From an uncultured Acidobacteriota bacterium (GTDB lineage: Bacteria > Acidobacteriota > Polarisedimenticolia > Polarisedimenticolales > JAIQFR01), in the NCBI GenBank assembly GCA_937864465.1, contig CALMJU010000083.1, positions 47,456-111,455 on the forward strand: 64,000 nucleotides of DNA. Reading direction: 5' to 3'. The translations under genes were made by a program, and so were the position numbers. How positions within the stretch are numbered: position 1 is the first letter of the stretch; every line of letters starts with the position of its first letter. Positions 1 to 64,000 of this stretch are shown here, in pieces. The notes under the pieces were generated by a model. That model saw only the letters and a list, made by a program, of their open reading frames with translations. It searched no databases and was not told the origin of the DNA.

Positions 1-190
1 GGCGGCGGTTGCACGCGAAGCAGTAGCCGTTTCGCTCGAAGAACTCCACCATTTCCTGCTGCCACGCATCGATGATGGAGAGTCTGTCGAGCACGGTCAG
101 GCCGCCGGACACCACCGAGTCCGTCAACCAGCCTCGCATGTTCGACAGCGAGTCGTGATAGGCGCGCCGCACCTCGAAGATCGACCTCAT
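1..190 (-). CDS. hypothetical protein, N-terminal part only (gene runs off the left edge)
   Basis: Absent from the ORF track because it has no stop in the window. The reverse complement of 1-190 starts at ATG (190) and reads MRSIFEVRRAYHDSLSNMRGWLTDSVVSGGLTVLDRLSIIDAWQQEMVEFFERNGYCFACNRR without a stop. Third positions are G/C-rich. A GGGGGGGAG run lies directly upstream (191-200 on the plus strand). No family recognised. Confidence 0.5.
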   Translation of the reverse strand, partial: MRSIFEVRRAYHDSLSNMRGWLTDSVVSGGLTVLDRLSIIDAWQQEMVEFFERNGYCFACNRR

Positions 191-579
191 CTCCCCCCCG
201 GTCGCGATCTCCGCGCTCCGCTCTGCGATTCGCTGCATGCCGATTCGAATCTACCGTCATCCCGCCCCGGCCCTCCCGGAGCCGGGCACTCTCCGCGGAT
301 TCTGCGCCGCAGCGGCCCCGAACCGCCCCGTGCGCGGGAGGCCGGGAGGCTCCTCCGACAGCCTGTGGAAAAGCTGTGCATCCCGCCGGACGCTCGCCGG
401 CCGGGCGCCGCGCCCGGGCCGCGGCGCCCTCGGGGCCGGAGCGGGGCAAGTCGCATCCCGTCAACGGGTCAACGGCTTTGGTGGGCCGGCGACCTCCGCT
501 TTTCGACGAGACGCGAAAGTGGCTCCGGGATTTCCACAGGGGCCCGCGACGCTCGCGTGGCCGGGCCGCCGCCGAGCGG

Positions 580-1755
580 TCAGGCGAGGAACTCGCGCAG
601 CTGGGAGCATTCCTGCGCCGACTGGATCTTCCGGAGCGCCGTCGCCTCGATCTGCCGGACCCGCTCCCGGGACAGGCCCATCACGCGGCCGATCTCCTCG
701 AGCGTGTACGGCATGTCGCGGCCGATCCCGAAGCGCAGGCGGACGATCTCCTCCTCGCGCGGGTTGAGGACGCGCAGGGTCTTCTGGATCTTCTCGCGCA
801 GCTCCCGGTCCACGGTCCGGTCGAGCGGCGACTGGGCGTTCGGATCCGCCACGAAGCGGAGCAACCCGGGACCGTCGTCGTCGGACGAGGAGACGTCCTC
901 GAGCGCCTGGGGCTCCTGCACGACGCCGAGGATCTCCTCGACCTTGGCCACGGGCATGCGCAGCTTCTTCGCGATCTCCTGCGGGGTCGGCTTCCGGCCG
1001 AGCGTCTCTCCCAGCTCCCGCGCGACACGGGCGATCTTCTTGATCTTCTCGTTCACGTGCACGGGGATCCGGATGATCCGCGCCTTGTCGGCGATGGCGC
1101 GCTCGATCGCCTGCTTGATCCACCAGTAGGCGTAGGTGGAGAACTTGTTCCCCCGCTCGTACTCGAACTTCTCGACGGCCTTCATGAGGCCGATGTTCCC
1201 CTCCTGGATCAGGTCCATGAAGGAGATCCCGTGGTTCAGGTACTTCTTCGCGATGTGCACGACCAGCCGCAGGTTCGCCAGGATCAGGGCGTCGCGCGCG
1301 TGATCGACGTGGCGCTTGTGCTCGAGGGCGGACCGGACGAGGGCGGCGAGCTTCGGATCGCGGAACTCCCTCTCGTACCGGAAGAGACGCGTGCAGAAGG
1401 ACTCCATCTGGTCGAGGGGCCATTCCCGGCCCCGCTTCGGCCCCGCGAGGCCTCCCTCGAGGACGTGCTCCCGGCAGGACGCGGGAACCCGGATCGCGAT
1501 CCGAGCGAGGCCTTCCCGGCCGTCCTGGAGCTCGCGCGCCAGCTCGACCTCCCGGCCCTCGTCGATGAGAGGAGTCGCGCCCATCTCTCGCAGGTAGATC
1601 GGAAGGATCGCCGCCGTCGGCCGGTCCGCCTCGGCGTCGCGCTTGCGTCGCGCGAGGCGCTGCGCCGCCTCGACCTCGGCCTGCGCTTCCGCCACGGCCT
1701 CGGCCGAGTCGACGTCGAGGACCATCATCTCGTCCAGGATCGCGCTGCTCCTCAT
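580..1755 (-). CDS. RNA polymerase sigma-70 family factor, RpoD/SigA-like (group 1/2)
   Basis: C-terminal 391 aa of the 807-aa track ORF. Region 2 (FSTYAYWWIKQAIERAIADKARIIRIPVH), region 3 and region 4 (EEIGRVMGLSRERVRQIEATALRKI) are all clear. Start taken at ATG 1755 (MRSSAILDEMMVLD); ATGs at 1728 and 1725 are alternatives. The upstream part of the track ORF is antisense shadow of the CN-hydrolase gene. Confidence 0.9.
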   Translation of the reverse strand: MRSSAILDEMMVLDVDSAEAVAEAQAEVEAAQRLARRKRDAEADRPTAAILPIYLREMGATPLIDEGREVELARELQDGREGLARIAIRVPASCREHVLEGGLAGPKRGREWPLDQMESFCTRLFRYEREFRDPKLAALVRSALEHKRHVDHARDALILANLRLVVHIAKKYLNHGISFMDLIQEGNIGLMKAVEKFEYERGNKFSTYAYWWIKQAIERAIADKARIIRIPVHVNEKIKKIARVARELGETLGRKPTPQEIAKKLRMPVAKVEEILGVVQEPQALEDVSSSDDDGPGLLRFVADPNAQSPLDRTVDRELREKIQKTLRVLNPREEEIVRLRFGIGRDMPYTLEEIGRVMGLSRERVRQIEATALRKIQSAQECSQLREFLA

Positions 1756-2187
1756 CGCCCTCGAAACCTTCCTGCCGGCTCCGCCGTCCGGCCCTCCGGG
1801 ACTTCCGACTTTCGGGAAACCGCCGGCGGGATCTCGAGGGCGAATTCCCCGCCCCTCGGATTGCAGCCGCCTGCCCGTAGAGATGAAAGAATCGGGCCAC
1901 GGTTTCGCGACGCCCGAACGGAGATCGAGGACCCACATCAAGTCATTGTAAGAACACGACATCGATCTGCCGCGCGCTCGCGAGGGGCCGAGCGGCCTTG
2001 GAAAACCCTCCCGGGCCAATCCGGGCACTTTGGCGCACTTGGAAACCCAGGGCCCGGACCGTGCCGGTATGGCAGGGTCGTCGTCGCCGGGGACGCGAGC
2101 GGCACACCCGCCCCGCAAGCGGCCGAGCCCGAGGCGTGTGCTAGCCTGGGCGGGTCCGGCGCCATGGGGCCCGGCGAAGGGTGCGCG

Positions 2188-3099
2188 ATGAGGGACGCGC
2201 GGGTCGCCCTCGCACAGATCGAGCCGAAGCTCGGCGATCTCGAGGCGAACCTGGATCTGCACGCGAGCGCCGTGCGCGACGCCCGCCGCGCGGGGGCGGG
2301 TCTCGTCGTCTTCCCCGAGCTGTCGATGACCGGCTATCTCCTCCGGGATCAGGTCCCGGAGGTCGCGCTCCGCCCGGGTTCCCGGGAGCTCGCCCGCCTC
2401 GCCCGCCTGTCCCGCGGGATCGACGTCGTCGCGGGCTTCGTCGAGGAGACCCCGCGGCACCTCTACCACAACGCCGTGGCATACCTGAGCGAGGGGCGCG
2501 TCGTGCACGTGCACCGGAAGGTGTACGTCCCGACCTACGGCCTGTTCGAGGAGGGCCGCGACTTCGCTTCCGGCGACACCCTCCGCTCGTTCGACACGCG
2601 CTTCGGCCGGGCCGGGGTGCTCGTCTGCGAGGACTGCTGGCACCCCTCCTGCGCGTGGATCCTGGCGCAGCAGGGGATGGACGTCCTGATCGTGGCCAGC
2701 AGCGGTCCGACGCGGGGGGCCCGGCCGGGCGTGGGGATCACGAGCGTCGCCGTCTGGCGGGATCTGCTGCGCGCGACGGCCCGCTTCCAGACCTGTTTCG
2801 CCGTGTACGTGAACCGCGTGGGTTACGAGGACGGGCTCAACTTCGGAGGCGGGTCCCTCGCCGTCGACCCGTTCGGACGCGTGGTCGCCTCGGTTCCCGC
2901 GCTCGAGCCGGCGCTCGGGATCGCGACGCTCGAGGCGGAGGTGCTGCGCCGAGCCCGCCTCTCCTACCCTCTGCTGCGGGACGAGAACCTCGATCTCGTG
3001 CACCGGGAGGTCGAGAGGATCCGGCGGCTGCGCTACGACCTCCCCGGAGCGGGCAAGGAGGGCGGGACGGCCGCGGGCCGCGGCGGGCGAGACCGATGA
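2188..3099 (+). CDS. carbon-nitrogen hydrolase (nitrilase superfamily), probable glutaminase partner of NadE
   Basis: C-terminal 303 aa of the 907-aa track ORF: MRDARVALAQIEPKLGDLEANL, VVFPELSMTGY, HRKVYVPTY, VLVCEDCWHP (Glu-Lys-Cys CN-hydrolase pattern). GAAGGG lies 8 nt upstream of ATG 2188; in-frame ATG 2164 is an alternative start. The stop overlaps the nadE start (ATGA at 3096-3099). Confidence 0.85.
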   Translation: MRDARVALAQIEPKLGDLEANLDLHASAVRDARRAGAGLVVFPELSMTGYLLRDQVPEVALRPGSRELARLARLSRGIDVVAGFVEETPRHLYHNAVAYLSEGRVVHVHRKVYVPTYGLFEEGRDFASGDTLRSFDTRFGRAGVLVCEDCWHPSCAWILAQQGMDVLIVASSGPTRGARPGVGITSVAVWRDLLRATARFQTCFAVYVNRVGYEDGLNFGGGSLAVDPFGRVVASVPALEPALGIATLEAEVLRRARLSYPLLRDENLDLVHREVERIRRLRYDLPGAGKEGGTAAGRGGRDR

Positions 3100-3959
3100 A
3101 GCGCGAGCCGCGCCGGCCCGGCCGCGCCGGATCCGCGGAGCCGGACCTCTCGCTCGACCGGGACCTGACGACCCGGATCCTGACCGGGTTCATCCGCTCC
3201 GAGGTCCTCCGAACGGGCCGCTCCCGGGTCGTGCTCGGCCTCTCCGGAGGGATCGACTCGGCGGTGGCGGCGTACCTCGCGGCGAAAGCGCTCGGCCCCC
3301 AGGGTGTGATCGCGGCGCTTCTCCCCTACCGCACGAGCAGCCCAGACTCCCTGCGCGACGCCGAGCGGGTGATCGGGGCTCTGGGGATCGTCGGCGAGAG
3401 AATCGACATCACCCCCGTCGTGGACGGGTTCGCGGCGGCGGCGGGGCGCGTGGGCCGACTCCGCCTCGGGAACGTGATGGCCCGCGTGCGAATGACGGTG
3501 CTCTACGACCGCTCGGAGCACCATCACGCGCTGGTTCTCGGCACGAGCAACAAGACGGAGATCCTGCTCGGATACGGGACCCTCTGGGGGGACCTCGCGT
3601 CGGCGATCAACCCGCTCGGCGATCTCTACAAGACTCAGGTCCGCGAGCTGGCCGCCCACCTCCGGGTCCCCGCGTCGATCCGGCGCAAGCCGCCCTCCGC
3701 CGACCTGTGGCCGAGCCAGGCGGACGAGACCGATCTCGGGTTCTCCTACGACCGCGTGGATCGGCTCCTGGCGCTCCTGGTGGACTCCAGGCTCTCCCCC
3801 GACGCCTGCGTCGCGGCCGGATTCGAGCCGGAGCTCGTCGCCCGGGTCGGCCGCCTCGTGGTCCGCTCCCAGTTCAAGAGGCGGCTCCCGGTGATCGCCA
3901 AGGTCTCCACCCGCACGGTCGGGTGGGATTTCCGCTACCCCCGCGACTGGAAGAGCTGA
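3096..3959 (+). CDS. nadE: NAD+ synthetase (single-domain NadE)
   Basis: SGGIDS P-loop (VVLGLSGGIDSAVAAYLA), GTSNKTE, and the INPLGDLYKTQVRELA motif. 287 aa. The ATG overlaps the upstream stop by 4 nt. Confidence 0.9.
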   Translation: MKREPRRPGRAGSAEPDLSLDRDLTTRILTGFIRSEVLRTGRSRVVLGLSGGIDSAVAAYLAAKALGPQGVIAALLPYRTSSPDSLRDAERVIGALGIVGERIDITPVVDGFAAAAGRVGRLRLGNVMARVRMTVLYDRSEHHHALVLGTSNKTEILLGYGTLWGDLASAINPLGDLYKTQVRELAAHLRVPASIRRKPPSADLWPSQADETDLGFSYDRVDRLLALLVDSRLSPDACVAAGFEPELVARVGRLVVRSQFKRRLPVIAKVSTRTVGWDFRYPRDWKS

Positions 3960-3962
3960 GCC

Positions 3963-3983
3963 GGGGCGGAGCCGTCCCGCCCC
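3963..3983. terminator. GC hairpin between convergent nadE and the cytochrome gene (possible bidirectional terminator)
   Basis: GGGGCGG (3963-3969), a 7-nt loop, then CCGCCCC (3977-3983): a perfect 7-bp stem inside the 32-nt convergent gap. No U-tract on either side. Confidence 0.3.
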
Positions 3984-3991
3984 CGACCCCG

Positions 3992-4468
3992 TCACTCCGC
4001 GCGGGGCGCCTGCCCTTCCTTCACCGGGGGAGCGGTCGGAGCGGGAGTCCCCGGAATCCCCTGCCTCCGGGCGATCTCGTGGCACGTCCGGCAGCTCTTG
4101 TGGATCCATCGAAGCTGATCGAACGCTCGCTCGTCGAGGCCGCGGCCGGAGAACTCGCGCGCCACGTCGAGCGCCTTGTGGAAGGCCTCGTCGAAGAGGA
4201 CGATCTCCGACGGATAGGCGACCGCCTCGTCGAGGGCCAGGCGCCGGCAGCCCGTCTCCACTCGATCGAGAGCGGCGCGCGCTCCCACGAGGTCGGACCT
4301 CAGGAACGCGCGGGTCGCGTCGAGGACCGCGTCCTCGAGCTCGGCGGGATCCTCGTGGACCGGGATGGGGCGGGGCGCATCCGCCGCCCCGCCGGCGGCG
4401 AGCGGGCCCGAGGCGAGGACGATCGCCAGGGCCGCCGTCGCCGCGCTCACCACGCTCGCAAGCGTCAT
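3992..4468 (-). CDS. class II (cytochrome c-prime-like) c-type cytochrome, secreted
   Basis: A single CRTCH heme-binding motif close to the C-terminus of a helical roughly 150-aa protein, which is the class II layout. Signal-like N-terminus MTLASVVSAATAALAIVLASG. GGAGGGAAG lies directly upstream of ATG 4468, which I prefer over the track start at 4507. Confidence 0.75.
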   Translation of the reverse strand: MTLASVVSAATAALAIVLASGPLAAGGAADAPRPIPVHEDPAELEDAVLDATRAFLRSDLVGARAALDRVETGCRRLALDEAVAYPSEIVLFDEAFHKALDVAREFSGRGLDERAFDQLRWIHKSCRTCHEIARRQGIPGTPAPTAPPVKEGQAPRAE

Positions 4469-4563
4469 CTTCCCTCCGCCGCCGCCGGCGCGCGCCGGGC
4501 CTCTCATACTAACCTCGCCGGGGCCGCGGGTCGAACCGAGGAGGTCCGAGGCCGCGCCGGTGT

Positions 4564-4569
4564 TACCAT
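4564..4569 (+). promoter_or_regulatory. possible -10 box (TACCAT) placed for a leaderless rsmI transcript
   Basis: TACCAT sits 6 nt before the GTG start at 4576, with no Shine-Dalgarno sequence in between. Weak. Confidence 0.2.
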
Positions 4570-4575
4570 CGCGTC

Positions 4576-5430
4576 GTGCCCGGTACCCTCCACGTCGTGG
4601 CGACGCCGCTCGGGAACCTCGAGGATCTCTCCCCCCGCGCGGCGCGGGTGCTCGGCTCCGTGGCCTGCGTCGCCTGCGAGGACACGCGCCGCACGGGGCG
4701 CATGCTCGCGCGTCTCGGGATCGAGGCGCGGCGAACGGTTTCGTGCCACAAGTTCAACGAGCGCGCCCGCCTCGAGCCGATCCTTCGCATGCTGCGCCGG
4801 GGAGAGGACGTGGCGCTGGTGAGCGACGGGGGCACGCCCGGCATCTCGGACCCGGGCTCCGTCCTCGTGCGTGCGGCCCTCGACGAGGGAATCCGGGTCT
4901 GCCCCGTTCCCGGACCGTCCGCCGTCGCCGCGATCCTGTCGGCGGCGGGCCTTCCCGCGGACCGGTTCGTGTTCGAAGGCTTCCTCCCCCACCGGGCGGG
5001 CGAAAGGAGGCGGCGGCTGCGGGAGCTGCGGGACGAGCCCCGGACCGTCGTCGTGTTCGAGACGCCGCACCGGATCCGCGAGGCCCTCCGGGATCTCGAG
5101 TCGGTGTTCGGGGAGCGCCGCGTCGTTCTCGGCCGGGAGATCACGAAGCTCCACGAGACGGTGATCGCGGGGAGCGCGTCGGAGGTTCTCGCGGCCCTGG
5201 GGGAAGAGACGGTCCGCGGAGAGATCGCGATCGCGGTCCAGGGGGCGTCCCCGGGCCGGGACGGCGCGAAGGCCCGCGACGACGCGTCGCGCCTGCGGGA
5301 GGCGTGGCGCGAAGCGCTCGCGGCCTGCCCCGGCGATCGCAGGAGCGCGCTGCGCCGGGCCGCGAGGAGCCTCGGGCTCGACCGCTCCGAGCTCTATCGC
5401 CGGCTCGCGGAGATCGGAGAGGATCTCTAG
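4576..5430 (+). CDS. rsmI: 16S rRNA (cytidine1402-2'-O)-methyltransferase
   Basis: TLHVVATPLGNLEDLSPRA, CEDTRRTG, LVSDGGTPGISDPG, VPGPSA and EGFLP are the typical RsmI / tetrapyrrole-methylase-fold motifs. GTG start. Confidence 0.9.
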   Translation: MPGTLHVVATPLGNLEDLSPRAARVLGSVACVACEDTRRTGRMLARLGIEARRTVSCHKFNERARLEPILRMLRRGEDVALVSDGGTPGISDPGSVLVRAALDEGIRVCPVPGPSAVAAILSAAGLPADRFVFEGFLPHRAGERRRRLRELRDEPRTVVVFETPHRIREALRDLESVFGERRVVLGREITKLHETVIAGSASEVLAALGEETVRGEIAIAVQGASPGRDGAKARDDASRLREAWREALAACPGDRRSALRRAARSLGLDRSELYRRLAEIGEDL

Positions 5431-6212
5431 GAGGACCGGGGCGAGGACCCCCCGGCGGCCGCGCCGGGCTCGGCGCCCGGCGCTGACCCGGTCGCTCGCC
5501 TCCGCCCGGAGGAAGAGGGGTCGTACTCGAACTTGAGGCAGCACATCAGCCGCCCGCACGTGCCCGAGATCTTCGCGGGGTTGAGCGACAGCCCCTGCGT
5601 CTTGGCCATCTTGATCGACACGGGATCGAAGCCGCGGATCCACTCCACGCAGCACAGCACGCGCCCGCAGACCCCGCACCCCCCGAGCATGCCCGCGTCG
5701 TCGCGCGCCCCGATCTGCCGAAGCTCGACCCGGGTGTGGAACTGGGTCGTCAGGTCCCGCACGAGCTCGCGGAAATCCACACGCCCGTCGGCCGTGAAGT
5801 GGAACGTCATCTTCTTCCCGTCGAGCTGGCGCTCGACGTGCCCCAGCCTCATCGAAAGGCGGTGCTCCTCGATCCGCGCGAGACAGAAGGTCCGCCCCTC
5901 GCGCTCGATCGACACCTTGTGCGCGTACGCCTCCTCGTCGTCGCGGGTCGCTCGCCGCAGGACGCGCGGGAGCGGGCCGTCGGACTCCCGCCGCAGGGGG
6001 TTCGACACGGCGGGCCGGGCGACCAACCCGAACTCGATCCCTCGCTCCGACTCGATGATGCAGTCGTCCCCGGCGGCCAGGTCGAGACCGTTGGCGAGGC
6101 AGGTGACGCACCTCCCCGTCGGCGGGATTCGCACGACTACGACGTCCAAGGGCTCCCTCTCGACCGGTCGAGCGCGAGACGAAACGAGCCTCCGGCCGGG
6201 CTTCCGCGCCAA
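5427..6212 (-). CDS. PSP1 domain protein (RicT/YaaT-like)
   Basis: PSP1 C-terminal domain: FHFTADGRVDFRELVRDL, VELRQIGARD, the Cys cluster GGCGVCGRVLCC, and GTCGRLMCCLKFE. The start may be downstream of 6212, because the Arg-rich N-terminal 20 aa look atypical. Confidence 0.85.
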   Translation of the reverse strand: MARKPGRRLVSSRARPVEREPLDVVVVRIPPTGRCVTCLANGLDLAAGDDCIIESERGIEFGLVARPAVSNPLRRESDGPLPRVLRRATRDDEEAYAHKVSIEREGRTFCLARIEEHRLSMRLGHVERQLDGKKMTFHFTADGRVDFRELVRDLTTQFHTRVELRQIGARDDAGMLGGCGVCGRVLCCVEWIRGFDPVSIKMAKTQGLSLNPAKISGTCGRLMCCLKFEYDPSSSGRRRATGSAPGAEPGAAAGGSSPRSS

Positions 6213-6255
6213 TATAGCACCGCCCCCGCGGCGGCGAGGAGCGGTACGCGCACCC

Positions 6256-6264
6256 TGCTATACT
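6256..6264 (+). promoter_or_regulatory. putative extended -10 promoter element (TGcTATACT) for smpB
   Basis: TGCTATACT lies 30 nt upstream of the smpB ATG. A/T-rich hexamers are rare in this GC background. Confidence 0.3.
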
Positions 6265-6294
6265 CCCCCGGCGTCGCGCGGCGAGGTCGGAACG

Positions 6295-6774
6295 ATGGCC
6301 AGGGCGGGAAGGCAGCGGAGCGAGAACCCGGTCCTGGCGTCCAACCGCGCGGCCCACCACGAGTATCACCTCCTCGAGCGGATCGAGGCGGGAATCGCGC
6401 TGACCGGCCCGGAGGTCAAGTCGGTCCGGGACGGGCGCGTGAGCCTCAAGGAGGCCTACGCGAAGATCCGCGACGGCGAGGCGTTCCTGCTCGACGCCCA
6501 CATCTCCCCCTATCTTCCCGGGAGCCGAGACAACCTCGACCCCGCGAGACCGCGCAAGCTGCTCCTCCACGCCCGCGAGATCCGGAAGCTCGAGCGTGCG
6601 AGCGAATCCTCGGGCATGACGCTGGTCGCGACCCGCATGTACCTCAAGGGAGGGCGGATCAAGGTCGAGATCGCCCTGGCGAAGGGGAAGAAGGCGTACG
6701 ACAAGCGCGAGGCCGGCCGCCGGGAAGAGGCGCGGAGGGAGATCGAGCGCGCGCGCGGCGCGGTGCGGCGCTGA
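6295..6774 (+). CDS. smpB: SsrA-binding protein
   Basis: NRAAHHEYHLLERIEAGIALTGPEVKS, GEAFLLDAHISPY, RKLLLHAREIRKL, and a basic C-terminal tail. 159 aa. Confidence 0.93.
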   Translation: MARAGRQRSENPVLASNRAAHHEYHLLERIEAGIALTGPEVKSVRDGRVSLKEAYAKIRDGEAFLLDAHISPYLPGSRDNLDPARPRKLLLHAREIRKLERASESSGMTLVATRMYLKGGRIKVEIALAKGKKAYDKREAGRREEARREIERARGAVRR

Positions 6775-6778
6775 GGCG

Positions 6779-7435
6779 TCAGGCCCCTCCGGACGTCTTC
6801 CGGACCAGCTGCTTGATCTCCGCGTTGTCGCCCCCGACCTGGGCCTGGCAGAGGACGGCCACCATCGAGTCGGGATCCTCGGGGATCTCGATCGTGGCTT
6901 CGACGCGTCCGTCCGCGGCGGTCGCGCCCGAGAACAGCTCCCGGGGCCGCTCCCTCGTCGTCAGGAGCTTCACGACGACGCGCGCTCCCGCCACGGGGCT
7001 CTCCGTCTCCTCGGCGACGACGCGAAGCCGGAGCGTCGGCTGGGTCCCCTCCTCGAGCGTCCGCTGCTCCTCCATCTCGAGGCGGATCCGGCTGATTCCG
7101 CTCTGGCCGGACAGGTAGTCGAGCACGACCTCGTCGAGGCTCCGGTTCGTGATGATGTTGTACCCGAACGGCTTGGGCCCCTCCGGGTCGTAGCGTCCGC
7201 TCATCACCTCGCGGATGACGGCCTGATGCTGCGCCTCCATCCGGCGATGGAGCTCGGTCTCGGAGTAGAGGGACGGCTCCGCGATGTCGCCGTAGGAGCT
7301 CCTCTGGGAGCCCACGATCTCCCCCGCCGCGTAGACGAGGCTCTCGACGACGGGGTTCAAGAGCCCCTTGTCCTCCGTCTGAACGTGGAACACCCTCCCC
7401 TCGTACTCCACGTCCGTGTTGAAGCCCGTGAGCAT
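6779..7435 (-). CDS. hypothetical protein
   Basis: 218-aa ORF with coherent high-GC3 codon usage. The N-terminus MLTGFNTDVEYEGRVFHVQTEDKG looks like a conserved domain I cannot name. It fills the gap between smpB and the ABC operon exactly. Confidence 0.6.
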   Translation of the reverse strand: MLTGFNTDVEYEGRVFHVQTEDKGLLNPVVESLVYAAGEIVGSQRSSYGDIAEPSLYSETELHRRMEAQHQAVIREVMSGRYDPEGPKPFGYNIITNRSLDEVVLDYLSGQSGISRIRLEMEEQRTLEEGTQPTLRLRVVAEETESPVAGARVVVKLLTTRERPRELFSGATAADGRVEATIEIPEDPDSMVAVLCQAQVGGDNAEIKQLVRKTSGGA

Positions 7436-7526
7436 CGCGCGCCGATTATCCGGAACCGGAAGCCCCGATGCAATCCCCCGCGGCCGCGGCCCGCCCGGAG
7501 CCGCTGCGATTCCGGCCGCCCCCCCG

Positions 7527-7532
7527 TATAAT
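7527..7532 (+). promoter_or_regulatory. putative -10 box (TATAAT) for the ABC-2 operon
   Basis: A perfect TATAAT lies 50 nt upstream of ATG 7582, preceded by a C7 run (7519-7525). The -35 element is poor (CTGCGA). Confidence 0.35.
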
Positions 7533-7546
7533 CCGCCGAACGGCCT

Positions 7547-7568
7547 CGGACGGGCGCGTACCCGTCCG
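7547..7568 (+). promoter_or_regulatory. 5'-leader hairpin abutting the Shine-Dalgarno sequence of the ABC ATPase gene
   Basis: CGGACGGG (7547-7554), loop cgcgta, CCCGTCCG (7561-7568): a perfect 8-bp stem. Its 3' arm runs into GGAGGGGAGGAGG (7568-7580). Confidence 0.3.
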
Positions 7569-7581
7569 GAGGGGAGGAGGA

Positions 7582-8493
7582 ATGGAGACGGCGGTTTCGC
7601 TCCGCGACGTCGCGAAGGTGTTCGGGAGCTTCCGCGCCGTGGACGGCGTCTCGTTCGACGTCCCCCGCGGCGACATCTTCGGGATTCTCGGCCCCAACGG
7701 CGCCGGGAAGACGACGACGATCCGGATGATCATGGACATCCTCCGTCCCGACGAGGGGGAGATCCGGGTCCTCGGGGAGAGGCTCGGCGACGGCCTGAAG
7801 GACCGGATCGGTTACCTCCCCGAGGAGCGCGGCCTGTACCGGAAGATGAAGGTCGCCGAGATGCTCGAGTTCCACGGAGCGATCAAGGGGATGTCCCGGA
7901 CGGAGGCCCGGAGGGCGGCGCTCCTCTGGCTCGACCGCCTGCAGCTCGGGGAATGGAAGGAGCGCAAGGTCGAGGAGCTGTCGAAGGGGATGCAGCAGAA
8001 GGCGCAGTTCGTGGCCGCGGTGCTGGCGAAACCGGATCTCCTCGTCCTCGACGAGCCGTTCTCGGGGATGGACCCCGTGAACCAGAGCCTGTTCAAGGAC
8101 GTGATCCTCGACCTTAACCGGACCGGGACCACGATCCTCTTCTCGACGCATCAGATGGAGACCGCCGAGAAGCTCTGCCGGCGCATCGTGCTGATCGACC
8201 ACGGAAAGGTCGTGCGCGAGGGAGTCCTCGCCGAGATCAAGGCGGGCTTCGGCCGGAGCTCGGTCCTCCTCGAGTTCGACGGGGACGGCGGGTTCCTCAG
8301 GTGGCTTCCGCACGTGATCGGAGTGGACGACTACGGGCAGAGCGTCGAGGTCCTTCTGGAGCCGGGCGCGGACCCCCAGAAGCTCCTCGCAGAGGCGTCC
8401 TCGAAGCTCCGCATCCGGAGATTCGAGGTCGTCTCCCCGACGCTCCACAGCATCTTCATCGCGCTGGTCGGAGGGGAGAGCCCCCATGCATAA
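7582..8493 (+). CDS. ABC transporter ATP-binding protein (ABC-2/NatA-like)
   Basis: Walker A GPNGAGKTT, signature LSKGMQQK, Walker B LLVLDEP, and a C-terminal NatA-type domain. GGAGGAGG lies upstream of ATG 7582. Confidence 0.9.
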   Translation: METAVSLRDVAKVFGSFRAVDGVSFDVPRGDIFGILGPNGAGKTTTIRMIMDILRPDEGEIRVLGERLGDGLKDRIGYLPEERGLYRKMKVAEMLEFHGAIKGMSRTEARRAALLWLDRLQLGEWKERKVEELSKGMQQKAQFVAAVLAKPDLLVLDEPFSGMDPVNQSLFKDVILDLNRTGTTILFSTHQMETAEKLCRRIVLIDHGKVVREGVLAEIKAGFGRSSVLLEFDGDGGFLRWLPHVIGVDDYGQSVEVLLEPGADPQKLLAEASSKLRIRRFEVVSPTLHSIFIALVGGESPHA

Positions 8494-9763
8494 GGTGCTG
8501 ACGGTCATCCGCAGGGAGTACCTGGAGAGGGTGCGCAAGAAGTCCTGGTGGATCGGCACCTTCGTGATCCCGCTCCTGATCCTCGGGCTCATGTTCGGGA
8601 TGGTCTCGCTCTTCATGATGAGGACGGAGCAGCAGCGCCGGATCGGGCTGGCGGACGGCTCGGGGGCCCTCTTCGAGCCGCTCCAAGAGGCGGTCGCGGA
8701 GAAGAAGCTCAAGGACGGACGCCCGCAGATCCTCCTCGAGCGGCTGCCGCTGCTGGGCTCGGTCGAGGCGACGCGGAAGGCAGCCGAGCCGCGGATCGGC
8801 AAGAAGGACCTGTACGCGATCGTCACGGCCGAGAAGGACCTGTACGCCGAGAACGCCTTCCGCTTCTACGGACAGAACGTCGGGAACATCCAGATCATAG
8901 CGGCCGTGGAGCGGGCTCTCGCGGAGGTCGTCGTCCGCGTCCGCTTCGAGCGAAGCGGCCTGGCGGCCGACCGGGCGGAGATCGAGAGGCTCATGGCGCC
9001 CGTGGACCTCGAGACGTTCCAGATCTCGGAGACGGGCGAGGCCAGGAAGAGGGGCTTCAACCAGGCGATCTACGGCACGTTCATCTTCATCGTGATCCTG
9101 TACATGGCCCTCCTCCTGTACGGGATCGCCGTCATGCGGGGCGTCCTCGAGGAGAAGTCGAACCGTGTCATGGAGGTGCTGCTCGGCTCGATGAGCCCCC
9201 GGCAGCTGATGGTCGGGAAGATCCTGGGGATCGGGCTCGTGGGGCTCACGCAGATGGCGGTCTACGCCGCGACCGCCGGCGCGCTCCGCATGTGGGTCGG
9301 GGCCCAGAACATCCAGGGAGACCTGGCGGGCATGCTCGACTCGGTGTCGCCGCTCAAGATGGCGTACTTCGTGGTCTTCTTCGTGCTCGGCTACTTCCTG
9401 TACGTCGGGATCTTCGCGGCGATCGGCGCGGTCTGCAACTCGGAGCAGGAGGCGCAGAACCTGCAGACCCCGGTGACGATGATCCTCGTCGTGCCTTACG
9501 CGGCGTCGTTCTTCGTCATCGCGAACCCGGACTCGATGCTCGCCACCGTCGGCTCGCTGATCCCGTTCTTCACGCCGATCCTGATGTACGCGCGGATCAG
9601 CACGATCTCCCCGCCGGTGTGGGAGATCGCCCTCTCGATCGCGCTGCTCCTCCTGTCGATCTGGCTCGTCTTCCGCGGGGTCGCCAAGATCTTCCGCGTC
9701 GGCGTCCTGATGTACGGGAAGCGCCCGACGATTCCCGAGATCCTCCGCTGGGCCCGGGACTGA
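8486..9763 (+). CDS. ABC-2 family transporter permease (NatB-like)
   Basis: 425 aa. One N-terminal TM helix, a large periplasmic loop, then 5 or more TM helices. Overlaps the ATPase gene by 8 nt. Confidence 0.85.
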   Translation: MHKVLTVIRREYLERVRKKSWWIGTFVIPLLILGLMFGMVSLFMMRTEQQRRIGLADGSGALFEPLQEAVAEKKLKDGRPQILLERLPLLGSVEATRKAAEPRIGKKDLYAIVTAEKDLYAENAFRFYGQNVGNIQIIAAVERALAEVVVRVRFERSGLAADRAEIERLMAPVDLETFQISETGEARKRGFNQAIYGTFIFIVILYMALLLYGIAVMRGVLEEKSNRVMEVLLGSMSPRQLMVGKILGIGLVGLTQMAVYAATAGALRMWVGAQNIQGDLAGMLDSVSPLKMAYFVVFFVLGYFLYVGIFAAIGAVCNSEQEAQNLQTPVTMILVVPYAASFFVIANPDSMLATVGSLIPFFTPILMYARISTISPPVWEIALSIALLLLSIWLVFRGVAKIFRVGVLMYGKRPTIPEILRWARD

Positions 9764-9772
9764 GGAGGCCGC

Positions 9773-10678
9773 TCAGCGGCCCGGGACGCGCGCGCGGCTC
9801 TCCTCGGGGAACCGCATCCCGACGAGCTTGTAGGCCAGCCGGGCGGCCGCGAAGTCGGCGGCGTGCAGCCCGGGAGCCGGGGCCAGCTCGACGAGGTCGC
9901 ACGCCACGACGCGCGCGCGGCGGAAAAGCGCGTCGAGGAACCGCAGCGTCGGCCACCAGGCGATCCCGCCCGGCTCCGGCGTGCCGGTGGCGGGGATCAC
10001 CGAGGGATCGAAGTAGTCCAGGTCGATCGTGAGATAGACCGGCGCCCCGTCGAGCCCCTCGATCGCGCGCTCCTGCCAGCCGTCCCCCTCCATCTCCCAC
10101 GCGTGCACGACCGCGTATCCGGGGATGCCGGCGCGGATCCGCGCGGCCTCCTCGGCGGAGTAGTTCCGGACGCCGATTGCGCGGATCGGCGCGACCTCGG
10201 CGCAGCGGGCCATCGCCGAGGCGTGGCTCCACGGGTCCCCCTCGTAGGACTCCCGGAGGTCGGCGTGCGCGTCGAGCTGCACGATGCGGAGGCCGGCGCT
10301 CCGCCGGGCCGCGGCTCGCACCGCCCCCGGGGTGACCGAGTGCTCGCCGCCGAGCGTCACGACCCACTTGCCCGCGTCCATCAGCTCGCCGGCGCGCCGC
10401 TCCACGGCGGACGCGACCCGCTCGGAGGGGCCCTCCGGAATCGGCAGGAGCGCGTCCGTCCAGATCCCGGCGCGGAACGGCTCGAGCCCCGTCTGCTCGT
10501 CGAAGAGCTCCACCTGGGCCGACGCGGTCAGGATCGCCGCGGGCCCCGCCGCCGCGCCCCGCCCGTACGAGACCGTCCCCTCGTAGGGGACCGGGAGGAC
10601 GGCGACCCGGGCGGAGTCGAAGGGAGAGGCCGCCTCTTCGCCGCCGAACGGCGGGAGCGCCCCGCGAGGATCGGCCAC
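9773..10678 (-). CDS. speB: agmatinase (arginase/ureohydrolase family)
   Basis: Mn-binding motifs GGEHSVT, QLDAHADL and TIDLDYFDPS. Substrate assignment within the family is by resemblance only. Confidence 0.8.
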   Translation of the reverse strand: MADPRGALPPFGGEEAASPFDSARVAVLPVPYEGTVSYGRGAAAGPAAILTASAQVELFDEQTGLEPFRAGIWTDALLPIPEGPSERVASAVERRAGELMDAGKWVVTLGGEHSVTPGAVRAAARRSAGLRIVQLDAHADLRESYEGDPWSHASAMARCAEVAPIRAIGVRNYSAEEAARIRAGIPGYAVVHAWEMEGDGWQERAIEGLDGAPVYLTIDLDYFDPSVIPATGTPEPGGIAWWPTLRFLDALFRRARVVACDLVELAPAPGLHAADFAAARLAYKLVGMRFPEESRARVPGR

Positions 10679-10725
10679 GGTCCACCGCTCCTTTCCGCCG
10701 CGCCGAGGCGCGACCGGAAACCCGG

Positions 10726-10731
10726 ATTATA
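10726..10731 (-). promoter_or_regulatory. putative -10 box (TATAAT on the minus strand) for the agmatinase gene
   Basis: Plus-strand attata (10726-10731) is TATAAT on the minus strand, about 48 nt upstream of ATG 10678. Confidence 0.3.
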
Positions 10732-10766
10732 GCGGGGCTCCGAGAGGCGGAGCGGTAGGTACGGGA

Positions 10767-10804
10767 GCGGACCGGGGTCGCCTCCTCGAAAAACCCCGGT
10801 CCGC
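10767..10804. repeat. 12-bp perfect inverted repeat (stem-loop) in a 358-nt intergenic region
   Basis: GCGGACCGGGGT (10767-10778), a 14-nt loop, then ACCCCGGTCCGC (10793-10804). Lies between the membrane-protein gene end (11037) and the agmatinase promoter region. Confidence 0.6.
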
Positions 10805-11036
10805 ACCCGGCGGCGAACTCCGTCCGCGACGAGGGTCCCGGTCCCGCCGCGGGCGGCCGGGGGCGGCGCCCCCACCGCGCCCCGAGGATCGGCAAACCGC
10901 GGGCCAGGCTCGCGGGCCGCCGCAACGCTCGCGGGGCGCGCCGATCCGCGGTTTCGAAGGGGGCGGCGAGAGGGGTGTCCGCCGGCGGACGTCACACCGT
11001 CCGCCCGCGGGCAGTGGCGGACCCCCCGCCGGCCCC

Positions 11037-11591
11037 TCAGACGACCGGCGGCCCCCCCGGCCCGCCGGCCCTCCCGGCCGGATCCGCGCCCGGCTCCGCC
11101 TGCACCTTGAACACGGCGCCCCCGATCAGGCCGCCGAGGGTCGAGAACACCGCGGCGAGCAGCACCGTCAGGAAGAATCCCATGAGCAGGGACGCCGCCG
11201 TGACCTTCGGCTCGGCCGCTTCGCGCAGCGCGGCGAGCATCATTTCCCGCCGGTCGTCGGGAACGTTGGGAAGCGCCTCGACGACGCCGACGAGCCACCG
11301 GGCGGTCGGATCGCCGAGCGCCGCCTTGAAGACCGCGTCCGTGACCGTCTGCGCGAGCGCGTAGAAGGCACCGGCGATCAGGCCGACGACGGCCCCCGTG
11401 GCAGGCCGGAAGGCCACCCCCTGCCCGCGGCACGCGCCCGAGTAGAGCCGGGCCGCGAGGAGCCCGCATCCCCACAGGAGCGCGCAGCAGGCGCAGTTCA
11501 GAAGGGAGAGGAACGGGACCGCCGAGAGCGCGCCGAAGAGGGCGCCCGCGATCAGCGTCGGTCGGAGCATGTTCGGGGAGCGGTCGTCCAT
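11037..11591 (-). CDS. hypothetical integral membrane protein
   Basis: 184 aa from ATG 11591 (GGAGGA upstream). About 4 hydrophobic helices, a Cys-rich first helix (LLNCACCALLWGCG), and a Gly/Pro-rich tail. Confidence 0.65.
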   Translation of the reverse strand: MDDRSPNMLRPTLIAGALFGALSAVPFLSLLNCACCALLWGCGLLAARLYSGACRGQGVAFRPATGAVVGLIAGAFYALAQTVTDAVFKAALGDPTARWLVGVVEALPNVPDDRREMMLAALREAAEPKVTAASLLMGFFLTVLLAAVFSTLGGLIGGAVFKVQAEPGADPAGRAGGPGGPPVV

Positions 11592-12070
11592 CTTCGTCCT
11601 CCGAGATCCGCGAGACCTTCCGCGAGAAAGAGCCCGGCCACGAACCCGGCCGGAAGCGCCAGGATCAGCCGGGGCAGGTTCGGGACGCCGGCGCCCGCGA
11701 GCGTCGCGAGGGCGGCGTCGAGAGCCGTCGGCAGCGCGGCGACGAGAAGCCAGGCCGGACGCGGGGCGAGCCGCGCGGCGCGCCGAGAGAAAGCCGCGAT
11801 CGCGAGCGCGGCCGCGCCCCCGAGATAGAGCCCCGCGCACCGGGCGCACACCGCCCAGGGCCGTCCGTCGAGATCGAGGCAGCGGGACGGGAGCTGGTGG
11901 CAGAGCGGATGGTACGCCGCACGCAGCGCGTCTCCGACCCGGCCCCCGAGGATCTCGAGCCTTGGGACGGCCAGGAAGCCGACGACGAAGGCCGCGGCGG
12001 CGATCGCGGCCGCCCGCACGAGACGGCTCCCGCCGGGCGCCGGGACGGTTCGATCCGGGACTGCGGACAC
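11552..12070 (-). CDS. DUF2085-like membrane protein
   Basis: HPLCHQLPSRC followed by CARCAGLYLG, flanked by TM helices, is the pattern I associate with DUF2085. Overlaps the downstream gene by 40 nt. Confidence 0.65.
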   Translation of the reverse strand: MSAVPDRTVPAPGGSRLVRAAAIAAAAFVVGFLAVPRLEILGGRVGDALRAAYHPLCHQLPSRCLDLDGRPWAVCARCAGLYLGGAAALAIAAFSRRAARLAPRPAWLLVAALPTALDAALATLAGAGVPNLPRLILALPAGFVAGLFLAEGLADLGGRRWTTAPRTCSDRR

Positions 12071-12137
12071 GCGGCCTCCGAGCGAATTCTACTCGAACCT
12101 CCCGCCCGGTCCCCAAGGGCACGCTCCGGCGCGCGCC

Positions 12138-12146
12138 TGCTAGAAT
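12138..12146 (+). promoter_or_regulatory. putative extended -10 element (TGcTAGAAT) upstream of top6B
   Basis: TGCTAGAAT lies 47 nt upstream of ATG 12193, in the divergent gap shared with the DUF2085 gene. Confidence 0.3.
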
Positions 12147-12192
12147 CCGCTCGCAGCGCCGGAGCGGGCGCGGCGGGGAGGACGGACCCGGG

Positions 12193-13905
12193 ATGGCGGC
12201 GCCTCGAGGTCAGGGATTGAGGGCGGCGCAGGCGCAGGCCTCGCTCTTCGGAGACCCCCAGGAGCCCTCCGAGCTCGTCTCCGCCTCCCCGGAAGCCGCC
12301 GAGCCGGCGCCGAGGCCGAGGGCCTCGGGCCGGAAGGCCCGCGGCGCGGAGGGACGGCGGGAGGACGCCGTCTCGATGGCGGCCCGGCAGCGCGAGATCT
12401 CCATCTCCGAGTTCTTCACGAAGAACCGCCATCTCCTCGGGTTCGACAACCCCCAGAAGGCGCTCCTGACCGCGGTCAAGGAGGCCGTGGACAACTCGCT
12501 CGACGCCTGCGAGGAGGCGGGAATCCTTCCGGACCTCGCGATCGAGATCTCGGAGGTCGCGGAGAGCCGGTACCGGATCGCCGTCGAGGACAACGGCCCC
12601 GGCATCGTCCGGCAGCAGATCCCGAGGATCTTCGGGAAGCTGCTCTACGGCTCGAAGTTCCACCGCCTCAAGCAGCAGCGCGGCCAGCAGGGAATCGGGA
12701 TCTCCGCCGCGGGGATGTACGGACAGATCACGACGGGACGCCCCGTGCGGATCGTCTCGCGCGTCGGGGCGCGCAAGCCCGCGCACCTGTTCGAGATCGC
12801 GATCGACACGCAGAAGAACGCGCCCGTCGTCCTGAAGGACGAGGAGGTCGAGTGGGACCGGCCCCACGGGACGCGGGTCGAGATCGAGATCGAGGCGGTC
12901 TACAAGAAGGGGCGGCGCTCGGTGGACGACTACGTCGAGCAGACCGCGCTCGCGAACCCGCACGCCTCGATCCGGTACGCCGCCCCCCGCGAGGAGCCCC
13001 GGCTCTTCGACCGGGTCGCGCGGGAGCTCCCCCCGGAGTCGCTCGAGATCCAGCCGCATCCGTACGGCGTCGAGCTGGGCATCCTGATCCGGATGGTGAA
13101 GGAGACGAACGCGCGGAACCTGAGAGCGGCGCTCAGGCAGGACTTCTCCCGCGTCAGCGCCGCCGTGGCGGAGGAGATCTGCCGCGTCGCCGGCGTCGCT
13201 CCCGAGGCCCGGCCGCAGAGGCTGTCATCGGCCCAGGTCGAGCTGCTCTTCCGCGCGATCCCGAAGGTCCGGATCCTCGCCCCTCCCACCGCCTGCCTCT
13301 CGCCGATCGGCGAGGACCTGCTCCGGCGGGGGCTCGAGGCGCGGGTTCGCGCCGACTTCGCGACCGCGGTGACGAGGCCCCCTTCGGTCTACCGGGGGAA
13401 CCCGTTCCAGGTCGAGGCCGGGCTCGCGTACGGGGGGGGCCTGCCCGCCGAGGAGCCGATCGAGCTCTACCGGTTCGCGAACCGCGTTCCCCTCCAGTAC
13501 CAGCAGTCGGCCTGCGCGATCACGAAGGCCGCGCTCTCCGTGGACTGGAAGGGGTACGGCCTCGCGCAGGCCCGCGGCGCGCTGCCGACGGGGCCGGCGG
13601 TGGTCTTCGTCCACCTGGCGTCGGCGTGGGTCCCCTTCACCTCGGAGTCCAAGGAGGCGATCGCCTCGTACCCCGAGATCGTCCGGGAGATCCGCCTGGC
13701 GCTGCAAGAGGTCGGCCGCAGGCTCGGGGCCTTCGTCCGCCACCGCCGGCGCGCGGCGGACGAGGCGAAGAAGCGCTCCTACATCGAGAAGTACATCCCG
13801 CACATCGGCGACGCGCTGCAGCGGATCCTGGGGCTCTCGGACGCCAGGCGGGACCGCGCGGTCGAGGACCTGAAGAAGATCCTCGAGCGGAGCCGGAAGG
13901 TCTGA
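12193..13905 (+). CDS. top6B: DNA topoisomerase VI subunit B (GHKL ATPase plus transducer)
   Basis: SISEFFTKNRHLLGF, N-box KEAVDNSLDA, G1 VEDNGPGI, G2 GQQGIGISAAGMYG, H2TH-like middle region, and the transducer motif FTSESKEAI. Start is uncertain: ATG 12193 (GGAGGA 11 nt upstream) or ATG 12376, giving 570 or 509 aa. Confidence 0.85.
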   Translation: MAAPRGQGLRAAQAQASLFGDPQEPSELVSASPEAAEPAPRPRASGRKARGAEGRREDAVSMAARQREISISEFFTKNRHLLGFDNPQKALLTAVKEAVDNSLDACEEAGILPDLAIEISEVAESRYRIAVEDNGPGIVRQQIPRIFGKLLYGSKFHRLKQQRGQQGIGISAAGMYGQITTGRPVRIVSRVGARKPAHLFEIAIDTQKNAPVVLKDEEVEWDRPHGTRVEIEIEAVYKKGRRSVDDYVEQTALANPHASIRYAAPREEPRLFDRVARELPPESLEIQPHPYGVELGILIRMVKETNARNLRAALRQDFSRVSAAVAEEICRVAGVAPEARPQRLSSAQVELLFRAIPKVRILAPPTACLSPIGEDLLRRGLEARVRADFATAVTRPPSVYRGNPFQVEAGLAYGGGLPAEEPIELYRFANRVPLQYQQSACAITKAALSVDWKGYGLAQARGALPTGPAVVFVHLASAWVPFTSESKEAIASYPEIVREIRLALQEVGRRLGAFVRHRRRAADEAKKRSYIEKYIPHIGDALQRILGLSDARRDRAVEDLKKILERSRKV

Positions 13906-13939
13906 GCGCGAAGCGCGCCCCGGGGACGGGGATCCGGGC

Positions 13940-15862
13940 TCAGTCCTCCGCCGCCCGCTCCCACCGCGCGTAGAGGTCCCGGAGCCGCTCCTCGGCCGCC
14001 TGGCGCTCGCGCCCGACCTCGCGGGCCCTCGCGGCGTCCCGGTAGACGTCGGGGTCCGTCTGGAGGTCGGTCAGCTCGCGAACGCGGATCTCGGTCCTCT
14101 CGATCTCGGCCTCGAGGGGCTCGAGCTTCCGCTCCCTCGCCCTCTTCTCCCGGTAGCGGCGGTTGCGCTCCTCCGCCTCGGCGCGCCGCTGCTCGCGCGA
14201 ACGCTGTCGCGCCGACGGCTCCCCCGCCGCGGGTTCCCCCTCCTCGGCTGGCCCCGCCTCCCCGCGACGGCGATCGAGGTACGTGTCGTAGTCGCCGGGG
14301 TACATCTCGATGCGCCCGCCCCCGATCTCCGCGATCGAGGTGACGATCCGGTTGATGAAGTAGCGGTCGTGGGAGACGACGACGAGGGTGCCTTCGTACT
14401 CGCCGAGGGCGTCCTCGAGGACCTCCCGGCTCGCCAGGTCGAGATGGTTCGTCGGCTCGTCGAGCAGGAAGAGGTTCGAGGGCCGGATCAGCATCCGGGC
14501 GAGGGCGAGGCGCGCCTTCTCCCCTCCGGAGAGGACGGCAACGCGCTTCCCGACGTCCTCGCCGGAGAACAGGAAGCAGCCGAGGAGCGTCCGGAGCCGC
14601 GGAACCGTCCCGGGGTCCGCGACCTTCTCCATCTCCGCGAGGACGGTCGCCGAGGGATCGAGGGCGTCCAGCTGGTGCTGGGCGTAGTAGCGGCAGGCGA
14701 CGTTGTGGCCGAGATCGAGGACCCCCGCGTCCGGGGAGATCCTGCCGGCGAGGAGCTTCAGCAGCGTGGACTTCCCCGCCCCGTTCGGTCCGACGAGCGC
14801 CACCCGGTCGCCGCGGCGGAGGAGGAGGTCCGCGTCCCGGTACACGACCGTGCTCCCGAAGGCCTTCCGGAGCCCCTCGACGCGGACGACGACGTCGCCC
14901 GAGCGGGGGGCCGGCGGGAAGCCGAACCGCACGCGCTTCGTCCGGCTCGGGGCCTCGATCCTCTCGATCTTCCGGAGCGACCGGAGGCGCGACTGGACCT
15001 GCCGGGCCTTCGTCGCCTTGTAGCGGAACCGCTCGACGAAGCGCTCGACCCTCGCGATCTCGCGGGCCTGCGCCCTCGCCTCCTCCTCTCGCGCCGCTTC
15101 CCTCGCCTCGCGCTCGGCGAGGTAGTCGTCGTAGCCTCCGGGGAAGTCCGACAGCCTTCCCCGGTCGAGCTCGACGATCCCCCGCACCATGCGGTTGAGG
15201 AAGTAGCGGTCGTGGGAGACGACGACGAAGGCCCCCGCGAACGACCCGAGGAACTCCTCGAGCCAGGCGATCGCATCGAGGTCGAGGTGGTTCGTGGGCT
15301 CGTCGAGGAGGAGCAGGTCGGGCGCTCGGAGGAGCAGGCGCGCGAGGACGACGCGCATGCGCCATCCTCCCGAGAGCCGCGCGAGCGGCTCGTGGAAGCG
15401 GGCCGAGTCCACGCCCAGGCCGGACAGGATCGCCTTCGCGCGGGCCTCGAGGCGATCGCCGCCCAGGGCCTCGAAGCGGTGGCGCAGACCCCCGTACGCC
15501 TCCGAGACGCGTCCGAGCTCCGGATCCCCCGGCGCCATCTCCGACATCCGCCGTTCGATCGCCTCGATCTCGTCCTCGAGCCGCCTCACCTCCGGGAAGC
15601 CGTCGAGGACCACGGACAGGACACTCCCCCCCTCGACGGTCTCGACCTCCTGGGGGAGGTAGCCGACCAGGAGTCCCCCGGGCCTGCGGACCTCGCCTCC
15701 GTCCGGTGGGTCGAGGCCCGCCAGGATCCGGAGGAGCGTCGTCTTCCCCGCGCCGTTGGGCCCCACGAGACCGAGGCGAGCCCCGCGCGGGATCATCCAG
15801 GAGAGGCCCTCGAAGAGCACTCGGGCCCCGAACTGGCGCCGTATCCGGTCGAGGTGGATCAT
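13940..15862 (-). CDS. ABC-F family ATPase (two ABC domains, no TMD; Uup/YheS/EttA class)
   Basis: Starts MIHLDRIRRQFG at ATG 15862. Two Walker A motifs (GPNGAGKTT and GPNGAGKST), two LSGG signatures, an inter-domain linker, and a charged coiled-coil C-terminus. The track ORF extends spuriously to 16231. Confidence 0.9.
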   Translation of the reverse strand: MIHLDRIRRQFGARVLFEGLSWMIPRGARLGLVGPNGAGKTTLLRILAGLDPPDGGEVRRPGGLLVGYLPQEVETVEGGSVLSVVLDGFPEVRRLEDEIEAIERRMSEMAPGDPELGRVSEAYGGLRHRFEALGGDRLEARAKAILSGLGVDSARFHEPLARLSGGWRMRVVLARLLLRAPDLLLLDEPTNHLDLDAIAWLEEFLGSFAGAFVVVSHDRYFLNRMVRGIVELDRGRLSDFPGGYDDYLAEREAREAAREEEARAQAREIARVERFVERFRYKATKARQVQSRLRSLRKIERIEAPSRTKRVRFGFPPAPRSGDVVVRVEGLRKAFGSTVVYRDADLLLRRGDRVALVGPNGAGKSTLLKLLAGRISPDAGVLDLGHNVACRYYAQHQLDALDPSATVLAEMEKVADPGTVPRLRTLLGCFLFSGEDVGKRVAVLSGGEKARLALARMLIRPSNLFLLDEPTNHLDLASREVLEDALGEYEGTLVVVSHDRYFINRIVTSIAEIGGGRIEMYPGDYDTYLDRRRGEAGPAEEGEPAAGEPSARQRSREQRRAEAEERNRRYREKRARERKLEPLEAEIERTEIRVRELTDLQTDPDVYRDAARAREVGRERQAAEERLRDLYARWERAAED

Positions 15863-15974
15863 GCGGAGGCGTTCTCCGCGCGGGGCCCGATGACGCCGCG
15901 CCTCGAGCGGGCTATTGTAGAGGACCGGCCCGCGGCGCCTCCATGTCCGGAGCGGCGGGCGGCGGCGAGGTGCG

Positions 15975-16910
15975 GTGCGGCCACGAGGGAATCTTCGCTC
16001 GCTGGGGTGCGCGGCGGCGCTCGGCCTCGCGCTCTCCGCGCTCGCTTGCCCGGCGCGGCGCGCCCCGAAGGAGGCCCCACCTCCCCCGCCCCCTCCTCGA
16101 CCGGTGAAGGTCGCGCTCGTCCTCGGGGGCGGCGGGGCCCGCGGCTTCGCGCACGTCGGGGTCCTCCGCGTCCTCGAGCAGGAGAAGATCCCCGTCGATC
16201 TCCTCGTCGGCACGAGCGCGGGCAGCTTCATCGGCGCGATCTACGCCGACTCGCGGGACTCGTTCGAGCTGGAATCCGTCGCGTGGACGGCCAAGAAGGA
16301 GGACGTCTTCGACTGGTCCCTCCTCGGCTCGACCCGGGGGCCGGTGACGGGGAGGGCGCTCCGCGAGTTCGTCGACCGGCACGTGCGCGCCCGAACGATC
16401 GAGACGCTCGCGATCCCGTTCCTCGCCGTGGCGACCGACCTCGTCACCGGCGAGGAGGTGATCCTGGACCGGGGACCCGTGGCGCCCGCGGTGCACGCCT
16501 CCAGCGCCATCCCCGGGGTGTTCCGGCCGGTCGATATCGGCGGACGCACGCTCGTGGACGGGGGGATCGTGGATCCGATCCCGGTGCGTCCGGCGCGCGA
16601 GCGCGGCGCGGACGTCGTCGTCGCGGTGGACATCGGAAGGGAGATCCCGGCCGAGGAGCCGGAGAACCTCGCCTCGATCTCCCTGCGGAGCCTCTCGATC
16701 CAGAGCCGGGAGCTCGCGCGCTACAAGGCGGCCGAGGCCGATGTCGTCATCTCGCCGAAGGTCGGAGACACGAGCCCCTACGACTTCTCGAGGAAGAAGG
16801 AGCTGATGGCCGCGGGAATGGCCGCGGCGCGGGAGGCGCTCCCGGAGATCCGGGACGCGATCCTGCGGGCCGCGCTCCGCCCCGCCCCGGTCGCCGCTCA
16901 CAGCCAGTAG
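15975..16910 (+). CDS. patatin-like phospholipase, probable lipoprotein
   Basis: GGGGARG oxyanion motif, GTSAGS nucleophile elbow, DGG catalytic Asp. Lipobox-like LSALAC followed by a Pro-rich linker. GTG start. Confidence 0.85.
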   Translation: MRPRGNLRSLGCAAALGLALSALACPARRAPKEAPPPPPPPRPVKVALVLGGGGARGFAHVGVLRVLEQEKIPVDLLVGTSAGSFIGAIYADSRDSFELESVAWTAKKEDVFDWSLLGSTRGPVTGRALREFVDRHVRARTIETLAIPFLAVATDLVTGEEVILDRGPVAPAVHASSAIPGVFRPVDIGGRTLVDGGIVDPIPVRPARERGADVVVAVDIGREIPAEEPENLASISLRSLSIQSRELARYKAAEADVVISPKVGDTSPYDFSRKKELMAAGMAAAREALPEIRDAILRAALRPAPVAAHSQ

Positions 16911-18115
16911 CGCACGAGCCGTGCGAGGCGCTCCCGGAGACGCTCGGCGCGCGGCCGGCGCTGCCAGTCCTCCAGGGTCACCTCGTCCGCCGCCTCGAAC
17001 TCGCGTTCGAACGTCTCGAGCGCGGCCCGGGCCGCCGCCGGCTCGAAGACGTTCACCGCGATCTCGAGGTTGTGCCGGAAGGACCGGTGGTCGAGGTTCG
17101 CGGAGCCGGCCAGGAGGACCTCGTCGTCGAACACGGCGATCTTCGCGTGGAGGAACGCGCGGCGCACCTCCCGGATCCGGACGCCCTCCGCGAGCAGCCG
17201 TCCGTAACAGGCCCTGCCCGCCCACCGGACCATGGGAACGTCCGACTCGCCGGGCAGCAGGAGCTCGACGCGCACGCCGCGGCACGCGGCGCGCGCGAGC
17301 GCGCGGCGCAGCGGCCCCTCGGGAGCGAAGTACGCGTTGGCCAGGAAGATCCGGCGCCTGGCCATGCCGATCATCGCGAGATAGGAACGCCTCAGGCCGC
17401 GCCGCCCGAGAACGCCCTCGCCCTCGACGACCTGGACCCCCGCGCCCCCCGCCTCCCGCGGGGCGGCGGAGAGCCCCGCCGTCTCCTCGGGCCGCCCGCC
17501 CGATCGCAGCCATGTGCGGAGGAAGAGCCGTGCCATCTCCCGGACCGCCGGCCCCTCGATCCGGAGGGTGCAGTCGCGCCAGGCCTTCTCTCCCCGGAAC
17601 TCCTCCGAGTACGCCTCGGCCAGGTTCATGCCTCCGACGAACCCGGTCGTGCCGTCCACCAGCACGAGCTTCCGATGGTCCCGCCGGTTCGGGTACCAGG
17701 ACGGCGCCCAGGGAGCGAACGGGTGGAACCACCGCACCTCGGCTCCCGCCTGCTCGAGCGAGGCCATCAGGTCCTCGCTCCCCAGGCTGCCGAACGCGTC
17801 GACGAGGACGAGGACCGGAACTCCGCCCCGGGCCTTGCGCCGGAGCCTCTCGGCGAACTCCCTGCCGACCCGATCGTCGGCCCAGGTGTACATCTCGACG
17901 GCGATCCCGGCGGCGGCGGCTCCGATCGCCTCGAGCATCGCCCCGTACGCCGCGCGTCCCCCCTCGAAGATCTCCACGCGGTTCCCGTAAACGATCGGCG
18001 CGCCCGCGCGGCGGACGAGCCGATCCGGGAGCCCGCGCCGGCGGACGAGGCGGCGCCGCCGGTCGGACCCCCCGGCGCGAGCCCTCCCGAGATCGGGGAT
18101 TCCCTTGCCTTCCAT
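16898..18115 (-). CDS. phospholipase D family protein / cardiolipin synthase (ClsB-like)
   Basis: Two HKD motifs (HRKLVLVDG and HAKIAVFDD...GSANLD). No obvious N-terminal TM helices. Converges on the patatin gene with a 13-nt overlap. Confidence 0.85.
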   Translation of the reverse strand: MEGKGIPDLGRARAGGSDRRRRLVRRRGLPDRLVRRAGAPIVYGNRVEIFEGGRAAYGAMLEAIGAAAAGIAVEMYTWADDRVGREFAERLRRKARGGVPVLVLVDAFGSLGSEDLMASLEQAGAEVRWFHPFAPWAPSWYPNRRDHRKLVLVDGTTGFVGGMNLAEAYSEEFRGEKAWRDCTLRIEGPAVREMARLFLRTWLRSGGRPEETAGLSAAPREAGGAGVQVVEGEGVLGRRGLRRSYLAMIGMARRRIFLANAYFAPEGPLRRALARAACRGVRVELLLPGESDVPMVRWAGRACYGRLLAEGVRIREVRRAFLHAKIAVFDDEVLLAGSANLDHRSFRHNLEIAVNVFEPAAARAALETFEREFEAADEVTLEDWQRRPRAERLRERLARLVRYWL

Positions 18116-18218
18116 GGACGATCCTGCAGGGACGAGGGGCCGTTTTGGCCGCCGGGGACGGCGGGCATTATATTCGCGCCGGAAGCGCCGGCGCTGCGCC
18201 GGCGCGGGGAATGCTCCT

Positions 18219-19286
18219 ATGCGTCGGCACTCGATGCTCGGGATCGCGCTCGCCGCGCTCTCGGTCTTCGCCCCGGGGAAGGCGGAGGCCGCCGTACGGA
18301 GCTACCGGATCGAGGTGCCCGACGGCGCCGAGTCGTCGTTCGAGATCGAGATCCGCGCCGAGCATCCCGGCACGATCCTGGTCGCGGCGGAGTGGGCCGG
18401 CCCGCGGATCCTCTCGTTCCGGCTCGAGGGACCCGAGGGGTCCCCGGTGCGAGAGCGCCGGTCCGGCCCGTCGCCGCAGCGCCTTCAGGCCGTGGTCACG
18501 GAGGAGATTCTCGCCGGCGGCGGCCCGTTCCGGCTCGCCATCCGCGCCCCCTCGGGGAGGGGGGCTGCCGAGGGCACCGTGACCGTCGAGATCCCGGACG
18601 CCCCGGAGATCGTCGCGGAGCGGGAGAGGGCGGCGCAGCCCCCGCCCCCGCCGCCGCCGCCCCCGGACCCGTGGACGCTCCCGGCGAAGTCGCCCGCGGG
18701 AGCGACGGACGAGGTCGCGCGGGTCTACGCGACGGCCGAGCGGTTCCGCGCGCTCGCGCTCGACGGACGGGGAGCCTTCGCGTTCGATGCCTGCGCCTAC
18801 CGGAAGGACCTCCTGCGCCGCCTGGCGGAATGGCGGGACGCGGCCTCCGCCGACGCCTCCCCTCTCTCCGACTCCTCCGGCCGCTACTTCCGACGCCTGG
18901 CGGCGATCGGCGAGGAGGTCGAAACGCTCCGGACGACGACGGACCCGCTCCTCGCCGGCCCCGCGCCGACCGACCCGCTCCGGCGCAAGGCCTGGGTCCA
19001 GGTGCGGCAGGAGAGGATCCGCCCCCTCGAGCGGGAGCTGGACGCCCTGGTCGAGACGCTGCGCGGAGGCCACGCCCCCGATCTCGAGGAAGAAGCCTGG
19101 CTGCCCAGGCTCCTGGCGTGCCTCACGGCCTGCGAGCGGCATTTCGACCGGCGGGCCCTGGAGGAGGAGTCCGATGCGTCCCGCGCCGAGCTCGCTGGGG
19201 CCCAGTGGGACTCGATCCTGGCCGCCCTCGAGGCGCTCGATGCGGTCGCGGCGCTTCCCGCGCCGGCACCCGGCACCCTCCCCTGA
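18219..19286 (+). CDS. hypothetical secreted protein with a poly-proline linker
   Basis: Signal peptide MRRHSMLGIALAALSVFAPGKAEA from ATG 18219. A beta-rich N-domain, a P9 run, then a helical C-domain. TATATT at 18169-18174 is a possible -10 box. Confidence 0.6.
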   Translation: MRRHSMLGIALAALSVFAPGKAEAAVRSYRIEVPDGAESSFEIEIRAEHPGTILVAAEWAGPRILSFRLEGPEGSPVRERRSGPSPQRLQAVVTEEILAGGGPFRLAIRAPSGRGAAEGTVTVEIPDAPEIVAERERAAQPPPPPPPPPDPWTLPAKSPAGATDEVARVYATAERFRALALDGRGAFAFDACAYRKDLLRRLAEWRDAASADASPLSDSSGRYFRRLAAIGEEVETLRTTTDPLLAGPAPTDPLRRKAWVQVRQERIRPLERELDALVETLRGGHAPDLEEEAWLPRLLACLTACERHFDRRALEEESDASRAELAGAQWDSILAALEALDAVAALPAPAPGTLP

Positions 19287-19331
19287 CCGGGCGAAGAGCG
19301 CCGCGCCGCCCTCCCGGCGCCGGAGCGGCGG

Positions 19332-19360
19332 TTGACGCCCGCGGGGGGGGAAGGTACGTT
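19332..19360 (+). promoter_or_regulatory. putative sigma70-type promoter (TTGACG-N17-TACGTT) for the DUF362 gene
   Basis: TTGACG at 19332-19337 and TACGTT at 19355-19360. The 17-nt spacer contains a G8 homopolymer (19343-19350). About 90 nt upstream of ATG 19450. Confidence 0.35.
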
Positions 19361-19387
19361 GCGGCGGGAGCGGAGACCGGCCATCGA

Positions 19388-19417
19388 GGAAGCTCGCCCG
19401 CGGGGCCGCGAGCTTCC
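19388..19417 (+). promoter_or_regulatory. 10-bp perfect palindrome / leader stem-loop upstream of the DUF362 gene
   Basis: GGAAGCTCGC (19388-19397), a 10-nt loop, then GCGAGCTTCC (19408-19417). No U-tract follows. Confidence 0.4.
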
Positions 19418-19449
19418 GGGCGAGACGGATCTCCCCCGGAGGTGGCGCG

Positions 19450-20604
<1,155 letters not shown>

Positions 20605-20613
20605 CGCGCGCCC

Positions 20614-21891
20614 TCAGAAGCTCAGCGCGCCGGTCTCCGGGCGGAGCGTCATCGCCTCGTTCTGGTGCAGGAACCCGTCGATGGCGTGCCGGTCCTCCGG
20701 GCCGAACCGCTCGAACTCCACGCCCATCCCTGGAGCGCGCAGGTCGCCGGGCCCCAGCGGGGAGCACGGGGGAACCGTCCGCACGACCCGGCCGATGACG
20801 TGCACGTTCCCGTCGGCGGTGGGGAGCGGGAACGACAGCGCGCACCGCATTCCGATCTCGATCGGGACGGGAGTCTCCACGAACACTCCGCTCGGGGACA
20901 GGTCTCGCGTGAAGCCGACGAGGAGGGGCTTGGGCCCGTCGAAGTACACCGGCGCGCGCAGCGGAACCCGCGGTCTGCGGAGATAGCACCACACACGGTT
21001 CCGGCCGAGCGCCCGGGCCTCGCCGAGCGCCTCGCGCGCTCGGGCGAGCAGGTCGAGGCCGTCCTCCGCGTCCGCGGGAAACGACGCGGCGCCCAGGCTC
21101 AGCGTCACCCGCACCGAGGATTCCGCGCGGCGGGTCCCGAGGAAGTGGAAGCGCTCCACCGTGGAGCGCAGCCGCGCCGCGAACTGCCTGGCCTCCCCCC
21201 GCCCCGCGTCGGGGAGGAGGATCGCGAAGCCGTCGTCGCCGAGGCGAGAGAGCCTCCGGTCGTCGTCCACGCTCGCCCGGAGGATCCCGGCGAGCCTCAG
21301 GATCACTTCGTCGCCCGCCGGACGCCCGAAGCGGTCGTTGACCCGGCGCAGGTGGTCCACGTCCGCGAGGACGACGGCGAGCGGTCTCGCCGCGCGCGCG
21401 GCGTCCTCCACCGCCTCGTCCAGGAGCGTCCCGAACGACGCGCGATCGAGGAGCCCCGTCATCTCGTCCCGCCCGCCGACGACGACCGACTCCCCGGGCG
21501 CTCCGGAGAGGGTCAGCACGCGCAGCACCGTCACCGTCATCCGGCGGCCCGAGCCCGGAAGCCGCGTGACCTGGACCTCGACGTCCACCCAGCGGCCGTC
21601 GCGGCAACCGAGGCGCGTCTCGAGTCGCGAAGGGACCTCGCCGGAGGCGTCGGCGCCCCCGGCCGGCGGCGCCGAGAGCAGCGCCAGGATGCGGTCGTCG
21701 CCCGCCGCCCCGCCGAGCACAGGAGGGCGCGTGCGGCCGACGACCTCGACGGCCGGCCAGCCGGTCAACGCCTCCATCCCCTCGTCGAAGCCGAGAACGG
21801 TCCCGCTCTCGTCGACGAGGAACGACCCGTTCCCCGCCGCTCGCGGCCTTCTTCCGCCCCCGTTGCCGTGGCTTCCCCCCGTGGTCGTCAT
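20614..21891 (-). CDS. PAS - degenerate GGDEF - PilZ signalling protein
   Basis: PAS-like N-terminus (FLVDESGTVLGFDEGMEALTGWPAVEVVG). GGDEF fold (DEMTGLLDRASF, LADVDHLRRVNDRFG) whose signature reads GDDGF instead of GG[DE]EF. C-terminal PilZ with RVPLR and DLSPSG. ATG 21891 is preceded by GGGAGGG. Confidence 0.85.
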   Translation of the reverse strand: MTTTGGSHGNGGGRRPRAAGNGSFLVDESGTVLGFDEGMEALTGWPAVEVVGRTRPPVLGGAAGDDRILALLSAPPAGGADASGEVPSRLETRLGCRDGRWVDVEVQVTRLPGSGRRMTVTVLRVLTLSGAPGESVVVGGRDEMTGLLDRASFGTLLDEAVEDAARAARPLAVVLADVDHLRRVNDRFGRPAGDEVILRLAGILRASVDDDRRLSRLGDDGFAILLPDAGRGEARQFAARLRSTVERFHFLGTRRAESSVRVTLSLGAASFPADAEDGLDLLARAREALGEARALGRNRVWCYLRRPRVPLRAPVYFDGPKPLLVGFTRDLSPSGVFVETPVPIEIGMRCALSFPLPTADGNVHVIGRVVRTVPPCSPLGPGDLRAPGMGVEFERFGPEDRHAIDGFLHQNEAMTLRPETGALSF

Positions 21892-21988
21892 GACGATTCC
21901 CTCCCGTCGTGGCGGAAACTTAGTGCCCGCGGGCGCCGAGGGCAACCGGTGGACACGGGAGTGCGTTCGGTATCAGAATCGCGCTCCC

Positions 21989-24019
21989 ATGCGAATCGCG
22001 AGCGTGGCCGGGTGGACCGCTCTCTCGCTGCTGGGGGCGCTGTCCCTCTCCGTGGTCGCCCTCGAGCGCGGGGAGCCGATCTCCGCTTCCTGGATCGTCC
22101 TTGCGGCCTTCTGCACCTTCGTGATCGCCTACCGCTTCTACTCCCGGTTCCTCGCGGCCCGGGTGCTTGCGCTCGACGACGCGAGGGTCACGCCCGCGGT
22201 GCGCCGCAACGACGGGCGCGACTTCGTTCCGACGAACCGCTGGGTCGTCTTCGGCCATCACTTCGCCGCGATCGCGGGCCCGGGTCCCCTCGTGGGCCCG
22301 ACGCTCGCCGCGCAGTTCGGCTACCTTCCCGGCACGATCTGGATCCTGGCGGGAGTGGTCCTGGCCGGGGCGGTCCAGGACTTCGTGATCCTCGCGGCGA
22401 GCCTCAGGCGCGACGGCAGGTCGCTCGCGAAGATGGCGCACGACTACCTCGGGCGTTTCGGGGCGGTGGCGGGAACGCTCGGCATCCTCCTCATCATGGT
22501 GATCCTGATCGCCGTGCTCGGCCTGGTCGTGGTCAACGCGCTGGCGGAGAGCCCCTGGGGCGTGTTCACGGTGGGGGCGACCATCCCGATCGCGCTCCTG
22601 ATGGGAGTCGTCATGCGAAGGGGCGGGGGGCGGCAGGTGGCGCTCGCCACGGGAATCGGCCTCGCGCTCCTTCTCCTGGCGCTGGTGGGAGGCCGGGCCG
22701 TCTCGCAGCACGAGGGCCTGGGGCCGATCTTCACCCTCGGGAAGGAGCCGCTCGCATGGGCGGTGATCCTTTACGGTCTCGCCGCGTCGATCCTCCCCGT
22801 GTGGCTGCTCCTCGCGCCGCGCGATTACCTGTCGACCTTCGTGAAGCTCGGCACCGTGGGGCTCCTGGCGATGGGGATCCTCGCGGTCCGTCCGGACCTC
22901 CACATGCCCGCGCTGACGCGGTTCGTGAACGGCTCGGGCCCGGTCTTCGGCGGGAAGGTCTTCCCCTTCTGCTTCATCACGATCGCGTGCGGCGCGATCT
23001 CGGGGTTCCATGCGCTGATCTCGAGCGGCACGACGCCGAAGCTCCTCTCGCGCGAGACGGACGCCCGGATGATCGGTTACGGCGCCATGCTCCTCGAGGC
23101 CGTCGTCGCGATCCTGGCGCTCGTCGCCGCGGCATCGCTCCCGCCGGGCCAGTACTTCGCCATCAACTCGCGGCACAGCGTGGAGTGGATCCAGGAGCAG
23201 GGATTCCCTGTGACCTCGGGCGAGATGCAGGAGCTCGCCGATCGCGTCGGGGAGAAGTCCGTGCAGGGCCGCGTGGGAGGGGCTCCCTGCCTCGCGGTGG
23301 GGATGGCGGAGATCTTCCGGAGATTCCTGGGAGGCGATCGGTTCGCCGGCCTCTGGTACCACTTCGCGATCATGTTCGAGGCGCTGTTCATCCTGACGAC
23401 CCTCGATGCGGGGACGCGCGTCGGCCGCTACCTGCTGCAGGACGCGGTGGTGCGCGCCGTGCCGCGGCTCGCGGGGTCGGGGTGGAGCGCGACCGTCGTC
23501 ACGAGCTCGGTGTTCGTCGCGGCCTGGGGCTACTTCCTGTACGCCGGCGTCCTCGACCCGCAGGGGGGCGTCTGGATCCTGTGGCCGCTGTTCGGCATCG
23601 CGAACCAGCTTCTCGCCGCGACCGCCCTCACGATCGCGGCGACGATCTTCTTCCGGACCGGCAGGGCCCGCTACGCCTGGGTCCCGATCCTGCCGCTCAC
23701 CTTCGTCCTGGCGACGACCTTCACGGCGGGCTTCCGGAAGATCCTCGATCCGGATCCGCGAGTCGGGTTCCTGGCGCAGGCGTCCGCTGCCGGGGCGGAA
23801 ACGATCGAAGCCTGGAACGCCCGGATCGACGCGGGGATGACCGCCCTGTTCCTCCTCCTGGTCACCGTCGTCGTGCTGTCGGCCTCCCGCCAGTGGGTCC
23901 TCGCCCTCCGCGGGAGGATCCCGACCGAGGCCGAGGGAGGGGGCCCGCCGGCCTCCGGCCCCGGAGGCCGTGTGTTCGGAGAGGTGCCCCCGGTCGGGGG
24001 GAAGCACCGCTGCTGCTGA
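21989..24019 (+). CDS. cstA: carbon starvation protein A (peptide/pyruvate transporter family)
   Basis: AYRFYSRF, NRWVVFGHHFAAIAGPGPLVGP, HALISSGTTPK and WPLFGIANQLLA motifs, about 16 TM helices, 676 aa. CAGAAT lies 9 nt upstream of the ATG. Confidence 0.92.
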   Translation: MRIASVAGWTALSLLGALSLSVVALERGEPISASWIVLAAFCTFVIAYRFYSRFLAARVLALDDARVTPAVRRNDGRDFVPTNRWVVFGHHFAAIAGPGPLVGPTLAAQFGYLPGTIWILAGVVLAGAVQDFVILAASLRRDGRSLAKMAHDYLGRFGAVAGTLGILLIMVILIAVLGLVVVNALAESPWGVFTVGATIPIALLMGVVMRRGGGRQVALATGIGLALLLLALVGGRAVSQHEGLGPIFTLGKEPLAWAVILYGLAASILPVWLLLAPRDYLSTFVKLGTVGLLAMGILAVRPDLHMPALTRFVNGSGPVFGGKVFPFCFITIACGAISGFHALISSGTTPKLLSRETDARMIGYGAMLLEAVVAILALVAAASLPPGQYFAINSRHSVEWIQEQGFPVTSGEMQELADRVGEKSVQGRVGGAPCLAVGMAEIFRRFLGGDRFAGLWYHFAIMFEALFILTTLDAGTRVGRYLLQDAVVRAVPRLAGSGWSATVVTSSVFVAAWGYFLYAGVLDPQGGVWILWPLFGIANQLLAATALTIAATIFFRTGRARYAWVPILPLTFVLATTFTAGFRKILDPDPRVGFLAQASAAGAETIEAWNARIDAGMTALFLLLVTVVVLSASRQWVLALRGRIPTEAEGGGPPASGPGGRVFGEVPPVGGKHRCC

Positions 24020-24061
24020 GAGAGGAAGAGCCCGACCGCTCGCGTTCCCCCGGAGGTCGAC

Positions 24062-25261
24062 ATGCCGATCGGCGATCCGCTGGTGGCCGAGAAGCTCGAT
24101 CAGGTCCCCTCGATCCTGAAGGAGACCGGCTTCGACGCGTGGCTCCTGTTCGCGAGGGAGAGCCACACCGTCCACGACCCTTCTTTCGACCTCGTCGTCG
24201 GGACCAACGTGACCTGGCAGTCGGCGTTCCTCCTCACGGCGGGCGCGGAGCGGATCGCGATCGTCGGGAGCCTCGACAAGGCCAACCTGGAATCGCACGG
24301 GCATTACGGGGAGATCGTCCCCTACGTGGGCGGCATCACGGACAGCCTCCGGCGCGTCCTCGCCCGGATCGACCCGAAGCGGATCGCCGTCAACTGGTCC
24401 GTCGACGACGTCATGGCGGACGGGCTGACCCACGGGATGTACCTGACGCTGGCGCGCGCCCTCGAGGGGACCCCGTGGGCCTCGCGCCTCGACTCGTCGG
24501 CGTCGATCGTCTCCGCGCTCCGCGGACGGAAGTCCCCCACCGAGAGGGCCCGCATCGCGGCGGCGTGCGAGGCGACGGTCGCCATCTTCGAGCGCCTGAC
24601 GGCGCGACTTCGCGCCGGTCTGACCGAGAAGCAGGTCGCCTCGATGATCCGGGAGGAGATGGATCGGATCGGCGGGCTCGAGCCGGCCTGGGACGAGGAG
24701 CACTGCCCCGCGGTCTTCACCGGGCCGGAGTCGGCCGGCGCCCACGCCGGCCCCACGGACCGGCCGATCGAGCCCGGCCACGTGATGAACGTGGACTTCG
24801 GCGTGCGCAAGGAAGGCTTCTGCTCCGATCTCCAGCGGACCTGGTACTTCCTTCGCCCGGGCGAGACGCAGGCTCCGGAGAGCGTGCGGCGCGGATTCGA
24901 TACGATCGTGCGGTCGATCCGCGAGGCCGCGCGGGAGCTCCGCCCCGGCCGGAAGGGAGGGGACATCGACGGCGTCGCGCGCGGGTACATCACGTCGCGC
25001 GGCTACCCGGAATATCCGCACGCTCTCGGTCACCAGATCGGACGGACGGCCCACGACGGGGCGGGGCTGCTCTGCCCCCGCTGGGAGCGCTACGGAGGCC
25101 TCCCGGACCTCCTCGTGGAGGCGGGACAGTGCTACACGCTCGAGCCGAGGCTTCCGATCGAGGAGCACGGGATCGCGACGTGCGAGGAGATCGTCGCGGT
25201 CCACGAGACCGGTTGCTCGTTCCTCTCCCGTCCGCAGGACGAGCTCTATCTCGTGCGCTGA
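24062..25261 (+). CDS. M24 family metallopeptidase (Xaa-Pro aminopeptidase/creatinase fold)
   Basis: Pita-bread fold residues: HVMNVDFG, CSDLQRT, HALGHQIG, YTLEP, EEIV. N-terminal creatinase/prolidase-like domain. Confidence 0.85.
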   Translation: MPIGDPLVAEKLDQVPSILKETGFDAWLLFARESHTVHDPSFDLVVGTNVTWQSAFLLTAGAERIAIVGSLDKANLESHGHYGEIVPYVGGITDSLRRVLARIDPKRIAVNWSVDDVMADGLTHGMYLTLARALEGTPWASRLDSSASIVSALRGRKSPTERARIAAACEATVAIFERLTARLRAGLTEKQVASMIREEMDRIGGLEPAWDEEHCPAVFTGPESAGAHAGPTDRPIEPGHVMNVDFGVRKEGFCSDLQRTWYFLRPGETQAPESVRRGFDTIVRSIREAARELRPGRKGGDIDGVARGYITSRGYPEYPHALGHQIGRTAHDGAGLLCPRWERYGGLPDLLVEAGQCYTLEPRLPIEEHGIATCEEIVAVHETGCSFLSRPQDELYLVR

Positions 25262-25285
25262 CGGGGGACGGCCGCCCCGGCGATC

Positions 25286-25960
25286 TCAGGACGGAAAGAC
25301 GAGCATCGCCACCCCGGAATGCACGCGGAGGCGGAGCGACGATCCGGTGACGTTGCTCAGGCCGAGCGAGCCCGGCCGGACCCGCCTCCCCCGCAGCCTC
25401 CACCGCGCCCCGGAGAGCGTGACCGTCGCCCCGCCCCCCAGCGCGAACAGGGAGAAGGGCCGTCCGCGGACGGTGACGGCGCGGCAGCCCCGGGCCGTCA
25501 CGACGACCGTCCCGCGGTCGGTCGGGATCAGAGCGCCGGAGAACCACCGCGCCCGGGCCGCGATCTCCATCAGGTTCGACCACTCGTGGTCGAGCCGGCC
25601 GCCGAGAAGCCCCGCGACGACGACCGTCGATACCTTCCGCGAGCGGACCTCGCGCAGGGCCCCTCCGAGGTCGGAGAACTCCTTGTCCCTGGGGAGGATC
25701 ACCGCCGGGATCCCCCGCGGTGCCCGACCGACCGAATCGAGATCCCCCACGAAGACGTCGGGGGAAAGGCCCTCCGCGCGGCAGGTGCTCCATCCGCCGT
25801 CCACGGCGACCAGGAGGCATCTCCGGGCGAGCGCCCCCGCGAGAGCGCAGGCCCGCCGCAGCTCGGCCCGCCGCGCGCCCTCGAGAACCAGCACGGCGCC
25901 GCGAGCGTCTCGCGGCGCCCCCACGAAACGGATCCGGGATCGCTCCACGGCCTCGACCAC
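25286..25960 (-). CDS. thiamine pyrophosphokinase
   Basis: VAVDGG, GDLDS, DKEFSDL and GGRLDH motifs, plus the C-terminal thiamine-binding beta domain. Confidence 0.75.
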   Translation of the reverse strand: MVEAVERSRIRFVGAPRDARGAVLVLEGARRAELRRACALAGALARRCLLVAVDGGWSTCRAEGLSPDVFVGDLDSVGRAPRGIPAVILPRDKEFSDLGGALREVRSRKVSTVVVAGLLGGRLDHEWSNLMEIAARARWFSGALIPTDRGTVVVTARGCRAVTVRGRPFSLFALGGGATVTLSGARWRLRGRRVRPGSLGLSNVTGSSLRLRVHSGVAMLVFPS

Positions 25961-26080
25961 GCCCCCCGGCCGCTGCAGCCGCGCCGGAAAGCTCTTTGAT
26001 ACCTCTTGGCGGCGTCTCAGGCAAGAGGGTCGAGAAGGATTCCGCGAGCCTCGGGCCCGAGGCGCCGCCTCCCGGACCCC

Positions 26081-26119
26081 GAAAAAACGAAGGCCCCGGG
26101 GGGCGCTCCCCCCGGGGCC
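26081..26119 (-). terminator. rho-independent terminator of cspA
   Basis: On the minus strand: GGCCCCGGGGGG, loop agcg, CCCCCCGGGGCC (a 12-bp perfect stem, 26092-26119), followed by TTCGTTTTTTC (plus-strand A6 at 26082-26087). Lies 27 nt after the cspA stop. Confidence 0.85.
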
Positions 26120-26145
26120 CGGGTCGTCGACCGGATCGCGCGCCG

Positions 26146-26352
26146 CTACGCCATCACCGGCATGACGTTGTCGGCCTGCGGCCCCTTCGGGCCCTCCTTG
26201 ATCTCGAACTCGACTTCCTGGCCTTCATCGAGGGTCCGGTAGCCCTCGGCTCGAATGGCGGAGTAGTGGACGAAAACGTCCGGACCATCCTCACGGGCGA
26301 TGAAGCCGTAGCCCTTCGTGTTGTTGAACCACTTCACCTTTCCTCTTGCCAC
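26146..26352 (-). CDS. cspA: cold-shock protein (CspA family)
   Basis: [15 protein letters not shown] (RNP1) and VFVHYSAI (RNP2). 68 aa. GTG start at 26352 with AAGGAGG 8 nt upstream. Confidence 0.93.
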
Positions 26353-26437
26353 GATCGAAACCTCCTTGCTAGGACACCCTCGTCGGGGCGCGGAACTCCC
26401 GGCGCCCCGGGCGCGCCGCTCGAGAAGCCCGCTCTCG

Positions 26438-26477
26438 CGAAAAGAGCCACCGGGAATTTCGTGCGCTCCCCGGTGGC
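26438..26477 (-). terminator. rho-independent terminator of lon
   Basis: On the minus strand: GCCACCGGG, a 14-nt loop, CCCGGTGGC, then TCTTTTCG. Lies about 46 nt after the lon stop. Confidence 0.65.
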
Positions 26478-26522
26478 CCCTGCGCCTGTCGCGGACCCCT
26501 TCTGCGACGAACCATGGACATT

Positions 26523-28997
26523 TTAGATCCGAATCGAGGAAACGGCAAGGGCCCGCCCCCCGGCGTCGGACGTCGAGGTCGCGGCCGCGTCGCCCTCCGA
26601 CTCCTCCTCGGCCGAGCCCTCCTCCTCGCGCCGGGCCGCCGAGGCCTCCGCCAGCGGGGACCGGCTCCGGAGAGCGGGGCCGAAGGTCAGGTCGAGCACC
26701 TCGTCGATCTCCGCGACGAAGCGGAACTCCAGAGCCTGCCGGACCGGCTCCGCCACGTCTTCGAGGTCCTTCTCGTTCTTGTCGGGGAGCAGCACGCGCC
26801 GGATACCGGCCGACTTCGCGGCGATCACCTTCTCCTTGATCCCGCCGACGGGGAGCACCTTGCCCCGCAGGGTGATCTCCCCCGTCATCGCCAGGTCGGT
26901 CGGAACGGGAAGGCCGGTGAGGAGCGACACGAGCGAGACCGTGAGGGTCACGCCGGCCGACGGCCCGTCCTTCGGAATCGCCCCCGCCGGAACGTGGATG
27001 TGGAAGTCGCTCCGGTCGAAGACCTCCTCGTCGAGCCGCAGGGCGACGGCGTTGCTCCGGATCCAGGAGAGGGCGGCGAGCGCCGATTCCCGCATGACGT
27101 CCCCGAGCCGCCCCGTGATCGTCACCTTCCCCTTGCCGCGCATCCGGGTCGACTCGACGAACAGGATCTCCCCGCCGACCTGCGTCCACGCGAGGCCGAC
27201 GGCCACGCCGCTCCGGTCGGACCGCTCCGCGATCTCCCGAAAGAAGCGAACCGGGCCGAGAAGATCCGCCACGCTCCCCGCGGTCGCGACGAACCTGTCG
27301 CGATTCCCCTCCACGACGCGCCGCGCCACCTTCCGGCAGATGTTCGCCACCTCGCGGTCCAGGTTGCGGACGCCCGCTTCCCGCGTGTAGCTGTTGACGA
27401 GCGTCCGGACGGCGTCGTCCCCGATCTCGATGTGATCCGTCGTCAGGCCGTGCTCCTCGAGCTGCCTGGGAACGAGGTGGCCGCGCGCGATCTCGACCTT
27501 CTCCTCCTCGGTGTATCCCGGGAGCCGCAGCACCTCCATTCGGTCGCGTAGCGCGGGCGGGATCGTGTCGAGCACGTTCGCCGTCGTGATGAAGAAGACC
27601 TTGCTCAGGTCGAAGGGGACCTCGAGGTAGTGGTCGGAGAACGCGTTGTTCTGCTCCGGATCGAGGACCTCGAGGAGCGCGGAGGAAGGGTCGCCGCGGA
27701 AATCGGCGCCCACCTTGTCGATCTCGTCGAGCATGAACACCGGGTTCCGGGTGCCCGCCCTCTTGATCCCCTGCACGATCCGCCCCGGAAGCGACCCGAT
27801 GTAGGTGCGCCGGTGCCCCCGGATCTCGGCCTCGTCCCGGATGCCCCCCAGGGAGATACGGATGAACTTCCTCCCCATGGCGCGGGCGATCGACTTCCCG
27901 AGCGACGTCTTGCCGACTCCGGGCGGCCCCGAGAAGCAGAGGATCGGCCCCTTCAGGTCCTTCTTCAGGGCCCGAACCGCGAGGTACTCGAGGATTCGGT
28001 CCTTGATCTTCTCGAGATCGTAATGGTCCTCGTCGAGGATCCTCTTCGCCTCGACGACGTCCAGCTTGTCCTCCGTCTCGACCGACCACGGGAGCGAGAC
28101 GAGCCAGTCGAGGTAGGTCCGAGAGACCGTGTACTCCGCCGCCTGCGGAGGCATCTTCGAGAGGCGCTCGAGCTCCTTCTCGGCGGCCTTCCGCGGCTCC
28201 TCCGGCATGCCGGCGGCCTCGATCTTCCTGCGGAGCTCCTCGATCTCGGCGGTCCGCTCGTCTTCCTCTCCAAGCTCCTTCTGGATCGCCTTCATCTGCT
28301 CGCGGAGGTAGTACTGCTTCTGGGTCTTCCCGACCTCGTCCGCCACCTGCGACTGGATCCGGCTGCTGATCTCCTGGAGCTCGAGCTCGCGGGTGACGAT
28401 CTCGACCAGCTTCTGGATCCGGTCGCGCACGTTGCTCCGCTCGAGGAGGCCGATCTTCTCCTCGACCGAGATGTTGAGCACCGACGCGGCGAGATCGCTC
28501 AGCCGGGCGGGATCCGTGGCGCCTGCCGACAGGACCATCTCTCCCAGGTCGTTCGAGATGGTCGGGGAGGTCTGGACCAGCTGCTGGAACTGGTTCATCA
28601 GGCTCCGCACGAGAGCGTCGAACTCGACCCCGGGCTCGGGGACGTCGTCGATGGCGACGACGGACGCCTTCATGAACGGCTCGGTCGCGACGAACCTATC
28701 GACCCGGAGCCGGCGGATCCCCTGGATGATCAGGTTGACGCTGTTCCCGTCGAGCCGGACGATCTTCAGGATCCTCGCCGCCGATCCCATCCGGTACATG
28801 GCCGAAGGATCCGGATCGTCGTCCGCGGGGTTGCGCTGCGAGACGACGCCGATGATCTTCCCCTCGCGGGCCACGTCGTCGAGGAGGTTCAGCGTCTTCC
28901 TCCGCCCGACCGAGATCGGCATGATCGCGTGCGGAAAGAGGACGCTGTTGCGGAGCGGAAGCACTCCGATCTCGGTCGGGATCACGATTCCTTCCAT
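26523..28997 (-). CDS. lon: ATP-dependent protease La
   Basis: LON N-domain ([11 protein letters not shown]), AAA+ Walker [10 protein letters not shown], Walker B FMLDEIDK, protease domain PKDGPSAG with catalytic Ser. 824 aa. Confidence 0.95.
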
Positions 28998-29044
28998 CGC
29001 TTTTGCGCCTCTTGCCGTGCCGGGATCGTCCGGGGCCCGGTACG

Positions 29045-29074
29045 TATTCTCGGTCCCGCGCGGCGTCGCTGCAA
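29045..29074 (-). promoter_or_regulatory. possible lon promoter (TTGCAG-N18-AGAATA on the minus strand)
   Basis: Plus-strand ctgcaa at 29069-29074 and tattct at 29045-29050, about 48 nt upstream of ATG 28997. No CIRCE or HAIR operator seen. Confidence 0.25.
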
Positions 29075-29148
29075 CCCTCGACCGAGCGCACCGGCGCCCC
29101 GCAGTCCCGGCCTTCGGCCGTTCCGGCGGGGCGCCTCGAGGGAGCCGC

Positions 29149-29589
29149 TCACTCGGACTGGATCCGCACCTTCTTGGGCTTCGCCTCCTCGGCCTTCGGG
29201 AGCGTGATCTCGAGGATCCCGTCCTTGAGCTTCGCGCCGATCTTCGCCGCGTCCACCGTCGTCGGCAGGCTGAAGCTCCGCGTGAACGCCCCGAACTGCC
29301 GCTCGAGACGGAAGGCGTTGCGCTCCTCGATCTCCTCCTCGCGCGTCCTCTGCCCCTGGAGCGTCAGGACGCCGTTCTCCACCCGGACGTCCACGTCCTC
29401 GCTCTTCACTCCCGGGACCTCGGCCCGGAGGACGAGCGACTCTCCGCGCTCGAAGATGTCCACCGGCGGGATCCAGGCCCCGTAGCCCTCCTCCGACCCC
29501 CACCGGGCGGGGGCGTCGGAAAGCAGCCGGTTCACACGCTCCTGGATATTCATCAGGTCTCGAAAGGGGTCCCAGCGTACGATCGCCAT
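29149..29589 (-). CDS. Hsp20/alpha-crystallin small heat-shock protein
   Basis: WDPFRDL N-terminus, alpha-crystallin domain (PPVDIFE, AEVPGV, GVLTLQG, FGAFTRSFSLP, GILEITLPK). AGGAGG lies upstream of ATG 29589. Confidence 0.92.
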   Translation of the reverse strand: MAIVRWDPFRDLMNIQERVNRLLSDAPARWGSEEGYGAWIPPVDIFERGESLVLRAEVPGVKSEDVDVRVENGVLTLQGQRTREEEIEERNAFRLERQFGAFTRSFSLPTTVDAAKIGAKLKDGILEITLPKAEEAKPKKVRIQSE

Positions 29590-29654
29590 GGTCGTTGCCT
29601 CCTGTGTGTCCGTCGCCGCCGGCCCTTCCACGATCCCTTCCGGCGGCGCCGAGG

Positions 29655-29682
29655 AGTTAAGACCGGGCGATCCCGGTGTCAA
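29655..29682 (-). promoter_or_regulatory. putative hsp20 promoter (TTGACA-N16-TTAACT on the minus strand) with a palindromic spacer
   Basis: Plus-strand tgtcaa (29677-29682) and agttaa (29655-29660). The spacer contains CCGGGatcgCCCGG. About 66 nt upstream of ATG 29589. Confidence 0.4.
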
Positions 29683-29700
29683 GCGGCCGCAGGGCCGGCC

Positions 29701-30150
29701 TCACGGCTCGGCGGCCCGCACCGTCAGCACCGGGCACGGGGCCTTCCGGAGAACGCGCTCGGTCGTGGAGCCGAATATGGCGTGCGAGATGAACCCGCGC
29801 CCGTGGGTCGCCATCACCAGGAGCCCCACCCCTCTCTCGGCCGCCAGCGCGGCGATCTCGACGTGCGGCGTGCCATGGAGCACGACGCGCTCGATCTCGA
29901 CGCCCGCCCCCTCGCACGACCGGCCGAAGCGCTCGAGCTCCTCCTGCGCCCGCCGGATCCGCGACTCCAGCACCTCCTCCACCGGATACGCGGTGAACTC
30001 GTCCACGAACGGCGGAAGGCGGTCCTCGACGACATGCAGGAGCACGATCCTCGAGCCGAACCGGCGCGCGATCTCGAGGGCGGGAGGGACGGCCCGCTTC
30101 GAGGTTTCGGAGAAATCGGTCGTGACGACGATGGTCTCGAACGAGTCCAC
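29701..30150 (-). CDS. universal stress protein (UspA family)
   Basis: FETIVVTTDFSETS, LLHVVE, and the ATP-binding-type motif ATHGRGFISHAIFGSTTERVLRKAPCPVL. GTG start at 30150 with a GAGAGGGGG run ending 7 nt upstream. Confidence 0.85.
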   Translation of the reverse strand: MDSFETIVVTTDFSETSKRAVPPALEIARRFGSRIVLLHVVEDRLPPFVDEFTAYPVEEVLESRIRRAQEELERFGRSCEGAGVEIERVVLHGTPHVEIAALAAERGVGLLVMATHGRGFISHAIFGSTTERVLRKAPCPVLTVRAAEP

Positions 30151-30194
30151 GGCGCACCCCCTCTCTCGGCGACGCTCCCGCGGACGGCCGCAGG

Positions 30195-32270
30195 TCACCC
30201 GTACAGCCGCTCGTGATGGAGCGCCACGAGATTGTCCGGAACCGGCCGGTAGTCGAGGGGCTCGAGCGAGAACGAACCCCTCCCCTGCGTCTGGGACCGA
30301 AGCGCGGTCAGGTAGCCGAACATCTCTCCGATCGGCACGACCCCGCGAATCACCACGCTCCCGCGCGCGAAGCGCGTGTCCTCTACGACCGCGCGGCGCT
30401 GGTTGAGCGTCTTCACGACCCCTCCGAGGAAGTCCTCGGGAACGCGGATCTCCAGCCGACCGTACGGCTCGAGGACCTGGGACCCGGCGGACCGGAGCGC
30501 CTCCCGGAACGCCATGCTCGTCGCGGAGTTGAGCGCGATCTCGGGCTGCCCCACGTCGGCGAAGGCGGCGTCGAGGAGGGACACCCGGACCCGGGTCACG
30601 GGATACCCGTAGAGCCCTCCGCCCTCGGCGGCGTTGGCTACCGATTCGAAGATCGCCGGGAGGTACCCCTGCGGGATCGTCCCCTGCCGGAGCCGGTCGA
30701 CGACGTCGACCGGCTTCTCGGAGTCCGCGCGGGGCTCGATCCCGATCTCGACCCGCGCGAACAGGTTCTCCCCCGCGACCTGGCGCCGGTACTCCGCGGT
30801 TCCCGTCGCCGCCTTGCGGGCGGTCTCGCGGTAGGAAACGCGGGGCTTCCCGTACACGGCGTCCACCCCGAAGTCGCGCGCCATCCTCCCCAGCACGACC
30901 TCGAGGTGGAGCTCCCCCATGCCGGAGAGGAGGGTCTGCCCCGTGTCGGGGTCCATCGACGAGCGAAGCGTCGGGTCCTCCCGCTGCATCCTCGCGAGCA
31001 CCTCCGCGAAGCGCTCCCGATCGGAGGTCGTGCGCGGCTCGACGGCGACGGAGACGACGGTGTCGGGGAACCGGATCGGCTCCAGCAGGATCGGATGCGA
31101 CTCGTCGCAGAGGCTGTCCCCGGTCGCGGTGCGGTGGAGACCGGCGACGGCGACGATGTCGCCGGCCTCGATCGTCTCGACCGGCTCGCCCCGCTCCGCG
31201 TGCACGCGCAGGATGCGGCGGAGCCTCTCGCGCTCCCCCGTCCTCGGGTTCAGCGCCCGGTCTCCCGAGCGGAGCCTGCCGGAGTACACGCGCAGGTAGT
31301 GCAGGTCGGCGGCGCCCCCGGCCACGACCTTGAACACGAGCGCCGAGAACGGCTCGTCCGCGCGGGACTCCCTCCTCACCGGGGCGCCGTCTCCCGGCCG
31401 CCTCCCTTCCACGGGCGGAAGGTCGAGCGGCGAGGGGAGGTAGGCGCACACGGCGTCGAGAATCGGCTGGATTCCGACGTTCCGCAGCGCGGCTCCGCAC
31501 AGCACGGGCACGACCCGTCGCGCGACGACGAGATCGCGAATCGCCCTCCGGAGCGCGTCCGCAGGGATCTCCTCTTCCGCGAGCCAGCGCTCCGCGAGGC
31601 CGTCGTGCCTCTCGGCGAGCGCCTCGAGCATCGCGGCGCGCCTGCGCGCCGCCTCGTCCCGGAGCCTCTCCGGGATCGGCCCCACCGTCACGTCGCGCCC
31701 CTGCGTCGCGGGATCGAATGCGAGATGGACCCGGTCGACGAGATCCACCATTCCCGCGAAGGTGTCCGCGGAGCCGTCCGGCCACTGGAGGGGCACCGCG
31801 GGGGCGGCGAGCCGCTCCTGCATCGAGCGGACGCTCCCCTCGAAATCGGCGCCCACCCGGTCCATCTTGTTCACGAACGCGATCCGCGGCACCCCGTAGC
31901 GATCCGCCTGGTGCCACACCGTCTCGGACTGCGGCTCCACCCCCTCCACGCCGTCGAAGATGACGACGGCGCCGTCGAGGACCCGGAGGGCCCTCTCGAC
32001 CTCGGCCGTGAAATCGACGTGGCCCGGCGTGTCGATCAGGTTGATCCGGTGGTCCTTCCACGCGAACGTCGTCGCGGCGTCCGAGATCGTGATCCCGCGG
32101 TCCCGCTCGTCCACGCGGAAGTCCATGACGGCCTCCCCGTCGTGGACCTCGCCGATCCTGTGGCTCCTCCCGGTGTAGAAGAGGAAGCGCTCGGTGGTCG
32201 TGGTCTTGCCGGCGTCGATGTGAGCGACGATGCCGATGTTGCGGATGCGCTCGGCCGGTATCGAAGCCAT
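30195..32270 (-). CDS. elongation factor G paralog (EF-G2-like translational GTPase)
   Basis: G1 [10 protein letters not shown]2 RGITI, G3 DTPGH, G4 NKMD, and five-domain EF-G length (691 aa). The domain IV tip motif is divergent (see findings). Not in an rpsL-rpsG-fusA-tuf context. Confidence 0.88.
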
Positions 32271-32319
32271 GGGGCGCCCTGCCGCCTCCGCCTGGGGCGC
32301 CGCCGCCGCGGCGCCCCGG

Positions 32320-34026
32320 TCACATCACGTACCCGCCTCGATCGTCCTCGGGCCCCGCCGCGCCGTCGTCCTCCTCCGGCTCCCGGGCCTGCCGGGCCCT
32401 CTCGTCCTCGATCGCCCGCAGGATCTCCTCCTCCTCCGGGATCCGGACGTTGTGGATCGCCCCGAGCAGCAGGAGCCCCTGGCCCACCATCGCCGGGTCC
32501 TCCTCGAGCCAGTCCCGGAGCGGATCGATCAGCTCCTCCGTGCCGAAAAGGCTGACCCACTCCGTCGTGGTGCCCGGCCCGATCTCCTCCATGAACCAAT
32601 GGAGGTGCGCCGTCACGGCATCGTACGCGCTCCGGGTCCCCAGGTCGCAGAGGAGGACCAGGAGGCTGTGCGCCGCATCGGGGTCCACGGCGTCCGCCTC
32701 GATCTTCGCGCGCGTCGGGGCCACGATCGCGTCGCCGAGCATCGAGAGGGCCCGCTCGGCGGCGCCGTAGATGTAGGAGTTCTCGTCCGAGAGGTACTCC
32801 ATGATCTCGGGGATGAAGTGCACCGAGCGCAGATCGCCGAGCGTCTCGAGCGCCACGACCTTCGGGAAGAACGGCCCCTGGGCCTCGAGCATCCGGAGGC
32901 ACCAGTCCTGCGCCCTTCCGCCGCGCTCCTCGTCGTCGCGGCACAGCACGGCGATCGCCCTCGGGAGCTCCGGCAGGACGAACGCCGTCTCGACCTCCGC
33001 CAGGCGAAGGAGCTCGTCGAGGTCCCCCCGCGCCCTCGTGAGGGCGAGCGCGACGTTGCGGTATCGGGCCACGGCGAAGGCGGCCGAGAGCTGGAAGCCG
33101 ACCACCCACTGCTGGAACTGGTGGCCGAGCCGCCCGACGTCGTCGAGCATCGACTGCCCCGCGAACGCCCCGACCGCCGCCTCGATCCTCGCCGGGAGGT
33201 CGTCGGCCGGGTCCCTCGGGATCCTGGCGACGGCGCCCCTAGTCCACTCCGAGATCGCCCGCACGATGTCGCCGAGGTCGCCCGCTCGGAAGCGCTGGGC
33301 GATCTGCCGGATCGTCCCTTCGCCCATCGCGGCGAGGATGTCGCAGTCGTACCCCGACTCGACCGCCTTGATCGTCTTCCGCAGCTCGATCCGCCCCGAG
33401 GGTCCGGTCCGGAAGCACCAGCCGGCGTCGTCGATCTGCAAGCTCTCGAGGAGCGTGCGGAAACCTTCCCCGGCCCGGTGCGCCCCACGCCACTGGAGGG
33501 CGGTGAGGAACCGGGACAGCACGCCCGGGATCTCCTCCGCCGAGGCGATCTCGAGAGCTCCCCGCAGCGCGGAGGGCTCGGCGAGGAGCTCCACCTTCTT
33601 CTGGAGGAACTCCCGGACGAGCTCCCTCGCGTCCGGGCTTCCCAGGTCCGCCAGCGCCTCGACGATGAGGCCGAGCGCGGGCTCCGTGAGGTCTCCCCTC
33701 TGGAGCGCCGAGGCGCCCAGGTCGACCGTGCTCGGGTACCCGAGCTTGCAGAGGGCCTGGAGGCAGTAGGCCGGCGTGAGCCCCCGGAGGAGCCGGAAGC
33801 CCCGGAGCAGCACCGAGTAGTGCTTCGGGCTCCCGTGCTCTCCGAGGTGGCGCGCGACCATCGAGGGGGTGGCCTCGTGATCGTCGAGCACGAAGCCCTG
33901 GATCGTATCCGGGCACTCCTCCGGGAAGTGGCGGATCAGACGATCGATGGCCCAGTACCGGACCTCGGGGTCCTCGTACTTCGTGTACCGGGCCAGCTCG
34001 TCGAAGCTCCAGATCCGATCGGACAT
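32320..34026 (-). CDS. hypothetical protein, HEAT/ARM-like helical repeats
   Basis: 568 aa from ATG 34026 ([11 protein letters not shown]). All-helical composition, HEAT-like [14 protein letters not shown], acidic C-terminal tail. The upstream 290 aa of the track ORF are shadow. Confidence 0.65.
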
Positions 34027-34066
34027 CGACACCCGCTCCTGCCCCGCCCCTGCGAGGCGACCCCGG

Positions 34067-34075
34067 ATTCTACCA
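34067..34075 (-). promoter_or_regulatory. putative extended -10 element (TGgTAGAAT on the minus strand) for the HEAT-like gene
   Basis: Plus-strand attctacca (34067-34075), about 40 nt upstream of ATG 34026. Confidence 0.3.
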
Positions 34076-34281
34076 TCCGCGCCGCATCCGTCCCGGCGCC
34101 GCGCCTCGCGCGCCGCCCGGGCGGAAACAGGACCAAGCTCGTCCGCGATCCCGCGGGGCGGGTCCGGGTCCGTTCCGCGGCCGCTCCACTCGACGCCGCG
34201 CGGCGGATGGCGTAATCTTCTCGCCGGCGCGGGGCCGCGGCGCGGGAGCGCGGCGCGCTCGGAAGGTGGAGATCGCAAGGC

Positions 34282-34806
34282 ATGGAGACGGGGAGCGCCC
34301 GCTTGCGTTACGAGATGACCGGCGTGCGCCAGGGGTGGCTCGTCGTCGAGCACGAGATCCGCTCCATGGCCAAGCGCGCGTATTTCTCCGCCGGCCCTGC
34401 GTCTCCCGTCGAGGAGTACCGCGAGGGCCGGGACGTCTGGACGCCCGCGGAGGTGGCCCAGTCGTTCCGCTTCGACCTCCGCGACCACGAGACAGGCGAG
34501 ACGATCCCCTTCGACGAGCTTCTCGGGCTCGCGTTCTGGGGGAGCTGCCCGCGGTCGAGCACGATCTGGGAGCTCGGCGACGCCGCGCAGGAGCATCGGA
34601 TCTCCGTCTACGTCGCCGTGACCTTCGGAGGGGGCGAGGGCCCGGGCCTCGCTCCGGCGAAGCTGCGGGCGCTGAACCGCTACTTCAACGAGCGCCTCCG
34701 CGACCCCGGCAAGAGGATCCTGATCCTGCCGGACCTTTTCGGCCTGTACCGGGAGTTCTCGCACGGGCACATCATGGTGGACCTCGGCCTGACGGCGATG
34801 CAGTGA
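34282..34806 (+). CDS. hypothetical protein
   Basis: 174-aa ORF with high-GC3 codon usage, lying 28 nt upstream of the DRTGG gene. No family recognised. Confidence 0.5.
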   Translation: METGSARLRYEMTGVRQGWLVVEHEIRSMAKRAYFSAGPASPVEEYREGRDVWTPAEVAQSFRFDLRDHETGETIPFDELLGLAFWGSCPRSSTIWELGDAAQEHRISVYVAVTFGGGEGPGLAPAKLRALNRYFNERLRDPGKRILILPDLFGLYREFSHGHIMVDLGLTAMQ

Positions 34807-34834
34807 GGCGGGGGCAGAGGAGGACAGCGCGCCG

Positions 34835-35164
34835 ATGACGATCAAGGAGATCGCGGAGAAGCTCGGGCTGCAGCCGTTGACGGCGCTCTCGGAGCGGACG
34901 GTCACAGGCGTCTACATCTCGGACATGGTCAGCGACGTCATCGCCAACGCCAAGGCCGGCAACGTCCTCGTCACGGTCCAGGTCCACAACAACGTGATCG
35001 CGGCGGCGAACCTCGTGGACGTCGCGGCGATCGTGGTGACGCGGGGGCGGAAGCCTGCCGACGACACGCTGCAGCTCGCGGAGAAGGCCGGGATCCCGGT
35101 TCTCTTCACCGAGCTGAACAGCTGGCAGATCGCGAGCCACCTCTACGAAGCCGGACTCCGCTGA
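34835..35164 (+). CDS. DRTGG domain protein
   Basis: 109 aa. MTIKEIAEKLGL, VTGVYISDMVSDVIANAKAGNVLVT and AAIVVTRGRKPADDTLQLAEKAGIPVL follow the pattern of the small DRTGG proteins I recall from [FeFe]-hydrogenase gene clusters. Confidence 0.8.
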   Translation: MTIKEIAEKLGLQPLTALSERTVTGVYISDMVSDVIANAKAGNVLVTVQVHNNVIAAANLVDVAAIVVTRGRKPADDTLQLAEKAGIPVLFTELNSWQIASHLYEAGLR

Positions 35165-35179
35165 CGCGGGCTTCGAGGC

Positions 35180-35551
35180 GTGGACGCCGGATTCCCCGTG
35201 CGGCTCTCCGAGATCCGCGACCTTCTCGAGTGCGACGTGCTCTGCGGGGAGGACCGCCTCGATCTCGAGATCGAGGAGTGCTTCGCGGCGGATCTCATGA
35301 GCGACGTCCTGGCCTACTGCCGGCCGAACGCCCTGCTCCTCACGGGCCTGACCGGGGTGCAGTCGGTGCACACGGCGGACGTGGCCGAGCTCGCCGCCGT
35401 CGTGTACGTGAACCGGAAGCGGCCGGCCGGGCACATCCTGGATATCGCGAGAGAGAAGGAGATCCCGCTCCTCTCGACGCCGCGCACCCTCTACGAGGCG
35501 TGCGGGATCCTCCGAGCGAGCGGGTTCGCCGGGGGATCGAGGACCCGATGA
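35180..35551 (+). CDS. DRTGG domain protein (second copy)
   Basis: 123 aa, GTG start. AADLMSDVLAY, ALLLTGLTG and REKEIPLLST give the same fold pattern as the preceding gene. Confidence 0.7.
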   Translation: MDAGFPVRLSEIRDLLECDVLCGEDRLDLEIEECFAADLMSDVLAYCRPNALLLTGLTGVQSVHTADVAELAAVVYVNRKRPAGHILDIAREKEIPLLSTPRTLYEACGILRASGFAGGSRTR

Positions 35552-36018
35552 CGCAGGAGCGGCCCCGAGAGGACGACGTCGCCGGGGCGCCCGCCGACGT
35601 CCTCTACCGGGAAGCCTTCCGGATCTCCGGGGGCGACTACGAGCACGGGGGAGAGGTGGCGGCCCGAGTGAAGGCGATCCTCAAGGAGCTGGGGATCGAC
35701 CCGGCCTGCTCCCGGAGGCTCAGCATCGCGAACTTCGAGGCCGAGATGAACGTGATCATGTACGCGGAGAGCGCCGACCTCGTCCTCGAGGTCGCCGGGG
35801 ACGAGGTCCGCGTCACGGTCGCGGACCGCGGGCCCGGGATCCCGGACATCGGCCTGGCGATGCAGGAGGGGTACTCGACCGCCACCGCGGAGATGCGGGC
35901 GCGCGGCTTCGGCGCCGGCATGGGCCTGCCGAACATGAAGCGCAACACGGACCGGTTCGAGATCGAGTCGGTCGTCGGCGGCGGGACCACGCTCCGGTAC
36001 GCGGTCCGGATCGCCTGA
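35548..36018 (+). CDS. GHKL-type ATPase (anti-sigma-factor/Ser-kinase-like HATPase_c protein)
   Basis: N-box EAEMNVIMYA, G1 DRGPGI, G2 GFGAGMGLPN. 156 aa, no DHp or sensor domain. ATGA overlap with the upstream stop. Confidence 0.8.
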   Translation: MTQERPREDDVAGAPADVLYREAFRISGGDYEHGGEVAARVKAILKELGIDPACSRRLSIANFEAEMNVIMYAESADLVLEVAGDEVRVTVADRGPGIPDIGLAMQEGYSTATAEMRARGFGAGMGLPNMKRNTDRFEIESVVGGGTTLRYAVRIA

Positions 36019-36027
36019 GAGCGGGCG

Positions 36028-37386
36028 ATGAGCGAGATCCGGCACTCGATCCTGTTCGACGAGAAGCGGTGCATCGCCTGCGTCGCCTGCACGAAAGCCT
36101 GCCCCAGCCGCGCGATCCGCGTGCGCGGCGGCCGCGTGCAGGTGAACGCGGATCTCTGCATCGACTGCGGGGAGTGCATCCGCGCGTGCCCGCACGACGC
36201 CATGAGCGTGAGGACGTCCTCTCCGTCCGACCTGAAGCGGTTCCGCCACACCGTGGCGATCCCCTCGACGACGCTGTACACGCAGTTCGGCGGGGACGTC
36301 CGTCCCTCCCATCTCCTCCACGCGCTGACGCGGATCGGATTCGACTCCTTCTACGACATGTCGTGGATGTGCGAGATGGTGGGCCAGGCCCTCGACGCCT
36401 ACCTCTCGGAGTGCCAGGACCCCTGGCCGAAGATCTCGGTCACCTGCCCCGCCGTGATCCGGCTGATCCAGATCCGGTATCCGGACCTGCTCCCGCACCT
36501 GGCGCCGATCGAGTCGCCGAGGGAGCTGACCGCGAAGCTCATCCGGAGGCGGGTGGCCCAGGAGAGGGGCCTCCCGCCCGAGGAGATCGGCATCTTCTAC
36601 GTCACGCCGTGCTCGGCGATCATGCACTCGATCATCTACCCCGTGGGGCTCGAAGAGTCGTACCTCGACGGCGCCTTCTCCGTCGCCGAGGTCTACGGGC
36701 CTCTGCGCATGGCGATGGAGGAGATGGGAGAGGCCTCCTCGTCCTCCGCCACCGGGTTCAGCCCGAGAGGGCTCGGCTGGGCGGCGGCGGGGGGAGAGAG
36801 CGCCATGATGCGCAACGCGAACACGCTGACCGTCAACGGGGTCGCGGAGATCACGCACGTCTTCGACCGGATCGAGGCGGGGAAGTTCCGGAGCGTCGAC
36901 TACATCGAGGCGTACATCTGCCCGGAGGGCTGCGTGAGCGGCCCTCTCCTCGTCGAGGGCTGGTGGAGGGCGAAGCGGAACCTGCGGGAGGTGATCTCTC
37001 GGCTGGGGCGCCAGGCCTCGATCCAGGAGGAGAAGACGCGCAAGCTCTTCCGGGAGCACTTCTTCGACCTCGAGGAGGAGGTCAAGGCCAGGGCGCTGCG
37101 TCCGATCGCCCGGGATCTCAAGCAGGCGATCCTCCGGAAGCGGGAGAAGGAGGGGCTCCTCGCGCTGCTCCCCGGGAAGAACTGCGCCGCGTGCGGGGCG
37201 CCGGACTGCGCCACCCTCGCGGAGGACATCCTGGAGGGGGACGCGGTCCCGGAGGACTGCGTGTTCGTGAAGCTCGATCGGCTCGCCGGCCCGTCCTCCG
37301 CCCGCGGCGGGAAGGCATCCAACGACTCCCGGGCGAAGGAGCGCCCCGGCCCGCCCGGCGCGGCGGGCCCGGAGAGGGACACATGA
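36028..37386 (+). CDS. [FeFe]-hydrogenase-domain protein, HydS-like putative sensor (2x[4Fe-4S] ferredoxin + H-domain + C-terminal Fe-S domain)
   Basis: CIACVACTKACP and CIDCGECIRACP ferredoxin motifs. H-domain motifs SVTCPAV (L1), VTPCSAIM (L2) and EAYICPEGCVSGP (L3). C-terminal CAACGAPDC...C Fe-S motif. Confidence 0.85.
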   Translation: MSEIRHSILFDEKRCIACVACTKACPSRAIRVRGGRVQVNADLCIDCGECIRACPHDAMSVRTSSPSDLKRFRHTVAIPSTTLYTQFGGDVRPSHLLHALTRIGFDSFYDMSWMCEMVGQALDAYLSECQDPWPKISVTCPAVIRLIQIRYPDLLPHLAPIESPRELTAKLIRRRVAQERGLPPEEIGIFYVTPCSAIMHSIIYPVGLEESYLDGAFSVAEVYGPLRMAMEEMGEASSSSATGFSPRGLGWAAAGGESAMMRNANTLTVNGVAEITHVFDRIEAGKFRSVDYIEAYICPEGCVSGPLLVEGWWRAKRNLREVISRLGRQASIQEEKTRKLFREHFFDLEEEVKARALRPIARDLKQAILRKREKEGLLALLPGKNCAACGAPDCATLAEDILEGDAVPEDCVFVKLDRLAGPSSARGGKASNDSRAKERPGPPGAAGPERDT

Positions 37387-37784
37387 GCAAGAACATGCTG
37401 GTGATGGAGGTGACCTGTCCGAACTGCGGCGACCTCCTCACGGAGGGGCGGAGGGTCCATCTCGAGGCGTACATCAAGGACACGAACCAGGACGGCAAGA
37501 TCTTTCTGAGCGCGATCTTCGGCGACGACTCGATCGAGACCGACATCGAGGTCCCGGACGGGTCGGTTGCGGAGTTCCGCTGCCCGACGTGCGACGTGAG
37601 CCTGATGCTCAACACCCCGTGCAAGCTGTGCGGGGCGACGATGGCGTCCCTCAACCTCGCGACGGGCGGGTACCTGGAGTTCTGCTCCCGGCGAGGATGC
37701 AGGGGGCACGCGCTCGGAGGATTCGGCGACATCGACCAGATGATCGGCCTCGTCAACCGGATGATGAAGACGCCTCACGACTGA
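37383..37784 (+). CDS. hypothetical zinc-ribbon protein (CPNC / CPTC / CKLC / CxxxGCxxH)
   Basis: 133 aa. ATGA overlap with the HydS-like gene stop. Four Cys pairs suggest two zinc ribbons. No family recognised. Confidence 0.65.
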   Translation: MSKNMLVMEVTCPNCGDLLTEGRRVHLEAYIKDTNQDGKIFLSAIFGDDSIETDIEVPDGSVAEFRCPTCDVSLMLNTPCKLCGATMASLNLATGGYLEFCSRRGCRGHALGGFGDIDQMIGLVNRMMKTPHD

Positions 37785-37797
37785 GCGGGAGCTGCCC

Positions 37798-38268
37798 ATG
37801 GACCCGACCCGACCGTACGACTTCAAGCACCTGCACTACGTCGGCCAGGAGGGGCGGCTGATTCCCCTCCTCCAGCAGGCCCAGGCCGAGGACGGCTACC
37901 TGACGCGGGAGAGGCTCCTCCGGATCGGGGACGAGACCGGGATCCCCCTGACCCAGATCTACGGCGTCGCCACCTTCTACGCGCAGTTCCGGTTCAAGCC
38001 GGTCGGCAAGAACCTGCTCCGGGTCTGCCACGGGACGGCATGCCACGTGAGCGGGGCCAAGGAGCTCACCGAAGAGATCGAGGGCCAGCTCGGGGTGGCG
38101 AACGGGGAGACGACGCAGGACGGCCTCTTCACGATGGAGACCGTGTCCTGCCTCGGCTGCTGCAGCCTCGCCCCCGTGATCATGATCAACGAGACCACGC
38201 ACGGGAACCTGACCCCGGCCGGGGTCAAGAAGGTCCTCAGGAAATACCGGGACGGGGAGAAGAAATGA
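37798..38268 (+). CDS. NuoE/HydC-like [2Fe-2S] thioredoxin-fold subunit
   Basis: VCHGTACHVSG and SCLGCCSLAPV cluster ligands, plus the YGVATFYAQF motif. 156 aa. Confidence 0.9.
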   Translation: MDPTRPYDFKHLHYVGQEGRLIPLLQQAQAEDGYLTRERLLRIGDETGIPLTQIYGVATFYAQFRFKPVGKNLLRVCHGTACHVSGAKELTEEIEGQLGVANGETTQDGLFTMETVSCLGCCSLAPVIMINETTHGNLTPAGVKKVLRKYRDGEKK

Positions 38269-40031
38269 CCAGGGTGATCGTCGGCCTCGGGACCTGCGGG
38301 ATCGCCGCGGGCGCCGAGGAGACCTACCGGAGCCTCGCGGAGAAGCTCTCCTCCGGTCCGGCGGGGGTCTCGCTGGGGCGCACCGGCTGCATCGGGATGT
38401 GCTACCAGGAGCCGCTCGTAGAGGTCCGGGACGGGGACGGCGGGCGCTACCTGTACGGGAAGGTCACGCCGGAACGCGCCGAGCGGATCGCCGCCGAGCA
38501 CGTCGGCGGCGGGAAGCCGATTCCGGACTGGCTGGTCTGGTCGGACTCGGGCGCGGGGACGGAGTCGGACTTCCTGCGGAAGCAGACGCGGATCGCGCTG
38601 CGCAACTGCGGGCACATCGACCCCGAGGCGATCGACGACTACCTCGCGGCGGGAGGCTACGAGGCGCTGCGGAAGGTCCTCGAGGAGAGTGATCCCGACG
38701 GGCTGATCACGAGGATCGTGGACTCGGGCCTCCGGGGCCGCGGCGGGGCCGGATTCCTGACCGGCCTCAAGTGGCGATTCACGCGGCTCGCCCAGGGGAA
38801 GCGCAAGTTCGTGATCTGCAACGCGGACGAGGGGGACCCGGGCGCCTTCATGGACCGGTCGGTGCTCGAGGGGGACCCGCACTCGGTGCTCGAGGGGATG
38901 GCGATCGCGGCCCACGCGATCGGCGCCGACCACGGCTACATCTACGTCCGCGCCGAGTACCCGCTCGCGATCCGCCGCCTGAACGTCGCCATCGGCCAGG
39001 CGGAGGAGCGAGGGTTCCTCGGGGACAAGATCCTCGGGACCGGGTTCTCTCTCCACGTGAAGCTCAAGGAAGGGGCCGGGGCCTTCGTGTGCGGCGAGGA
39101 GACCGCGCTCATCGCATCGGTGGAGGGACGGCGCGGGATGCCGCGCGTCCGGCCGCCGTTCCCCGCCGTGAGGGGGCTCTGGGACTCCCCCACGAACATC
39201 AACAACGTCGAGACGTTCGCGAACGTCCCCTGGATCGTGCTCCAGGGACACGCGGCCTTCGCCGCTCTCGGCACCGCGAACAGCAAGGGGACGAAGGTCT
39301 TCGCGATGGCGGGCAAGATCCGCCGCGGAGGCCTCGTCGAGGTCCCGATGGGGATCTCCATCAAGGACATCGTGTTCGAGGTGTGCGGCGGCATCAAGGA
39401 GGGCCGGAAGTTCAAGGCGGTCCAGATGGGGGGTCCCTCCGGAGGCTGCATCCCCGCCGAGCTCCAGGACACGGTGATCGACTACGAGTCCATCAACCGG
39501 ACGGGGGCGATCATGGGGTCGGGCGGGCTCGTGGTGATGGACGACACCACGTGCATGGTCGAGGTCGCCCGCTTCTTCCTGGACTTCACTCAGCGCGAGT
39601 CCTGCGGCAAGTGCACGTTCTGCCGGATCGGCAGCAAGCGCATGCTCGAGGTCCTCACGAGGATCACGGAGGGCGAGGGCAAGGAGGGGGACATCGAGCT
39701 CCTCGAGGACCTCGCCGTGCGCACGAAGAGCACCTCCCTGTGCGGCCTCGGCCAGACGGCGCCGAACCCGGTGCTCACGACGCTCAAGTACTTCCGCTCG
39801 GAATACGAGGCGCACATCCACAACCGCAAGTGCCCCGCGCACCGCTGCGCGAAGCTCCTGACCTACTCGATCACGGACGACTGCACGGGCTGCACGCTCT
39901 GCGTGAAGGCCTGCCCCACCGCGGCGATCACGGGAGAGAAGCTCCGGAAGCACTCGATCGACGTCGCGAAGTGCATCGCCTGCGGCGCCTGCTTCAAGGT
40001 CTGCCGGGCCGGCGCCATTCTGAGGGACTGA
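38265..40031 (+). CDS. NuoF/HydB-like NADH- and FMN-binding iron-sulfur subunit
   Basis: N-terminal thioredoxin-like [2Fe-2S] (GTCGIAAG...GCIGMC), FMN/NADH site GRGGAGF and NADEGDPGAF, SLBB region, N3 cluster ESCGKCTFCR...C, C-terminal 2x[4Fe-4S] (CTGCTLCVKACP, CIACGACFKVC). ATGA overlap with nuoE-like. Confidence 0.92.
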   Translation: MTRVIVGLGTCGIAAGAEETYRSLAEKLSSGPAGVSLGRTGCIGMCYQEPLVEVRDGDGGRYLYGKVTPERAERIAAEHVGGGKPIPDWLVWSDSGAGTESDFLRKQTRIALRNCGHIDPEAIDDYLAAGGYEALRKVLEESDPDGLITRIVDSGLRGRGGAGFLTGLKWRFTRLAQGKRKFVICNADEGDPGAFMDRSVLEGDPHSVLEGMAIAAHAIGADHGYIYVRAEYPLAIRRLNVAIGQAEERGFLGDKILGTGFSLHVKLKEGAGAFVCGEETALIASVEGRRGMPRVRPPFPAVRGLWDSPTNINNVETFANVPWIVLQGHAAFAALGTANSKGTKVFAMAGKIRRGGLVEVPMGISIKDIVFEVCGGIKEGRKFKAVQMGGPSGGCIPAELQDTVIDYESINRTGAIMGSGGLVVMDDTTCMVEVARFFLDFTQRESCGKCTFCRIGSKRMLEVLTRITEGEGKEGDIELLEDLAVRTKSTSLCGLGQTAPNPVLTTLKYFRSEYEAHIHNRKCPAHRCAKLLTYSITDDCTGCTLCVKACPTAAITGEKLRKHSIDVAKCIACGACFKVCRAGAILRD

Positions 40032-40035
40032 ATTC

Positions 40036-43000
40036 ATGGCTCTCGTGAAGCTCGAAATCGACGGGAAGCGGATCATCGCGGACCCGAACCGCACCATCCT
40101 CGAGGTCGCCCGCGAGAACGGCATCTCGGGCATCCCCACTCTCTGCCACGACGGCCAGCTCGAGCCGTTCGCCTCGTGCTTCCTGTGCGTGGTGAAGGTG
40201 CGGGGGGCGCGGACGCTCCTTCCCGCCTGCGCCACGAAGGTCGCCGCCGGCATGGTCGTGGTGACGAACGACGAGGAGATCCGCCTGTCCCGGAAGGCGG
40301 CCCTCGAGCTCCTCCTCTCGAACCACTACGCCGACTGCGTCGGGCCGTGCCAGCTCGAGTGCCCCGCCGCGGTGGACATCCAGGGGTACATCGCCCTCGC
40401 GGCCCTCGGGAAGTACCGGGACGCCGTGCGGCTCATCAAGGAGAAGAACCCGCTGCCGTCGGTGTGCGGCCGCGTCTGCACCCGGCCCTGCGAGGTCAAG
40501 GGCTGCCGGCGGAACCTCCTCGACGAGGCGGTCGGGATCGACTGGATCAAGCGCTACGTCACCGACCTGGACCTCGGGAGCGGGGACGCGTGGAAGCCGG
40601 AGGTGGCGCCCCCGAACGGCCGGCGAGTGGCCGTCGTCGGAGCGGGCCCCGCCGGGCTGTCCTGCGCCTACTACCTCGCGGTCCGCGGGTACGAGGTCAA
40701 GATCTTCGAGGCGCTCCCCGAGGCGGGAGGGATGCTGCGCTACGGCATCCCGGAGTACCGGCTGCCGAAGGAGGTCCTCGACCTGGAGATCGACCAGATC
40801 CTGAGCCTCGGCGTGACGCTCCAGACGAACGCGGAGCTCGGGCGGGACTTCACCGTGGCGGGACTGAAGCGCGAAGGCTTCGGCGCGATCTTCCTCGGCC
40901 TCGGCGCCTGGGCGAGCTCGGAGATGCGGGTCAAGGGCGAGAACCTGCCGGGCGTCCTGTCCGGGATCGAGTTCCTGAAGAACTTCGGGCTGCGGCGCAA
41001 GATCGACATCTGGGGCCGGGTGCTCGTGGTCGGAGGAGGGAACACCGCGATCGACTGCGCCAGGACGGCTCTCCGGCTCGGCGTGAAAGAGGTCCGGCTC
41101 CTCTACCGGAGGACCCGGAACGAGATGCCCGCGAACGCCGCGGAGATCCACGAAGCCGAGCAGGAGAGGGTTCGCATGGACTTCCTCGTGGCCCCGGTCC
41201 GCGTGATCGCGGCGGGAGACCGGGTCACGGCGCTCGAATGCCTGCGGATGGAGCTCGGCGAGCCGGACGCGAGCGGCCGGAGGAGCCCGAAGCCGGTGCG
41301 GGGCTCCGAGTTCACGATCGACTGCGACTTCGTGATCTCGGCGATCGGGCAGGCCACGCTGGTTCCCCGCCTGCTCGACGGCCGGGTCCCGGACCTCCTG
41401 CCCGCCGGCGAGGTGCTCAACCTCACGCGCTGGCAGACGATCCAGGTGCGCGAGGGGACCGGCGAGACGAGCGTCGAGGGGGTGTTCTCGGGCGGCGACG
41501 TCGTGACCGGGGCCGCGACCGCGATCGAGGCGATCGCCGCGGGGCGCAAGGCGGCCCACGCGATCGACTCCTATCTCCGCGGCGCGGGGGTCCGGCCCGA
41601 GCCCTGGGAGTTCTTCAGCCGCAAGGACACCTTCAAGAAGGTAGACCTCGAGGATCTGAGGAGCCGGGAGTCGGCGCCGAGGCGGCAGATGCCCCTCCTG
41701 TCGATCGAGGACCGGGTGAAGAGCTTCGTCGAGGTGGAGCTCGGGTACACGCCCGAGGACCTCGAGGCGGAGGCGCGCCGGTGCCTCGAGTGCGGCTGCA
41801 CCGCCCTGTTCGACTGCGACCTCCGCCGCTACGCGACGGAGTACGGGGTGGACATCACCCGGTTCCTGGGCGAGGCCCGGGAGTGCCGGATCGACCGGAG
41901 CCATCCGCTCATCGATCTCGATCCGAACAAGTGCATCCTGTGCGGGCGCTGCGTCCGGATCTGCTCGGAGGTCGTCGGCGAGGCCGCTTTCGGGTTCCTC
42001 CAGAGAGGTTTCCAGACGGCGGTGAAGCCCGCGCTCGGCGGGTCCCTCCTCGACACGGACTGCGTGACCTGCGGGATGTGCATCGGCACCTGCCCCACAG
42101 GGGCGATCGCGGAGAAGTCGTCGCTCGCGAAGCCGGGCCCCTGGAAGGCCGAACGGGTTTCCTCCGTCTGCCCGTACTGCGGGGTCGGCTGCCGGCTCGA
42201 CCACGAGGCGCACGGAGACACGCTGGTGACGGTTTCCCGAAGCGAGGACGAGACCGCGCTGTACGGGAAGCACTGCAAGAAGGGACGATTCGGATACCGC
42301 CACGTGAGCGCCTCCGACCGGCTCGCCGGAGCCCGGGTCCGCACCGGGCGCGCCCTCCAGGAGACGCCGATTCCGGGCGCGATCGACTACACGGCGATGC
42401 GCCTCCGGGAGCTGACGCGGCGCTCCACCGGATCGGAGATGCTGGTCCTCGTGTCCCCGCGGCTCACGAACGAGGAGATCTATCTCGCGCAGAAACTCGC
42501 GCGCGTCGCGCTGAAGACGCACAACGTCACCACCACGGCGCATCTCGTGAACCCGGGCCTGCCCTGCCCCGACGTCGTCTCTACGGCGTCCTACGCCGAG
42601 ATCGCCGACGCCCAGGCCCTCCTCCTCGTCCACTCGAACCTCCCCGAGGAGCACTTCGTCGCGGATCTCCTCGTCAAGCAGTCCCTCCGCAAGGGCGGGC
42701 GGCTCCTGTACGTCCATCCCGAGGAGAACCGCCTGGCGCGCCTGGCGGAGGTGTTCCTCCGCTGCCGGCCGGGGACCGAGCCCCTCGTGGCCCTCGGGAT
42801 CCTGCGGGCGGTTCTCGATCTGCGCGGCGGGCCGGTCCCGGACGTCCCGGGCCTCGGAGAGGCGCTCGCCGGGCTGCGCGGCGAAACCCTCCGGGAGCGC
42901 ACGGGCGTGGACCCGGCGCTGGTCGAGCGGGCCGCCGCGATCCTGGAGAAGAGCATCCTCAAGACCGCGATCCTGAACAAGGATTATCGCGGGAGCCGGG

Positions 43001-43794
43001 CGGCCGGGGACGAGCGGTGGCTCGCCGCGGCGGCGCGCGGGCTCGGGTGCTCCCTCCTCTGTCTCCACGAGAAGGCGAACATGCAGGGGCTCCTCGACAT
43101 GGGGGCGAGCCCCGGGTGGTACCCGGGCTACCTCCCCGCGGGCGACGAGGCCGTCGTCGAGGAACTCGAGAAGGAGTGGTGCGTGGCTCTCCGGGACCTC
43201 GACGCCCGGCCGGTCGACGTCGCCGCCCTGCTCCGGGAGAAGAAGATCCGCGTCGCGGTCGTCCTCGGGGAGGACCCGTTCGGGAACCCCGACGTGCCCG
43301 CGGATCTGATCGAGGGGCTCCTCGCCGCCGATCTTCTCGTGGTCGGGGACCTCTTCTTCACCGAGACGGCGAAGATGGCCCACGTCGTGCTCCCGCTCTC
43401 GGCCCCCGCGGAGACGAGCGGGACCTACACGAATTCCGAGCGCAGGGTCCAGCGGCTGCGGCGCGTCGTGCCGCCCCCCGCGGGACTCGAGACGTGGGAG
43501 ATCCTCGTCGGGATCGGCGCCAGGATGGGCTACCGGTTCAAGATGAAGTACGCGGGGACCGGCGAGATCCTCGACGAGATCCGCCGGGTCGCTCCGATCT
43601 ACGCCTCGGTCGATCCCGACGACGGAGCCGGCGGCATCTGGGATCTCTCGGGGTTCCGGCTCGCCGCGGGAGAGCTCGCCCCGCTCGCCCCCGCTGCCGC
43701 TCCCGGGCGGACCCTTCCTCTCGACCGGCTGGAGTCCGGATTTCGGGCCTGGTTCGAGGATCTGATGGAGAAGGCCCGGACCGCCCCCCGCTGA
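40036..43794 (+). CDS. multidomain iron-sulfur flavoprotein: [2Fe-2S] + GltD/NfnB-like NAD(P)H:FAD module + [4Fe-4S] clusters + Cys-less molybdopterin-oxidoreductase-like domain
   Basis: N-terminal NuoG-type 2Fe-2S (CHDG...CFLC...AC). GltD-like region (PLPSVCGRVCTRPCE, VAVVGAGPAGLSCAYYL, VVGGGNTAIDCARTA, SGGDVV). CILCGRCVRIC and CVTCGMCIGTCP ferredoxin motifs. MopB 4Fe-4S CPYCGVGC and HCKKGRF. 1252 aa. Confidence 0.88.
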   Translation: MALVKLEIDGKRIIADPNRTILEVARENGISGIPTLCHDGQLEPFASCFLCVVKVRGARTLLPACATKVAAGMVVVTNDEEIRLSRKAALELLLSNHYADCVGPCQLECPAAVDIQGYIALAALGKYRDAVRLIKEKNPLPSVCGRVCTRPCEVKGCRRNLLDEAVGIDWIKRYVTDLDLGSGDAWKPEVAPPNGRRVAVVGAGPAGLSCAYYLAVRGYEVKIFEALPEAGGMLRYGIPEYRLPKEVLDLEIDQILSLGVTLQTNAELGRDFTVAGLKREGFGAIFLGLGAWASSEMRVKGENLPGVLSGIEFLKNFGLRRKIDIWGRVLVVGGGNTAIDCARTALRLGVKEVRLLYRRTRNEMPANAAEIHEAEQERVRMDFLVAPVRVIAAGDRVTALECLRMELGEPDASGRRSPKPVRGSEFTIDCDFVISAIGQATLVPRLLDGRVPDLLPAGEVLNLTRWQTIQVREGTGETSVEGVFSGGDVVTGAATAIEAIAAGRKAAHAIDSYLRGAGVRPEPWEFFSRKDTFKKVDLEDLRSRESAPRRQMPLLSIEDRVKSFVEVELGYTPEDLEAEARRCLECGCTALFDCDLRRYATEYGVDITRFLGEARECRIDRSHPLIDLDPNKCILCGRCVRICSEVVGEAAFGFLQRGFQTAVKPALGGSLLDTDCVTCGMCIGTCPTGAIAEKSSLAKPGPWKAERVSSVCPYCGVGCRLDHEAHGDTLVTVSRSEDETALYGKHCKKGRFGYRHVSASDRLAGARVRTGRALQETPIPGAIDYTAMRLRELTRRSTGSEMLVLVSPRLTNEEIYLAQKLARVALKTHNVTTTAHLVNPGLPCPDVVSTASYAEIADAQALLLVHSNLPEEHFVADLLVKQSLRKGGRLLYVHPEENRLARLAEVFLRCRPGTEPLVALGILRAVLDLRGGPVPDVPGLGEALAGLRGETLRERTGVDPALVERAAAILEKSILKTAILNKDYRGSRAAGDERWLAAAARGLGCSLLCLHEKANMQGLLDMGASPGWYPGYLPAGDEAVVEELEKEWCVALRDLDARPVDVAALLREKKIRVAVVLGEDPFGNPDVPADLIEGLLAADLLVVGDLFFTETAKMAHVVLPLSAPAETSGTYTNSERRVQRLRRVVPPPAGLETWEILVGIGARMGYRFKMKYAGTGEILDEIRRVAPIYASVDPDDGAGGIWDLSGFRLAAGELAPLAPAAAPGRTLPLDRLESGFRAWFEDLMEKARTAPR

Positions 43795-43809
43795 CGACCG
43801 GTCACAGGC

Positions 43810-46800
43810 TCAGTAACCCAGGCGGAGGCCGAGCTCCAGCGTCCTCGGGGGGCCGATCTGGCCGATCGGGCGGCCGAAGTCCGGCGAGATCACGCGCCCT
43901 TCGACCGGCCCTCCGTTGAACCGGTCCAGCAGGTTGAACACCTGGAGGAACATGTCCCCGCGTCCCCGCCCCCGCGCGAACGCGAACGGCTTCGACACGC
44001 GCAGGTCGATCTGGAAGAACGTCGGCGCGGAGAGCGCCGTAACGGGCGGGAGCGGACCCTGCCCGCGAAGCGCCCGGTTGACGTTCTCCGCCTCGCGCAG
44101 CTCGTTCACGATCGCGAGCGGCGTGTCCTCGCCGGTGTTCCGGTCGACGCCCGGAGGCCGGTCGGTCAGGATGCCGTCGAGGTTGTCGTCGACCCCCGTC
44201 GTGACGTTGAAGGGCGCCGCCGAACTCCACTGGATCACGCCCGACGCGCGGAGCCCCATCCACGGCAGGGGCGACTCCCCCGACAGCACGAAGCGATGGC
44301 GCCGGTCGGCGTCCGACGGGCCCTCCTCCCCGTCCAGGTCCCTGTAGTCGGAGGGTAGGTAGATCCCCCCCTTGAGCGGATCCGGCCCCGTGTCGCGGGC
44401 CCGCGACCAGGTGTACGTCGCCTGGTACCAGAACCCCTCGTCGCGCCATCGCCAGGCGAGATCCACGCCCGTGTACTCGCTGCGCCCGTCGGTCACGATC
44501 GCGGCGATCGAGCCCGTCTCCGGGTCGGTGCCGTGCACCGGCATGCACGTGAACCGGTACAGCGGATCGGGGTTCACCGGATCGGGCCCCGCGCAGTTCT
44601 CGACTGCCGTGACGGGATTGAGATCCCGCATCCTGGGGAGCTTTCGCCCGACCGCGCGCGTCGCCTCGATCTGCGCGGACCCGTTCCGCCCCAGGGCCCA
44701 CTCGGCCCCGAGCGACCCCTGGACCGTGTACGGCGTGTCGAGGCGTGTCCCGGTCGAGAACCGCATCACGAGATCCTCGGGGAACTGCACCAACTCTCGG
44801 ATCGTGTCGACGCCCCACTCCTCGACCACGTCCTCGGTGATCTCGAAGGTCAGCCCCTGCACCGGGAGGATGCCGATCTTCGTCCCGGACGTGATCGCGG
44901 ACACGGCCGGAAAGCCCATCGAGAGCTTGTCGTAGAACACCCCTCCGCCGCCGCGCACGACGAAGCTCCCGTCGCCGCGCGGAGCAAACGTGAAGCCGAC
45001 GCGCGGAGCGAAGTTGTTCCCGTCCACGGGGGCTCCCCCGTTCGGGATCGGAGAATCCACGAGGGCGCTCTCGGGGAGCCGGAACGAGCTGCGGTCGTAG
45101 CGGAGCCCGAAGTCGAGCAGAAGCTTCGGGCCGATCCGCCACGAGTCCTGGGCGAAAGCGGAGAGCTGGGTGTCGTACAGCCGCGCCTCGGGCTCCCCGT
45201 CGATCAGCTGATAGAAGAGAGGGTACGTCCCGATGTCCGCCGGATCCCCCCCAGGGGGGTACCAGGACGGGCAAGGGATGATCGGGTACGTCCCGTCTTC
45301 GATCGCCACGCTCACCTGCCAGGCGTAGACGCCGCAGTCCCCGGGGTCGAACGGAGCGTCGGTCTGGTAGAGGAAGTTCCCGTTCGGGTTGAACCGGGTC
45401 CGGATGTCCACGCGCGTCCGCGCGAGGTCGACGCCGAGCTTCAGCGTGTGAGGGCCCGCGGACCAGGTCACGTTGTCCACCACCTGGATCTTGTCCTCTC
45501 CGCGAAGCTGGAGGTTCAGGTTGTTCCCGCCGAACGTGCCCGAGGGCCGGTCGACACCGGGGCGGCTCGAGTTCGCGTACTGGTCGAACGAAGACGAGGA
45601 GAAGAGCACTCGCGCTTCGTGAATCCACGAGGGAGAGAGAACCGAGGTCAGCGACGCGGCGAGCTGGACGTCGTCCTCCTCCAGGCGGAACCCCGCCTCC
45701 GGCGTCGTGCGCCCCCCGACCATCAGCGCGTCGGTCTTCCGCGAGTCGGCGGACAGGCGGACCATCAGGATCTGCCGGGGCGTCAGGTTGAGATCCGTCC
45801 GGAGGAACAGGTTGTCCCCCTCGACCGGCCCCACCGTGTACCCCCCCGCGACCCCGTCCCGCCCGACGCCCACGTACGGAACGATCCGGTCCTCGCGCTG
45901 CCTCTCGTAGGCGGCGAAGTAGAACGCCCGGTCCTCGAGGATCGGCCCCCCCAGACGGAAGCCCGTCTGATAGCGGTCGCCCGTGCGCGGCGCTCCCTCC
46001 GGATCGGGAAGGCTCGACACGAACGGTCCCGCGTCGTTCCACGAGGCCGCGGCCCCCTGGACGAACAGCTCCCCGCTCTCCTGGTTGCCTCCCCGCCGCG
46101 TCACGATGTTGAAGATCCCCCCGCTCGCCCGCCCGAACTCCGCCGCGTAGCGGCTCGTGTTGAGGACGAGCTCCTCCACGACGAGCTGCGAGAAGAAGGC
46201 GTTCATCGAGGTTCCGCTGACCCTGTCGTTGTTGTCGAGGCCGTCCACCAGGAACGAGTTCGAGCGCCCCGACTGGCCGTGGACGACGAAGACCGCCCCC
46301 CGCTCCCCGTAGAAGTCCGCAGCGGCCGCCTGGCGCACCGAGGAGTCGAGCAGCGGAACGTCGGTCACGACGCGGCCCGCGATCGGGAGGGCGTCCGCCA
46401 CCGCCTCGCCGATCCGCATCTCCGTGCCCACCTTCTGCGGGTCCACGAGCCCGGGGCTCGCCCGCACGGTGACCTTCTCCGCGAGGCCGAGGCCGATCGT
46501 CAGATCGAGGCTCGCCGACTGCTGGAGCCGCAGCACGACCGTCCGGGACTCGCTGGAAGCCCCGTCCGGCAGGATCGCCGCGACGGTCCACGCGCCGGGC
46601 GCCAGCGACTCCATCCGGAATCGCCCCTCCGGATCGGTCGCGGCCGAGCGGACGATGCCGGAGGTCTCGGAGCGCGCCCTCACGATCGCGCCCTCGACGA
46701 CCCGGCCCCGTGCGTCGCGGACGGTGCCGCGGAGCGAGGAGGAGGCGGTCTGCGCGGCGGCCGGGACCGCGAGGAGAAGCGATGCGCCGAGGACGAGCGC

Positions 46801-46965
46801 CCACGCCCTCGCGCGGCCCCCGGCGCGACGTTCAGTGCCCGTAGTGCCCCCAGGGCCCGGTCCCGCCGGTCCCCCTCGCGACGACGAGGAAGTAGGTCTG
46901 GGACGGGCTCCCGATCCAGCAGGTCTCCGCCGGCCCCGTGTCGGCGATCGTCGCGAAGCCGGCAT
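43810..46965 (-). CDS. TonB-dependent receptor with N-terminal carboxypeptidase-regulatory-like domain
   Basis: GTVRDARGRVVEGAIVRA and DPEGRFRMESLAPGAW (CarboxypepD_reg), plug-like FLVDGLDNND, a long beta-barrel ending LELGLRLGY. The only in-frame start codon is ATG 46965, 134 nt inside the upstream gene (see findings). Confidence 0.85.
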   Translation of the reverse strand: MPASRRSPTRGRRRPAGSGARPRPTSSSSRGGPAGPGPGGTTGTERRAGGRARAWALVLGASLLLAVPAAAQTASSSLRGTVRDARGRVVEGAIVRARSETSGIVRSAATDPEGRFRMESLAPGAWTVAAILPDGASSESRTVVLRLQQSASLDLTIGLGLAEKVTVRASPGLVDPQKVGTEMRIGEAVADALPIAGRVVTDVPLLDSSVRQAAAADFYGERGAVFVVHGQSGRSNSFLVDGLDNNDRVSGTSMNAFFSQLVVEELVLNTSRYAAEFGRASGGIFNIVTRRGGNQESGELFVQGAAASWNDAGPFVSSLPDPEGAPRTGDRYQTGFRLGGPILEDRAFYFAAYERQREDRIVPYVGVGRDGVAGGYTVGPVEGDNLFLRTDLNLTPRQILMVRLSADSRKTDALMVGGRTTPEAGFRLEEDDVQLAASLTSVLSPSWIHEARVLFSSSSFDQYANSSRPGVDRPSGTFGGNNLNLQLRGEDKIQVVDNVTWSAGPHTLKLGVDLARTRVDIRTRFNPNGNFLYQTDAPFDPGDCGVYAWQVSVAIEDGTYPIIPCPSWYPPGGDPADIGTYPLFYQLIDGEPEARLYDTQLSAFAQDSWRIGPKLLLDFGLRYDRSSFRLPESALVDSPIPNGGAPVDGNNFAPRVGFTFAPRGDGSFVVRGGGGVFYDKLSMGFPAVSAITSGTKIGILPVQGLTFEITEDVVEEWGVDTIRELVQFPEDLVMRFSTGTRLDTPYTVQGSLGAEWALGRNGSAQIEATRAVGRKLPRMRDLNPVTAVENCAGPDPVNPDPLYRFTCMPVHGTDPETGSIAAIVTDGRSEYTGVDLAWRWRDEGFWYQATYTWSRARDTGPDPLKGGIYLPSDYRDLDGEEGPSDADRRHRFVLSGESPLPWMGLRASGVIQWSSAAPFNVTTGVDDNLDGILTDRPPGVDRNTGEDTPLAIVNELREAENVNRALRGQGPLPPVTALSAPTFFQIDLRVSKPFAFARGRGRGDMFLQVFNLLDRFNGGPVEGRVISPDFGRPIGQIGPPRTLELGLRLGY

Positions 46966-49066
46966 CCGAAGACGCGGTGTCCGAGCCGAGGATTCGATAG
47001 CCGGTCAGGCACGGGTCCGCCACCGGATCCCAGCAGAGCTGCACGTCGCCCCCCGACTTGCTCACCAGGAGCCCCTGCACCTCCGCGGTCGGGACGCACT
47101 GCGTCGTCGCCTGGACCTCCACCGGGTAGACGTAGCTCGGGTCGCCGTAGACCTGCGTCGGGTACACCAGGCTCTCGTACGTCGTCACGATCCCGCTCGA
47201 CGGGTCCTGGTACGCCGAGCGCGAGGTCACCGTGAAGTAGTAGGTCGTCCCCCTCTCGAGCCCCGACACCGTCGCCGTCGTCCCGGAGAAGGAGACCTGG
47301 CCCGGATTCGCGTCCGAGTCGAACGCGTATCCGCTCGCCCCTCCGGAGTCGGTGTCCCAGTAGATCTTGTAGCTCGAGACCCGGTGGGTGTCGTTCCCGG
47401 GGTCCCAGGACAGCGCGACGCTCGTCTCGGTCGCCGTCCCGGCGGAGATCGACCGGGGAGGGTAGAGACCGAACGTGATGTTCGTCAGGTCCACGGTCGT
47501 GAACGACGTCGGATCCGACACCACCTGCGGGGACTGCAGGAGCACGACGGAACCGAGGTAGGGGACCTGCCACAGGTACACGACGGTGCGGACCTCGTCC
47601 ACCCGCCCGAGGAAGGAGCAGCTCTGCCCCAGGTACACGCAGAAGTCCGCGACGGTCCTGAGGACCAGGGCGTTGAACGTGTGGCCGGAGGGGAGCGTCA
47701 CGACGCCCCCCTTGACGACCGAGCCCGACTGCGTCCCGGCGTGGGAGCCGCATCCGATCGAGTCCACGTTCTTCCCGGCGCTCCAGAGCTTGTCGAGGAA
47801 CTGCGACTCGCCGCAGATCTGGTTGAAGATGTTCTGCTCGCAGTTGAACGCCGCGCTGGTCCACGAGTCCCCGGCCTGCATGTACCAGCCGATCTCGTCC
47901 TGGTGCGGGAACCTCCAGAGCGGCACCTGCGTCCGCACCTTGCCGTTGGGGTCCGTTCCGATGTAGCAGAAGCGGCTCTCCCCGTCGCCGAATGTCCCGC
48001 TCTTCCCCTCGTGCTGGGCGCCCGCGCGGATCCAGATCGTCACGTCGGCCGCCCGGTCCTCCCGCTGGGCCGCGTCGTTGGTCTTGTCGAGCGTGTCGGG
48101 ATCGTCGAAGTTCTTGTCGGTCCGCTCGAGCACCGCCCCCGTCTCCGTGTAGCCGCACTGATCGAAGTTGCAGGTCTCGGATGCGTCGATCGGCGTGGAG
48201 GTCGAGGCCACCTCGGATCCGCTCGTCGGCGGCGAGAAGTTCCAGGTGCTCGCCGCGATCAGTTCCCCGACCGTCGAGTAGCCCGGCGTCGTCAGGGACG
48301 ACACGGCCGTGCCCTCCCCGCGGTCCCAGCCGTAGTTGACCCCGGCGCGGGTTCCCCGCCAGAGCGCTTCGAGGTAGATCTTGAGGTCCGCCGCCCCGGC
48401 GAGCACCTCCTGCACGATCTCGGCCGACGACGCCTCGAGCCGCTCGGATCCTCCGGGCCACGTCGGGCCGGAGATCTCGGCGACAACGCCCGCGAGCGGG
48501 TCGATCCATCGATGGACGACGATCTCTCTTCCGGCGAGGGAGCCGTCGAGGGGCTCGATCGAGACAAGGGCGCGCTGCAGCGACACCTCGCGCGGCCCCG
48601 ACGGAAGGTGCAGCCACCCGATCCCCACGATCTCAGTCTCGACGAAGAGTCTCTCCCGCGTTCCTCCGCTCTCCGTCTCGAGCCGCAGCGCCCGTCTCGC
48701 CCCGGGGCGCAACCCGTCCCGGTCCCGGTCGGGAAAGACCCAGGCGGCAGCGTCCCCCTCGGGACCGAGGTCGGTGTACCGGACCTCCCGCGGAGCCACG
48801 CCTCCCTCTCCCCCCGCGGGGAGGTCCCGGACCACCGCGCTGTCCGGTGCCTCGGCGAACTCGCGGACGACCTCCGCACGCCCTTCGAGGCGGGCCAGGT
48901 CCCACCGCGTCTTCCCCTCGGGGTGCGTCAGGTCGGAAGGAAGGAACTCACCCGCCTCGAGCGCCGCCAACCGGTGCCGCCGCTCGGGCTGCACGGGGGC
49001 CGCCGGATCGGCGGCCCAGGATGACGAGAGGACGAGAACGCATGCCGCGACCGCGATTCGAAGCAT
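46832..49066 (-). CDS. hypothetical secreted protein with C-terminal FN3-like domains
   Basis: Signal peptide MLRIAVAACVLVLSSSWA from ATG 49066 (GGAAAGGGGGG upstream). FN3-like block VALSWDPGNDTHRVSSYKIYWDTDSG...YYFTVTS and a second Cys-containing beta domain (LCWDPVADPCLTGYRILGS...YFLVVA). 744 aa. Confidence 0.7.
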   Translation of the reverse strand: MLRIAVAACVLVLSSSWAADPAAPVQPERRHRLAALEAGEFLPSDLTHPEGKTRWDLARLEGRAEVVREFAEAPDSAVVRDLPAGGEGGVAPREVRYTDLGPEGDAAAWVFPDRDRDGLRPGARRALRLETESGGTRERLFVETEIVGIGWLHLPSGPREVSLQRALVSIEPLDGSLAGREIVVHRWIDPLAGVVAEISGPTWPGGSERLEASSAEIVQEVLAGAADLKIYLEALWRGTRAGVNYGWDRGEGTAVSSLTTPGYSTVGELIAASTWNFSPPTSGSEVASTSTPIDASETCNFDQCGYTETGAVLERTDKNFDDPDTLDKTNDAAQREDRAADVTIWIRAGAQHEGKSGTFGDGESRFCYIGTDPNGKVRTQVPLWRFPHQDEIGWYMQAGDSWTSAAFNCEQNIFNQICGESQFLDKLWSAGKNVDSIGCGSHAGTQSGSVVKGGVVTLPSGHTFNALVLRTVADFCVYLGQSCSFLGRVDEVRTVVYLWQVPYLGSVVLLQSPQVVSDPTSFTTVDLTNITFGLYPPRSISAGTATETSVALSWDPGNDTHRVSSYKIYWDTDSGGASGYAFDSDANPGQVSFSGTTATVSGLERGTTYYFTVTSRSAYQDPSSGIVTTYESLVYPTQVYGDPSYVYPVEVQATTQCVPTAEVQGLLVSKSGGDVQLCWDPVADPCLTGYRILGSDTASSDAGFATIADTGPAETCWIGSPSQTYFLVVARGTGGTGPWGHYGH

Positions 49067-49203
49067 CGGCCCCCCTTTCCGCCGCTTCTCACGTGGGCGG
49101 ACCCGGAGCCCGGCCCGCACTTCTTTTACAGCGAAGGCCGAGCCGGAACAAGAGGACGTGAGCGAAGTCGCGGGGGGCCTGCGAGCGAAAAGCTTCAAAA
49201 CCT

Positions 49204-50103
49204 CTAGAGAATCCGGTTCCGGAAGGGGTCGCCGATCGAGCGCGGCACCCCGCGCTCCGCCGGGGGATCCCGGCGGCCCCCCCCGGCCCGGTCGGCCTCG
49301 CGCGCGAGCCGCCGCAGGCTCGCGATCGCCCGGCTCTGCATCTGGCGGACCCGCTCCCGGCTCAGATCCAGGAGCTCGCCCACCTCCGCGAGCGTCTTCC
49401 GAGGGTGGCCGTCGAGACCGAAGCGCCAGACGAGGATCCGCTGCTGCCGGTCGGGAAGCTCCGAGAGGAGCTTCCAGAGCAGGCTCTCGCGGTCCTCCCG
49501 GAAGAGACCCGCGTCCGGAGCGGCGTCCGGGCGCCCTGCGATCGTCTCCTCGAGGAGCAGGGTCGCCATGCCGCCGGCCCGCTCTTGCAGGGAGACCTCC
49601 CGGCGGCAGTATCCGAGAAGCGTCTCCACGTCGCGGACCGGCATCCCGGCCTCGCGTGCGATCTCCTCGGTGGTCGGCGGCCTCCCGATCGCCGCCGCGA
49701 CGTCGTGCTCGGCCGCGCGCACACGCGTGAGCCGCCGCAGCCGGTACCGGGGCACCCGGACGAGGCTGGCCTGCCGCATCGCGATCTCGCCGATCCGCTT
49801 CCGGGCCCACCAGAGGCCGTACGTGATGAATCGCACGCCGCGCTTCGGATCGAAGCGCCCCGCCGCCTCGATGAGCCCGAGGATCCCCTCGCCCTTCAGG
49901 TCCTCGAACGGGATCCCGAGGTGCCGGTACTCGCGCGCGAGCCAGGCCACCGACGCCTCGTGCCGCCGGACCAGCTCCCAGACCTGCTCGTCGTGGGAGC
50001 CGGACGAGCCTCGCGGCGCATCCGTGGGCTTCGAGCCCGTGTCTTTGCCGTGGAACCCCGGCTCGAGGCGATGTGCCACCGCCGTCCCCCCCGGAACGGA
50101 CAT
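49204..50103 (-). CDS. sigma-70 family RNA polymerase sigma factor (group 3-like, regions 2-4)
   Basis: Region 2 (GILGLIEAAGRFDPKRGVRFITYGLWWARKRI), region 3 (TTEEIAREAGMPVRDVE), region 4 (TLAEVGELLDLSRERVRQMQSRAIASLRR). Start at ATG 50103 is tentative. The rest of the 568-aa track ORF is shadow of the HD gene. Confidence 0.8.
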   Translation of the reverse strand: MSVPGGTAVAHRLEPGFHGKDTGSKPTDAPRGSSGSHDEQVWELVRRHEASVAWLAREYRHLGIPFEDLKGEGILGLIEAAGRFDPKRGVRFITYGLWWARKRIGEIAMRQASLVRVPRYRLRRLTRVRAAEHDVAAAIGRPPTTEEIAREAGMPVRDVETLLGYCRREVSLQERAGGMATLLLEETIAGRPDAAPDAGLFREDRESLLWKLLSELPDRQQRILVWRFGLDGHPRKTLAEVGELLDLSRERVRQMQSRAIASLRRLAREADRAGGGRRDPPAERGVPRSIGDPFRNRIL

Positions 50104-50322
50104 GTCCGCTTTCCTGCGCCTCGATCGGGAACCGTACGCGGAACGTCCGCCGGCGAGAAGCGGAATGACGCGGCCGGCGCAGGTATCTGCGGACATGCGG
50201 TCCGCTTCCGGTGCGGTCCGGCCTACAGCTTGGACCGCCGGAGACCCCGGCGGGGCCCGCCCGTCTGGACTGCCTCCGGGAAGCGGGCTACCCTGTTCGG
50301 TCCGCGCCGCGAGGAGACCCGC

Positions 50323-50865
50323 ATGAGAGACGAGATCCGAAAGCTCTGGCCCGAGGCGGATTGGATCGCCGATCCGGCCCTTCGAGACAAAGTCCTGGCG
50401 ACCTGGGAGAAGGCGTTCGAGTGGAGCCCTCTCGAACCCCGGGACCTCCGGGAGATCCCCTTCACCCTCCTCGTCCCCGACTGCCCGATCACCTTCATGG
50501 AGCACAAGCGCTGCGTCGTCCACATCGCCCGCCGTGCCGCGGAGGCGATGCGGGAGCACCTGGGCAGGGCGCTCCCGATCGACATGGACACCGTGATCGC
50601 CGGCGCGATCCTGGCCGACGTCGGCAAGCTCCTCGAGTACGAGAAGGTGGACGGCAAGGCGCGGCAGAGCCCGCGCGGGGAGGCGCTCCGCCACCCGTTC
50701 ACGGGGGTCGCGATCGCCATGATGTGCGGCGTCCCGGACGCCGTCTGCCACGTCGTCGCCACGCACGCGGGCGAGGGCGATCTCGTGAAGAGGAGCACCG
50801 AGGCCTACATCGTGCACCACGCCGACTTCATGAGCTTCCTTCCGTTCAAGAACCTGAAAAAGTGA
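50323..50865 (+). CDS. HD-domain metal-dependent phosphohydrolase
   Basis: HKRCVVHIARRA, LADVGK and ATHAGEGD give an HD-superfamily His/Asp pattern. 180 aa. GAGGAG lies upstream of ATG 50323. Confidence 0.7.
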   Translation: MRDEIRKLWPEADWIADPALRDKVLATWEKAFEWSPLEPRDLREIPFTLLVPDCPITFMEHKRCVVHIARRAAEAMREHLGRALPIDMDTVIAGAILADVGKLLEYEKVDGKARQSPRGEALRHPFTGVAIAMMCGVPDAVCHVVATHAGEGDLVKRSTEAYIVHHADFMSFLPFKNLKK

Positions 50866-50872
50866 GGAGAGC

Positions 50873-52270
50873 ATGAGCGCCACGCCGACGGGCTCGAAGG
50901 AAACCATCACCGCGAGGATCTCCCGGTACGCCGCCGGCGTGCGCTACGACGCGATCGCCCCCGAGGCGGCGCACGAGGCGAAGCGGTACCTTCTCGACTC
51001 GATCGGCTGCGCCCTCGGCGGATTCCTCCAGCACGACTGCCGGATCGCGCTCGACGTGCTCGGCGAGCACGCGGGGCGGGGGCCCTGCACGGTCGTCGGG
51101 ACCGGGGCGCGGATGGACCCGGTCACGGCGTCGCTCCTGAACGCGCTCATGGTGCGCGTGATGGACTACAACGACATCTACTGGAAGCAGGACCCCTCGC
51201 ACCCCTCGGACATCATCCCCGCCGCGATCGCGTGCGGGGAGCGGGCGGGGAAGGACGGCCGGGAGCTGATCGTCGGCATCGTGCTCGGCTACGAGTTCGA
51301 GCAGCGCCTGTGCGAGGCGGCGTTCCCCGGAATCCGGGAGCGCGGCTGGCACCACGCCACGCTCACCGCGTTCGTCTCGCCGATCGTCGCGGCGAGGATG
51401 CTCGACCTCGACGCCGCGAGAATGCAGCATGCGATCGGGATCTCCGGCAGCCGCCATTTCACCCTCGGCGCGGCGGTCTCCGGGAAGCTCTCGATGGTCA
51501 AGAACACGGTGGACCCGCTCGCGACGCAGAGCGGCGTCCTCGCCGCGCTCCTCGCCGAGAAGGGATACACCGGCCCCGAGCACGTGATCGACGGCAAGGA
51601 GGGGATGGTCCACTGTCTCGGCCCGGAGTGGAAGCTCGGAATCCTCGAGGAGGGGCTCGGAGCGTCGTGGCGGATCGTGCAGTGCAGCATGAAGGCGTAC
51701 CCGACGGAGGCGCTGACCCACACGCCGATCTCGGCGGTGCTCGACCTCGTGCGGGAGCACGACCTGAAGCCCGACCGGATCGCGAAGGTCCACATCCGCT
51801 CCCTTGCCCGCGCGGCCGACATCCTGTCCGACCCCTCGAAGTACGACCCGCGCACGAAGGAGACGGCCGACCACTCCCTCCCGTACGTCGTCGCCGCCGC
51901 GATCGCGGAGCGGCAGGTGACCCCGGCGCAGTTCCGGGACGAGAAGATCCTGGATCCCGTGATCCGGGCGCAGCTCCCGAAGGTCGAGGTCGTCGCGGAC
52001 CCGGAGATCGAGAAGCTCTTCCCGAAGCTCTACCGGACGATCGTGAAGATCACGACGGCCGACGGAGGCACGTTCGAGAAGCAGGTGGACTTCCCGAAGG
52101 GAGACCCCCGGAACCCGCTGACCGACCGCGAGGTCGAGGAGAAGTTCGAGGCGCTCGCGGACCGGGTGCTGTCGAAGGAGCGCCAGAGGAAGGTCAAGGA
52201 CGCCGTCTGGGGGCTCGAGAAGCTCCGCTCGATCGGGGACCTGATGGGCCTTCTGGCGACCGACCGGTAG
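50873..52270 (+). CDS. MmgE/PrpD family protein (2-methylcitrate dehydratase family)
   Basis: 465 aa. DSIGCALGG, VMDYNDIY, HPSDIIPAAIA, KAYPTEALTHTP and DHSLPYVVAAA are the family pattern. Substrate unknown. Confidence 0.85.
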   Translation: MSATPTGSKETITARISRYAAGVRYDAIAPEAAHEAKRYLLDSIGCALGGFLQHDCRIALDVLGEHAGRGPCTVVGTGARMDPVTASLLNALMVRVMDYNDIYWKQDPSHPSDIIPAAIACGERAGKDGRELIVGIVLGYEFEQRLCEAAFPGIRERGWHHATLTAFVSPIVAARMLDLDAARMQHAIGISGSRHFTLGAAVSGKLSMVKNTVDPLATQSGVLAALLAEKGYTGPEHVIDGKEGMVHCLGPEWKLGILEEGLGASWRIVQCSMKAYPTEALTHTPISAVLDLVREHDLKPDRIAKVHIRSLARAADILSDPSKYDPRTKETADHSLPYVVAAAIAERQVTPAQFRDEKILDPVIRAQLPKVEVVADPEIEKLFPKLYRTIVKITTADGGTFEKQVDFPKGDPRNPLTDREVEEKFEALADRVLSKERQRKVKDAVWGLEKLRSIGDLMGLLATDR

Positions 52271-52283
52271 GGAGAGGCGCGCG

Positions 52284-54218
52284 ATGGGACAGACCGCGAT
52301 CGAGAAGATCGTTCAGAGCCACATGGCCGAGGGGCCGGGGGACCGGCCGGTGCGCGCCGGCGACTTCGTGTCGCTCCGCCCGCGGCACGTGATGACGCAC
52401 GACAACACCTCGGCGGTCCTGAAGAAGTTCCGGTCGCTCGGGGTGCCGAAGGTGAAGGACCCGAGGCAGCCGGTCTTCGCCCTCGACCACGACATCCAGA
52501 ACTCGTCGGACGACAACCTCAGGAAGTACCGCTCGATCGAGGCGTTCGCGAGGGAGCAGGGGATCGACTTCTACCCTGCCGGGACCGGCATCGGGCACCA
52601 GATCGTGTGCGAGCAGCTCTACGCGGCGCCGGGGGCGCTCGTCGTGGCCTCGGACTCCCACAGCAACATGTACGGCGCCTTGGGCGCGCTCGGCACGCCG
52701 ATCGTCCGGACCGACGCGGCGGCCGCCTGGGCCACGAGCGAGTTCTGGTGGCAGGTGCCGCCGGCGGTCCAGGTCGTGCTCGAGGGCGCCCTCGGGGGAG
52801 GAGCGACCGGGAAGGACGTCATCCTCGCGCTGTGCGGCCTCTATCCCGACGACGTGCTGAACGCCGCCGTAGAGTTCGCGGGGCCGGGGGTCGCGGGCCT
52901 CTCGATGGACTCCCGGATGGCGATCGCCAACATGACGACCGAGTGGGGCGCGCTCGCGGGGTGGTTCCCGGTGGACCGCGTGACTCTCGACTGGGCCCGG
53001 GGCCGGCTCGCGCGCGGCGCCAAGGGATCGAGCGCTTCCGATCTCGCCTCCTGGGAGAAGGACCCTCCCCGGCCCGACGCGGACGCCTCCTACTCGCTCC
53101 GGATCCGTCTCGACCTCTCCGAGGTCGTGCCGCACGTCGCGGGTCCCGACGCGGTGCAGGTCGCGACTCCCCTGCCGGAGATCGAGGCGAAGGGGATCGC
53201 GATCCGGAAGGCGTATCTCGTGTCGTGCGTCAACTCGCGCCTCGAGGACCTCGAGGCCGCGGCCCGCGTCCTCGAGGGGAAGAGGGTCGCGGCGGGCGTC
53301 TCCTTCTACGTCGCGGCCGCCTCGAGGGAGATCCAGGAGGAGGCGGAGCGCCGGGGCGCCTGGAAGACGATCCTCGACGCCGGGGCGATCCCGTTGCCTC
53401 CGAGCTGCGGCCCCTGCATCGGCCTCGGCACCGGCCTTCTCGAGGCGGGCGAGGCCGGCATCTCGGCGACGAACCGGAACTTCAAGGGCCGGATGGGATC
53501 CCGCGACGCGAAGTGCTACCTCGCGAGCCCCGAGGTCGTGGCGGCGTCCGCCGTGGCCGGGAGGATCGCGGGGCCGAGGAAGTCCTCCTCGCGGCGGCCC
53601 GGCCGGAGGATCGAGGTCCTCGCGCCGCCCGCCCCGCCGGCGGAGAAGGTCGCGATCCTCGAGGGGTTCCCCTCCCGAGTCCGCGGCCGCCTCGTCTTCG
53701 CCCCGCAGGACAACCTGAACACCGACGGGATCTACGGGAAGGACTACACGTATCGCGAGGACATGACCCGCGAGGACATGGCCCGCGTCGTGATGGAGAA
53801 CTACGATCCCGACTTCGCGAAGCGAGCGCGGGCGGGCGACGTGCTCGTGGGCGGGTTCAACTTCGGGACCGGATCCAGCCGCGAGCAGGCGGTCACGGCG
53901 CTCCAGGCCAAGGGGATCCCCCTCGTGGTCGCCGGGAGCTTCTCGCAGACCTACCTGCGGAACGCGTTCAACAACGGGTTCCTCTGCATCGAGGTCCCGG
54001 ATCTCGTGCGGCGGCTCCGGGAGGCCTTCGCCTCGGAGATCGCGGCGAAGACGAGGACGGTCCTCCCGGGCGACGAGGCGGACGTGGACTTCGTCTCGGG
54101 AACGCTCGCGTTCCGAGGGGAGACGTTCCGCTTCCCGCCGCTCGGGAGCGTCCCGCAGTCGCTCGTCGTCGCGGGGGGCGTCGAGAACCTGGTCCGCCGG
54201 AAACTCGGCCTCGCGTAG
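52284..54218 (+). CDS. aconitase-family hydratase, fused large and small (LeuC/LeuD-like) domains (homoaconitase / Aquifex-type aconitase class)
   Basis: VMTHDNT, GIGHQ, ASDSHSNMYGALG, the SCVNSR and SCGPCIGLG Fe-S ligands, ATNRNFKGRMG, and a swivel domain with GFNFGTGSSREQA. 644 aa. Confidence 0.88.
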   Translation: MGQTAIEKIVQSHMAEGPGDRPVRAGDFVSLRPRHVMTHDNTSAVLKKFRSLGVPKVKDPRQPVFALDHDIQNSSDDNLRKYRSIEAFAREQGIDFYPAGTGIGHQIVCEQLYAAPGALVVASDSHSNMYGALGALGTPIVRTDAAAAWATSEFWWQVPPAVQVVLEGALGGGATGKDVILALCGLYPDDVLNAAVEFAGPGVAGLSMDSRMAIANMTTEWGALAGWFPVDRVTLDWARGRLARGAKGSSASDLASWEKDPPRPDADASYSLRIRLDLSEVVPHVAGPDAVQVATPLPEIEAKGIAIRKAYLVSCVNSRLEDLEAAARVLEGKRVAAGVSFYVAAASREIQEEAERRGAWKTILDAGAIPLPPSCGPCIGLGTGLLEAGEAGISATNRNFKGRMGSRDAKCYLASPEVVAASAVAGRIAGPRKSSSRRPGRRIEVLAPPAPPAEKVAILEGFPSRVRGRLVFAPQDNLNTDGIYGKDYTYREDMTREDMARVVMENYDPDFAKRARAGDVLVGGFNFGTGSSREQAVTALQAKGIPLVVAGSFSQTYLRNAFNNGFLCIEVPDLVRRLREAFASEIAAKTRTVLPGDEADVDFVSGTLAFRGETFRFPPLGSVPQSLVVAGGVENLVRRKLGLA

Positions 54219-54273
54219 AGAGGAAACGGGCAACCGCCCGACACGAAATCACGAGGAAGCTGGAGGCATCCCC

Positions 54274-55458
54274 ATGGCGCGTCACACGGTCGTCACGATG
54301 CCGGGAGACGGGATCGGCAAGGTCGTCCTCCCGGAATCGCTCCGGGTCCTGAATGCGGTCGGATTCGAGGCCGACTACGTCCACGCCGACATCGGATGGG
54401 ACTGCTGGATCGAGGAGGGGAACGCCCTCCCCGACCGGACGGTCGAGATGCTCGCGAGGCACCGGCTCGGCCTCTTCGGCGCGATCACGTCGAAGCCGAA
54501 GGCGAAGGCCGACGCGGAGCTCAAGCCGGAGCTCCGCGGCAAGGGGCTGAGCTACTTCAGCCCGATCGTCGGCATGCGGCAGAAGTTCGGCCTGGACGTC
54601 TGCGTCCGCCCCTGCCGGTCCTTCGCGGGGAACCCGCTGAACTTCATCCGCAAGAAGCCCGGCGGCGGCTTCGAGGAGCCGAGCGTCGACGCCGTGATCT
54701 TCCGCCAGAACACCGAGGGGATGTACGCCGGCGTCGAGTGGACGAACCCGTCCGCGGGCGTCCGCGACGCGCTCGCCTCGCACCCGAAGTTCAAGCCGTT
54801 CCGCGACGTCCCCGGCCCCGACCTCGCGGTCTCGGCCCGGATCGTCACCCGCTCCGGCTGCTTCCGGATCGCGAAGGCCGCATTCGAGCACGCGCGGAAG
54901 CACGGGTACAGGTCGGTCACGGTCTGCGAGAAGCCCAACGTCCTCCGCGAAACCTCCGGGATGATGGAGGAGGAGGCCAAGAAGGTCCAGAAGCTCTTCC
55001 CCGAGATCCCGCTCTGGTCGGTCAACATCGACGCCCAGATGATGTGGCTGACGAAGAACCCGGAGGAATACGGCGTCGTCGTCGCGACGAACCTCTTCGG
55101 CGACATCATCTCCGACGCCTTTGCCGGGCTGGTCGGGGGCCTGGGCTTCGCCTGCTCGGCGAACGTCGGGGCCGAGGTCGCCGTCTTCGAGCCGACCCAC
55201 GGATCCGCGCCGAAGTACGAGAAGCTCGACCCGCCGATCGTCAACCCGATCGCGATGATCCTCTCGGCCGCGATGATGCTCGACCACGTCGGCGAGGGGG
55301 AGAAGGCGGAGCGGATCCGCAAGGCGATCGCCGCGGTCGTTTCCGAAGGGAAGGTCCGCACGTACGACATGCTGCGGCTCCCCGGCGGCCCCGACGTCTT
55401 CAAGCACGGCGCCGCGACGACGGCCCGGATGACCGACGCGATCCTGGAGAGGCTCTAG
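54274..55458 (+). CDS. isocitrate/isopropylmalate dehydrogenase family oxidative decarboxylase
   Basis: MPGDGIGKVV, FGAITSKP, IFRQNTEGMYAG, NLFGDIISD and EPTHGSAPK are the family motifs. Substrate (isocitrate, homoisocitrate or other) is not resolvable by eye. Confidence 0.88.
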   Translation: MARHTVVTMPGDGIGKVVLPESLRVLNAVGFEADYVHADIGWDCWIEEGNALPDRTVEMLARHRLGLFGAITSKPKAKADAELKPELRGKGLSYFSPIVGMRQKFGLDVCVRPCRSFAGNPLNFIRKKPGGGFEEPSVDAVIFRQNTEGMYAGVEWTNPSAGVRDALASHPKFKPFRDVPGPDLAVSARIVTRSGCFRIAKAAFEHARKHGYRSVTVCEKPNVLRETSGMMEEEAKKVQKLFPEIPLWSVNIDAQMMWLTKNPEEYGVVVATNLFGDIISDAFAGLVGGLGFACSANVGAEVAVFEPTHGSAPKYEKLDPPIVNPIAMILSAAMMLDHVGEGEKAERIRKAIAAVVSEGKVRTYDMLRLPGGPDVFKHGAATTARMTDAILERL

Positions 55459-55479
55459 CTCATGATCGATCGCGCCCGA

Positions 55480-55617
55480 TCGCGGATTCGACCGGCGCGG
55501 CACGCTTCGGCGTTGCGCGGCCGAGGGTCGCCGCGCCGCCTCGCTCCGCGCGGCGAGCGGCCTTTCGACGAAGAACCGGCCGCTCGCCGCGAGGGCCGCT
55601 TGCGGTCGAATCCGCGA
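55480..55617 (+). promoter_or_regulatory. highly structured intergenic RNA element (nested perfect stems) upstream of citDE
   Basis: Outer 15-bp stem 55480-55494 / 55603-55617 (TCGCGGATTCGACCG / CGGTCGAATCCGCGA). Inner 13-bp hairpin 55550-55562 / 55578-55590 (GCGGCGAGCGGCC / GGCCGCTCGCCGC). ACGC-UUCG-GCGU tetraloop hairpin at 55502-55513. CGAGG/CCTCG stem at 55522-55543. Confidence 0.6.
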
Positions 55618-55618
55618 C

Positions 55619-55643
55619 GGACCGCGCAGGACCGGCAGGACCG
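55619..55643 (+). repeat. three tandem GGACCG motifs immediately upstream of the citDE Shine-Dalgarno sequence
   Basis: GGACCG at 55619-55624, 55629-55634 and 55638-55643, followed by AAGGAGG (55647-55653) and ATG 55659. Confidence 0.6.
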
Positions 55644-55658
55644 CGAAAGGAGGGCGCT

Positions 55659-56882
55659 ATGCCCGGCGTGATCGGACGAGGCGAGGCGGGGCGCCGCGGC
55701 GACGACGTGCGCTCCGATCTTTACGTCGCCGTCGAGATCCGGGACGGCGGGGGAATCGACCTGCGCCTCGAGTCGCGGGTCGCCGCCTACTACGGCGACT
55801 CGCTCCGGCGGCAGGCGGAGGAGACGCTCCGGGCGCTCGGGGTGGCCCACGCCCGCGTCGAGATCGCCGACCAGGGAGCGCTCCCGTTCGTCGTCGAGGC
55901 CCGGATCGAGGCGGCCGCACGCCGCGCGGGGCACGCGCCCCGAGGCGACGCCCGCCCGCCCGCGGCGGCTCCCGCGCGGGACCCCTCTCCCCGCGACCGG
56001 CTGCGGCGCTCGCGCCTGTACCTTCCCGGCGGGGAGCCGAAGTTCTTCGTCAACGCCGGGCTCCACGAGCCGGACGGGATCATCCTCGACCTCGAGGACT
56101 CGGTCCACCCGGCCGAGAAGGACGCGGCGCGCCTCGTCGTCCGGAACGCCCTCCGGGCGGTCGACTTCGGCGCCGCGGAGCGGATGGTCCGGATCAACCA
56201 GCTCCCGCTCGGTCTCGAGGACCTCGACGCGATCGTCCCCGAGCGCCCGGAGCTGATCCTGATCCCGAAGGTGGAGACACCGGAGCAGGTGCTCGACGTC
56301 GAACGGCGGATCGCGGAGATCCTCTCCCGGACCGGGAAGGACCGGCCGCTCTGGATCATGCCGATCCTCGAGTCGGCCGAGGGGATCGAGCGCGCGAGAG
56401 AGATCGCGAGGGTCTCCGGCCGGGTCGTCGCCCTGACGATCGGCCTCGAGGACTACACCGCCGACCTCGGCGTCCCGAAGACGAGGGAAGGAGCGGAGAC
56501 GCTCTACGCCCGGCAGCGGCTCGTCAACGCGGCGAAGGCGGCAGGCGTGCAGGCGATCGACTCCGTGTACGGCGACGTCGGCGATCTCGACGGCCTCAGG
56601 ATTTGGGCCGAGAGGTCGCGAGGCATGGGGTTCGAGGGGATGGGATGCGTCCACCCCCGCCAGATCCGCGTCATCCACGAGGCCTTCGCCCCTTCGAGGG
56701 CGGAGATCGAGAGGGCGCTCCGGATCGACGCGGCGTTCCGCGACGCGGAGGCCAGGGGCTTGGGCGTCGTCAGCCTCGGCTCGAAGATGATCGACCCGCC
56801 CGTGGTCGAGAGGGCCCGGAGGCTCGTCGAGCGGGCGCGGCGGATGGGGCTCGTCCCCGACGCCGGGGAGCAGGTCCGATGA
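55659..56882 (+). CDS. citrate lyase acyl-carrier (CitD-like) fused to citrate lyase beta / citryl-CoA lyase (CitE-like)
   Basis: The N-terminal roughly 90 aa align by eye with CitD (DLRLESRVAAYYGDSL..., ADQGALPFVVEARIEAA). A linker follows, then the CitE/HpcH fold (RRSRLYLPGGEPKF, ILDLEDSV, ESAEG, GLEDYTADLG, HPRQI). AAGGAGG lies upstream. Confidence 0.8.
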   Translation: MPGVIGRGEAGRRGDDVRSDLYVAVEIRDGGGIDLRLESRVAAYYGDSLRRQAEETLRALGVAHARVEIADQGALPFVVEARIEAAARRAGHAPRGDARPPAAAPARDPSPRDRLRRSRLYLPGGEPKFFVNAGLHEPDGIILDLEDSVHPAEKDAARLVVRNALRAVDFGAAERMVRINQLPLGLEDLDAIVPERPELILIPKVETPEQVLDVERRIAEILSRTGKDRPLWIMPILESAEGIERAREIARVSGRVVALTIGLEDYTADLGVPKTREGAETLYARQRLVNAAKAAGVQAIDSVYGDVGDLDGLRIWAERSRGMGFEGMGCVHPRQIRVIHEAFAPSRAEIERALRIDAAFRDAEARGLGVVSLGSKMIDPPVVERARRLVERARRMGLVPDAGEQVR

Positions 56883-58444
56883 GCCGCAGAGCGGAGATCG
56901 TGGTCAACGCGGCGGGCCGGAAGGTGCCCGCGCTCGTCAACGGCCGCGAGCAGGTCGCCTACCGGGGGGTCGGGAAGCACGTCCCCGACGGCCGGAAGGC
57001 CGCCCCTCCCGTGAGGAGCTGCGCGAGCTACCCGCCGAACGGCGACAAGCGCGCTCCGGACCTCGAGACCGCGCTCCGGGAATGCGGCCTCCGGGACGGG
57101 ATGACGATCTCGAACCACCACCACCTCCGGAACGGAGACCGCGTCGCGCTCGAGGTCCTGCAGGCGGCCGCGCGGATGGGCGCGAAGGACCTCGTGTGGT
57201 TCCCCTCCGCCTCCTTTCCCTGCCAGGAGCCGGTCATCGACCTCATGGAGCGGGGGGTCGTCCACCACATCGAGGGCTCGATGAACGGCCCCCTGGGCGA
57301 GTACTGCTCGCGGGGGAAGATGCGGGGCATGGGAGTCCTCCGCTCCCACGGCGGCCGCTGGCAGGCGATCCAGGACGGCGAGGTCAAGATCGACGTCGCG
57401 GTGATCGCCGCGCCGACCGCCGATGCGTTCGGCAACGCCGACGGCTCGCACGGGAAGTCGGCCTGCGGGTCGCTCGGCTTCGCGCTGGCCGACTCCGTCT
57501 ACGCCGACCGCGTGATCGTCGTCACCGACAACCTCGTCCCCTTCCCCTGCGTCCCCTGGCAGATCCAGGGGGGGAACGTGGACTTCGTCGTCGAGGTCCC
57601 CTCGATCGGCGACCCGGCGAAGATCGTCTCCGGCACGACGGAGATCACGAAGAGCCCCGACCGCCTCCTCATCGCCGAGAACATCGCCCGGTTCCTCCGG
57701 GACGCGGGGATCATGAGGGACGGCTTCTCCTTCCAGGCGGGGGCCGGCGGGATCGCTCTCGCGTTCGTCATGTTCCTCCGGGAAATGATGAAGGAGGCCG
57801 GGGTCCGCGCCCGGTTCGTACGCGGCGGCTCGACGAAGTACCTGGTGCAGCTCCTCGCGGACGGGCTGACCGACTTCATCCTCGACGGGCAGACGTTCGA
57901 CCTCGACGGCGTGCGGTCCATCGGATCGGACCCGCGTCACGTCGCGACATCCCCCTTCACCTCGTACAACTACAACGGCAAGGGGAACTTCGCCTCGATG
58001 GTGGACGCGGTCGTCCTCGGCGCGACCGAGGTGGACGTCCATTTCAACGCCAACGTCGTCACCCACTCCGACGGCCGCCTCCTCCACGGGATCGGCGGCT
58101 GGCAGAACTGCCTGTTCTCGGGGTGCACGATCCTCGCGGTCCCGGCGTTCCGCGACCGGATTCCGGTGATCGTGGACGAGGTGACGACGCTCGTCGGCCC
58201 CGGCGAGATGATCGACGTCGTCGCGACCGAGCGCGGCATTGCGATCAACCCGCGCCGCAAGGACCTCCTGGACGCCGTGAAGGGCTCGAAGCTCCCGATC
58301 CGCCCGATCGAGGAGATCAAGGCCGAGGTCGACGCGATCTGCGGCGGCGCGCCACGCCGGGCCCGCTTCAAGGACAACCCGGTCGCCGTCGTGAAATGGG
58401 TGGACGGGACCGTGCTCGACACGGTGTGGGAGATCGAGGGGTAG
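56879..58444 (+). CDS. citF: citrate lyase alpha subunit (citrate CoA-transferase)
   Basis: Near end-to-end resemblance to CitF: GLRDGMTISNHHHLRNGD, SHGGR, DAFGNADG, CGSLGF, FSFQAGAGGIALA, NANVVTHSDGRLLHGIGGWQN, ATERGIAINP. ATGA overlap with citDE. Confidence 0.9.
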   Translation: MSRRAEIVVNAAGRKVPALVNGREQVAYRGVGKHVPDGRKAAPPVRSCASYPPNGDKRAPDLETALRECGLRDGMTISNHHHLRNGDRVALEVLQAAARMGAKDLVWFPSASFPCQEPVIDLMERGVVHHIEGSMNGPLGEYCSRGKMRGMGVLRSHGGRWQAIQDGEVKIDVAVIAAPTADAFGNADGSHGKSACGSLGFALADSVYADRVIVVTDNLVPFPCVPWQIQGGNVDFVVEVPSIGDPAKIVSGTTEITKSPDRLLIAENIARFLRDAGIMRDGFSFQAGAGGIALAFVMFLREMMKEAGVRARFVRGGSTKYLVQLLADGLTDFILDGQTFDLDGVRSIGSDPRHVATSPFTSYNYNGKGNFASMVDAVVLGATEVDVHFNANVVTHSDGRLLHGIGGWQNCLFSGCTILAVPAFRDRIPVIVDEVTTLVGPGEMIDVVATERGIAINPRRKDLLDAVKGSKLPIRPIEEIKAEVDAICGGAPRRARFKDNPVAVVKWVDGTVLDTVWEIEG

Positions 58445-58497
58445 GACCTCTCTGCCTCCGGTCGGCGGCCCCGGCGACCCGGTCTCGTGGTACAAAT

Positions 58498-60162
58498 CCC
58501 CTGTAGGGTGCCAGCGAGAGTAGCTGGCGAAAATCGACACGAATTGGATCGAGCTGATCCTGCGCTGGTGATCGCGGAGTCATCCGACGGAGGTTCGCGG
58601 CGGTCCTGAATGAGCCACGCGTCGCGCTCGAAGCGGCCCGAAGGCGCGCGTCGGGCACACCGCCTCCCGAGAGGTGCCAGGGTTCCTACGCGGAAACCCG
58701 GGTCGCTACTCGGCGCGCCGAAGCGCGATGACCGGCAGGTGCCTTTCCCCGCCTCGGTGCTCGACGACGAGCTCGACCTCGACGCCGGGGCGGCCGCGCA
58801 CGAGCGCCTGTGGTCGAGCGCACCGCGACGGTCTCGGCCTACGGTCCTGTGGCTCGAATCGCGGCTTCCGGCAAGCGGGCATCTTCCGGAAGTAGATCTC
58901 GTCGGGCGTGGCTCCCGCGAGGAAGGCGTAAGGCCGGTCGGCGTTGAACTAGGCGATGTACGCGACAATCTCGCCCTCGAGCTCAGCCCGTCGGAACGGC
59001 ACCAGGATCGCCCGGGCGCATTCGGCCTTCATCGACCGGATGAACCGCTCGACGACGGCGAGGCTGCCGTACTTCCCGATGGCCCCGAATCGGCGGCGGA
59101 CGCCTCGCCGGCGACACCAGGTCGCGAAGTCGCTCGCGGTGAACTGCGTGCCGTGGTCGGTGATGAGGTGGTCGGGCCGCGAGCGGAGCGCCCGGCAGAC
59201 GCGACCGAGAAACCGGACCACCTCCGCCGTCGTCGGCCCCTTCAATGAAGACGGCCGCTCCCATCACCCTCCGGGAGTAGCGGTCCACGACGACAACGAC
59301 CCACCAGCAGAACGGCCAGCACTGCGGGAACGCGAACGGGGCCCAGGCGGTCCAGAGACAGGACGACGTGGCGACCGTCGTGAGGTCGAGGTGCCAGACG
59401 TGATTGGGGCGCTTCGCGGTTACGACTCGGAGGCCCGATTGATCGAGAGCCTTCGGAGTCGGCTTCGGAGCCGGGTGGAGCATTCTGCGCACCGTCGTCG
59501 CGCTGAGATGGAGCCCGGCCCGGGCGAGCACCCGCGCAACGGGCCGCGTGCCCACGGAGGGGCACAACGCCTTCAGCCTCCGCACGAGGTACCCGACGAA
59601 CTCGGGGAATCGATTGACCGGCTCGCGGATCTGGACGAGCGCATCGGGTTCCTCGTCGTCGAGACGGCGGTTCCAGTGGATGACGATCAGGGGCGTGACG
59701 AGCATGTGCCGAGCGGTTTGGGCCAGGGACCAGCCCCTCGCCGCGCGCAGCTCGAGGATCGCAAGTCTCTCGGTCGGACGGTAGTGCGGTCGACGCTGCG
59801 GGGAGATCCGCTCCATGCGCGAGTCCTTGATGCGGATCTCCTCCTTCAGGAGCGCGATCTCTTGGTGGAGGCGGTCGTTCTCTTCCTGCAGGTAGATTCG
59901 GGCGTTCCAGCTGCTGGCGGCGTGGCCTCGATCGGCGGTGAGGGAGAAGCGGGCCAGGGAGATGGCGTGGATCGCCCTGGACCGGACACGCCGCGACCAG
60001 TCCTTCGGCAGGCGGACACAGGATCGCTCGTCGATCGCCGGCATTCGAGCCTCCGTAGGAGCGTAGAATCAGTCCGTGCCGACGGTAGGATAAGTCGTTG
60101 CTGTGCAGGTCGATGCAGGCGGAGGAGAGGACCTAAAGAATCGGTGGCGCACTACAGAGGGC
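58498..60162 (-). mobile_element. insertion sequence (about 1.67 kb) with imperfect terminal inverted repeats and a decayed DDE transposase
   Basis: Left end is CCCCTGTAGGGTGCCAGCGA (58498-58517). Right end is TCGGTGGCGCACTACAGAGGGC (60141-60162), whose reverse complement GCCCTCTGTAGTGCGCCACCGA matches 16 of 22 positions. Subterminal hairpin CGCCAGC-gagagta-GCTGGCG in the MITE copy (TGCCAGC-gagagta-GCTGGCG, 6 bp, at the IS left end). Both ends recur at 62535-62686. No target-site duplication found. Confidence 0.8.
58706..60044 (-). pseudogene. DDE (rve/integrase-core) transposase, disrupted by one frameshift and one in-frame TAG
   Basis: N-terminal HTH plus coiled coil (LQEENDRLHQEIALLKEE). 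Catalytic core HVWHLDLT and VVVVDRYSRRVMG in one frame, then KGPTTAEVVRFL, LITDHGTQFTA and ERFIRSMKAE in another (shift near 59243-59250). TAG at 58949-58951 is followed in frame by FNADRPYAFLAGATPDEIY, down to the stop at 58706. Confidence 0.8.
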
Positions 60163-60341
60163 TCGATGTGGTGCGACAGATCTCGCAAGTTGAGCGCCGG
60201 GACCCAGAGGCCGCGATTCGTCTCGCATCGTTGTCCTTCGTTGAAAGTTTCCTCGACCCGGATGCGAGCGCGCCCTCGAATCTGCTCTCATCGGTTGTCC
60301 TGGATGGTGTGGAATGCGTTCAGGTCCAGCCGAACCTCTGC

Positions 60342-60370
60342 TTGTGCTGGTACTGCTGGACATGCATAAT
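60342..60370 (+). promoter_or_regulatory. putative sigma70-type promoter (TTGTGC-N17-CATAAT) for the cargo operon
   Basis: TTGTGC at 60342-60347 and CATAAT at 60365-60370, about 135 nt upstream of the TTG start at 60506. Confidence 0.35.
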
Positions 60371-60505
60371 CTGGGAGTGCTGCAGCGTGCCAACGGAATA
60401 CCCGGGCTCTTGCCGGTAAGAATGCACTTGGCCCCGACGCTGCCAAGCGCCCCGTCCGCGCAGGAGCGAGCGGGGGAGCATTCCAGCCGGGAAAAGGAAT
60501 AGTTC

Positions 60506-61060
60506 TTGAGCGCCGCCAGGGTCGGAACGCTGCGCGCCGGAATCGTGCTGCTCGCCGTCACATTCGCTGGGATCCACTCGTTGGTTCTCTCGGACCGATT
60601 TGCGCATTTGACCGGCGACGGCTGGGTGGGTAGAAGACTGCCGAGTCTGACCTTGACGCTGGCCGACGGCAGAGTGCGCCCTGTTCCCCAGCCCGGCCCC
60701 CCGCTCGTGCTTCTCGCGTGGGCCTCTTGGTGCGAGCCTTGTCATGCCGAGATCCGGCGCCTGCTCGATCTCCAATACTCCAAGACCGTCGTCTTCGGCG
60801 TTGTCTTGCTGAACTTCGGCGAGAGTGCGGATGTCGTCCGAACACACGCGGCCGACTTCGGCCCGGGACACCCGGCCATCGCGTTGGACCCAGAGCGGGA
60901 GATTGCAAACCGATTGCAGATCGGCAGGCTACCCACGACCATCCTCGTCGATACAACAGGCAGAGTGGTCTATCGCGCTGAGGGAGGGGACCAGAGTCAC
61001 GTCGAGGAGATCGAGAGACGAGTGAAGCTGGCCTACGAGGCGGCTGCGCATGGCCTGTGA
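60506..61060 (+). CDS. TlpA-like thiol:disulfide oxidoreductase (thioredoxin fold, membrane-anchored)
   Basis: N-terminal TM helix (LRAGIVLLAVTFAGI), redox motif WASWCEPC, GRLPTTILVD cis-Pro loop region. TTG start with AAAGGA 9 nt upstream. Lower GC than the surrounding chromosome. Confidence 0.75.
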   Translation: MSAARVGTLRAGIVLLAVTFAGIHSLVLSDRFAHLTGDGWVGRRLPSLTLTLADGRVRPVPQPGPPLVLLAWASWCEPCHAEIRRLLDLQYSKTVVFGVVLLNFGESADVVRTHAADFGPGHPAIALDPEREIANRLQIGRLPTTILVDTTGRVVYRAEGGDQSHVEEIERRVKLAYEAAAHGL

Positions 61061-61775
61061 CCCGATCGTGTCCATCGTCTCGCTGACCAAGGTCTATCGG
61101 GGCTATGGCGTCAAGCATTGCGCCTTGCGCAACGTATCCCTGGACATTTTCCCGGGCGATAGTCTGGGACTTGTCGGTCGGAACGGGGCTGGCAAGACGA
61201 CGCTCCTGAGCTGCGTTCTTGGATTCCTTCGACCCACGTCCGGTAACATCCGTGTCTTCGGCGCATCGCCGGACGATCCGCGGAGCCGTTCGAGTGTCGG
61301 CTACCTGTCCGAGGACAACAGACTCTATTCCTCCTACTCGGTCGACCAAATTCTCGGCCTCGTGAGTGAGCTCCGTTCGGTTCGTCTCTCCCCGGCGGAC
61401 AAACGACTGCTCCTGGAGGACGTCGGTCTCGAAGGGGTCGAAAGAGCACGCGTGGGACGGCTGTCGAAAGGCATGCGACAGCGACTGGGGATTGCCCTTG
61501 CGAACATCGGCGAGCCGAAGCTCCTTGTGATGGACGAGCCGCTGACCGGCCTGGACCCGGTATCGAGGCAGATGACGCTCGACCTCGTACGGCGCTTCCG
61601 CCGCCAAGGTCGCACGGTCGTATTCTGCAGCCACCTGCTCGACGACGTTGCCAAAGTGTGCTCTCGCGTATGTGTTCTGCATCTGGGCGAGGTCACGCTG
61701 GATGGCACGACCGACCCGCTCGCTGCGGGTACGGACGGATGGAACTCGCGCGTCCTGTCCGCAATGGGGTGGTGA
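61050..61775 (+). CDS. ABC transporter ATP-binding protein
   Basis: Walker A GRNGAGKTT, signature LSKGMRQR, Walker B LLVMDEP, H-loop CSHL. 11-nt overlap with the upstream gene. Confidence 0.88.
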   Translation: MACDPIVSIVSLTKVYRGYGVKHCALRNVSLDIFPGDSLGLVGRNGAGKTTLLSCVLGFLRPTSGNIRVFGASPDDPRSRSSVGYLSEDNRLYSSYSVDQILGLVSELRSVRLSPADKRLLLEDVGLEGVERARVGRLSKGMRQRLGIALANIGEPKLLVMDEPLTGLDPVSRQMTLDLVRRFRRQGRTVVFCSHLLDDVAKVCSRVCVLHLGEVTLDGTTDPLAAGTDGWNSRVLSAMGW

Positions 61776-62507
61776 ATGCGCGGCCGCGCTGTCCTGCGCC
61801 TGGCGGAGCACACGCTGCGGCTGAACCTCGGCGCCGCGGTCGTGTGCCTGCTCGTCTTTCCCGCGGTCTACCTCATGTGGCGTTTGGGCAGCGGCGCGGC
61901 ACCCCGGTCGTTTTATTCGATCGCATCCAAGCTCCAGATCGTGACTGCGGTAATCTTCGGTGTCCTGGCAGCCTCGCACGAAAGGCGGGAGGGGACTCTG
62001 CGGTTCCTGCTCGCTCAACCGATCGGGCGCGATACCGTTGTGTTCGGCGAGCTGGTGAGTCTGGCCGCCTTCGGTCTTCTGAACTCGGCGATTCCGACGG
62101 TGATTCTCGTCGTCGAGGCGGCGCGCGCAGACATGCCGATCCGCGAGACGCTCGCCTTCCTGGTGCTGACCTTCGGATTCCTGCGCCCCCTCGTGATCGC
62201 GAGCGTGGCCTTCTTGCTCGCCTCCATCACGTCTCCCTGGGTCTCAGGGGCGGTCGCTCTGGCACTTCCCATCGTGTACGGCTTGATGGCGGACGGTCTC
62301 TTCGCCCGAAGCGAATTCCAGAGGACGGTGAACCGTCTGGCACGCTGGGTGTTGCCTTCGCTCGATCAACTGGACCTGTACCGTTGTTTGGCGTTGAACG
62401 AAGCCCCAGCACTCATCGGCTCGATGGTCGTTTGTCTCGATAGCCTATCGTTCATCGGATTGATGTGGCTCGTGGCACTCTTGGTGTCGCGGCACTTCGA
62501 GTCCTGA
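61776..62507 (+). CDS. ABC-2 type transporter permease
   Basis: 243 aa with about 6 TM helices. The ATG directly follows the ATPase stop (TGAATG). Confidence 0.75.
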   Translation: MRGRAVLRLAEHTLRLNLGAAVVCLLVFPAVYLMWRLGSGAAPRSFYSIASKLQIVTAVIFGVLAASHERREGTLRFLLAQPIGRDTVVFGELVSLAAFGLLNSAIPTVILVVEAARADMPIRETLAFLVLTFGFLRPLVIASVAFLLASITSPWVSGAVALALPIVYGLMADGLFARSEFQRTVNRLARWVLPSLDQLDLYRCLALNEAPALIGSMVVCLDSLSFIGLMWLVALLVSRHFES

Positions 62508-62534
62508 AGGGCTCCTGGTGCGCCGTGAGAAGGT

Positions 62535-62686
62535 CCGTTGTAGGGCGCCAGCGAGAGTAGCTGGCGGGAAACGACACGGATCTGCAGTGGGTTGGGTGCC
62601 TCGACCGACGTCTGACGCACCCGATGGATGATCGCGGCGGTCGTGAACGAGAGGGCCTGGAGAATCGGTGGCGCGCTACAGGGGGC
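62535..62686 (-). mobile_element. MITE-like internal-deletion derivative (about 150 bp) of the IS at 58498-60162
   Basis: The left part TGTAGGGCGCCAGCGAGAGTAGCTGGCGGGAAACGACACGGAT closely matches IS 58502-58544. TCGCGGCGGTCGTGAACGAG matches IS 58593-58613. The right part GAATCGGTGGCGCGCTACAGGGGGC matches IS 60138-60162. Same orientation as the IS. Confidence 0.8.
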
Positions 62687-62693
62687 CATCGCC

Positions 62694-64000
62694 ATGACAT
62701 CTTCCGTTCGATTCGCCGGCCGCGTCGCTCTCGCCGCCTGCGTCCTCGTGGGGGCGCTCCACGGGGTGCGGGGGGCGAGTTGGAAGTGGCTCTCCGAGTT
62801 CACGCCGGAGAGCGCCGGGAGCCTGAAGGAGCTCCACGAGGAGCTCCTGTCGCCCAGGCTCTCCGGGGTCCTCGGGGTGCCGGTCCGGGACGTCCGGCTG
62901 CGCGAGGACTTCATGGAGATCCACCTCCGCTCGGGGACGGTGTTCCTCGAGCCTCCCGTCCGGGGCTGCCCGGCGGGCGCCTACTTCGTCGGCGAGGGGA
63001 CCTTCCGCTTCGTGCCCGAGGCGAGGAAGACCAGGCAGGACCTGGAGTTCTGGTTCGGCGCCCCGACGATCGAAGCGGAGCCGATCCGCAGCGCGTACTT
63101 CTTCAGCCTCGGCGGGGCTTCCCTCCTGGAGCGGTTGGGCGTCTCCGCGGAGCCGTCGGTGCCCCTCGCGGCGCCGGCGGCGTACGAGGAGGCGAAGCTG
63201 GCCCTCCGACAGACCGGAACGATGCTCCTCCGGCAGTTCCTGAACCGCGAGGGGCGGTCCAAGGGGACGTTGCACGCCGTGCTCGAGCCGGGAGCGATCC
63301 GGGACGCCGGAGAGAAGGAGGCGTTCTATCTCTACTCCCTGGACCCCGCGGCCGACGACGAGGTGAGCCTCTCGGTCTTCGGCCACTCCGAGGTGCAGTC
63401 GACGCTGCCGCACAAGTACTACTTCCACAAGCTCGCCTGGTGCCGGTCGAAGACGCCCCGATTCGTGCCGCAGGCCAAGGTGGATCTCTACAGCACGAAG
63501 CTGCAGATCGGCGGCGGGCTCCGGGAGGCGGAGGAGGAGACGACCGTGACGCTGATCCCCGACGCGGGGACCCGGGCGCTCACGTTCGCCCTGACGCCGC
63601 GCATGCGGGTCCGATCCGTGACGGGGCCCGGGGGCGAGCCGCTGCCGTTCGTCCAGTGGGGTTGGCTCGACAACGATCCGAACTACGACGCCACGCTCGT
63701 CGTCGAGCTGCCCCCGCAGAGCGAGCCGGGGAAGAGCCGGGAGATTCGAACCGTCTCCTCCGGGCGGCTGTTCGAGCCGTGGTACGAGTTCTACTGGCTG
63801 GCGGACGAGGATGCCTGGCATCCCCTTCTCGCCGACGCGGATGAGGCTCGGTACGAGACCTTCCTGTCCATCCCGAAGTCGAAGGAGGGGATCGCCGCCG
63901 GGCGCCTCGTCGAGGACTCGGTTCGAGGCGCCCAGCGCCACTATCACTACCGGACCGAGCGGCCCCACAAGCGGTCCACCGTGTACTTCGGCGACTTCGA
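62694..64000 (+). CDS. hypothetical secreted protein, N-terminal 435 aa only (runs off the right edge); possibly an M1-peptidase-like N-terminal beta domain
   Basis: Absent from the ORF track because it has no stop in the window. From ATG 62694 the frame stays open to 64000 with very high GC3. Signal-like MTSSVRFAGRVALAACVLVGALHG. The family call is weak. Confidence 0.7.
   Translation, partial: MTSSVRFAGRVALAACVLVGALHGVRGASWKWLSEFTPESAGSLKELHEELLSPRLSGVLGVPVRDVRLREDFMEIHLRSGTVFLEPPVRGCPAGAYFVGEGTFRFVPEARKTRQDLEFWFGAPTIEAEPIRSAYFFSLGGASLLERLGVSAEPSVPLAAPAAYEEAKLALRQTGTMLLRQFLNREGRSKGTLHAVLEPGAIRDAGEKEAFYLYSLDPAADDEVSLSVFGHSEVQSTLPHKYYFHKLAWCRSKTPRFVPQAKVDLYSTKLQIGGGLREAEEETTVTLIPDAGTRALTFALTPRMRVRSVTGPGGEPLPFVQWGWLDNDPNYDATLVVELPPQSEPGKSREIRTVSSGRLFEPWYEFYWLADEDAWHPLLADADEARYETFLSIPKSKEGIAAGRLVEDSVRGAQRHYHYRTERPHKRSTVYFGDF

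Follow-up and report, generated by a model that had tools for sequence, protein, structure and literature searches.

What reaction is served by a single polypeptide that joins a NuoG-type Fe-S domain, a GltD-like NADPH/FAD module and a formate dehydrogenase-like half, and that is encoded directly behind NuoE-like and NuoF-like genes? Such a protein, of 1252 aa, lies in the window studied here, that is, the whole analysed stretch of 64,000 nucleotides from an uncultured Acidobacteriota bacterium. Here, we describe its architecture, ligand conservation, catalytic-residue loss, partner genes and synteny, and we conclude that genes 37798-43794 very probably encode a three-subunit Stn / Nfn-Bfu (NfnABC) electron-bifurcating transhydrogenase, of which the 1252-aa protein is BfuA (StnC / NfnA).

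Results

The large-subunit gene (40036-43794, + strand) runs from an ATG start through 1252 codons without interruption. With near full-length matches to 9bov_A and 8oh5_C, its product is a StnC / NfnA(Bfu)-type large subunit, the predicted NADPH-oxidising, FAD- and Fe-S-containing electron-input subunit. Pfam places Fer2_4 (residues 3-79), Fer4_20 (101-178), Pyr_redox_2 (197-503), Fer4_Nqo3 (624-691), Molybdop_Fe4S4 (707-758) and Molybdopterin fragments in the same order as the initial annotation had read them, and all the motifs that it listed, including the MopB cluster CPYCGVGC (712-719), were located; a Molydop_binding domain was not found in the Pfam scan. The N-terminal [2Fe-2S] domain (Fer2_4; 40042-40272, +), with ligands C37/C48/C51/C65 (invariant in 120/120 homologs), forms the first part of the NuoG/HydA-like module and by homology would contact the BfuB/C core (PMC11829005). 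It is followed by the GltD-type Fe-S region (40324-40569, +), in which H97xxxC101xxxC105xxxC109P, a second motif, C144xxxC148xxxC152x4C157, and K172 are likewise invariant (120/120); K172 aligns with K170 of StnC, which ligates the FAD-proximal cluster. The FAD / NADPH-binding module (Pyr_redox_2; 40624-41544, +) carries VGAGPAG (GxGxxG, 201-207), R242 as the aligned equivalent of StnC R239, VGGGNTA (332-338) and YRRT (357-360). Both glycine-rich sequences had been taken for Rossmann GxGxxG motifs, but the second is GxGxxA, and with YRRT it aligns with that part of StnC/NfnA in which the second glycine motif is of the NADP(H) type. At 41782-42108 (+), C583xxC586xC588x5C594 completes the split NuoG-type site as its second half, and two [4Fe-4S] motifs of the ferredoxin type follow, C633xxC636xxC639xxxC643 and C676xxC679xxC682xxxC686P; the initial reading of two CxxCxxCxxxCP motifs holds except that Ser, not Pro, follows the last Cys of the first. 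The MopB-type [4Fe-4S] domain (42154-42309, +) carries C712/C715/C719, within CPYCGVGC, plus C747. All 28 cluster-motif Cys, H97, K172 and R242 are invariant in the best 120 homologs. In StnC, K170 is essential by mutagenesis, and the roles of K170 and R239 are taken from the same study (PMC10482914). Of two published signatures (PMC7483475), HxxxCxxxCxxxCP is exact here and the one printed CxxCxCxxxxC is present with one extra spacer residue.

The genes for the NuoE-like and NuoF-like proteins lie directly upstream, and the enzyme genes are spaced by -4 to +4 nt. The StnA / NfnC (BfuC)-type, NuoE-like subunit (37798-38268, +; 156 aa) is a [2Fe-2S] thioredoxin-like protein (PF01257, E 2.6e-49) with five Cys in two motifs, C77x4C82 and C118xxC121C122, and its best matches are NfnC, HydC and StnA (9n5u_C, E 7.3e-51; 8oh5_A, E 1.3e-43). 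The StnB / NfnB (BfuB)-type, NuoF-like subunit (38265-40031, +; 588 aa), whose true start is the ATG overlapping the nuoE-like stop codon, comprises an N-terminal thioredoxin-like domain (C11, C42, C46), an FMN/NAD site (GRGGAGF, 158-164), a [4Fe-4S] site (C447/450/453/493), an H517..C523..C528 site and a C-terminal 2x[4Fe-4S] region (C540-550, C570-580). It matches 9bov_B (E 5.9e-257) and 8oh5_B (E 2.4e-249) end to end (residues 2-581 of 584), and the NfnB/StnB alignment takes in Fe-S extensions at both the N and the C terminus, which are missing from complex-I NuoF.

Six further genes precede the three enzyme genes and form one tightly packed operon with them across phyla. They encode a 174-aa protein without known family (the first operon gene; 34282-34806, +), two DRTGG-domain proteins (34835-35164 and 35180-35551, +), a 156-aa histidine-kinase-like, SpoIIAB-like ATPase (35548-36018, +), a degenerate 452-aa [FeFe]-hydrogenase-like protein (36028-37386, +) with 2x[4Fe-4S], an H-domain remnant and a PF04060 Fe-S domain, which is probably a redox or H2 sensor, and a conserved Cys-rich, zinc-ribbon-like protein of 133 aa (37383-37784, +), whose start overlaps the stop of the upstream gene by 4 nt. 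The conservation of this module ahead of the enzyme genes in several phyla is a modest new point, and the six genes may supply an extra partner or electron input. At a Bacillota locus, the same module (HATPase, hydrogenase-like protein, DRTGG) stands ahead of a true [FeFe]-hydrogenase Bfu operon that lacks a MopB-like domain, as one would expect of a general regulatory companion more than of an additional catalytic subunit.

Could the Stn/Nfn-Bfu architecture carry out a different reaction here, as an NADPH:ferredoxin or NADPH:NAD+ oxidoreductase that does not bifurcate, or by electron exchange with the co-encoded hydrogenase-like protein? The six extra conserved genes, with a hydrogenase-like Fe-S protein among them, would accommodate this, as would a clade-specific Cys114/Cys144 exchange at the FAD-proximal cluster and the fact that two MopB-region clusters form an off-pathway, dead-end branch in homologs. 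We nevertheless consider it unlikely: BfuB and BfuC match their bifurcating homologs over their whole length, all extension domains included, the module also stands before the Bacillota hydrogenase operon, and one locus (L004) has the enzyme genes without most of the module.

The C-terminal half (42310-43791, +) consists of degenerate FdhA-like MopB domains I-III without catalytic residues, as judged from the FdhF alignment and homolog column counts. The initial annotation had held Mo/W catalysis by this half unlikely, to be checked by looking for an active-site Cys/Sec in an alignment with FdhA, and this is borne out. Sec140, His141 and Arg333 of E. coli FdhH fall opposite Val838, Asn839 and His1011 (THNVTTTAHLVN occupies residues 828-839), the segment opposite the FdhF 'LWGMGVTQ' stretch is shortened, and the pterin-capping domain IV (PF01568) is absent from the protein. 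Cys is found at the Sec column in none of the best 120 homologs, and at the aligned Sec/His pair in none of six more distant lineages of ~1230-1270 aa. An AF2 model has pLDDT above 90 over most of the MopB-like part, and the best Foldseek matches of this half are FDH alpha subunits, 9bov_A and 8oh5_C; identity to solved proteins is lower here (26-27% in the Foldseek alignments), and HMMER alignments to them break between residues ~900 and ~1062. By homology, the half would bind no pterin and perform no catalysis, and it probably serves as a scaffold and oligomerisation surface.

Likeness to FdhA in sequence (6tg9_A matches with E 4.4e-89) and in fold, the label 'formate dehydrogenase major subunit' given by JGI to many homologs, and the catalytic-looking GltD-FdhA fusions of Shewanella and Ferrimonas might suggest a catalytic formate-dehydrogenase-type Bfu enzyme (Fdh-Bfu) with an NADPH module, in which the MopB half oxidises formate with Mo/W-bis-MGD. 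The replaced and missing residues and the lost domain IV make this very improbable, as does a TIGR01591 score of 250 bits against a 666-bit cut-off. Studies of relatives point the same way: StnC has no formate:methyl viologen activity (PMC7483475), its FdhF domain is described as catalytically inactive (PMC10482914), and in NfnA of Caldicellulosiruptor saccharolyticus the pterin site is incomplete and density for a pterin is lacking (PMC11829005).

The best 120 database matches to the 1252-aa protein, drawn from independent assemblies in NCBI, JGI, ENA and Logan, all have E = 0, 98-100% query coverage and lengths of 1225-1278 aa. Although two-gene relatives (SfrAB) and shorter forms without the MopB half (e.g. 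L033, L030) exist, an assembly- or frameshift-induced fusion of an SfrB-like and an SfrA/FdhA-like gene, which the initial annotation had named as a possible refutation, is hardly credible and the protein is real, because these homologs are all full-length with every cluster ligand and the tested Lys and Arg kept, at least 10 species-representative genomes from several phyla hold full-length copies, and the layout recurs in solved single-chain proteins (1172 and 1178 aa). The GC3 of 0.94 is also what real genes typically show in this window, with its ~70% GC (filter: GC3 > 0.82 and GC2 < 0.6). Long ORFs overlapping in other frames or strands, e.g. 39994-43383 (-), failed this filter and are probably high-GC artefacts.

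Discussion

How might electrons travel through such an enzyme? The function is most likely a reversible NADPH + NAD+ + oxidised ferredoxin transhydrogenation, and we infer cofactor content, electron path, activity and oligomeric state by homology, the individual steps from solved homologs. NADPH would give up its electrons to the FAD in the GltD-like module (residues ~97-560), from which they may pass singly to the two GltD-type [4Fe-4S] clusters, with Lys172 as putative ligand of the proximal one, and then by way of the NuoG-type clusters and the [2Fe-2S] at the N terminus to the FMN/[4Fe-4S]/[2Fe-2S] bifurcation site of the NuoF-like and NuoE-like subunits. There, electron pairs would be divided, with NAD+ as the high-potential and ferredoxin as the low-potential acceptor; in reverse, NADH and reduced ferredoxin would yield NADPH. 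The MopB-type [4Fe-4S] seems to be kept and, with a neighbouring cluster, may form the off-pathway branch.

The initial annotation had regarded this fusion beside NuoEF as unusual. It is instead the gene arrangement by which the Stn / Nfn-Bfu transhydrogenases are defined. Their description in 2020 (PMC7483475) was followed by a classification in 2022 (PMC9304861) and by cryo-EM structures in 2023 and 2025 (8oh5, 9bov, 9n5u; PMC10482914, PMC11829005, PMC12018979). The 1252-aa protein adds one more, ordinary member to this known, structurally solved class. In the 2022 survey, Nfn-Bfu enzymes were found mainly in Euryarchaeota and Firmicutes (PMC9304861). 'SfrA plus SfrB fused' is not the best description either, as papers on the solved NfnA/StnC describe a NuoG-like (NuoG/HydA-type) Fe-S module into which a GltD module is inserted, together with an FdhF-like domain that is inactive and pterin-free.

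StnC of Sporomusa ovata (8oh5_C; 8oh5/8oh9) had rightly been named as a near relative, matching over almost the full length (E 5.8e-228), but it was overlooked that StnC itself is this fusion. The two proteins share the [2Fe-2S], the GltD-like FAD/NADPH module with two [4Fe-4S], the CxxCxC motif, two ferredoxin-type clusters, the MopB [4Fe-4S] and the inactive FdhF-like domain; the K170 and R239 equivalents are kept, and the order NuoE-like, NuoF-like, large subunit is the same in StnABC. Most of the extra length here (1252 versus 1172 aa) falls in the poorly aligned 881-1062 of the MopB-like half (181 residues versus 130). Cys114 of StnC, which can alternatively ligate the FAD-proximal cluster, is Ile115 in this clade, and StnC Ile143 is the invariant Cys144, so cluster tuning may differ here, a second modest new point. 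In S. ovata, stnABC reportedly sits immediately between metVF and pabAB, with none of the six genes that precede the enzyme genes here (PMC7483475), and the host is an acetogenic Firmicute, whereas the present genome is Acidobacteriota-like.

The best overall match is NfnA of the thermophilic Firmicute C. saccharolyticus (9bov_A; 9bov/9bp5; E 1.8e-249), a protein with seven Fe-S clusters and FAD (PMC11829005), which aligns over query residues 1-900 (NfnA 1-876) plus 1062-1171. Its partner NfnB is the best match of the NuoF-like neighbour, whose B2/B5 sites may carry either Zn or Fe-S. At Cys114/Ile143, NfnA differs from our protein just as StnC does. NfnA of Thermococcus sibiricus (9n5u; PMC12018979, PMC9304861) shares the architecture of its N-terminal 740 residues (E 4.2e-195) and, like our protein, has no Cys114 equivalent, and the NfnC of that species is the best match of the NuoE-like protein. 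However, the T. sibiricus NfnA has 963 aa, only a partial C-terminal domain and no Cys for one cluster, in contrast to the full three-domain MopB remnant and complete Cys set here.

Geobacter SfrAB, an NADPH-dependent Fe(III)/ferredoxin oxidoreductase, is a two-polypeptide system rather than one chain. The SfrB-type model PRK12814 aligns over query residues 1-650 and scores 652.6 bits, below its 916-bit cut-off; the canonical GltD 'CGRVC' Cys (C144) is kept here and not in StnC. To our knowledge, Sfr loci lack NuoE/NuoF partners. The Shewanella/Ferrimonas GltD-FdhA fusions (L015-L029, L036) have the same N-terminal layout, with 35-36% identity over query residues 1-1189/1203, and none of the 16 loci has a NuoE/NuoF match within 8 kb on either side. 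Three aligned members (L017, L022, L029; ~1370-1430 aa) keep the Cys-His pair, the Arg333 equivalent and domain IV. From their sequences, these fusions look like real formate-dehydrogenase-type enzymes, and they offer a picture of what the 1252-aa protein might have been had catalysis been retained.

Results

The large subunit is encoded by a single open frame of 1252 codons (40036-43794, + strand). With about 70% GC in the window, spurious long ORFs arise in all frames; under a codon-position GC filter for ORFs (GC3 > 0.82, GC2 < 0.6) this frame passes with a GC3 of 0.94, whereas the overlapping antisense frames fail. Pfam finds Fer2_4 (residues 3-79), Fer4_20 (101-178), Pyr_redox_2 (197-503), Fer4_Nqo3 (624-691), Molybdop_Fe4S4 (707-758) and Molybdopterin fragments, in agreement with the initial annotation; Molydop_binding (PF01568) is absent from the Pfam matches of this protein. 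Every motif quoted in that annotation is present, but two were misdescribed: the first ferredoxin motif ends in CS rather than CP, and the second glycine motif, given as GxGxxG, is the NADP(H)-type GxGxxA (G333-G-G-N-T-A338, GGGNTA), which, like Y357RRT, aligns with its StnC and NfnA counterparts.

In a search against all PDB chains, three proteins share the layout of the 1252-aa protein: 9bov_A (1178 aa; E 1.8e-249; aligned over 1-900 and 1062-1171), 8oh5_C (1172 aa; E 5.8e-228) and 9n5u_A (963 aa; E 4.2e-195). According to PDB titles and the literature, these are NfnA of Caldicellulosiruptor saccharolyticus (Csac) NfnABC, StnC of Sporomusa ovata StnABC and an archaeal Nfn-Bfu NfnA, respectively. 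We consider it very probable that the protein is an StnC/NfnA orthologue, the NADPH-oxidising large subunit of an Stn/Nfn-Bfu (NfnABC) electron-bifurcating transhydrogenase. Architecture, ligands, partner genes and catalytic-site loss of the large subunit are observed directly, and the activity, cofactor content and oligomeric state of the predicted transhydrogenase would be those expected by homology. Enzymes of this class oxidise NADPH in dependence on NAD+ and ferredoxin and assemble as tetramers of heterotrimers. That the same architecture serves another physiological reaction or an extra partner seems unlikely.

The initial annotation regarded a fusion of this kind beside NuoEF as unusual. 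Its features are instead hallmarks of the Stn/Nfn-Bfu family, since they have been published for StnC and NfnA (PMC10482914, PMC7483475, PMC11829005). StnC joins a GltD NADPH-binding domain to a NuoG domain; its clusters number one [2Fe-2S] and six [4Fe-4S], and its FdhF-like domain is catalytically inactive (PMC10482914). StnC showed no formate:methyl viologen activity in the paper that first described it (PMC7483475). In Csac NfnA the pterin site is incomplete and lacks pterin density, and a cluster branch is a dead end (PMC11829005). The enzyme class, its inactive formate dehydrogenase-like domain and its mechanism are already known, published with cryo-EM structures. Two other families were rejected. 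An SfrAB-type NADPH oxidoreductase would consist of separate SfrB-like (~660-aa) and SfrA-like proteins rather than one chain, and PRK12814 scores 652.6 bits against a cut-off of 916. For complex I NuoG, TIGR01973 scores 248.2 bits against 470.05 and the GltD insertion is foreign; a Pfam scan of the ~27 larger window ORFs turned up no further nuo genes.

Three consecutive genes for a NuoE-like protein, a NuoF-like protein and a GltD/NuoG-fusion large subunit characterize Stn/Nfn-Bfu loci (PMC7483475). Here, the NuoE-like (37798-38268, +), NuoF-like (38265-40031, +) and large-subunit genes follow in this order with spacings of -4 and +4 nt, and the order is repeated in 10 or more related loci. 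The NuoF-like gene starts at the ATG at 38265, which overlaps the preceding stop codon, although the long ORF offers an earlier start. Its 588-aa product aligns (residues 2-581/584) with 9bov_B (NfnB; E 5.9e-257) and 8oh5_B (StnB; E 2.4e-249), including the N-terminal thioredoxin-like and C-terminal double [4Fe-4S] domains that set bifurcating BfuB apart from complex-I NuoF (PMC9304861, PMC11829005), and the C540-550, C570-580 and N-terminal C11/C42/C46 motifs are all present. The 156-aa NuoE-like product matches PF01257 (E 2.6e-49), carries five cysteines in two motifs (C77x4C82 and C118xxC121C122) and has NfnC, HydC and StnA as closest PDB chains; judged from its sequence, it is predicted to carry the thioredoxin-like [2Fe-2S] (C1) cluster of a BfuC.

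All 28 cluster-motif cysteines of the large subunit, together with His97, Lys172 and Arg242, are invariant among its 120 best database matches (hereafter the 120 homologs). Insertion of the GltD module into the NuoG-like Fe-S module leaves the motifs HxxxCxxxCxxxCP and CxxCxCxxxxC (PMC7483475). The former is exact here (H97..CP110), and in the latter (C583..C594) five residues precede the last cysteine as opposed to four in the printed form; both are invariant in the 120 homologs. Lys172 and Arg242 (each 120/120) align with Lys170 and Arg239 of StnC, which mutagenesis showed to be needed for activity, Lys170 being the "strictly conserved" lysine ligand of the FAD-proximal cluster and Arg239 lying near the FAD (PMC10482914). 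StnC Cys114 has been proposed as an alternative ligand of that cluster (PMC10482914). Its position is occupied here by Ile115 (codon 40378-40380; Ile in 109 and Val in 11 of the 120 homologs), and that of StnC Ile143 by Cys144 (codon 40465-40467), invariant in the same set. We take Cys144, within "CGRVC", to be the form of canonical GltD-type proteins.

The nine genes from 34282 to 43794 (+) form a tightly packed operon, spaced -4 to +28 nt apart, with the three enzyme genes last. Upstream of it lies a divergent HEAT-repeat gene, and downstream a convergent gene for an outer-membrane barrel. A consensus scan of 33800-44200 carries little information at 70% GC: it gave no promoter-like site and a single terminator-like one, fewer than chance would predict. 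Of the upstream six genes (34282-37784, +), the first encodes a 174-aa protein that belongs to no family; two DRTGG proteins follow, then a SpoIIAB-like ATPase of histidine-kinase type, a [FeFe]-hydrogenase-like protein of 452 aa and a Cys-rich one of 133 aa. The identical nine-gene order occurs in at least 10 loci from several phyla, and the six-gene block precedes transhydrogenase genes in L002, L003, L006-L009, L011-L013, L034 and L037. The first gene (34282-34806, +) has 44 invariant columns across 11 loci of several phyla. The 133-aa protein (37383-37784, +), with eight invariant cysteines (CPxC, CPxC, CxLC, CxxxxC) and an invariant histidine, looks like a zinc-ribbon protein. For both small proteins, a profile search against PDB sequences returned chance-level matches only (E 0.4-0.9), and no Pfam or NCBIfam match was significant, the zinc-ribbon ones lying below threshold. 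Elsewhere in the window, a 778-aa ORF (11569-13905, +) combines topoisomerase VI B-subunit transducer and GHKL ATPase domains in an apparently bacterial genome, and a run of organic-acid genes (50873-58444, +; PrpD/MmgE-family, aconitase-family, isocitrate/isopropylmalate dehydrogenase-family and citrate lyase alpha (CitF)-like) has no evident link to the transhydrogenase operon.

The hydrogenase-like protein (36028-37386, +) keeps the four cysteines of the [4Fe-4S]H subcluster of the H-cluster, and has Thr, Ile and Tyr opposite the first TSCCP Cys, the PCxxK Lys and the ExM Met of HydA2 (motifs "VTCPA", "TPCSAIM" and "EAYICPEGC"), positions that correspond to CpI Cys299, Lys358 and Met497. 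The substitutions are kept, with minor variation, across 11 aligned syntenic loci; the Bacillota relative in L033 retains the lysine. Because these Cys, Lys and Met positions are replaced, the protein is probably a sensor or a plain Fe-S protein and not a hydrogenase, and may not bind the di-iron subcluster.

What role does the upstream module play? In L033, a Bacillota MAG operon (L033:1649-11161), the genes encode, in order, an ATPase, a hydrogenase-like protein, DRTGG, PHP, NuoE, an ATPase, a 120-aa ORF, a 1011-aa NuoF-GltD fusion and a true HydA. This locus encodes a Bfu hydrogenase with its NADPH module joined to BfuB instead of BfuA. A module specific to the MopB-like domain (the formate dehydrogenase-alpha-like C-terminal half of the large subunit) is a weakened proposal, as here the module precedes NuoE, NuoF-GltD and HydA without such a domain. 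In another locus, L004, the enzyme genes retain just the Cys-rich gene of the module (L004:5327-5728), directly upstream of the NuoE-like gene. Since the L033 module precedes a hydrogenase operon and L004 keeps only the Cys-rich gene, we read the module as a companion of Bfu operons at large, with a probable regulatory role; the Cys-rich gene, as it still adjoins the NuoE-like gene in L004, may be tied to the enzyme and not to the sensor genes. We give little credence to the six products being physical partners that use the dead-end cluster branch of the pseudo-FdhA domain to feed or drain electrons, as a fourth redox input or redox switch. Our literature search found no papers pairing DRTGG with hydrogenase or Bfu enzymes, and such accessory genes are not discussed in a review of multimeric [FeFe]-hydrogenases.

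A catalytic Fdh-Bfu enzyme would require an intact active site in the MopB-like half, which we aligned with E. coli FdhF from MG1655. FdhF Sec140/His141 correspond to Val838/Asn839 of the large subunit; among the 120 homologs, column 838 holds Val (89), Leu (16), Ala (10) or Ile (3), column 839 is Asn in 115, and Cys never occurs at the Sec column. FdhF Arg333 aligns with His1011, in a column where 61 of the 120 have Arg and 47 have His. The segment matching FdhF "LWGMGVTQ" is shorter, the protein stops ~60 residues past domain III so that the MGD-capping domain IV is absent, and TIGR01591 scores 250.2 bits against a cut-off of 666.25. Nor does any of six more distant fusion lineages (1230-1270 aa) have a Cys-His pair at the aligned position. 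As an internal control, the pair, the arginine and domain IV are kept in three aligned Shewanella and Ferrimonas relatives (1367-1432 aa). By sequence criteria, the domain fits the catalytically inactive, pterin-free type, as it has neither a Sec/Cys-His pair nor a counterpart of Arg333 or domain IV. Mo/W catalysis is accordingly as unlikely as the initial annotation proposed, and a catalytic formate dehydrogenase is hardly credible, being ruled out by the FdhF alignment and the column counts.

AlphaFold models residues 560-1252 with confidence across the MopB-like part, and Foldseek ranks NAD-dependent FDH alpha subunits, NfnA and StnC highest for this model, with NuoG behind. Foldseek did not tell NfnA/StnC apart from true FDH alpha subunits, since all scored within E 1e-35 to 1e-38. 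As the fold alone is not decisive, family membership rests on full-length sequence matches and partner genes.

The 120 homologs, drawn from NCBI, JGI, ENA and Logan assemblies, match with E = 0, 98-100% query coverage and 63-74% identity at 1225-1278 aa, and such independent full-length homologs, with the solved single-chain structures, rule out with near certainty an assembly-made fusion of separate genes and establish a genuine single polypeptide. Full-length copies are spread over several phyla, in species-representative genomes labelled Terriglobia, Vicinamibacterales, Acidobacteriota, Bacteroidota, Fibrobacter, Eisenbacteria and Planctomycetota. The closest representatives share 89% (L012, whose contig ends within the gene) and 87% identity (L034) over the tblastn best segment; both are MAGs with an Acidobacteriota label, which points to a host of that kind. 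Searched exhaustively, the MopB-like half returned 452 cluster representatives at E <= 1e-30, and in several ~1230-1400-aa lineages this domain begins near residue 690-716. The Shewanella spp. and Ferrimonas marina relatives (L015-L029 and L036; match ~8001-11770) are 35-36% identical to the query and share its N-terminal layout. The Cys-His pair, Arg333 equivalent and domain IV are intact in L017, L022 and L029, and no NuoE/NuoF match lies within 8 kb on each side (0/16 loci). They resemble single-chain GltD-FdhA enzymes and are possibly NAD(P)H-linked formate dehydrogenases.

Discussion

By homology with StnC and NfnA, NADPH would reduce the FAD of the GltD module, and the large subunit's Fe-S chain would relay electrons to the NuoF/NuoE-like core, at whose FMN/[4Fe-4S]/[2Fe-2S] site they would be split reversibly between NAD+ and ferredoxin. 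The S. ovata enzyme has been expressed in E. coli delta-iscR, and in acetogens Stn and Nfn almost exclude one another. In a 2022 survey, Nfn-Bfu was found mainly in Euryarchaeota and Firmicutes, and in some Synergistetes and Bacteroidetes (PMC9304861); the family extends past these phyla. Many homologs that carry the name "formate dehydrogenase major subunit" or that of an "FAD-dependent oxidoreductase" are better read as Nfn-Bfu/Stn large subunits, which alters redox-balance reconstructions in MAGs labelled Acidobacteria/Terriglobia/Vicinamibacterales, Bacteroidota, Fibrobacter, Eisenbacteria and Planctomycetota. The conserved nine-gene operon offers a small testable hypothesis on the regulation of Bfu enzymes, and the Ile115/Cys144 exchange at the FAD-proximal cluster another on their tuning.

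The S. ovata stnABC genes are reported to lie directly between metVF and pabAB (PMC7483475) and appear to lack the six-gene upstream module of the query operon. At the FAD-proximal cluster, StnC of S. ovata and Csac NfnA combine Cys114 with Ile143, whereas the query clade has Ile/Val115 with Cys144. Because archaeal NfnA, like the query clade, lacks the Cys114 equivalent, this cysteine is a subclade trait and does not define the family.

Follow-up and report, generated by a model that had tools for sequence, protein, structure and literature searches.

Why should the genes of an ACP-type citrate lyase be lined up with those of a MmgE/PrpD-family protein, a fused aconitase-family hydratase and a dehydrogenase of the isocitrate/isopropylmalate dehydrogenase family, and on which substrate might such a set of enzymes act? 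The question is raised by a locus (positions 50,323-58,444) within the 64,000-nt stretch of DNA analysed here (hereafter the window), which belongs to an uncultured Acidobacteriota bacterium. The original prediction for this locus had offered three readings, of which the one invoking another tricarboxylate (e.g. homocitrate) is favoured by the analyses below, and the two based on citrate (fermentation/TCA branch point; reductive route to oxaloacetate and acetate) are disfavoured. With a probability of roughly 70%, we take the six genes together to specify a self-contained homocitrate-series pathway. The analyses show its gene families, synteny, subfamily markers and missing accessory genes; its substrates, direction and stereochemistry we infer.

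Layout and conservation of the operon

The six co-directional genes originally described are all present as open reading frames on the + strand, each assigned to a Pfam family with a score far above the cut-off. They are separated (in order) by gaps of 7, 13, 55 and 200 nt, and are closed by a 4-nt overlap between the start of CitF and the stop of CitDE. Among 80 fetched loci carrying the CitDE fusion (at least six phyla), the order HD, PrpD, aconitase family, IDH family, CitDE, CitF was found to be collinear in nearly all that were long enough (Acidobacteriota, Gemmatimonadota, Latescibacterota, Eisenbacteria, Binatia and Rhodothermales), with identities of 62-81% across phyla. The recurrence of this order is far above chance. 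The flanks of the fetched loci held no further shared gene, and their comparison revealed no lysine-catabolic gene, aminotransferase or transporter conserved next to the operon. The fusion was encountered in at least 575 species genomes, and the carriers of the cluster are hundreds of soil and sediment bacteria.

That the genes lie together without being related and are transcribed as separate units, a case that the original prediction had entertained against itself, is hardly conceivable, and is contradicted by the synteny. Although a structured spacer of 200 nt (55,459-55,658, + strand; RNA fold -124.8 kcal/mol, z = -4.25 against 200 shuffles; no match in Rfam) lies between the dehydrogenase and lyase genes, and the HD-PrpD pair stands apart and on the opposite strand in three loci, the retention of six genes in the same order between otherwise unconserved flanks, the short gaps and overlap, and the lack of a terminator-like site on the + strand all argue for a single unit.

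The first gene of the operon (50,323-50,865) encodes an HD-domain protein of 180 aa (Pfam HD 26.9 bits; TIGR00277 HDIG 31.7 bits; mean column identity 82% over 20 homologues) and lies ahead of the PrpD-family gene in almost every locus. At the position of the His-Asp metal-binding dyad, at least 90% of the homologues carry A98-D99, so that the dyad itself is lacking; H61, H67, H124, H143, H148, H165, H166 and D168 are invariant, and a relative in another locus (L086; 35% identical) retains His-Asp. The AlphaFold model (pLDDT 90) found only generic HD folds in Foldseek.

The lyase and its accessory genes

The 407-aa CitDE protein (55,659-56,882) is composed of a CitD carrier (residues ~1-92), a Pro/Ala linker and a CitE part (lyase beta, ~114-400), and the presence of ACP (PF06857, 66.5 bits) and HpcH_HpaI (174 bits) domains within one ORF bears out the proposed fusion. 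The carrier serine that had been recognized in CitD falls within R18-S19-D20, which is invariant in 80 aligned homologues, so that the residue for the prosthetic group is conserved. Measured against the citrate-lyase equivalogs, the CitD part lies slightly under the cut-off (TIGR01608 citD, 58.2 vs 63.5 bits), the CitE part well under it (TIGR01588 citE, 266.7 vs 443.4 bits) and CitF (lyase alpha, 521 aa, 56,879-58,444; Pfam 436 bits; 76-81% identical across phyla) just under it (TIGR01584, 486.7 vs 501.45 bits). By its family, CitF is predicted to be a transferase of the acyl-ACP:tricarboxylate type. With such scores for CitF and CitE, citrate may still be a substrate of the lyase.

The absence of citC, citG and citX, formerly noted for the window, was found to extend to the entire host genome (2.78 Mb, 100% complete by marker genes). 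CitC gave no match above its cut-off, either in the host or in any of the 31 cluster-bearing genomes; CitG was absent from 29 and CitX from all of the 30 other cluster-bearing genomes, and MdcG from 30 of 31. Taken together, CitC, CitG/MdcB, CitX and MdcG are all missing from the host and from 30 of the 31 cluster-bearing genomes, the single exception having a separate MdcB/MdcG locus.

With citrate lyase CitDEF (EC 4.1.3.6; Klebsiella, E. coli) and the citramalate lyase of Clostridium tetanomorphum, the complex shares CitF-, CitE- and CitD-type parts and the carrier serine; as in these systems, the thioester would be conserved (with no need for ATP or free CoA), and acetate and a 2-oxoacid would be released. 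It departs from CitDEF by the fusion of CitD to CitE, by scores below the equivalog cut-offs for all three parts, by the missing accessory genes, and by the constant association of the lyase genes with those of homoaconitase, homoisocitrate dehydrogenase and PrpD types, its probable substrate being homocitrate.

Subfamily markers and the choice of substrate

The fused hydratase (large plus small domain, 644 aa, 52,284-54,218) exceeds the cut-off of the homoaconitase model (TIGR00139, 747.4 vs 529.9 bits) and that of no aconitase model, and its nearest Atlas cluster is the ‘Homoaconitase, mitochondrial family’. It is 54% identical to a protein of Amoeboaphelidium (fungal lineage), with which it forms a starred clade (95/90) that also contains a bacterial copy from locus L087, flanked there by Lys2-like (best match TIGR03443) and Lys9-like genes. 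The Cys motifs that ligate the cluster and the GSSRE motif are conserved, and the specificity loop of the small domain has an invariant Arg (T-Y-R), at whose position isopropylmalate and citramalate isomerases carry hydrophobic residues. By these markers we assign the protein to the Lys4-type homoaconitases, with cis-homoaconitate/homoisocitrate as putative substrate.

The dehydrogenase (394 aa, 54,274-55,458; Pfam Iso_dh 248 bits) has Thermus homoisocitrate dehydrogenase as its best solved relative, and its substrate loop (Y-F-S-P-I-V-G-M-R) shares an identical S-P-I-V with that of the Schizosaccharomyces pombe homoisocitrate dehydrogenase (3ty3, Y-S-S-P-I-V-A-L-R). No variation occurs at S96, P97, I98 or V99 among 70 homologues, nor, in alignment A3, at the catalytic Tyr and Lys and the Asp metal ligands (Y151, K220, D253, D277 and D281). 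The Thermus enzyme has G-A-I-R in its loop, and its Arg85 is absent from the cluster dehydrogenase. Orthologues also pair with the homoaconitase in different surroundings, in one instance 7 kb away from a lysine-ketoglutarate reductase (LKR) and saccharopine dehydrogenase (SDH) pair. We propose this protein as a candidate homoisocitrate dehydrogenase.

These markers weigh against the reading in which the operon has citrate and isocitrate as its substrates, whether as a second, split aconitase and isocitrate dehydrogenase joined to a true citrate lyase (citrate fermentation) or as a reductive branch leading from 2-oxoglutarate through citrate to oxaloacetate and acetate. The best-scoring named families of CitF and CitE are indeed citrate lyase subunits, E. 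coli PrpD acts on both citrate and cis-aconitate (the model NF006943 carries ‘bifunctional’ in its name), and one cluster-bearing MAG (G005) has no other aconitase-family gene. Nevertheless, the aligned isocitrate dehydrogenases have S-x-N-V at the loop (in E. coli, S113 and N115 hold the gamma-carboxylate of isocitrate), and in the cluster dehydrogenase the Ser is kept and the Asn replaced by Ile98; the hydratase is of Lys4 type; prochiral citrate needs no PrpD-type enzyme; and the host already encodes, outside the operon, citrate synthase, a mitochondrial-type aconitase and an S-x-N-type isocitrate dehydrogenase (AcnA being also present in four of the five cluster-bearing genomes checked). 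We conclude that the locus is not a juxtaposition of TCA and citrate-fermentation genes, and regard citrate as an improbable substrate of the operon.

The MmgE/PrpD-family protein (465 aa, 50,873-52,270; Pfam MmgE_PrpD_N 236 bits, MmgE_PrpD_C 168 bits) belongs to its superfamily by domains only, its scores against the PrpD equivalogs being far below their cut-offs (89.7 of 950, 88.6 of 575 and 64.3 of 458 bits). Among solved structures, IDS epimerase and IRG1/CAD come closest to it, and PrpDs are reached at E about 1e-15. Of the subfamilies weighed in the original prediction, homoaconitase stood for the hydratase and a homoisocitrate dehydrogenase-like loop for the dehydrogenase, and the name PrpD did not hold. 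Homoaconitases of fungi and Thermus catalyse only the half reaction between homoaconitate and homoisocitrate (PMC3556520), and for this reason the operon would need a second enzyme; we propose that the PrpD-family protein putatively interconverts homocitrate and cis-homoaconitate. Its greater affinity to IDS epimerase/IRG1 than to PrpD counts against lysine breakdown, as does the lack of the Thermus Arg85 in the dehydrogenase.

The same affinity, together with the best NCBIfam matches of the dehydrogenase, the AksF enzymes of methanogens, which accept substrates of several chain lengths, could also point to another chiral hydroxy-tricarboxylate or alkylmalate, such as citramalate (with 2-oxobutyrate), the longer (homo)n-citrates of coenzyme B synthesis, or an aconitate isomer or itaconate-related acid; the clostridial citramalate lyase is itself an ACP-type relative of citrate lyase. 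We find such substrates very doubtful, given the T-Y-R arginine of the hydratase, the exact match of the S-P-I-V loop to a homoisocitrate enzyme, the lack of an itaconyl-CoA hydratase in the operon and the absence of IlvD from the host's order, where elongation of 2-oxobutyrate or 2-oxoisovalerate would be useless.

Direction of the pathway and its meaning

For the homocitrate series, we envisage that the dehydrogenase would reductively carboxylate 2-oxoadipate (with CO2 and NAD(P)H) to homoisocitrate, that the Lys4-type homoaconitase would dehydrate this to cis-homoaconitate, and that the PrpD-family enzyme would hydrate the latter to homocitrate, which on stereochemical grounds would be the (S) enantiomer, the one that a si-type CitE/CitF lyase can take. 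CitF would then exchange homocitrate onto the acetylated carrier domain with release of acetate, and cleavage of the carrier-bound homocitryl group by CitE would free 2-oxoglutarate and restore the acetyl-carrier. Overall, 2-oxoadipate, CO2 and NAD(P)H would be converted to 2-oxoglutarate and acetate, without ATP and without free CoA; if the saccharopine pathway supplied the 2-oxoadipate, lysine would yield glutamate and acetate in a redox-neutral manner. In the literature searched we found no description of a route from 2-oxoadipate to 2-oxoglutarate and acetate. Lysine/2-oxoadipate catabolism and the stereochemical rationale for a PrpD-type enzyme both go beyond the three original readings.

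By a rough estimate, either direction is thermodynamically possible. An LKR-like and saccharopine dehydrogenase pair is situated 19 kb downstream of the operon, and the host genome lacks a Lys2-like reductase, LysW, any synthase of the homocitrate synthase family (or HMGL-like) and true LysA (the last absent also from its family and from genome G001); 2-oxoadipate therefore has a source but no biosynthetic sink in the host. We give nearly even odds to the operon running the upper alpha-aminoadipate pathway in reverse, in the breakdown of lysine or 2-oxoadipate. Against it stand the flanks described above, with no conserved lysine-catabolic gene, aminotransferase or transporter, the lack of a Sacchrp_dh_C match in 6 of 18 genomes with the cluster, and the many carriers of the cluster that possess LysA and are aerobes, where a reductive carboxylation would be less plainly favourable.

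The opposite direction, in which an acetyl-carrier (from acetate) and 2-oxoglutarate would give homocitrate and finally 2-oxoadipate, would let the lyase stand in for homocitrate synthase independently of acetyl-CoA and lead on to 2-aminoadipate, lysine or some other product. The subfamily evidence holds equally for it, the enzyme family of the dehydrogenase usually works in oxidative decarboxylation, the homoaconitase clade adjoins Lys2-like and Lys9-like genes (a biosynthetic context) in L087, and the absences of LysA and of any HMGL-like synthase would agree with it. However, without a Lys2-like reductase and LysW the way from 2-aminoadipate to lysine is blocked in the host by known routes, most operon-bearing Terriglobia and Gemmatimonadota have LysA, known ACP-type lyases (citrate, citramalate) operate in cleavage, and condensation from free acetate is estimated to be unfavourable at millimolar concentrations; we hold this direction to be unlikely.

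The cleavage direction may be set beside three known systems. The fungal upper alpha-aminoadipate pathway (Lys20/21 homocitrate synthase, aconitase, Lys4, Lys12) likewise divides isomerisation over two enzymes, and the operon resembles it through the Lys4 model, the fungal-lineage homologue and the S. pombe Lys12 loop; it differs in that a citrate-lyase-type complex replaces the HMGL-type homocitrate synthase, the first half of isomerisation falls to a PrpD-family enzyme instead of aconitase, the direction is probably reversed, and the homocitrate enantiomer probably opposite. In the methylcitrate cycle (PrpC, PrpD, AcnB) a si-type enzyme also yields a chiral tertiary alcohol, and as aconitase-type enzymes cannot dehydrate it, a PrpD-type enzyme performs one half of the isomerisation and the aconitase family the other, a logic that the operon would share; unlike that cycle it has no PrpC or PrpB, its PrpD-family member is distant, and a dehydrogenase (not a lyase) follows isomerisation. 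The sequence of carboxylation by an IDH-family enzyme, isomerisation and C-C cleavage into a shorter 2-oxoacid and a C2 unit is that of the reductive TCA cycle (ATP-citrate lyase, or citryl-CoA synthetase and citryl-CoA lyase), but the operon's route would be one carbon longer, independent of ATP, catabolic and not autotrophic, and would deliver free acetate in place of acetyl-CoA.

As a tentative generalization, we suggest that a route of lysine/2-oxoadipate catabolism, widespread among phyla of soil and sediment and independent of ATP and free CoA, may pass through the unnatural (S)-homocitrate and a homocitrate lyase whose carrier would be loaded without CitG/CitX, by an ordinary phosphopantetheinyl transferase or by a new activity. 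Such a route raises the questions of how a CitD-type carrier is loaded in this manner and whether a PrpD-family enzyme forms (S)-homocitrate, and the affinities of its enzymes indicate a bacterial reservoir of the fungal Lys4 and Lys12 types. If true, it would add to lysine degradation a path beside the saccharopine/glutaryl-CoA, aminovalerate and fermentative aminomutase routes, bypassing glutaryl-CoA dehydrogenase and hence needing no electron acceptor. Moreover, it would provide a function for thousands of proteins of Acidobacteriota, Gemmatimonadota and their neighbours that carry the annotations ‘citrate lyase’, ‘homoaconitase’, ‘isocitrate dehydrogenase’ and ‘HD domain’; on the strength of such annotations, metabolic reconstructions now include a citrate fermentation or a step of the reductive TCA cycle that probably does not exist.

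A conserved six-gene unit

The original prediction of six co-directional genes at positions 50323-58444 was confirmed by the open reading frames and by Pfam assignments that all lie far over threshold. On the forward strand, and in this order, the operon encodes an HD protein (180 aa), an MmgE/PrpD-family protein (465 aa), a fused aconitase-family protein (644 aa, hereafter the hydratase), an Iso_dh-family protein (394 aa, the dehydrogenase), a CitD-CitE fusion (407 aa) and CitF (521 aa). Successive intergenic gaps measure 7, 13, 55 and 200 nt, the CitDE and CitF genes overlap by 4 nt, and no terminator-like sites were found on the forward strand of the operon. The 200-nt spacer that separates citDE from the dehydrogenase gene (55459-55658) is predicted to fold into a very stable, long set of nested helices (-124.8 kcal/mol, z = -4.25), and its length differs widely among other loci; a search of positions 49500-58800 (this spacer included) against Rfam, for a riboswitch that could name the ligand, gave no match. 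Directly after the operon (58500-62700) come an insertion element with a transposase and a segment of lower GC content (0.625-0.635 at 60-62 kb).

The CitDE fusion occurs in at least 575 species genomes, and in roughly half of the host's 20 nearest relatives within its taxonomic order. For the analysis of synteny we used the 80 best CitDE-fusion loci, which are distributed over Acidobacteriota (mostly Terriglobia), Gemmatimonadota, Latescibacterota, Eisenbacteria, Binatia and Rhodothermales. This comparison of neighbourhoods, proposed earlier as a check, revealed that the six genes are a conserved unit: by tblastn all six window proteins were recovered in the same order (62-81% identity) at nearly every locus that was long enough, the exceptions being three loci in which the HD-PrpD pair is relocated as a block and four that carry CitDE-CitF only. 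When all flanking ORFs of the 80 loci were clustered, no further family was present in more than about 10 of them (the commonest ones having unrelated functions), and the operon is therefore without a transporter or regulator of its own. At L053 (5625-12794) and L041 (3146-10315), both among the fetched loci, CitDE-CitF occur with none of their four usual partners; divergent to them lie genes for an ADP-forming acetyl-CoA synthetase and for a GNAT-domain fusion of an acetyl-CoA hydrolase/transferase. Another operon copy, on a 266-kb metagenome contig (L082:7960-16057), has its dehydrogenase and lyase genes in fragments, apparently a long-read consensus error and not a case of gene decay.

Homoaconitase and homoisocitrate dehydrogenase signatures

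Subfamily placement assigned the hydratase to the homoaconitase type by equivalog score, protein-language-model cluster map (Atlas) and phylogeny. Against the NCBI homoaconitase equivalog model it scored 747 bits (cut-off 530), double what any aconitase or isopropylmalate isomerase model gave, and its nearest Atlas cluster is named mitochondrial homoaconitase and comprises bacteria and Mucoromycota. Among the 1.8 billion representatives searched was a 54% identical protein from Amoeboaphelidium, a eukaryote of the fungal lineage; in the maximum-likelihood tree this protein falls into one clade (support 95/90) with the cluster hydratases and several bacterial relatives, apart from the large-subunit-only LeuC/HacA types and from the aconitase of the same genome. 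Members of this clade were also found in other contexts. On a bacterial metagenome contig (L087:260-7480) one lies between, and side by side with, a Lys2-like gene (adenylation-thiolation-reductase; best family L-aminoadipate-semialdehyde dehydrogenase) and a Lys9-like gene of the saccharopine dehydrogenase type, a trio suggestive of a bacterial aminoadipate lysine pathway of the fungal type. At a further locus (L085) a clade member is paired with a dehydrogenase, 7 kb from a pair of genes for lysine-ketoglutarate reductase (LKR)-like and saccharopine dehydrogenase (SDH) proteins.

The best solved relative of the operon dehydrogenase is the Thermus homoisocitrate dehydrogenase; an Atlas search gave no useful information on it. 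Inspection of the residues that discriminate isocitrate, homoisocitrate and isopropylmalate dehydrogenases showed a substrate loop (Y-F-S-P-I-V-G-M-R) resembling that of the Schizosaccharomyces pombe homoisocitrate enzyme (3ty3, Y-S-S-P-I-V-A-L-R), whereas in the isocitrate enzymes of the same alignment search the loop is S-x-N-V. The S-P-I-V motif is invariant in 70 homologues, and dehydrogenases paired with homoaconitase in other contexts have the same loop type and the same two insertions. Single copies of a citrate synthase, a mitochondrial-type aconitase and an Iso_dh protein carrying the isocitrate-dehydrogenase S-x-N loop are encoded elsewhere in the host genome (2.78 Mb, 100% complete by marker genes); the operon supplies a second enzyme set of different specialisation, distinct from that of the TCA cycle. 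We consider that the operon probably acts on the homocitrate series.

Isomerisation, carrier domain and HD protein

The homoaconitases of fungi and Thermus interconvert homoaconitate and homoisocitrate only; the homocitrate half of the isomerisation falls to another enzyme (PMC3556520). Since these homoaconitases cover one half reaction, a second isomerisation enzyme is expected, for which the PrpD-family protein would be the obvious candidate. This protein proved to be distant kin of true PrpD when placed among its relatives, its closest structures being IDS epimerase and IRG1/CAD. Lyases of the CitE/CitF type follow a si-type course (pro-S arm of citrate, (S)-citramalyl thioesters), so that with 2-oxoglutarate such a lyase would be expected to form or cleave (S)-homocitrate; HMGL-type synthases yield its mirror image. 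Judging from the stereocourse of the family, we know of no aconitase-type enzyme able to dehydrate (S)-homocitrate to the cis alkene. The same dehydration problem is solved by PrpD in the methylcitrate cycle, and a prochiral substrate (e.g. citrate) would need no PrpD-type enzyme. This stereochemical argument, which we infer from the known stereocourses of these families, supports the putative role of the PrpD-family protein.

The carrier serine noted in the CitD part is Ser19, which is invariant in the homologues, and a variable Pro/Ala linker connects the CitD domain to the CitE part, which fits a swinging arm. The reported lack of citC, citG and citX extends beyond the window, as a whole-genome search detected none of the three. 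CitC is missing from all 31 cluster-bearing genomes and MdcG from 30 of them; in the 30 genomes other than that of the host, CitX is missing throughout and CitG/MdcB from 29, the single exception having a separate MdcB/MdcG locus.

Conservation of the HD protein is extreme (mean column identity 82%). In place of the His-Asp dyad it has Ala-Asp, and the additional His/Asp ligands typical of binuclear HD enzymes are kept; fold searches gave generic HD-domain matches only (best: the YhaM HD domain, E 3.5e-4). A variant operon (L086:6984-13685) consists of genes for an HD homologue (35% identical, His-Asp dyad intact), an aconitase-family protein, a 109-aa ORF, a second aconitase-family protein and CitF, and no PrpD, CitD, CitE or Iso_dh gene was recognised in its vicinity. 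The 109-aa ORF is not a CitD and belongs to no known family. Because this operon has an HD gene and no recognisable CitD or CitE, it argues for linking the HD protein to the isomerase/dehydrogenase part and not to the carrier.

Host metabolism and direction of the route

The host genome lacks an HMGL-like synthase (LeuA/CimA family) and any further LeuC or LeuB, which suggested that the cluster could replace these enzymes in leucine/isoleucine biosynthesis. This possibility was ruled out by the absence of IlvD (missing from the host and from 19 of 20 relatives of its order, i.e. 20 of 21 genomes); a further point against it is that cluster-bearing Terriglobia also possess a LeuC-like gene. As IlvD, the HMGL-like synthase and a true LysA (not found in the genome or its family) are missing, the lineage is apparently auxotrophic for the branched-chain amino acids, and probably also for lysine; DapA is present. 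Lysine synthesis of the Thermus aminoadipate type was excluded by the lack of LysW in the genome, and that of the fungal type by the lack of a Lys2-like reductase in tblastn searches of it (weak generic NAD_binding_4 matches only).

An LKR-like gene, one for a saccharopine dehydrogenase (scoring 270 bits on Sacchrp_dh_C) and one for an ADP-forming acyl-CoA synthetase follow one another some 19 kb downstream of the operon and beyond the window (122863-128302 of the host contig C83; L094:11408-16847); in a relative of the same family (G007), the operon and a saccharopine dehydrogenase gene are about 25 kb apart. With the LKR/SDH pair present and the Lys2-like reductase missing, 2-oxoadipate has a plausible source and no known biosynthetic sink in the host genome. 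The same homocitrate-series steps run forwards, in the biosynthetic direction, stay a live alternative, since the saccharopine link is not universal (no Sacchrp_dh_C match in 6 of 18 cluster-bearing genomes) and LysA is present in most operon-bearing Terriglobia and Gemmatimonadota.

Full-text literature searches returned nothing relevant on this gene combination, on a homocitrate lyase or dehydratase, or on a reverse aminoadipate route. The families are all known, and the operon joins a citrate-lyase-type complex to a homoaconitase and a homoisocitrate dehydrogenase of fungal type and to a PrpD-type enzyme. The catabolic reading as a whole (2-oxoadipate to homoisocitrate, cis-homoaconitate, homocitrate and finally 2-oxoglutarate plus acetate, i.e. 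the upper alpha-aminoadipate pathway reversed) is tentative, and we put it at somewhat below even odds (about 0.45). By our own bookkeeping, such a reverse route together with the saccharopine steps would be redox-neutral, and would proceed without CoA or an electron acceptor.
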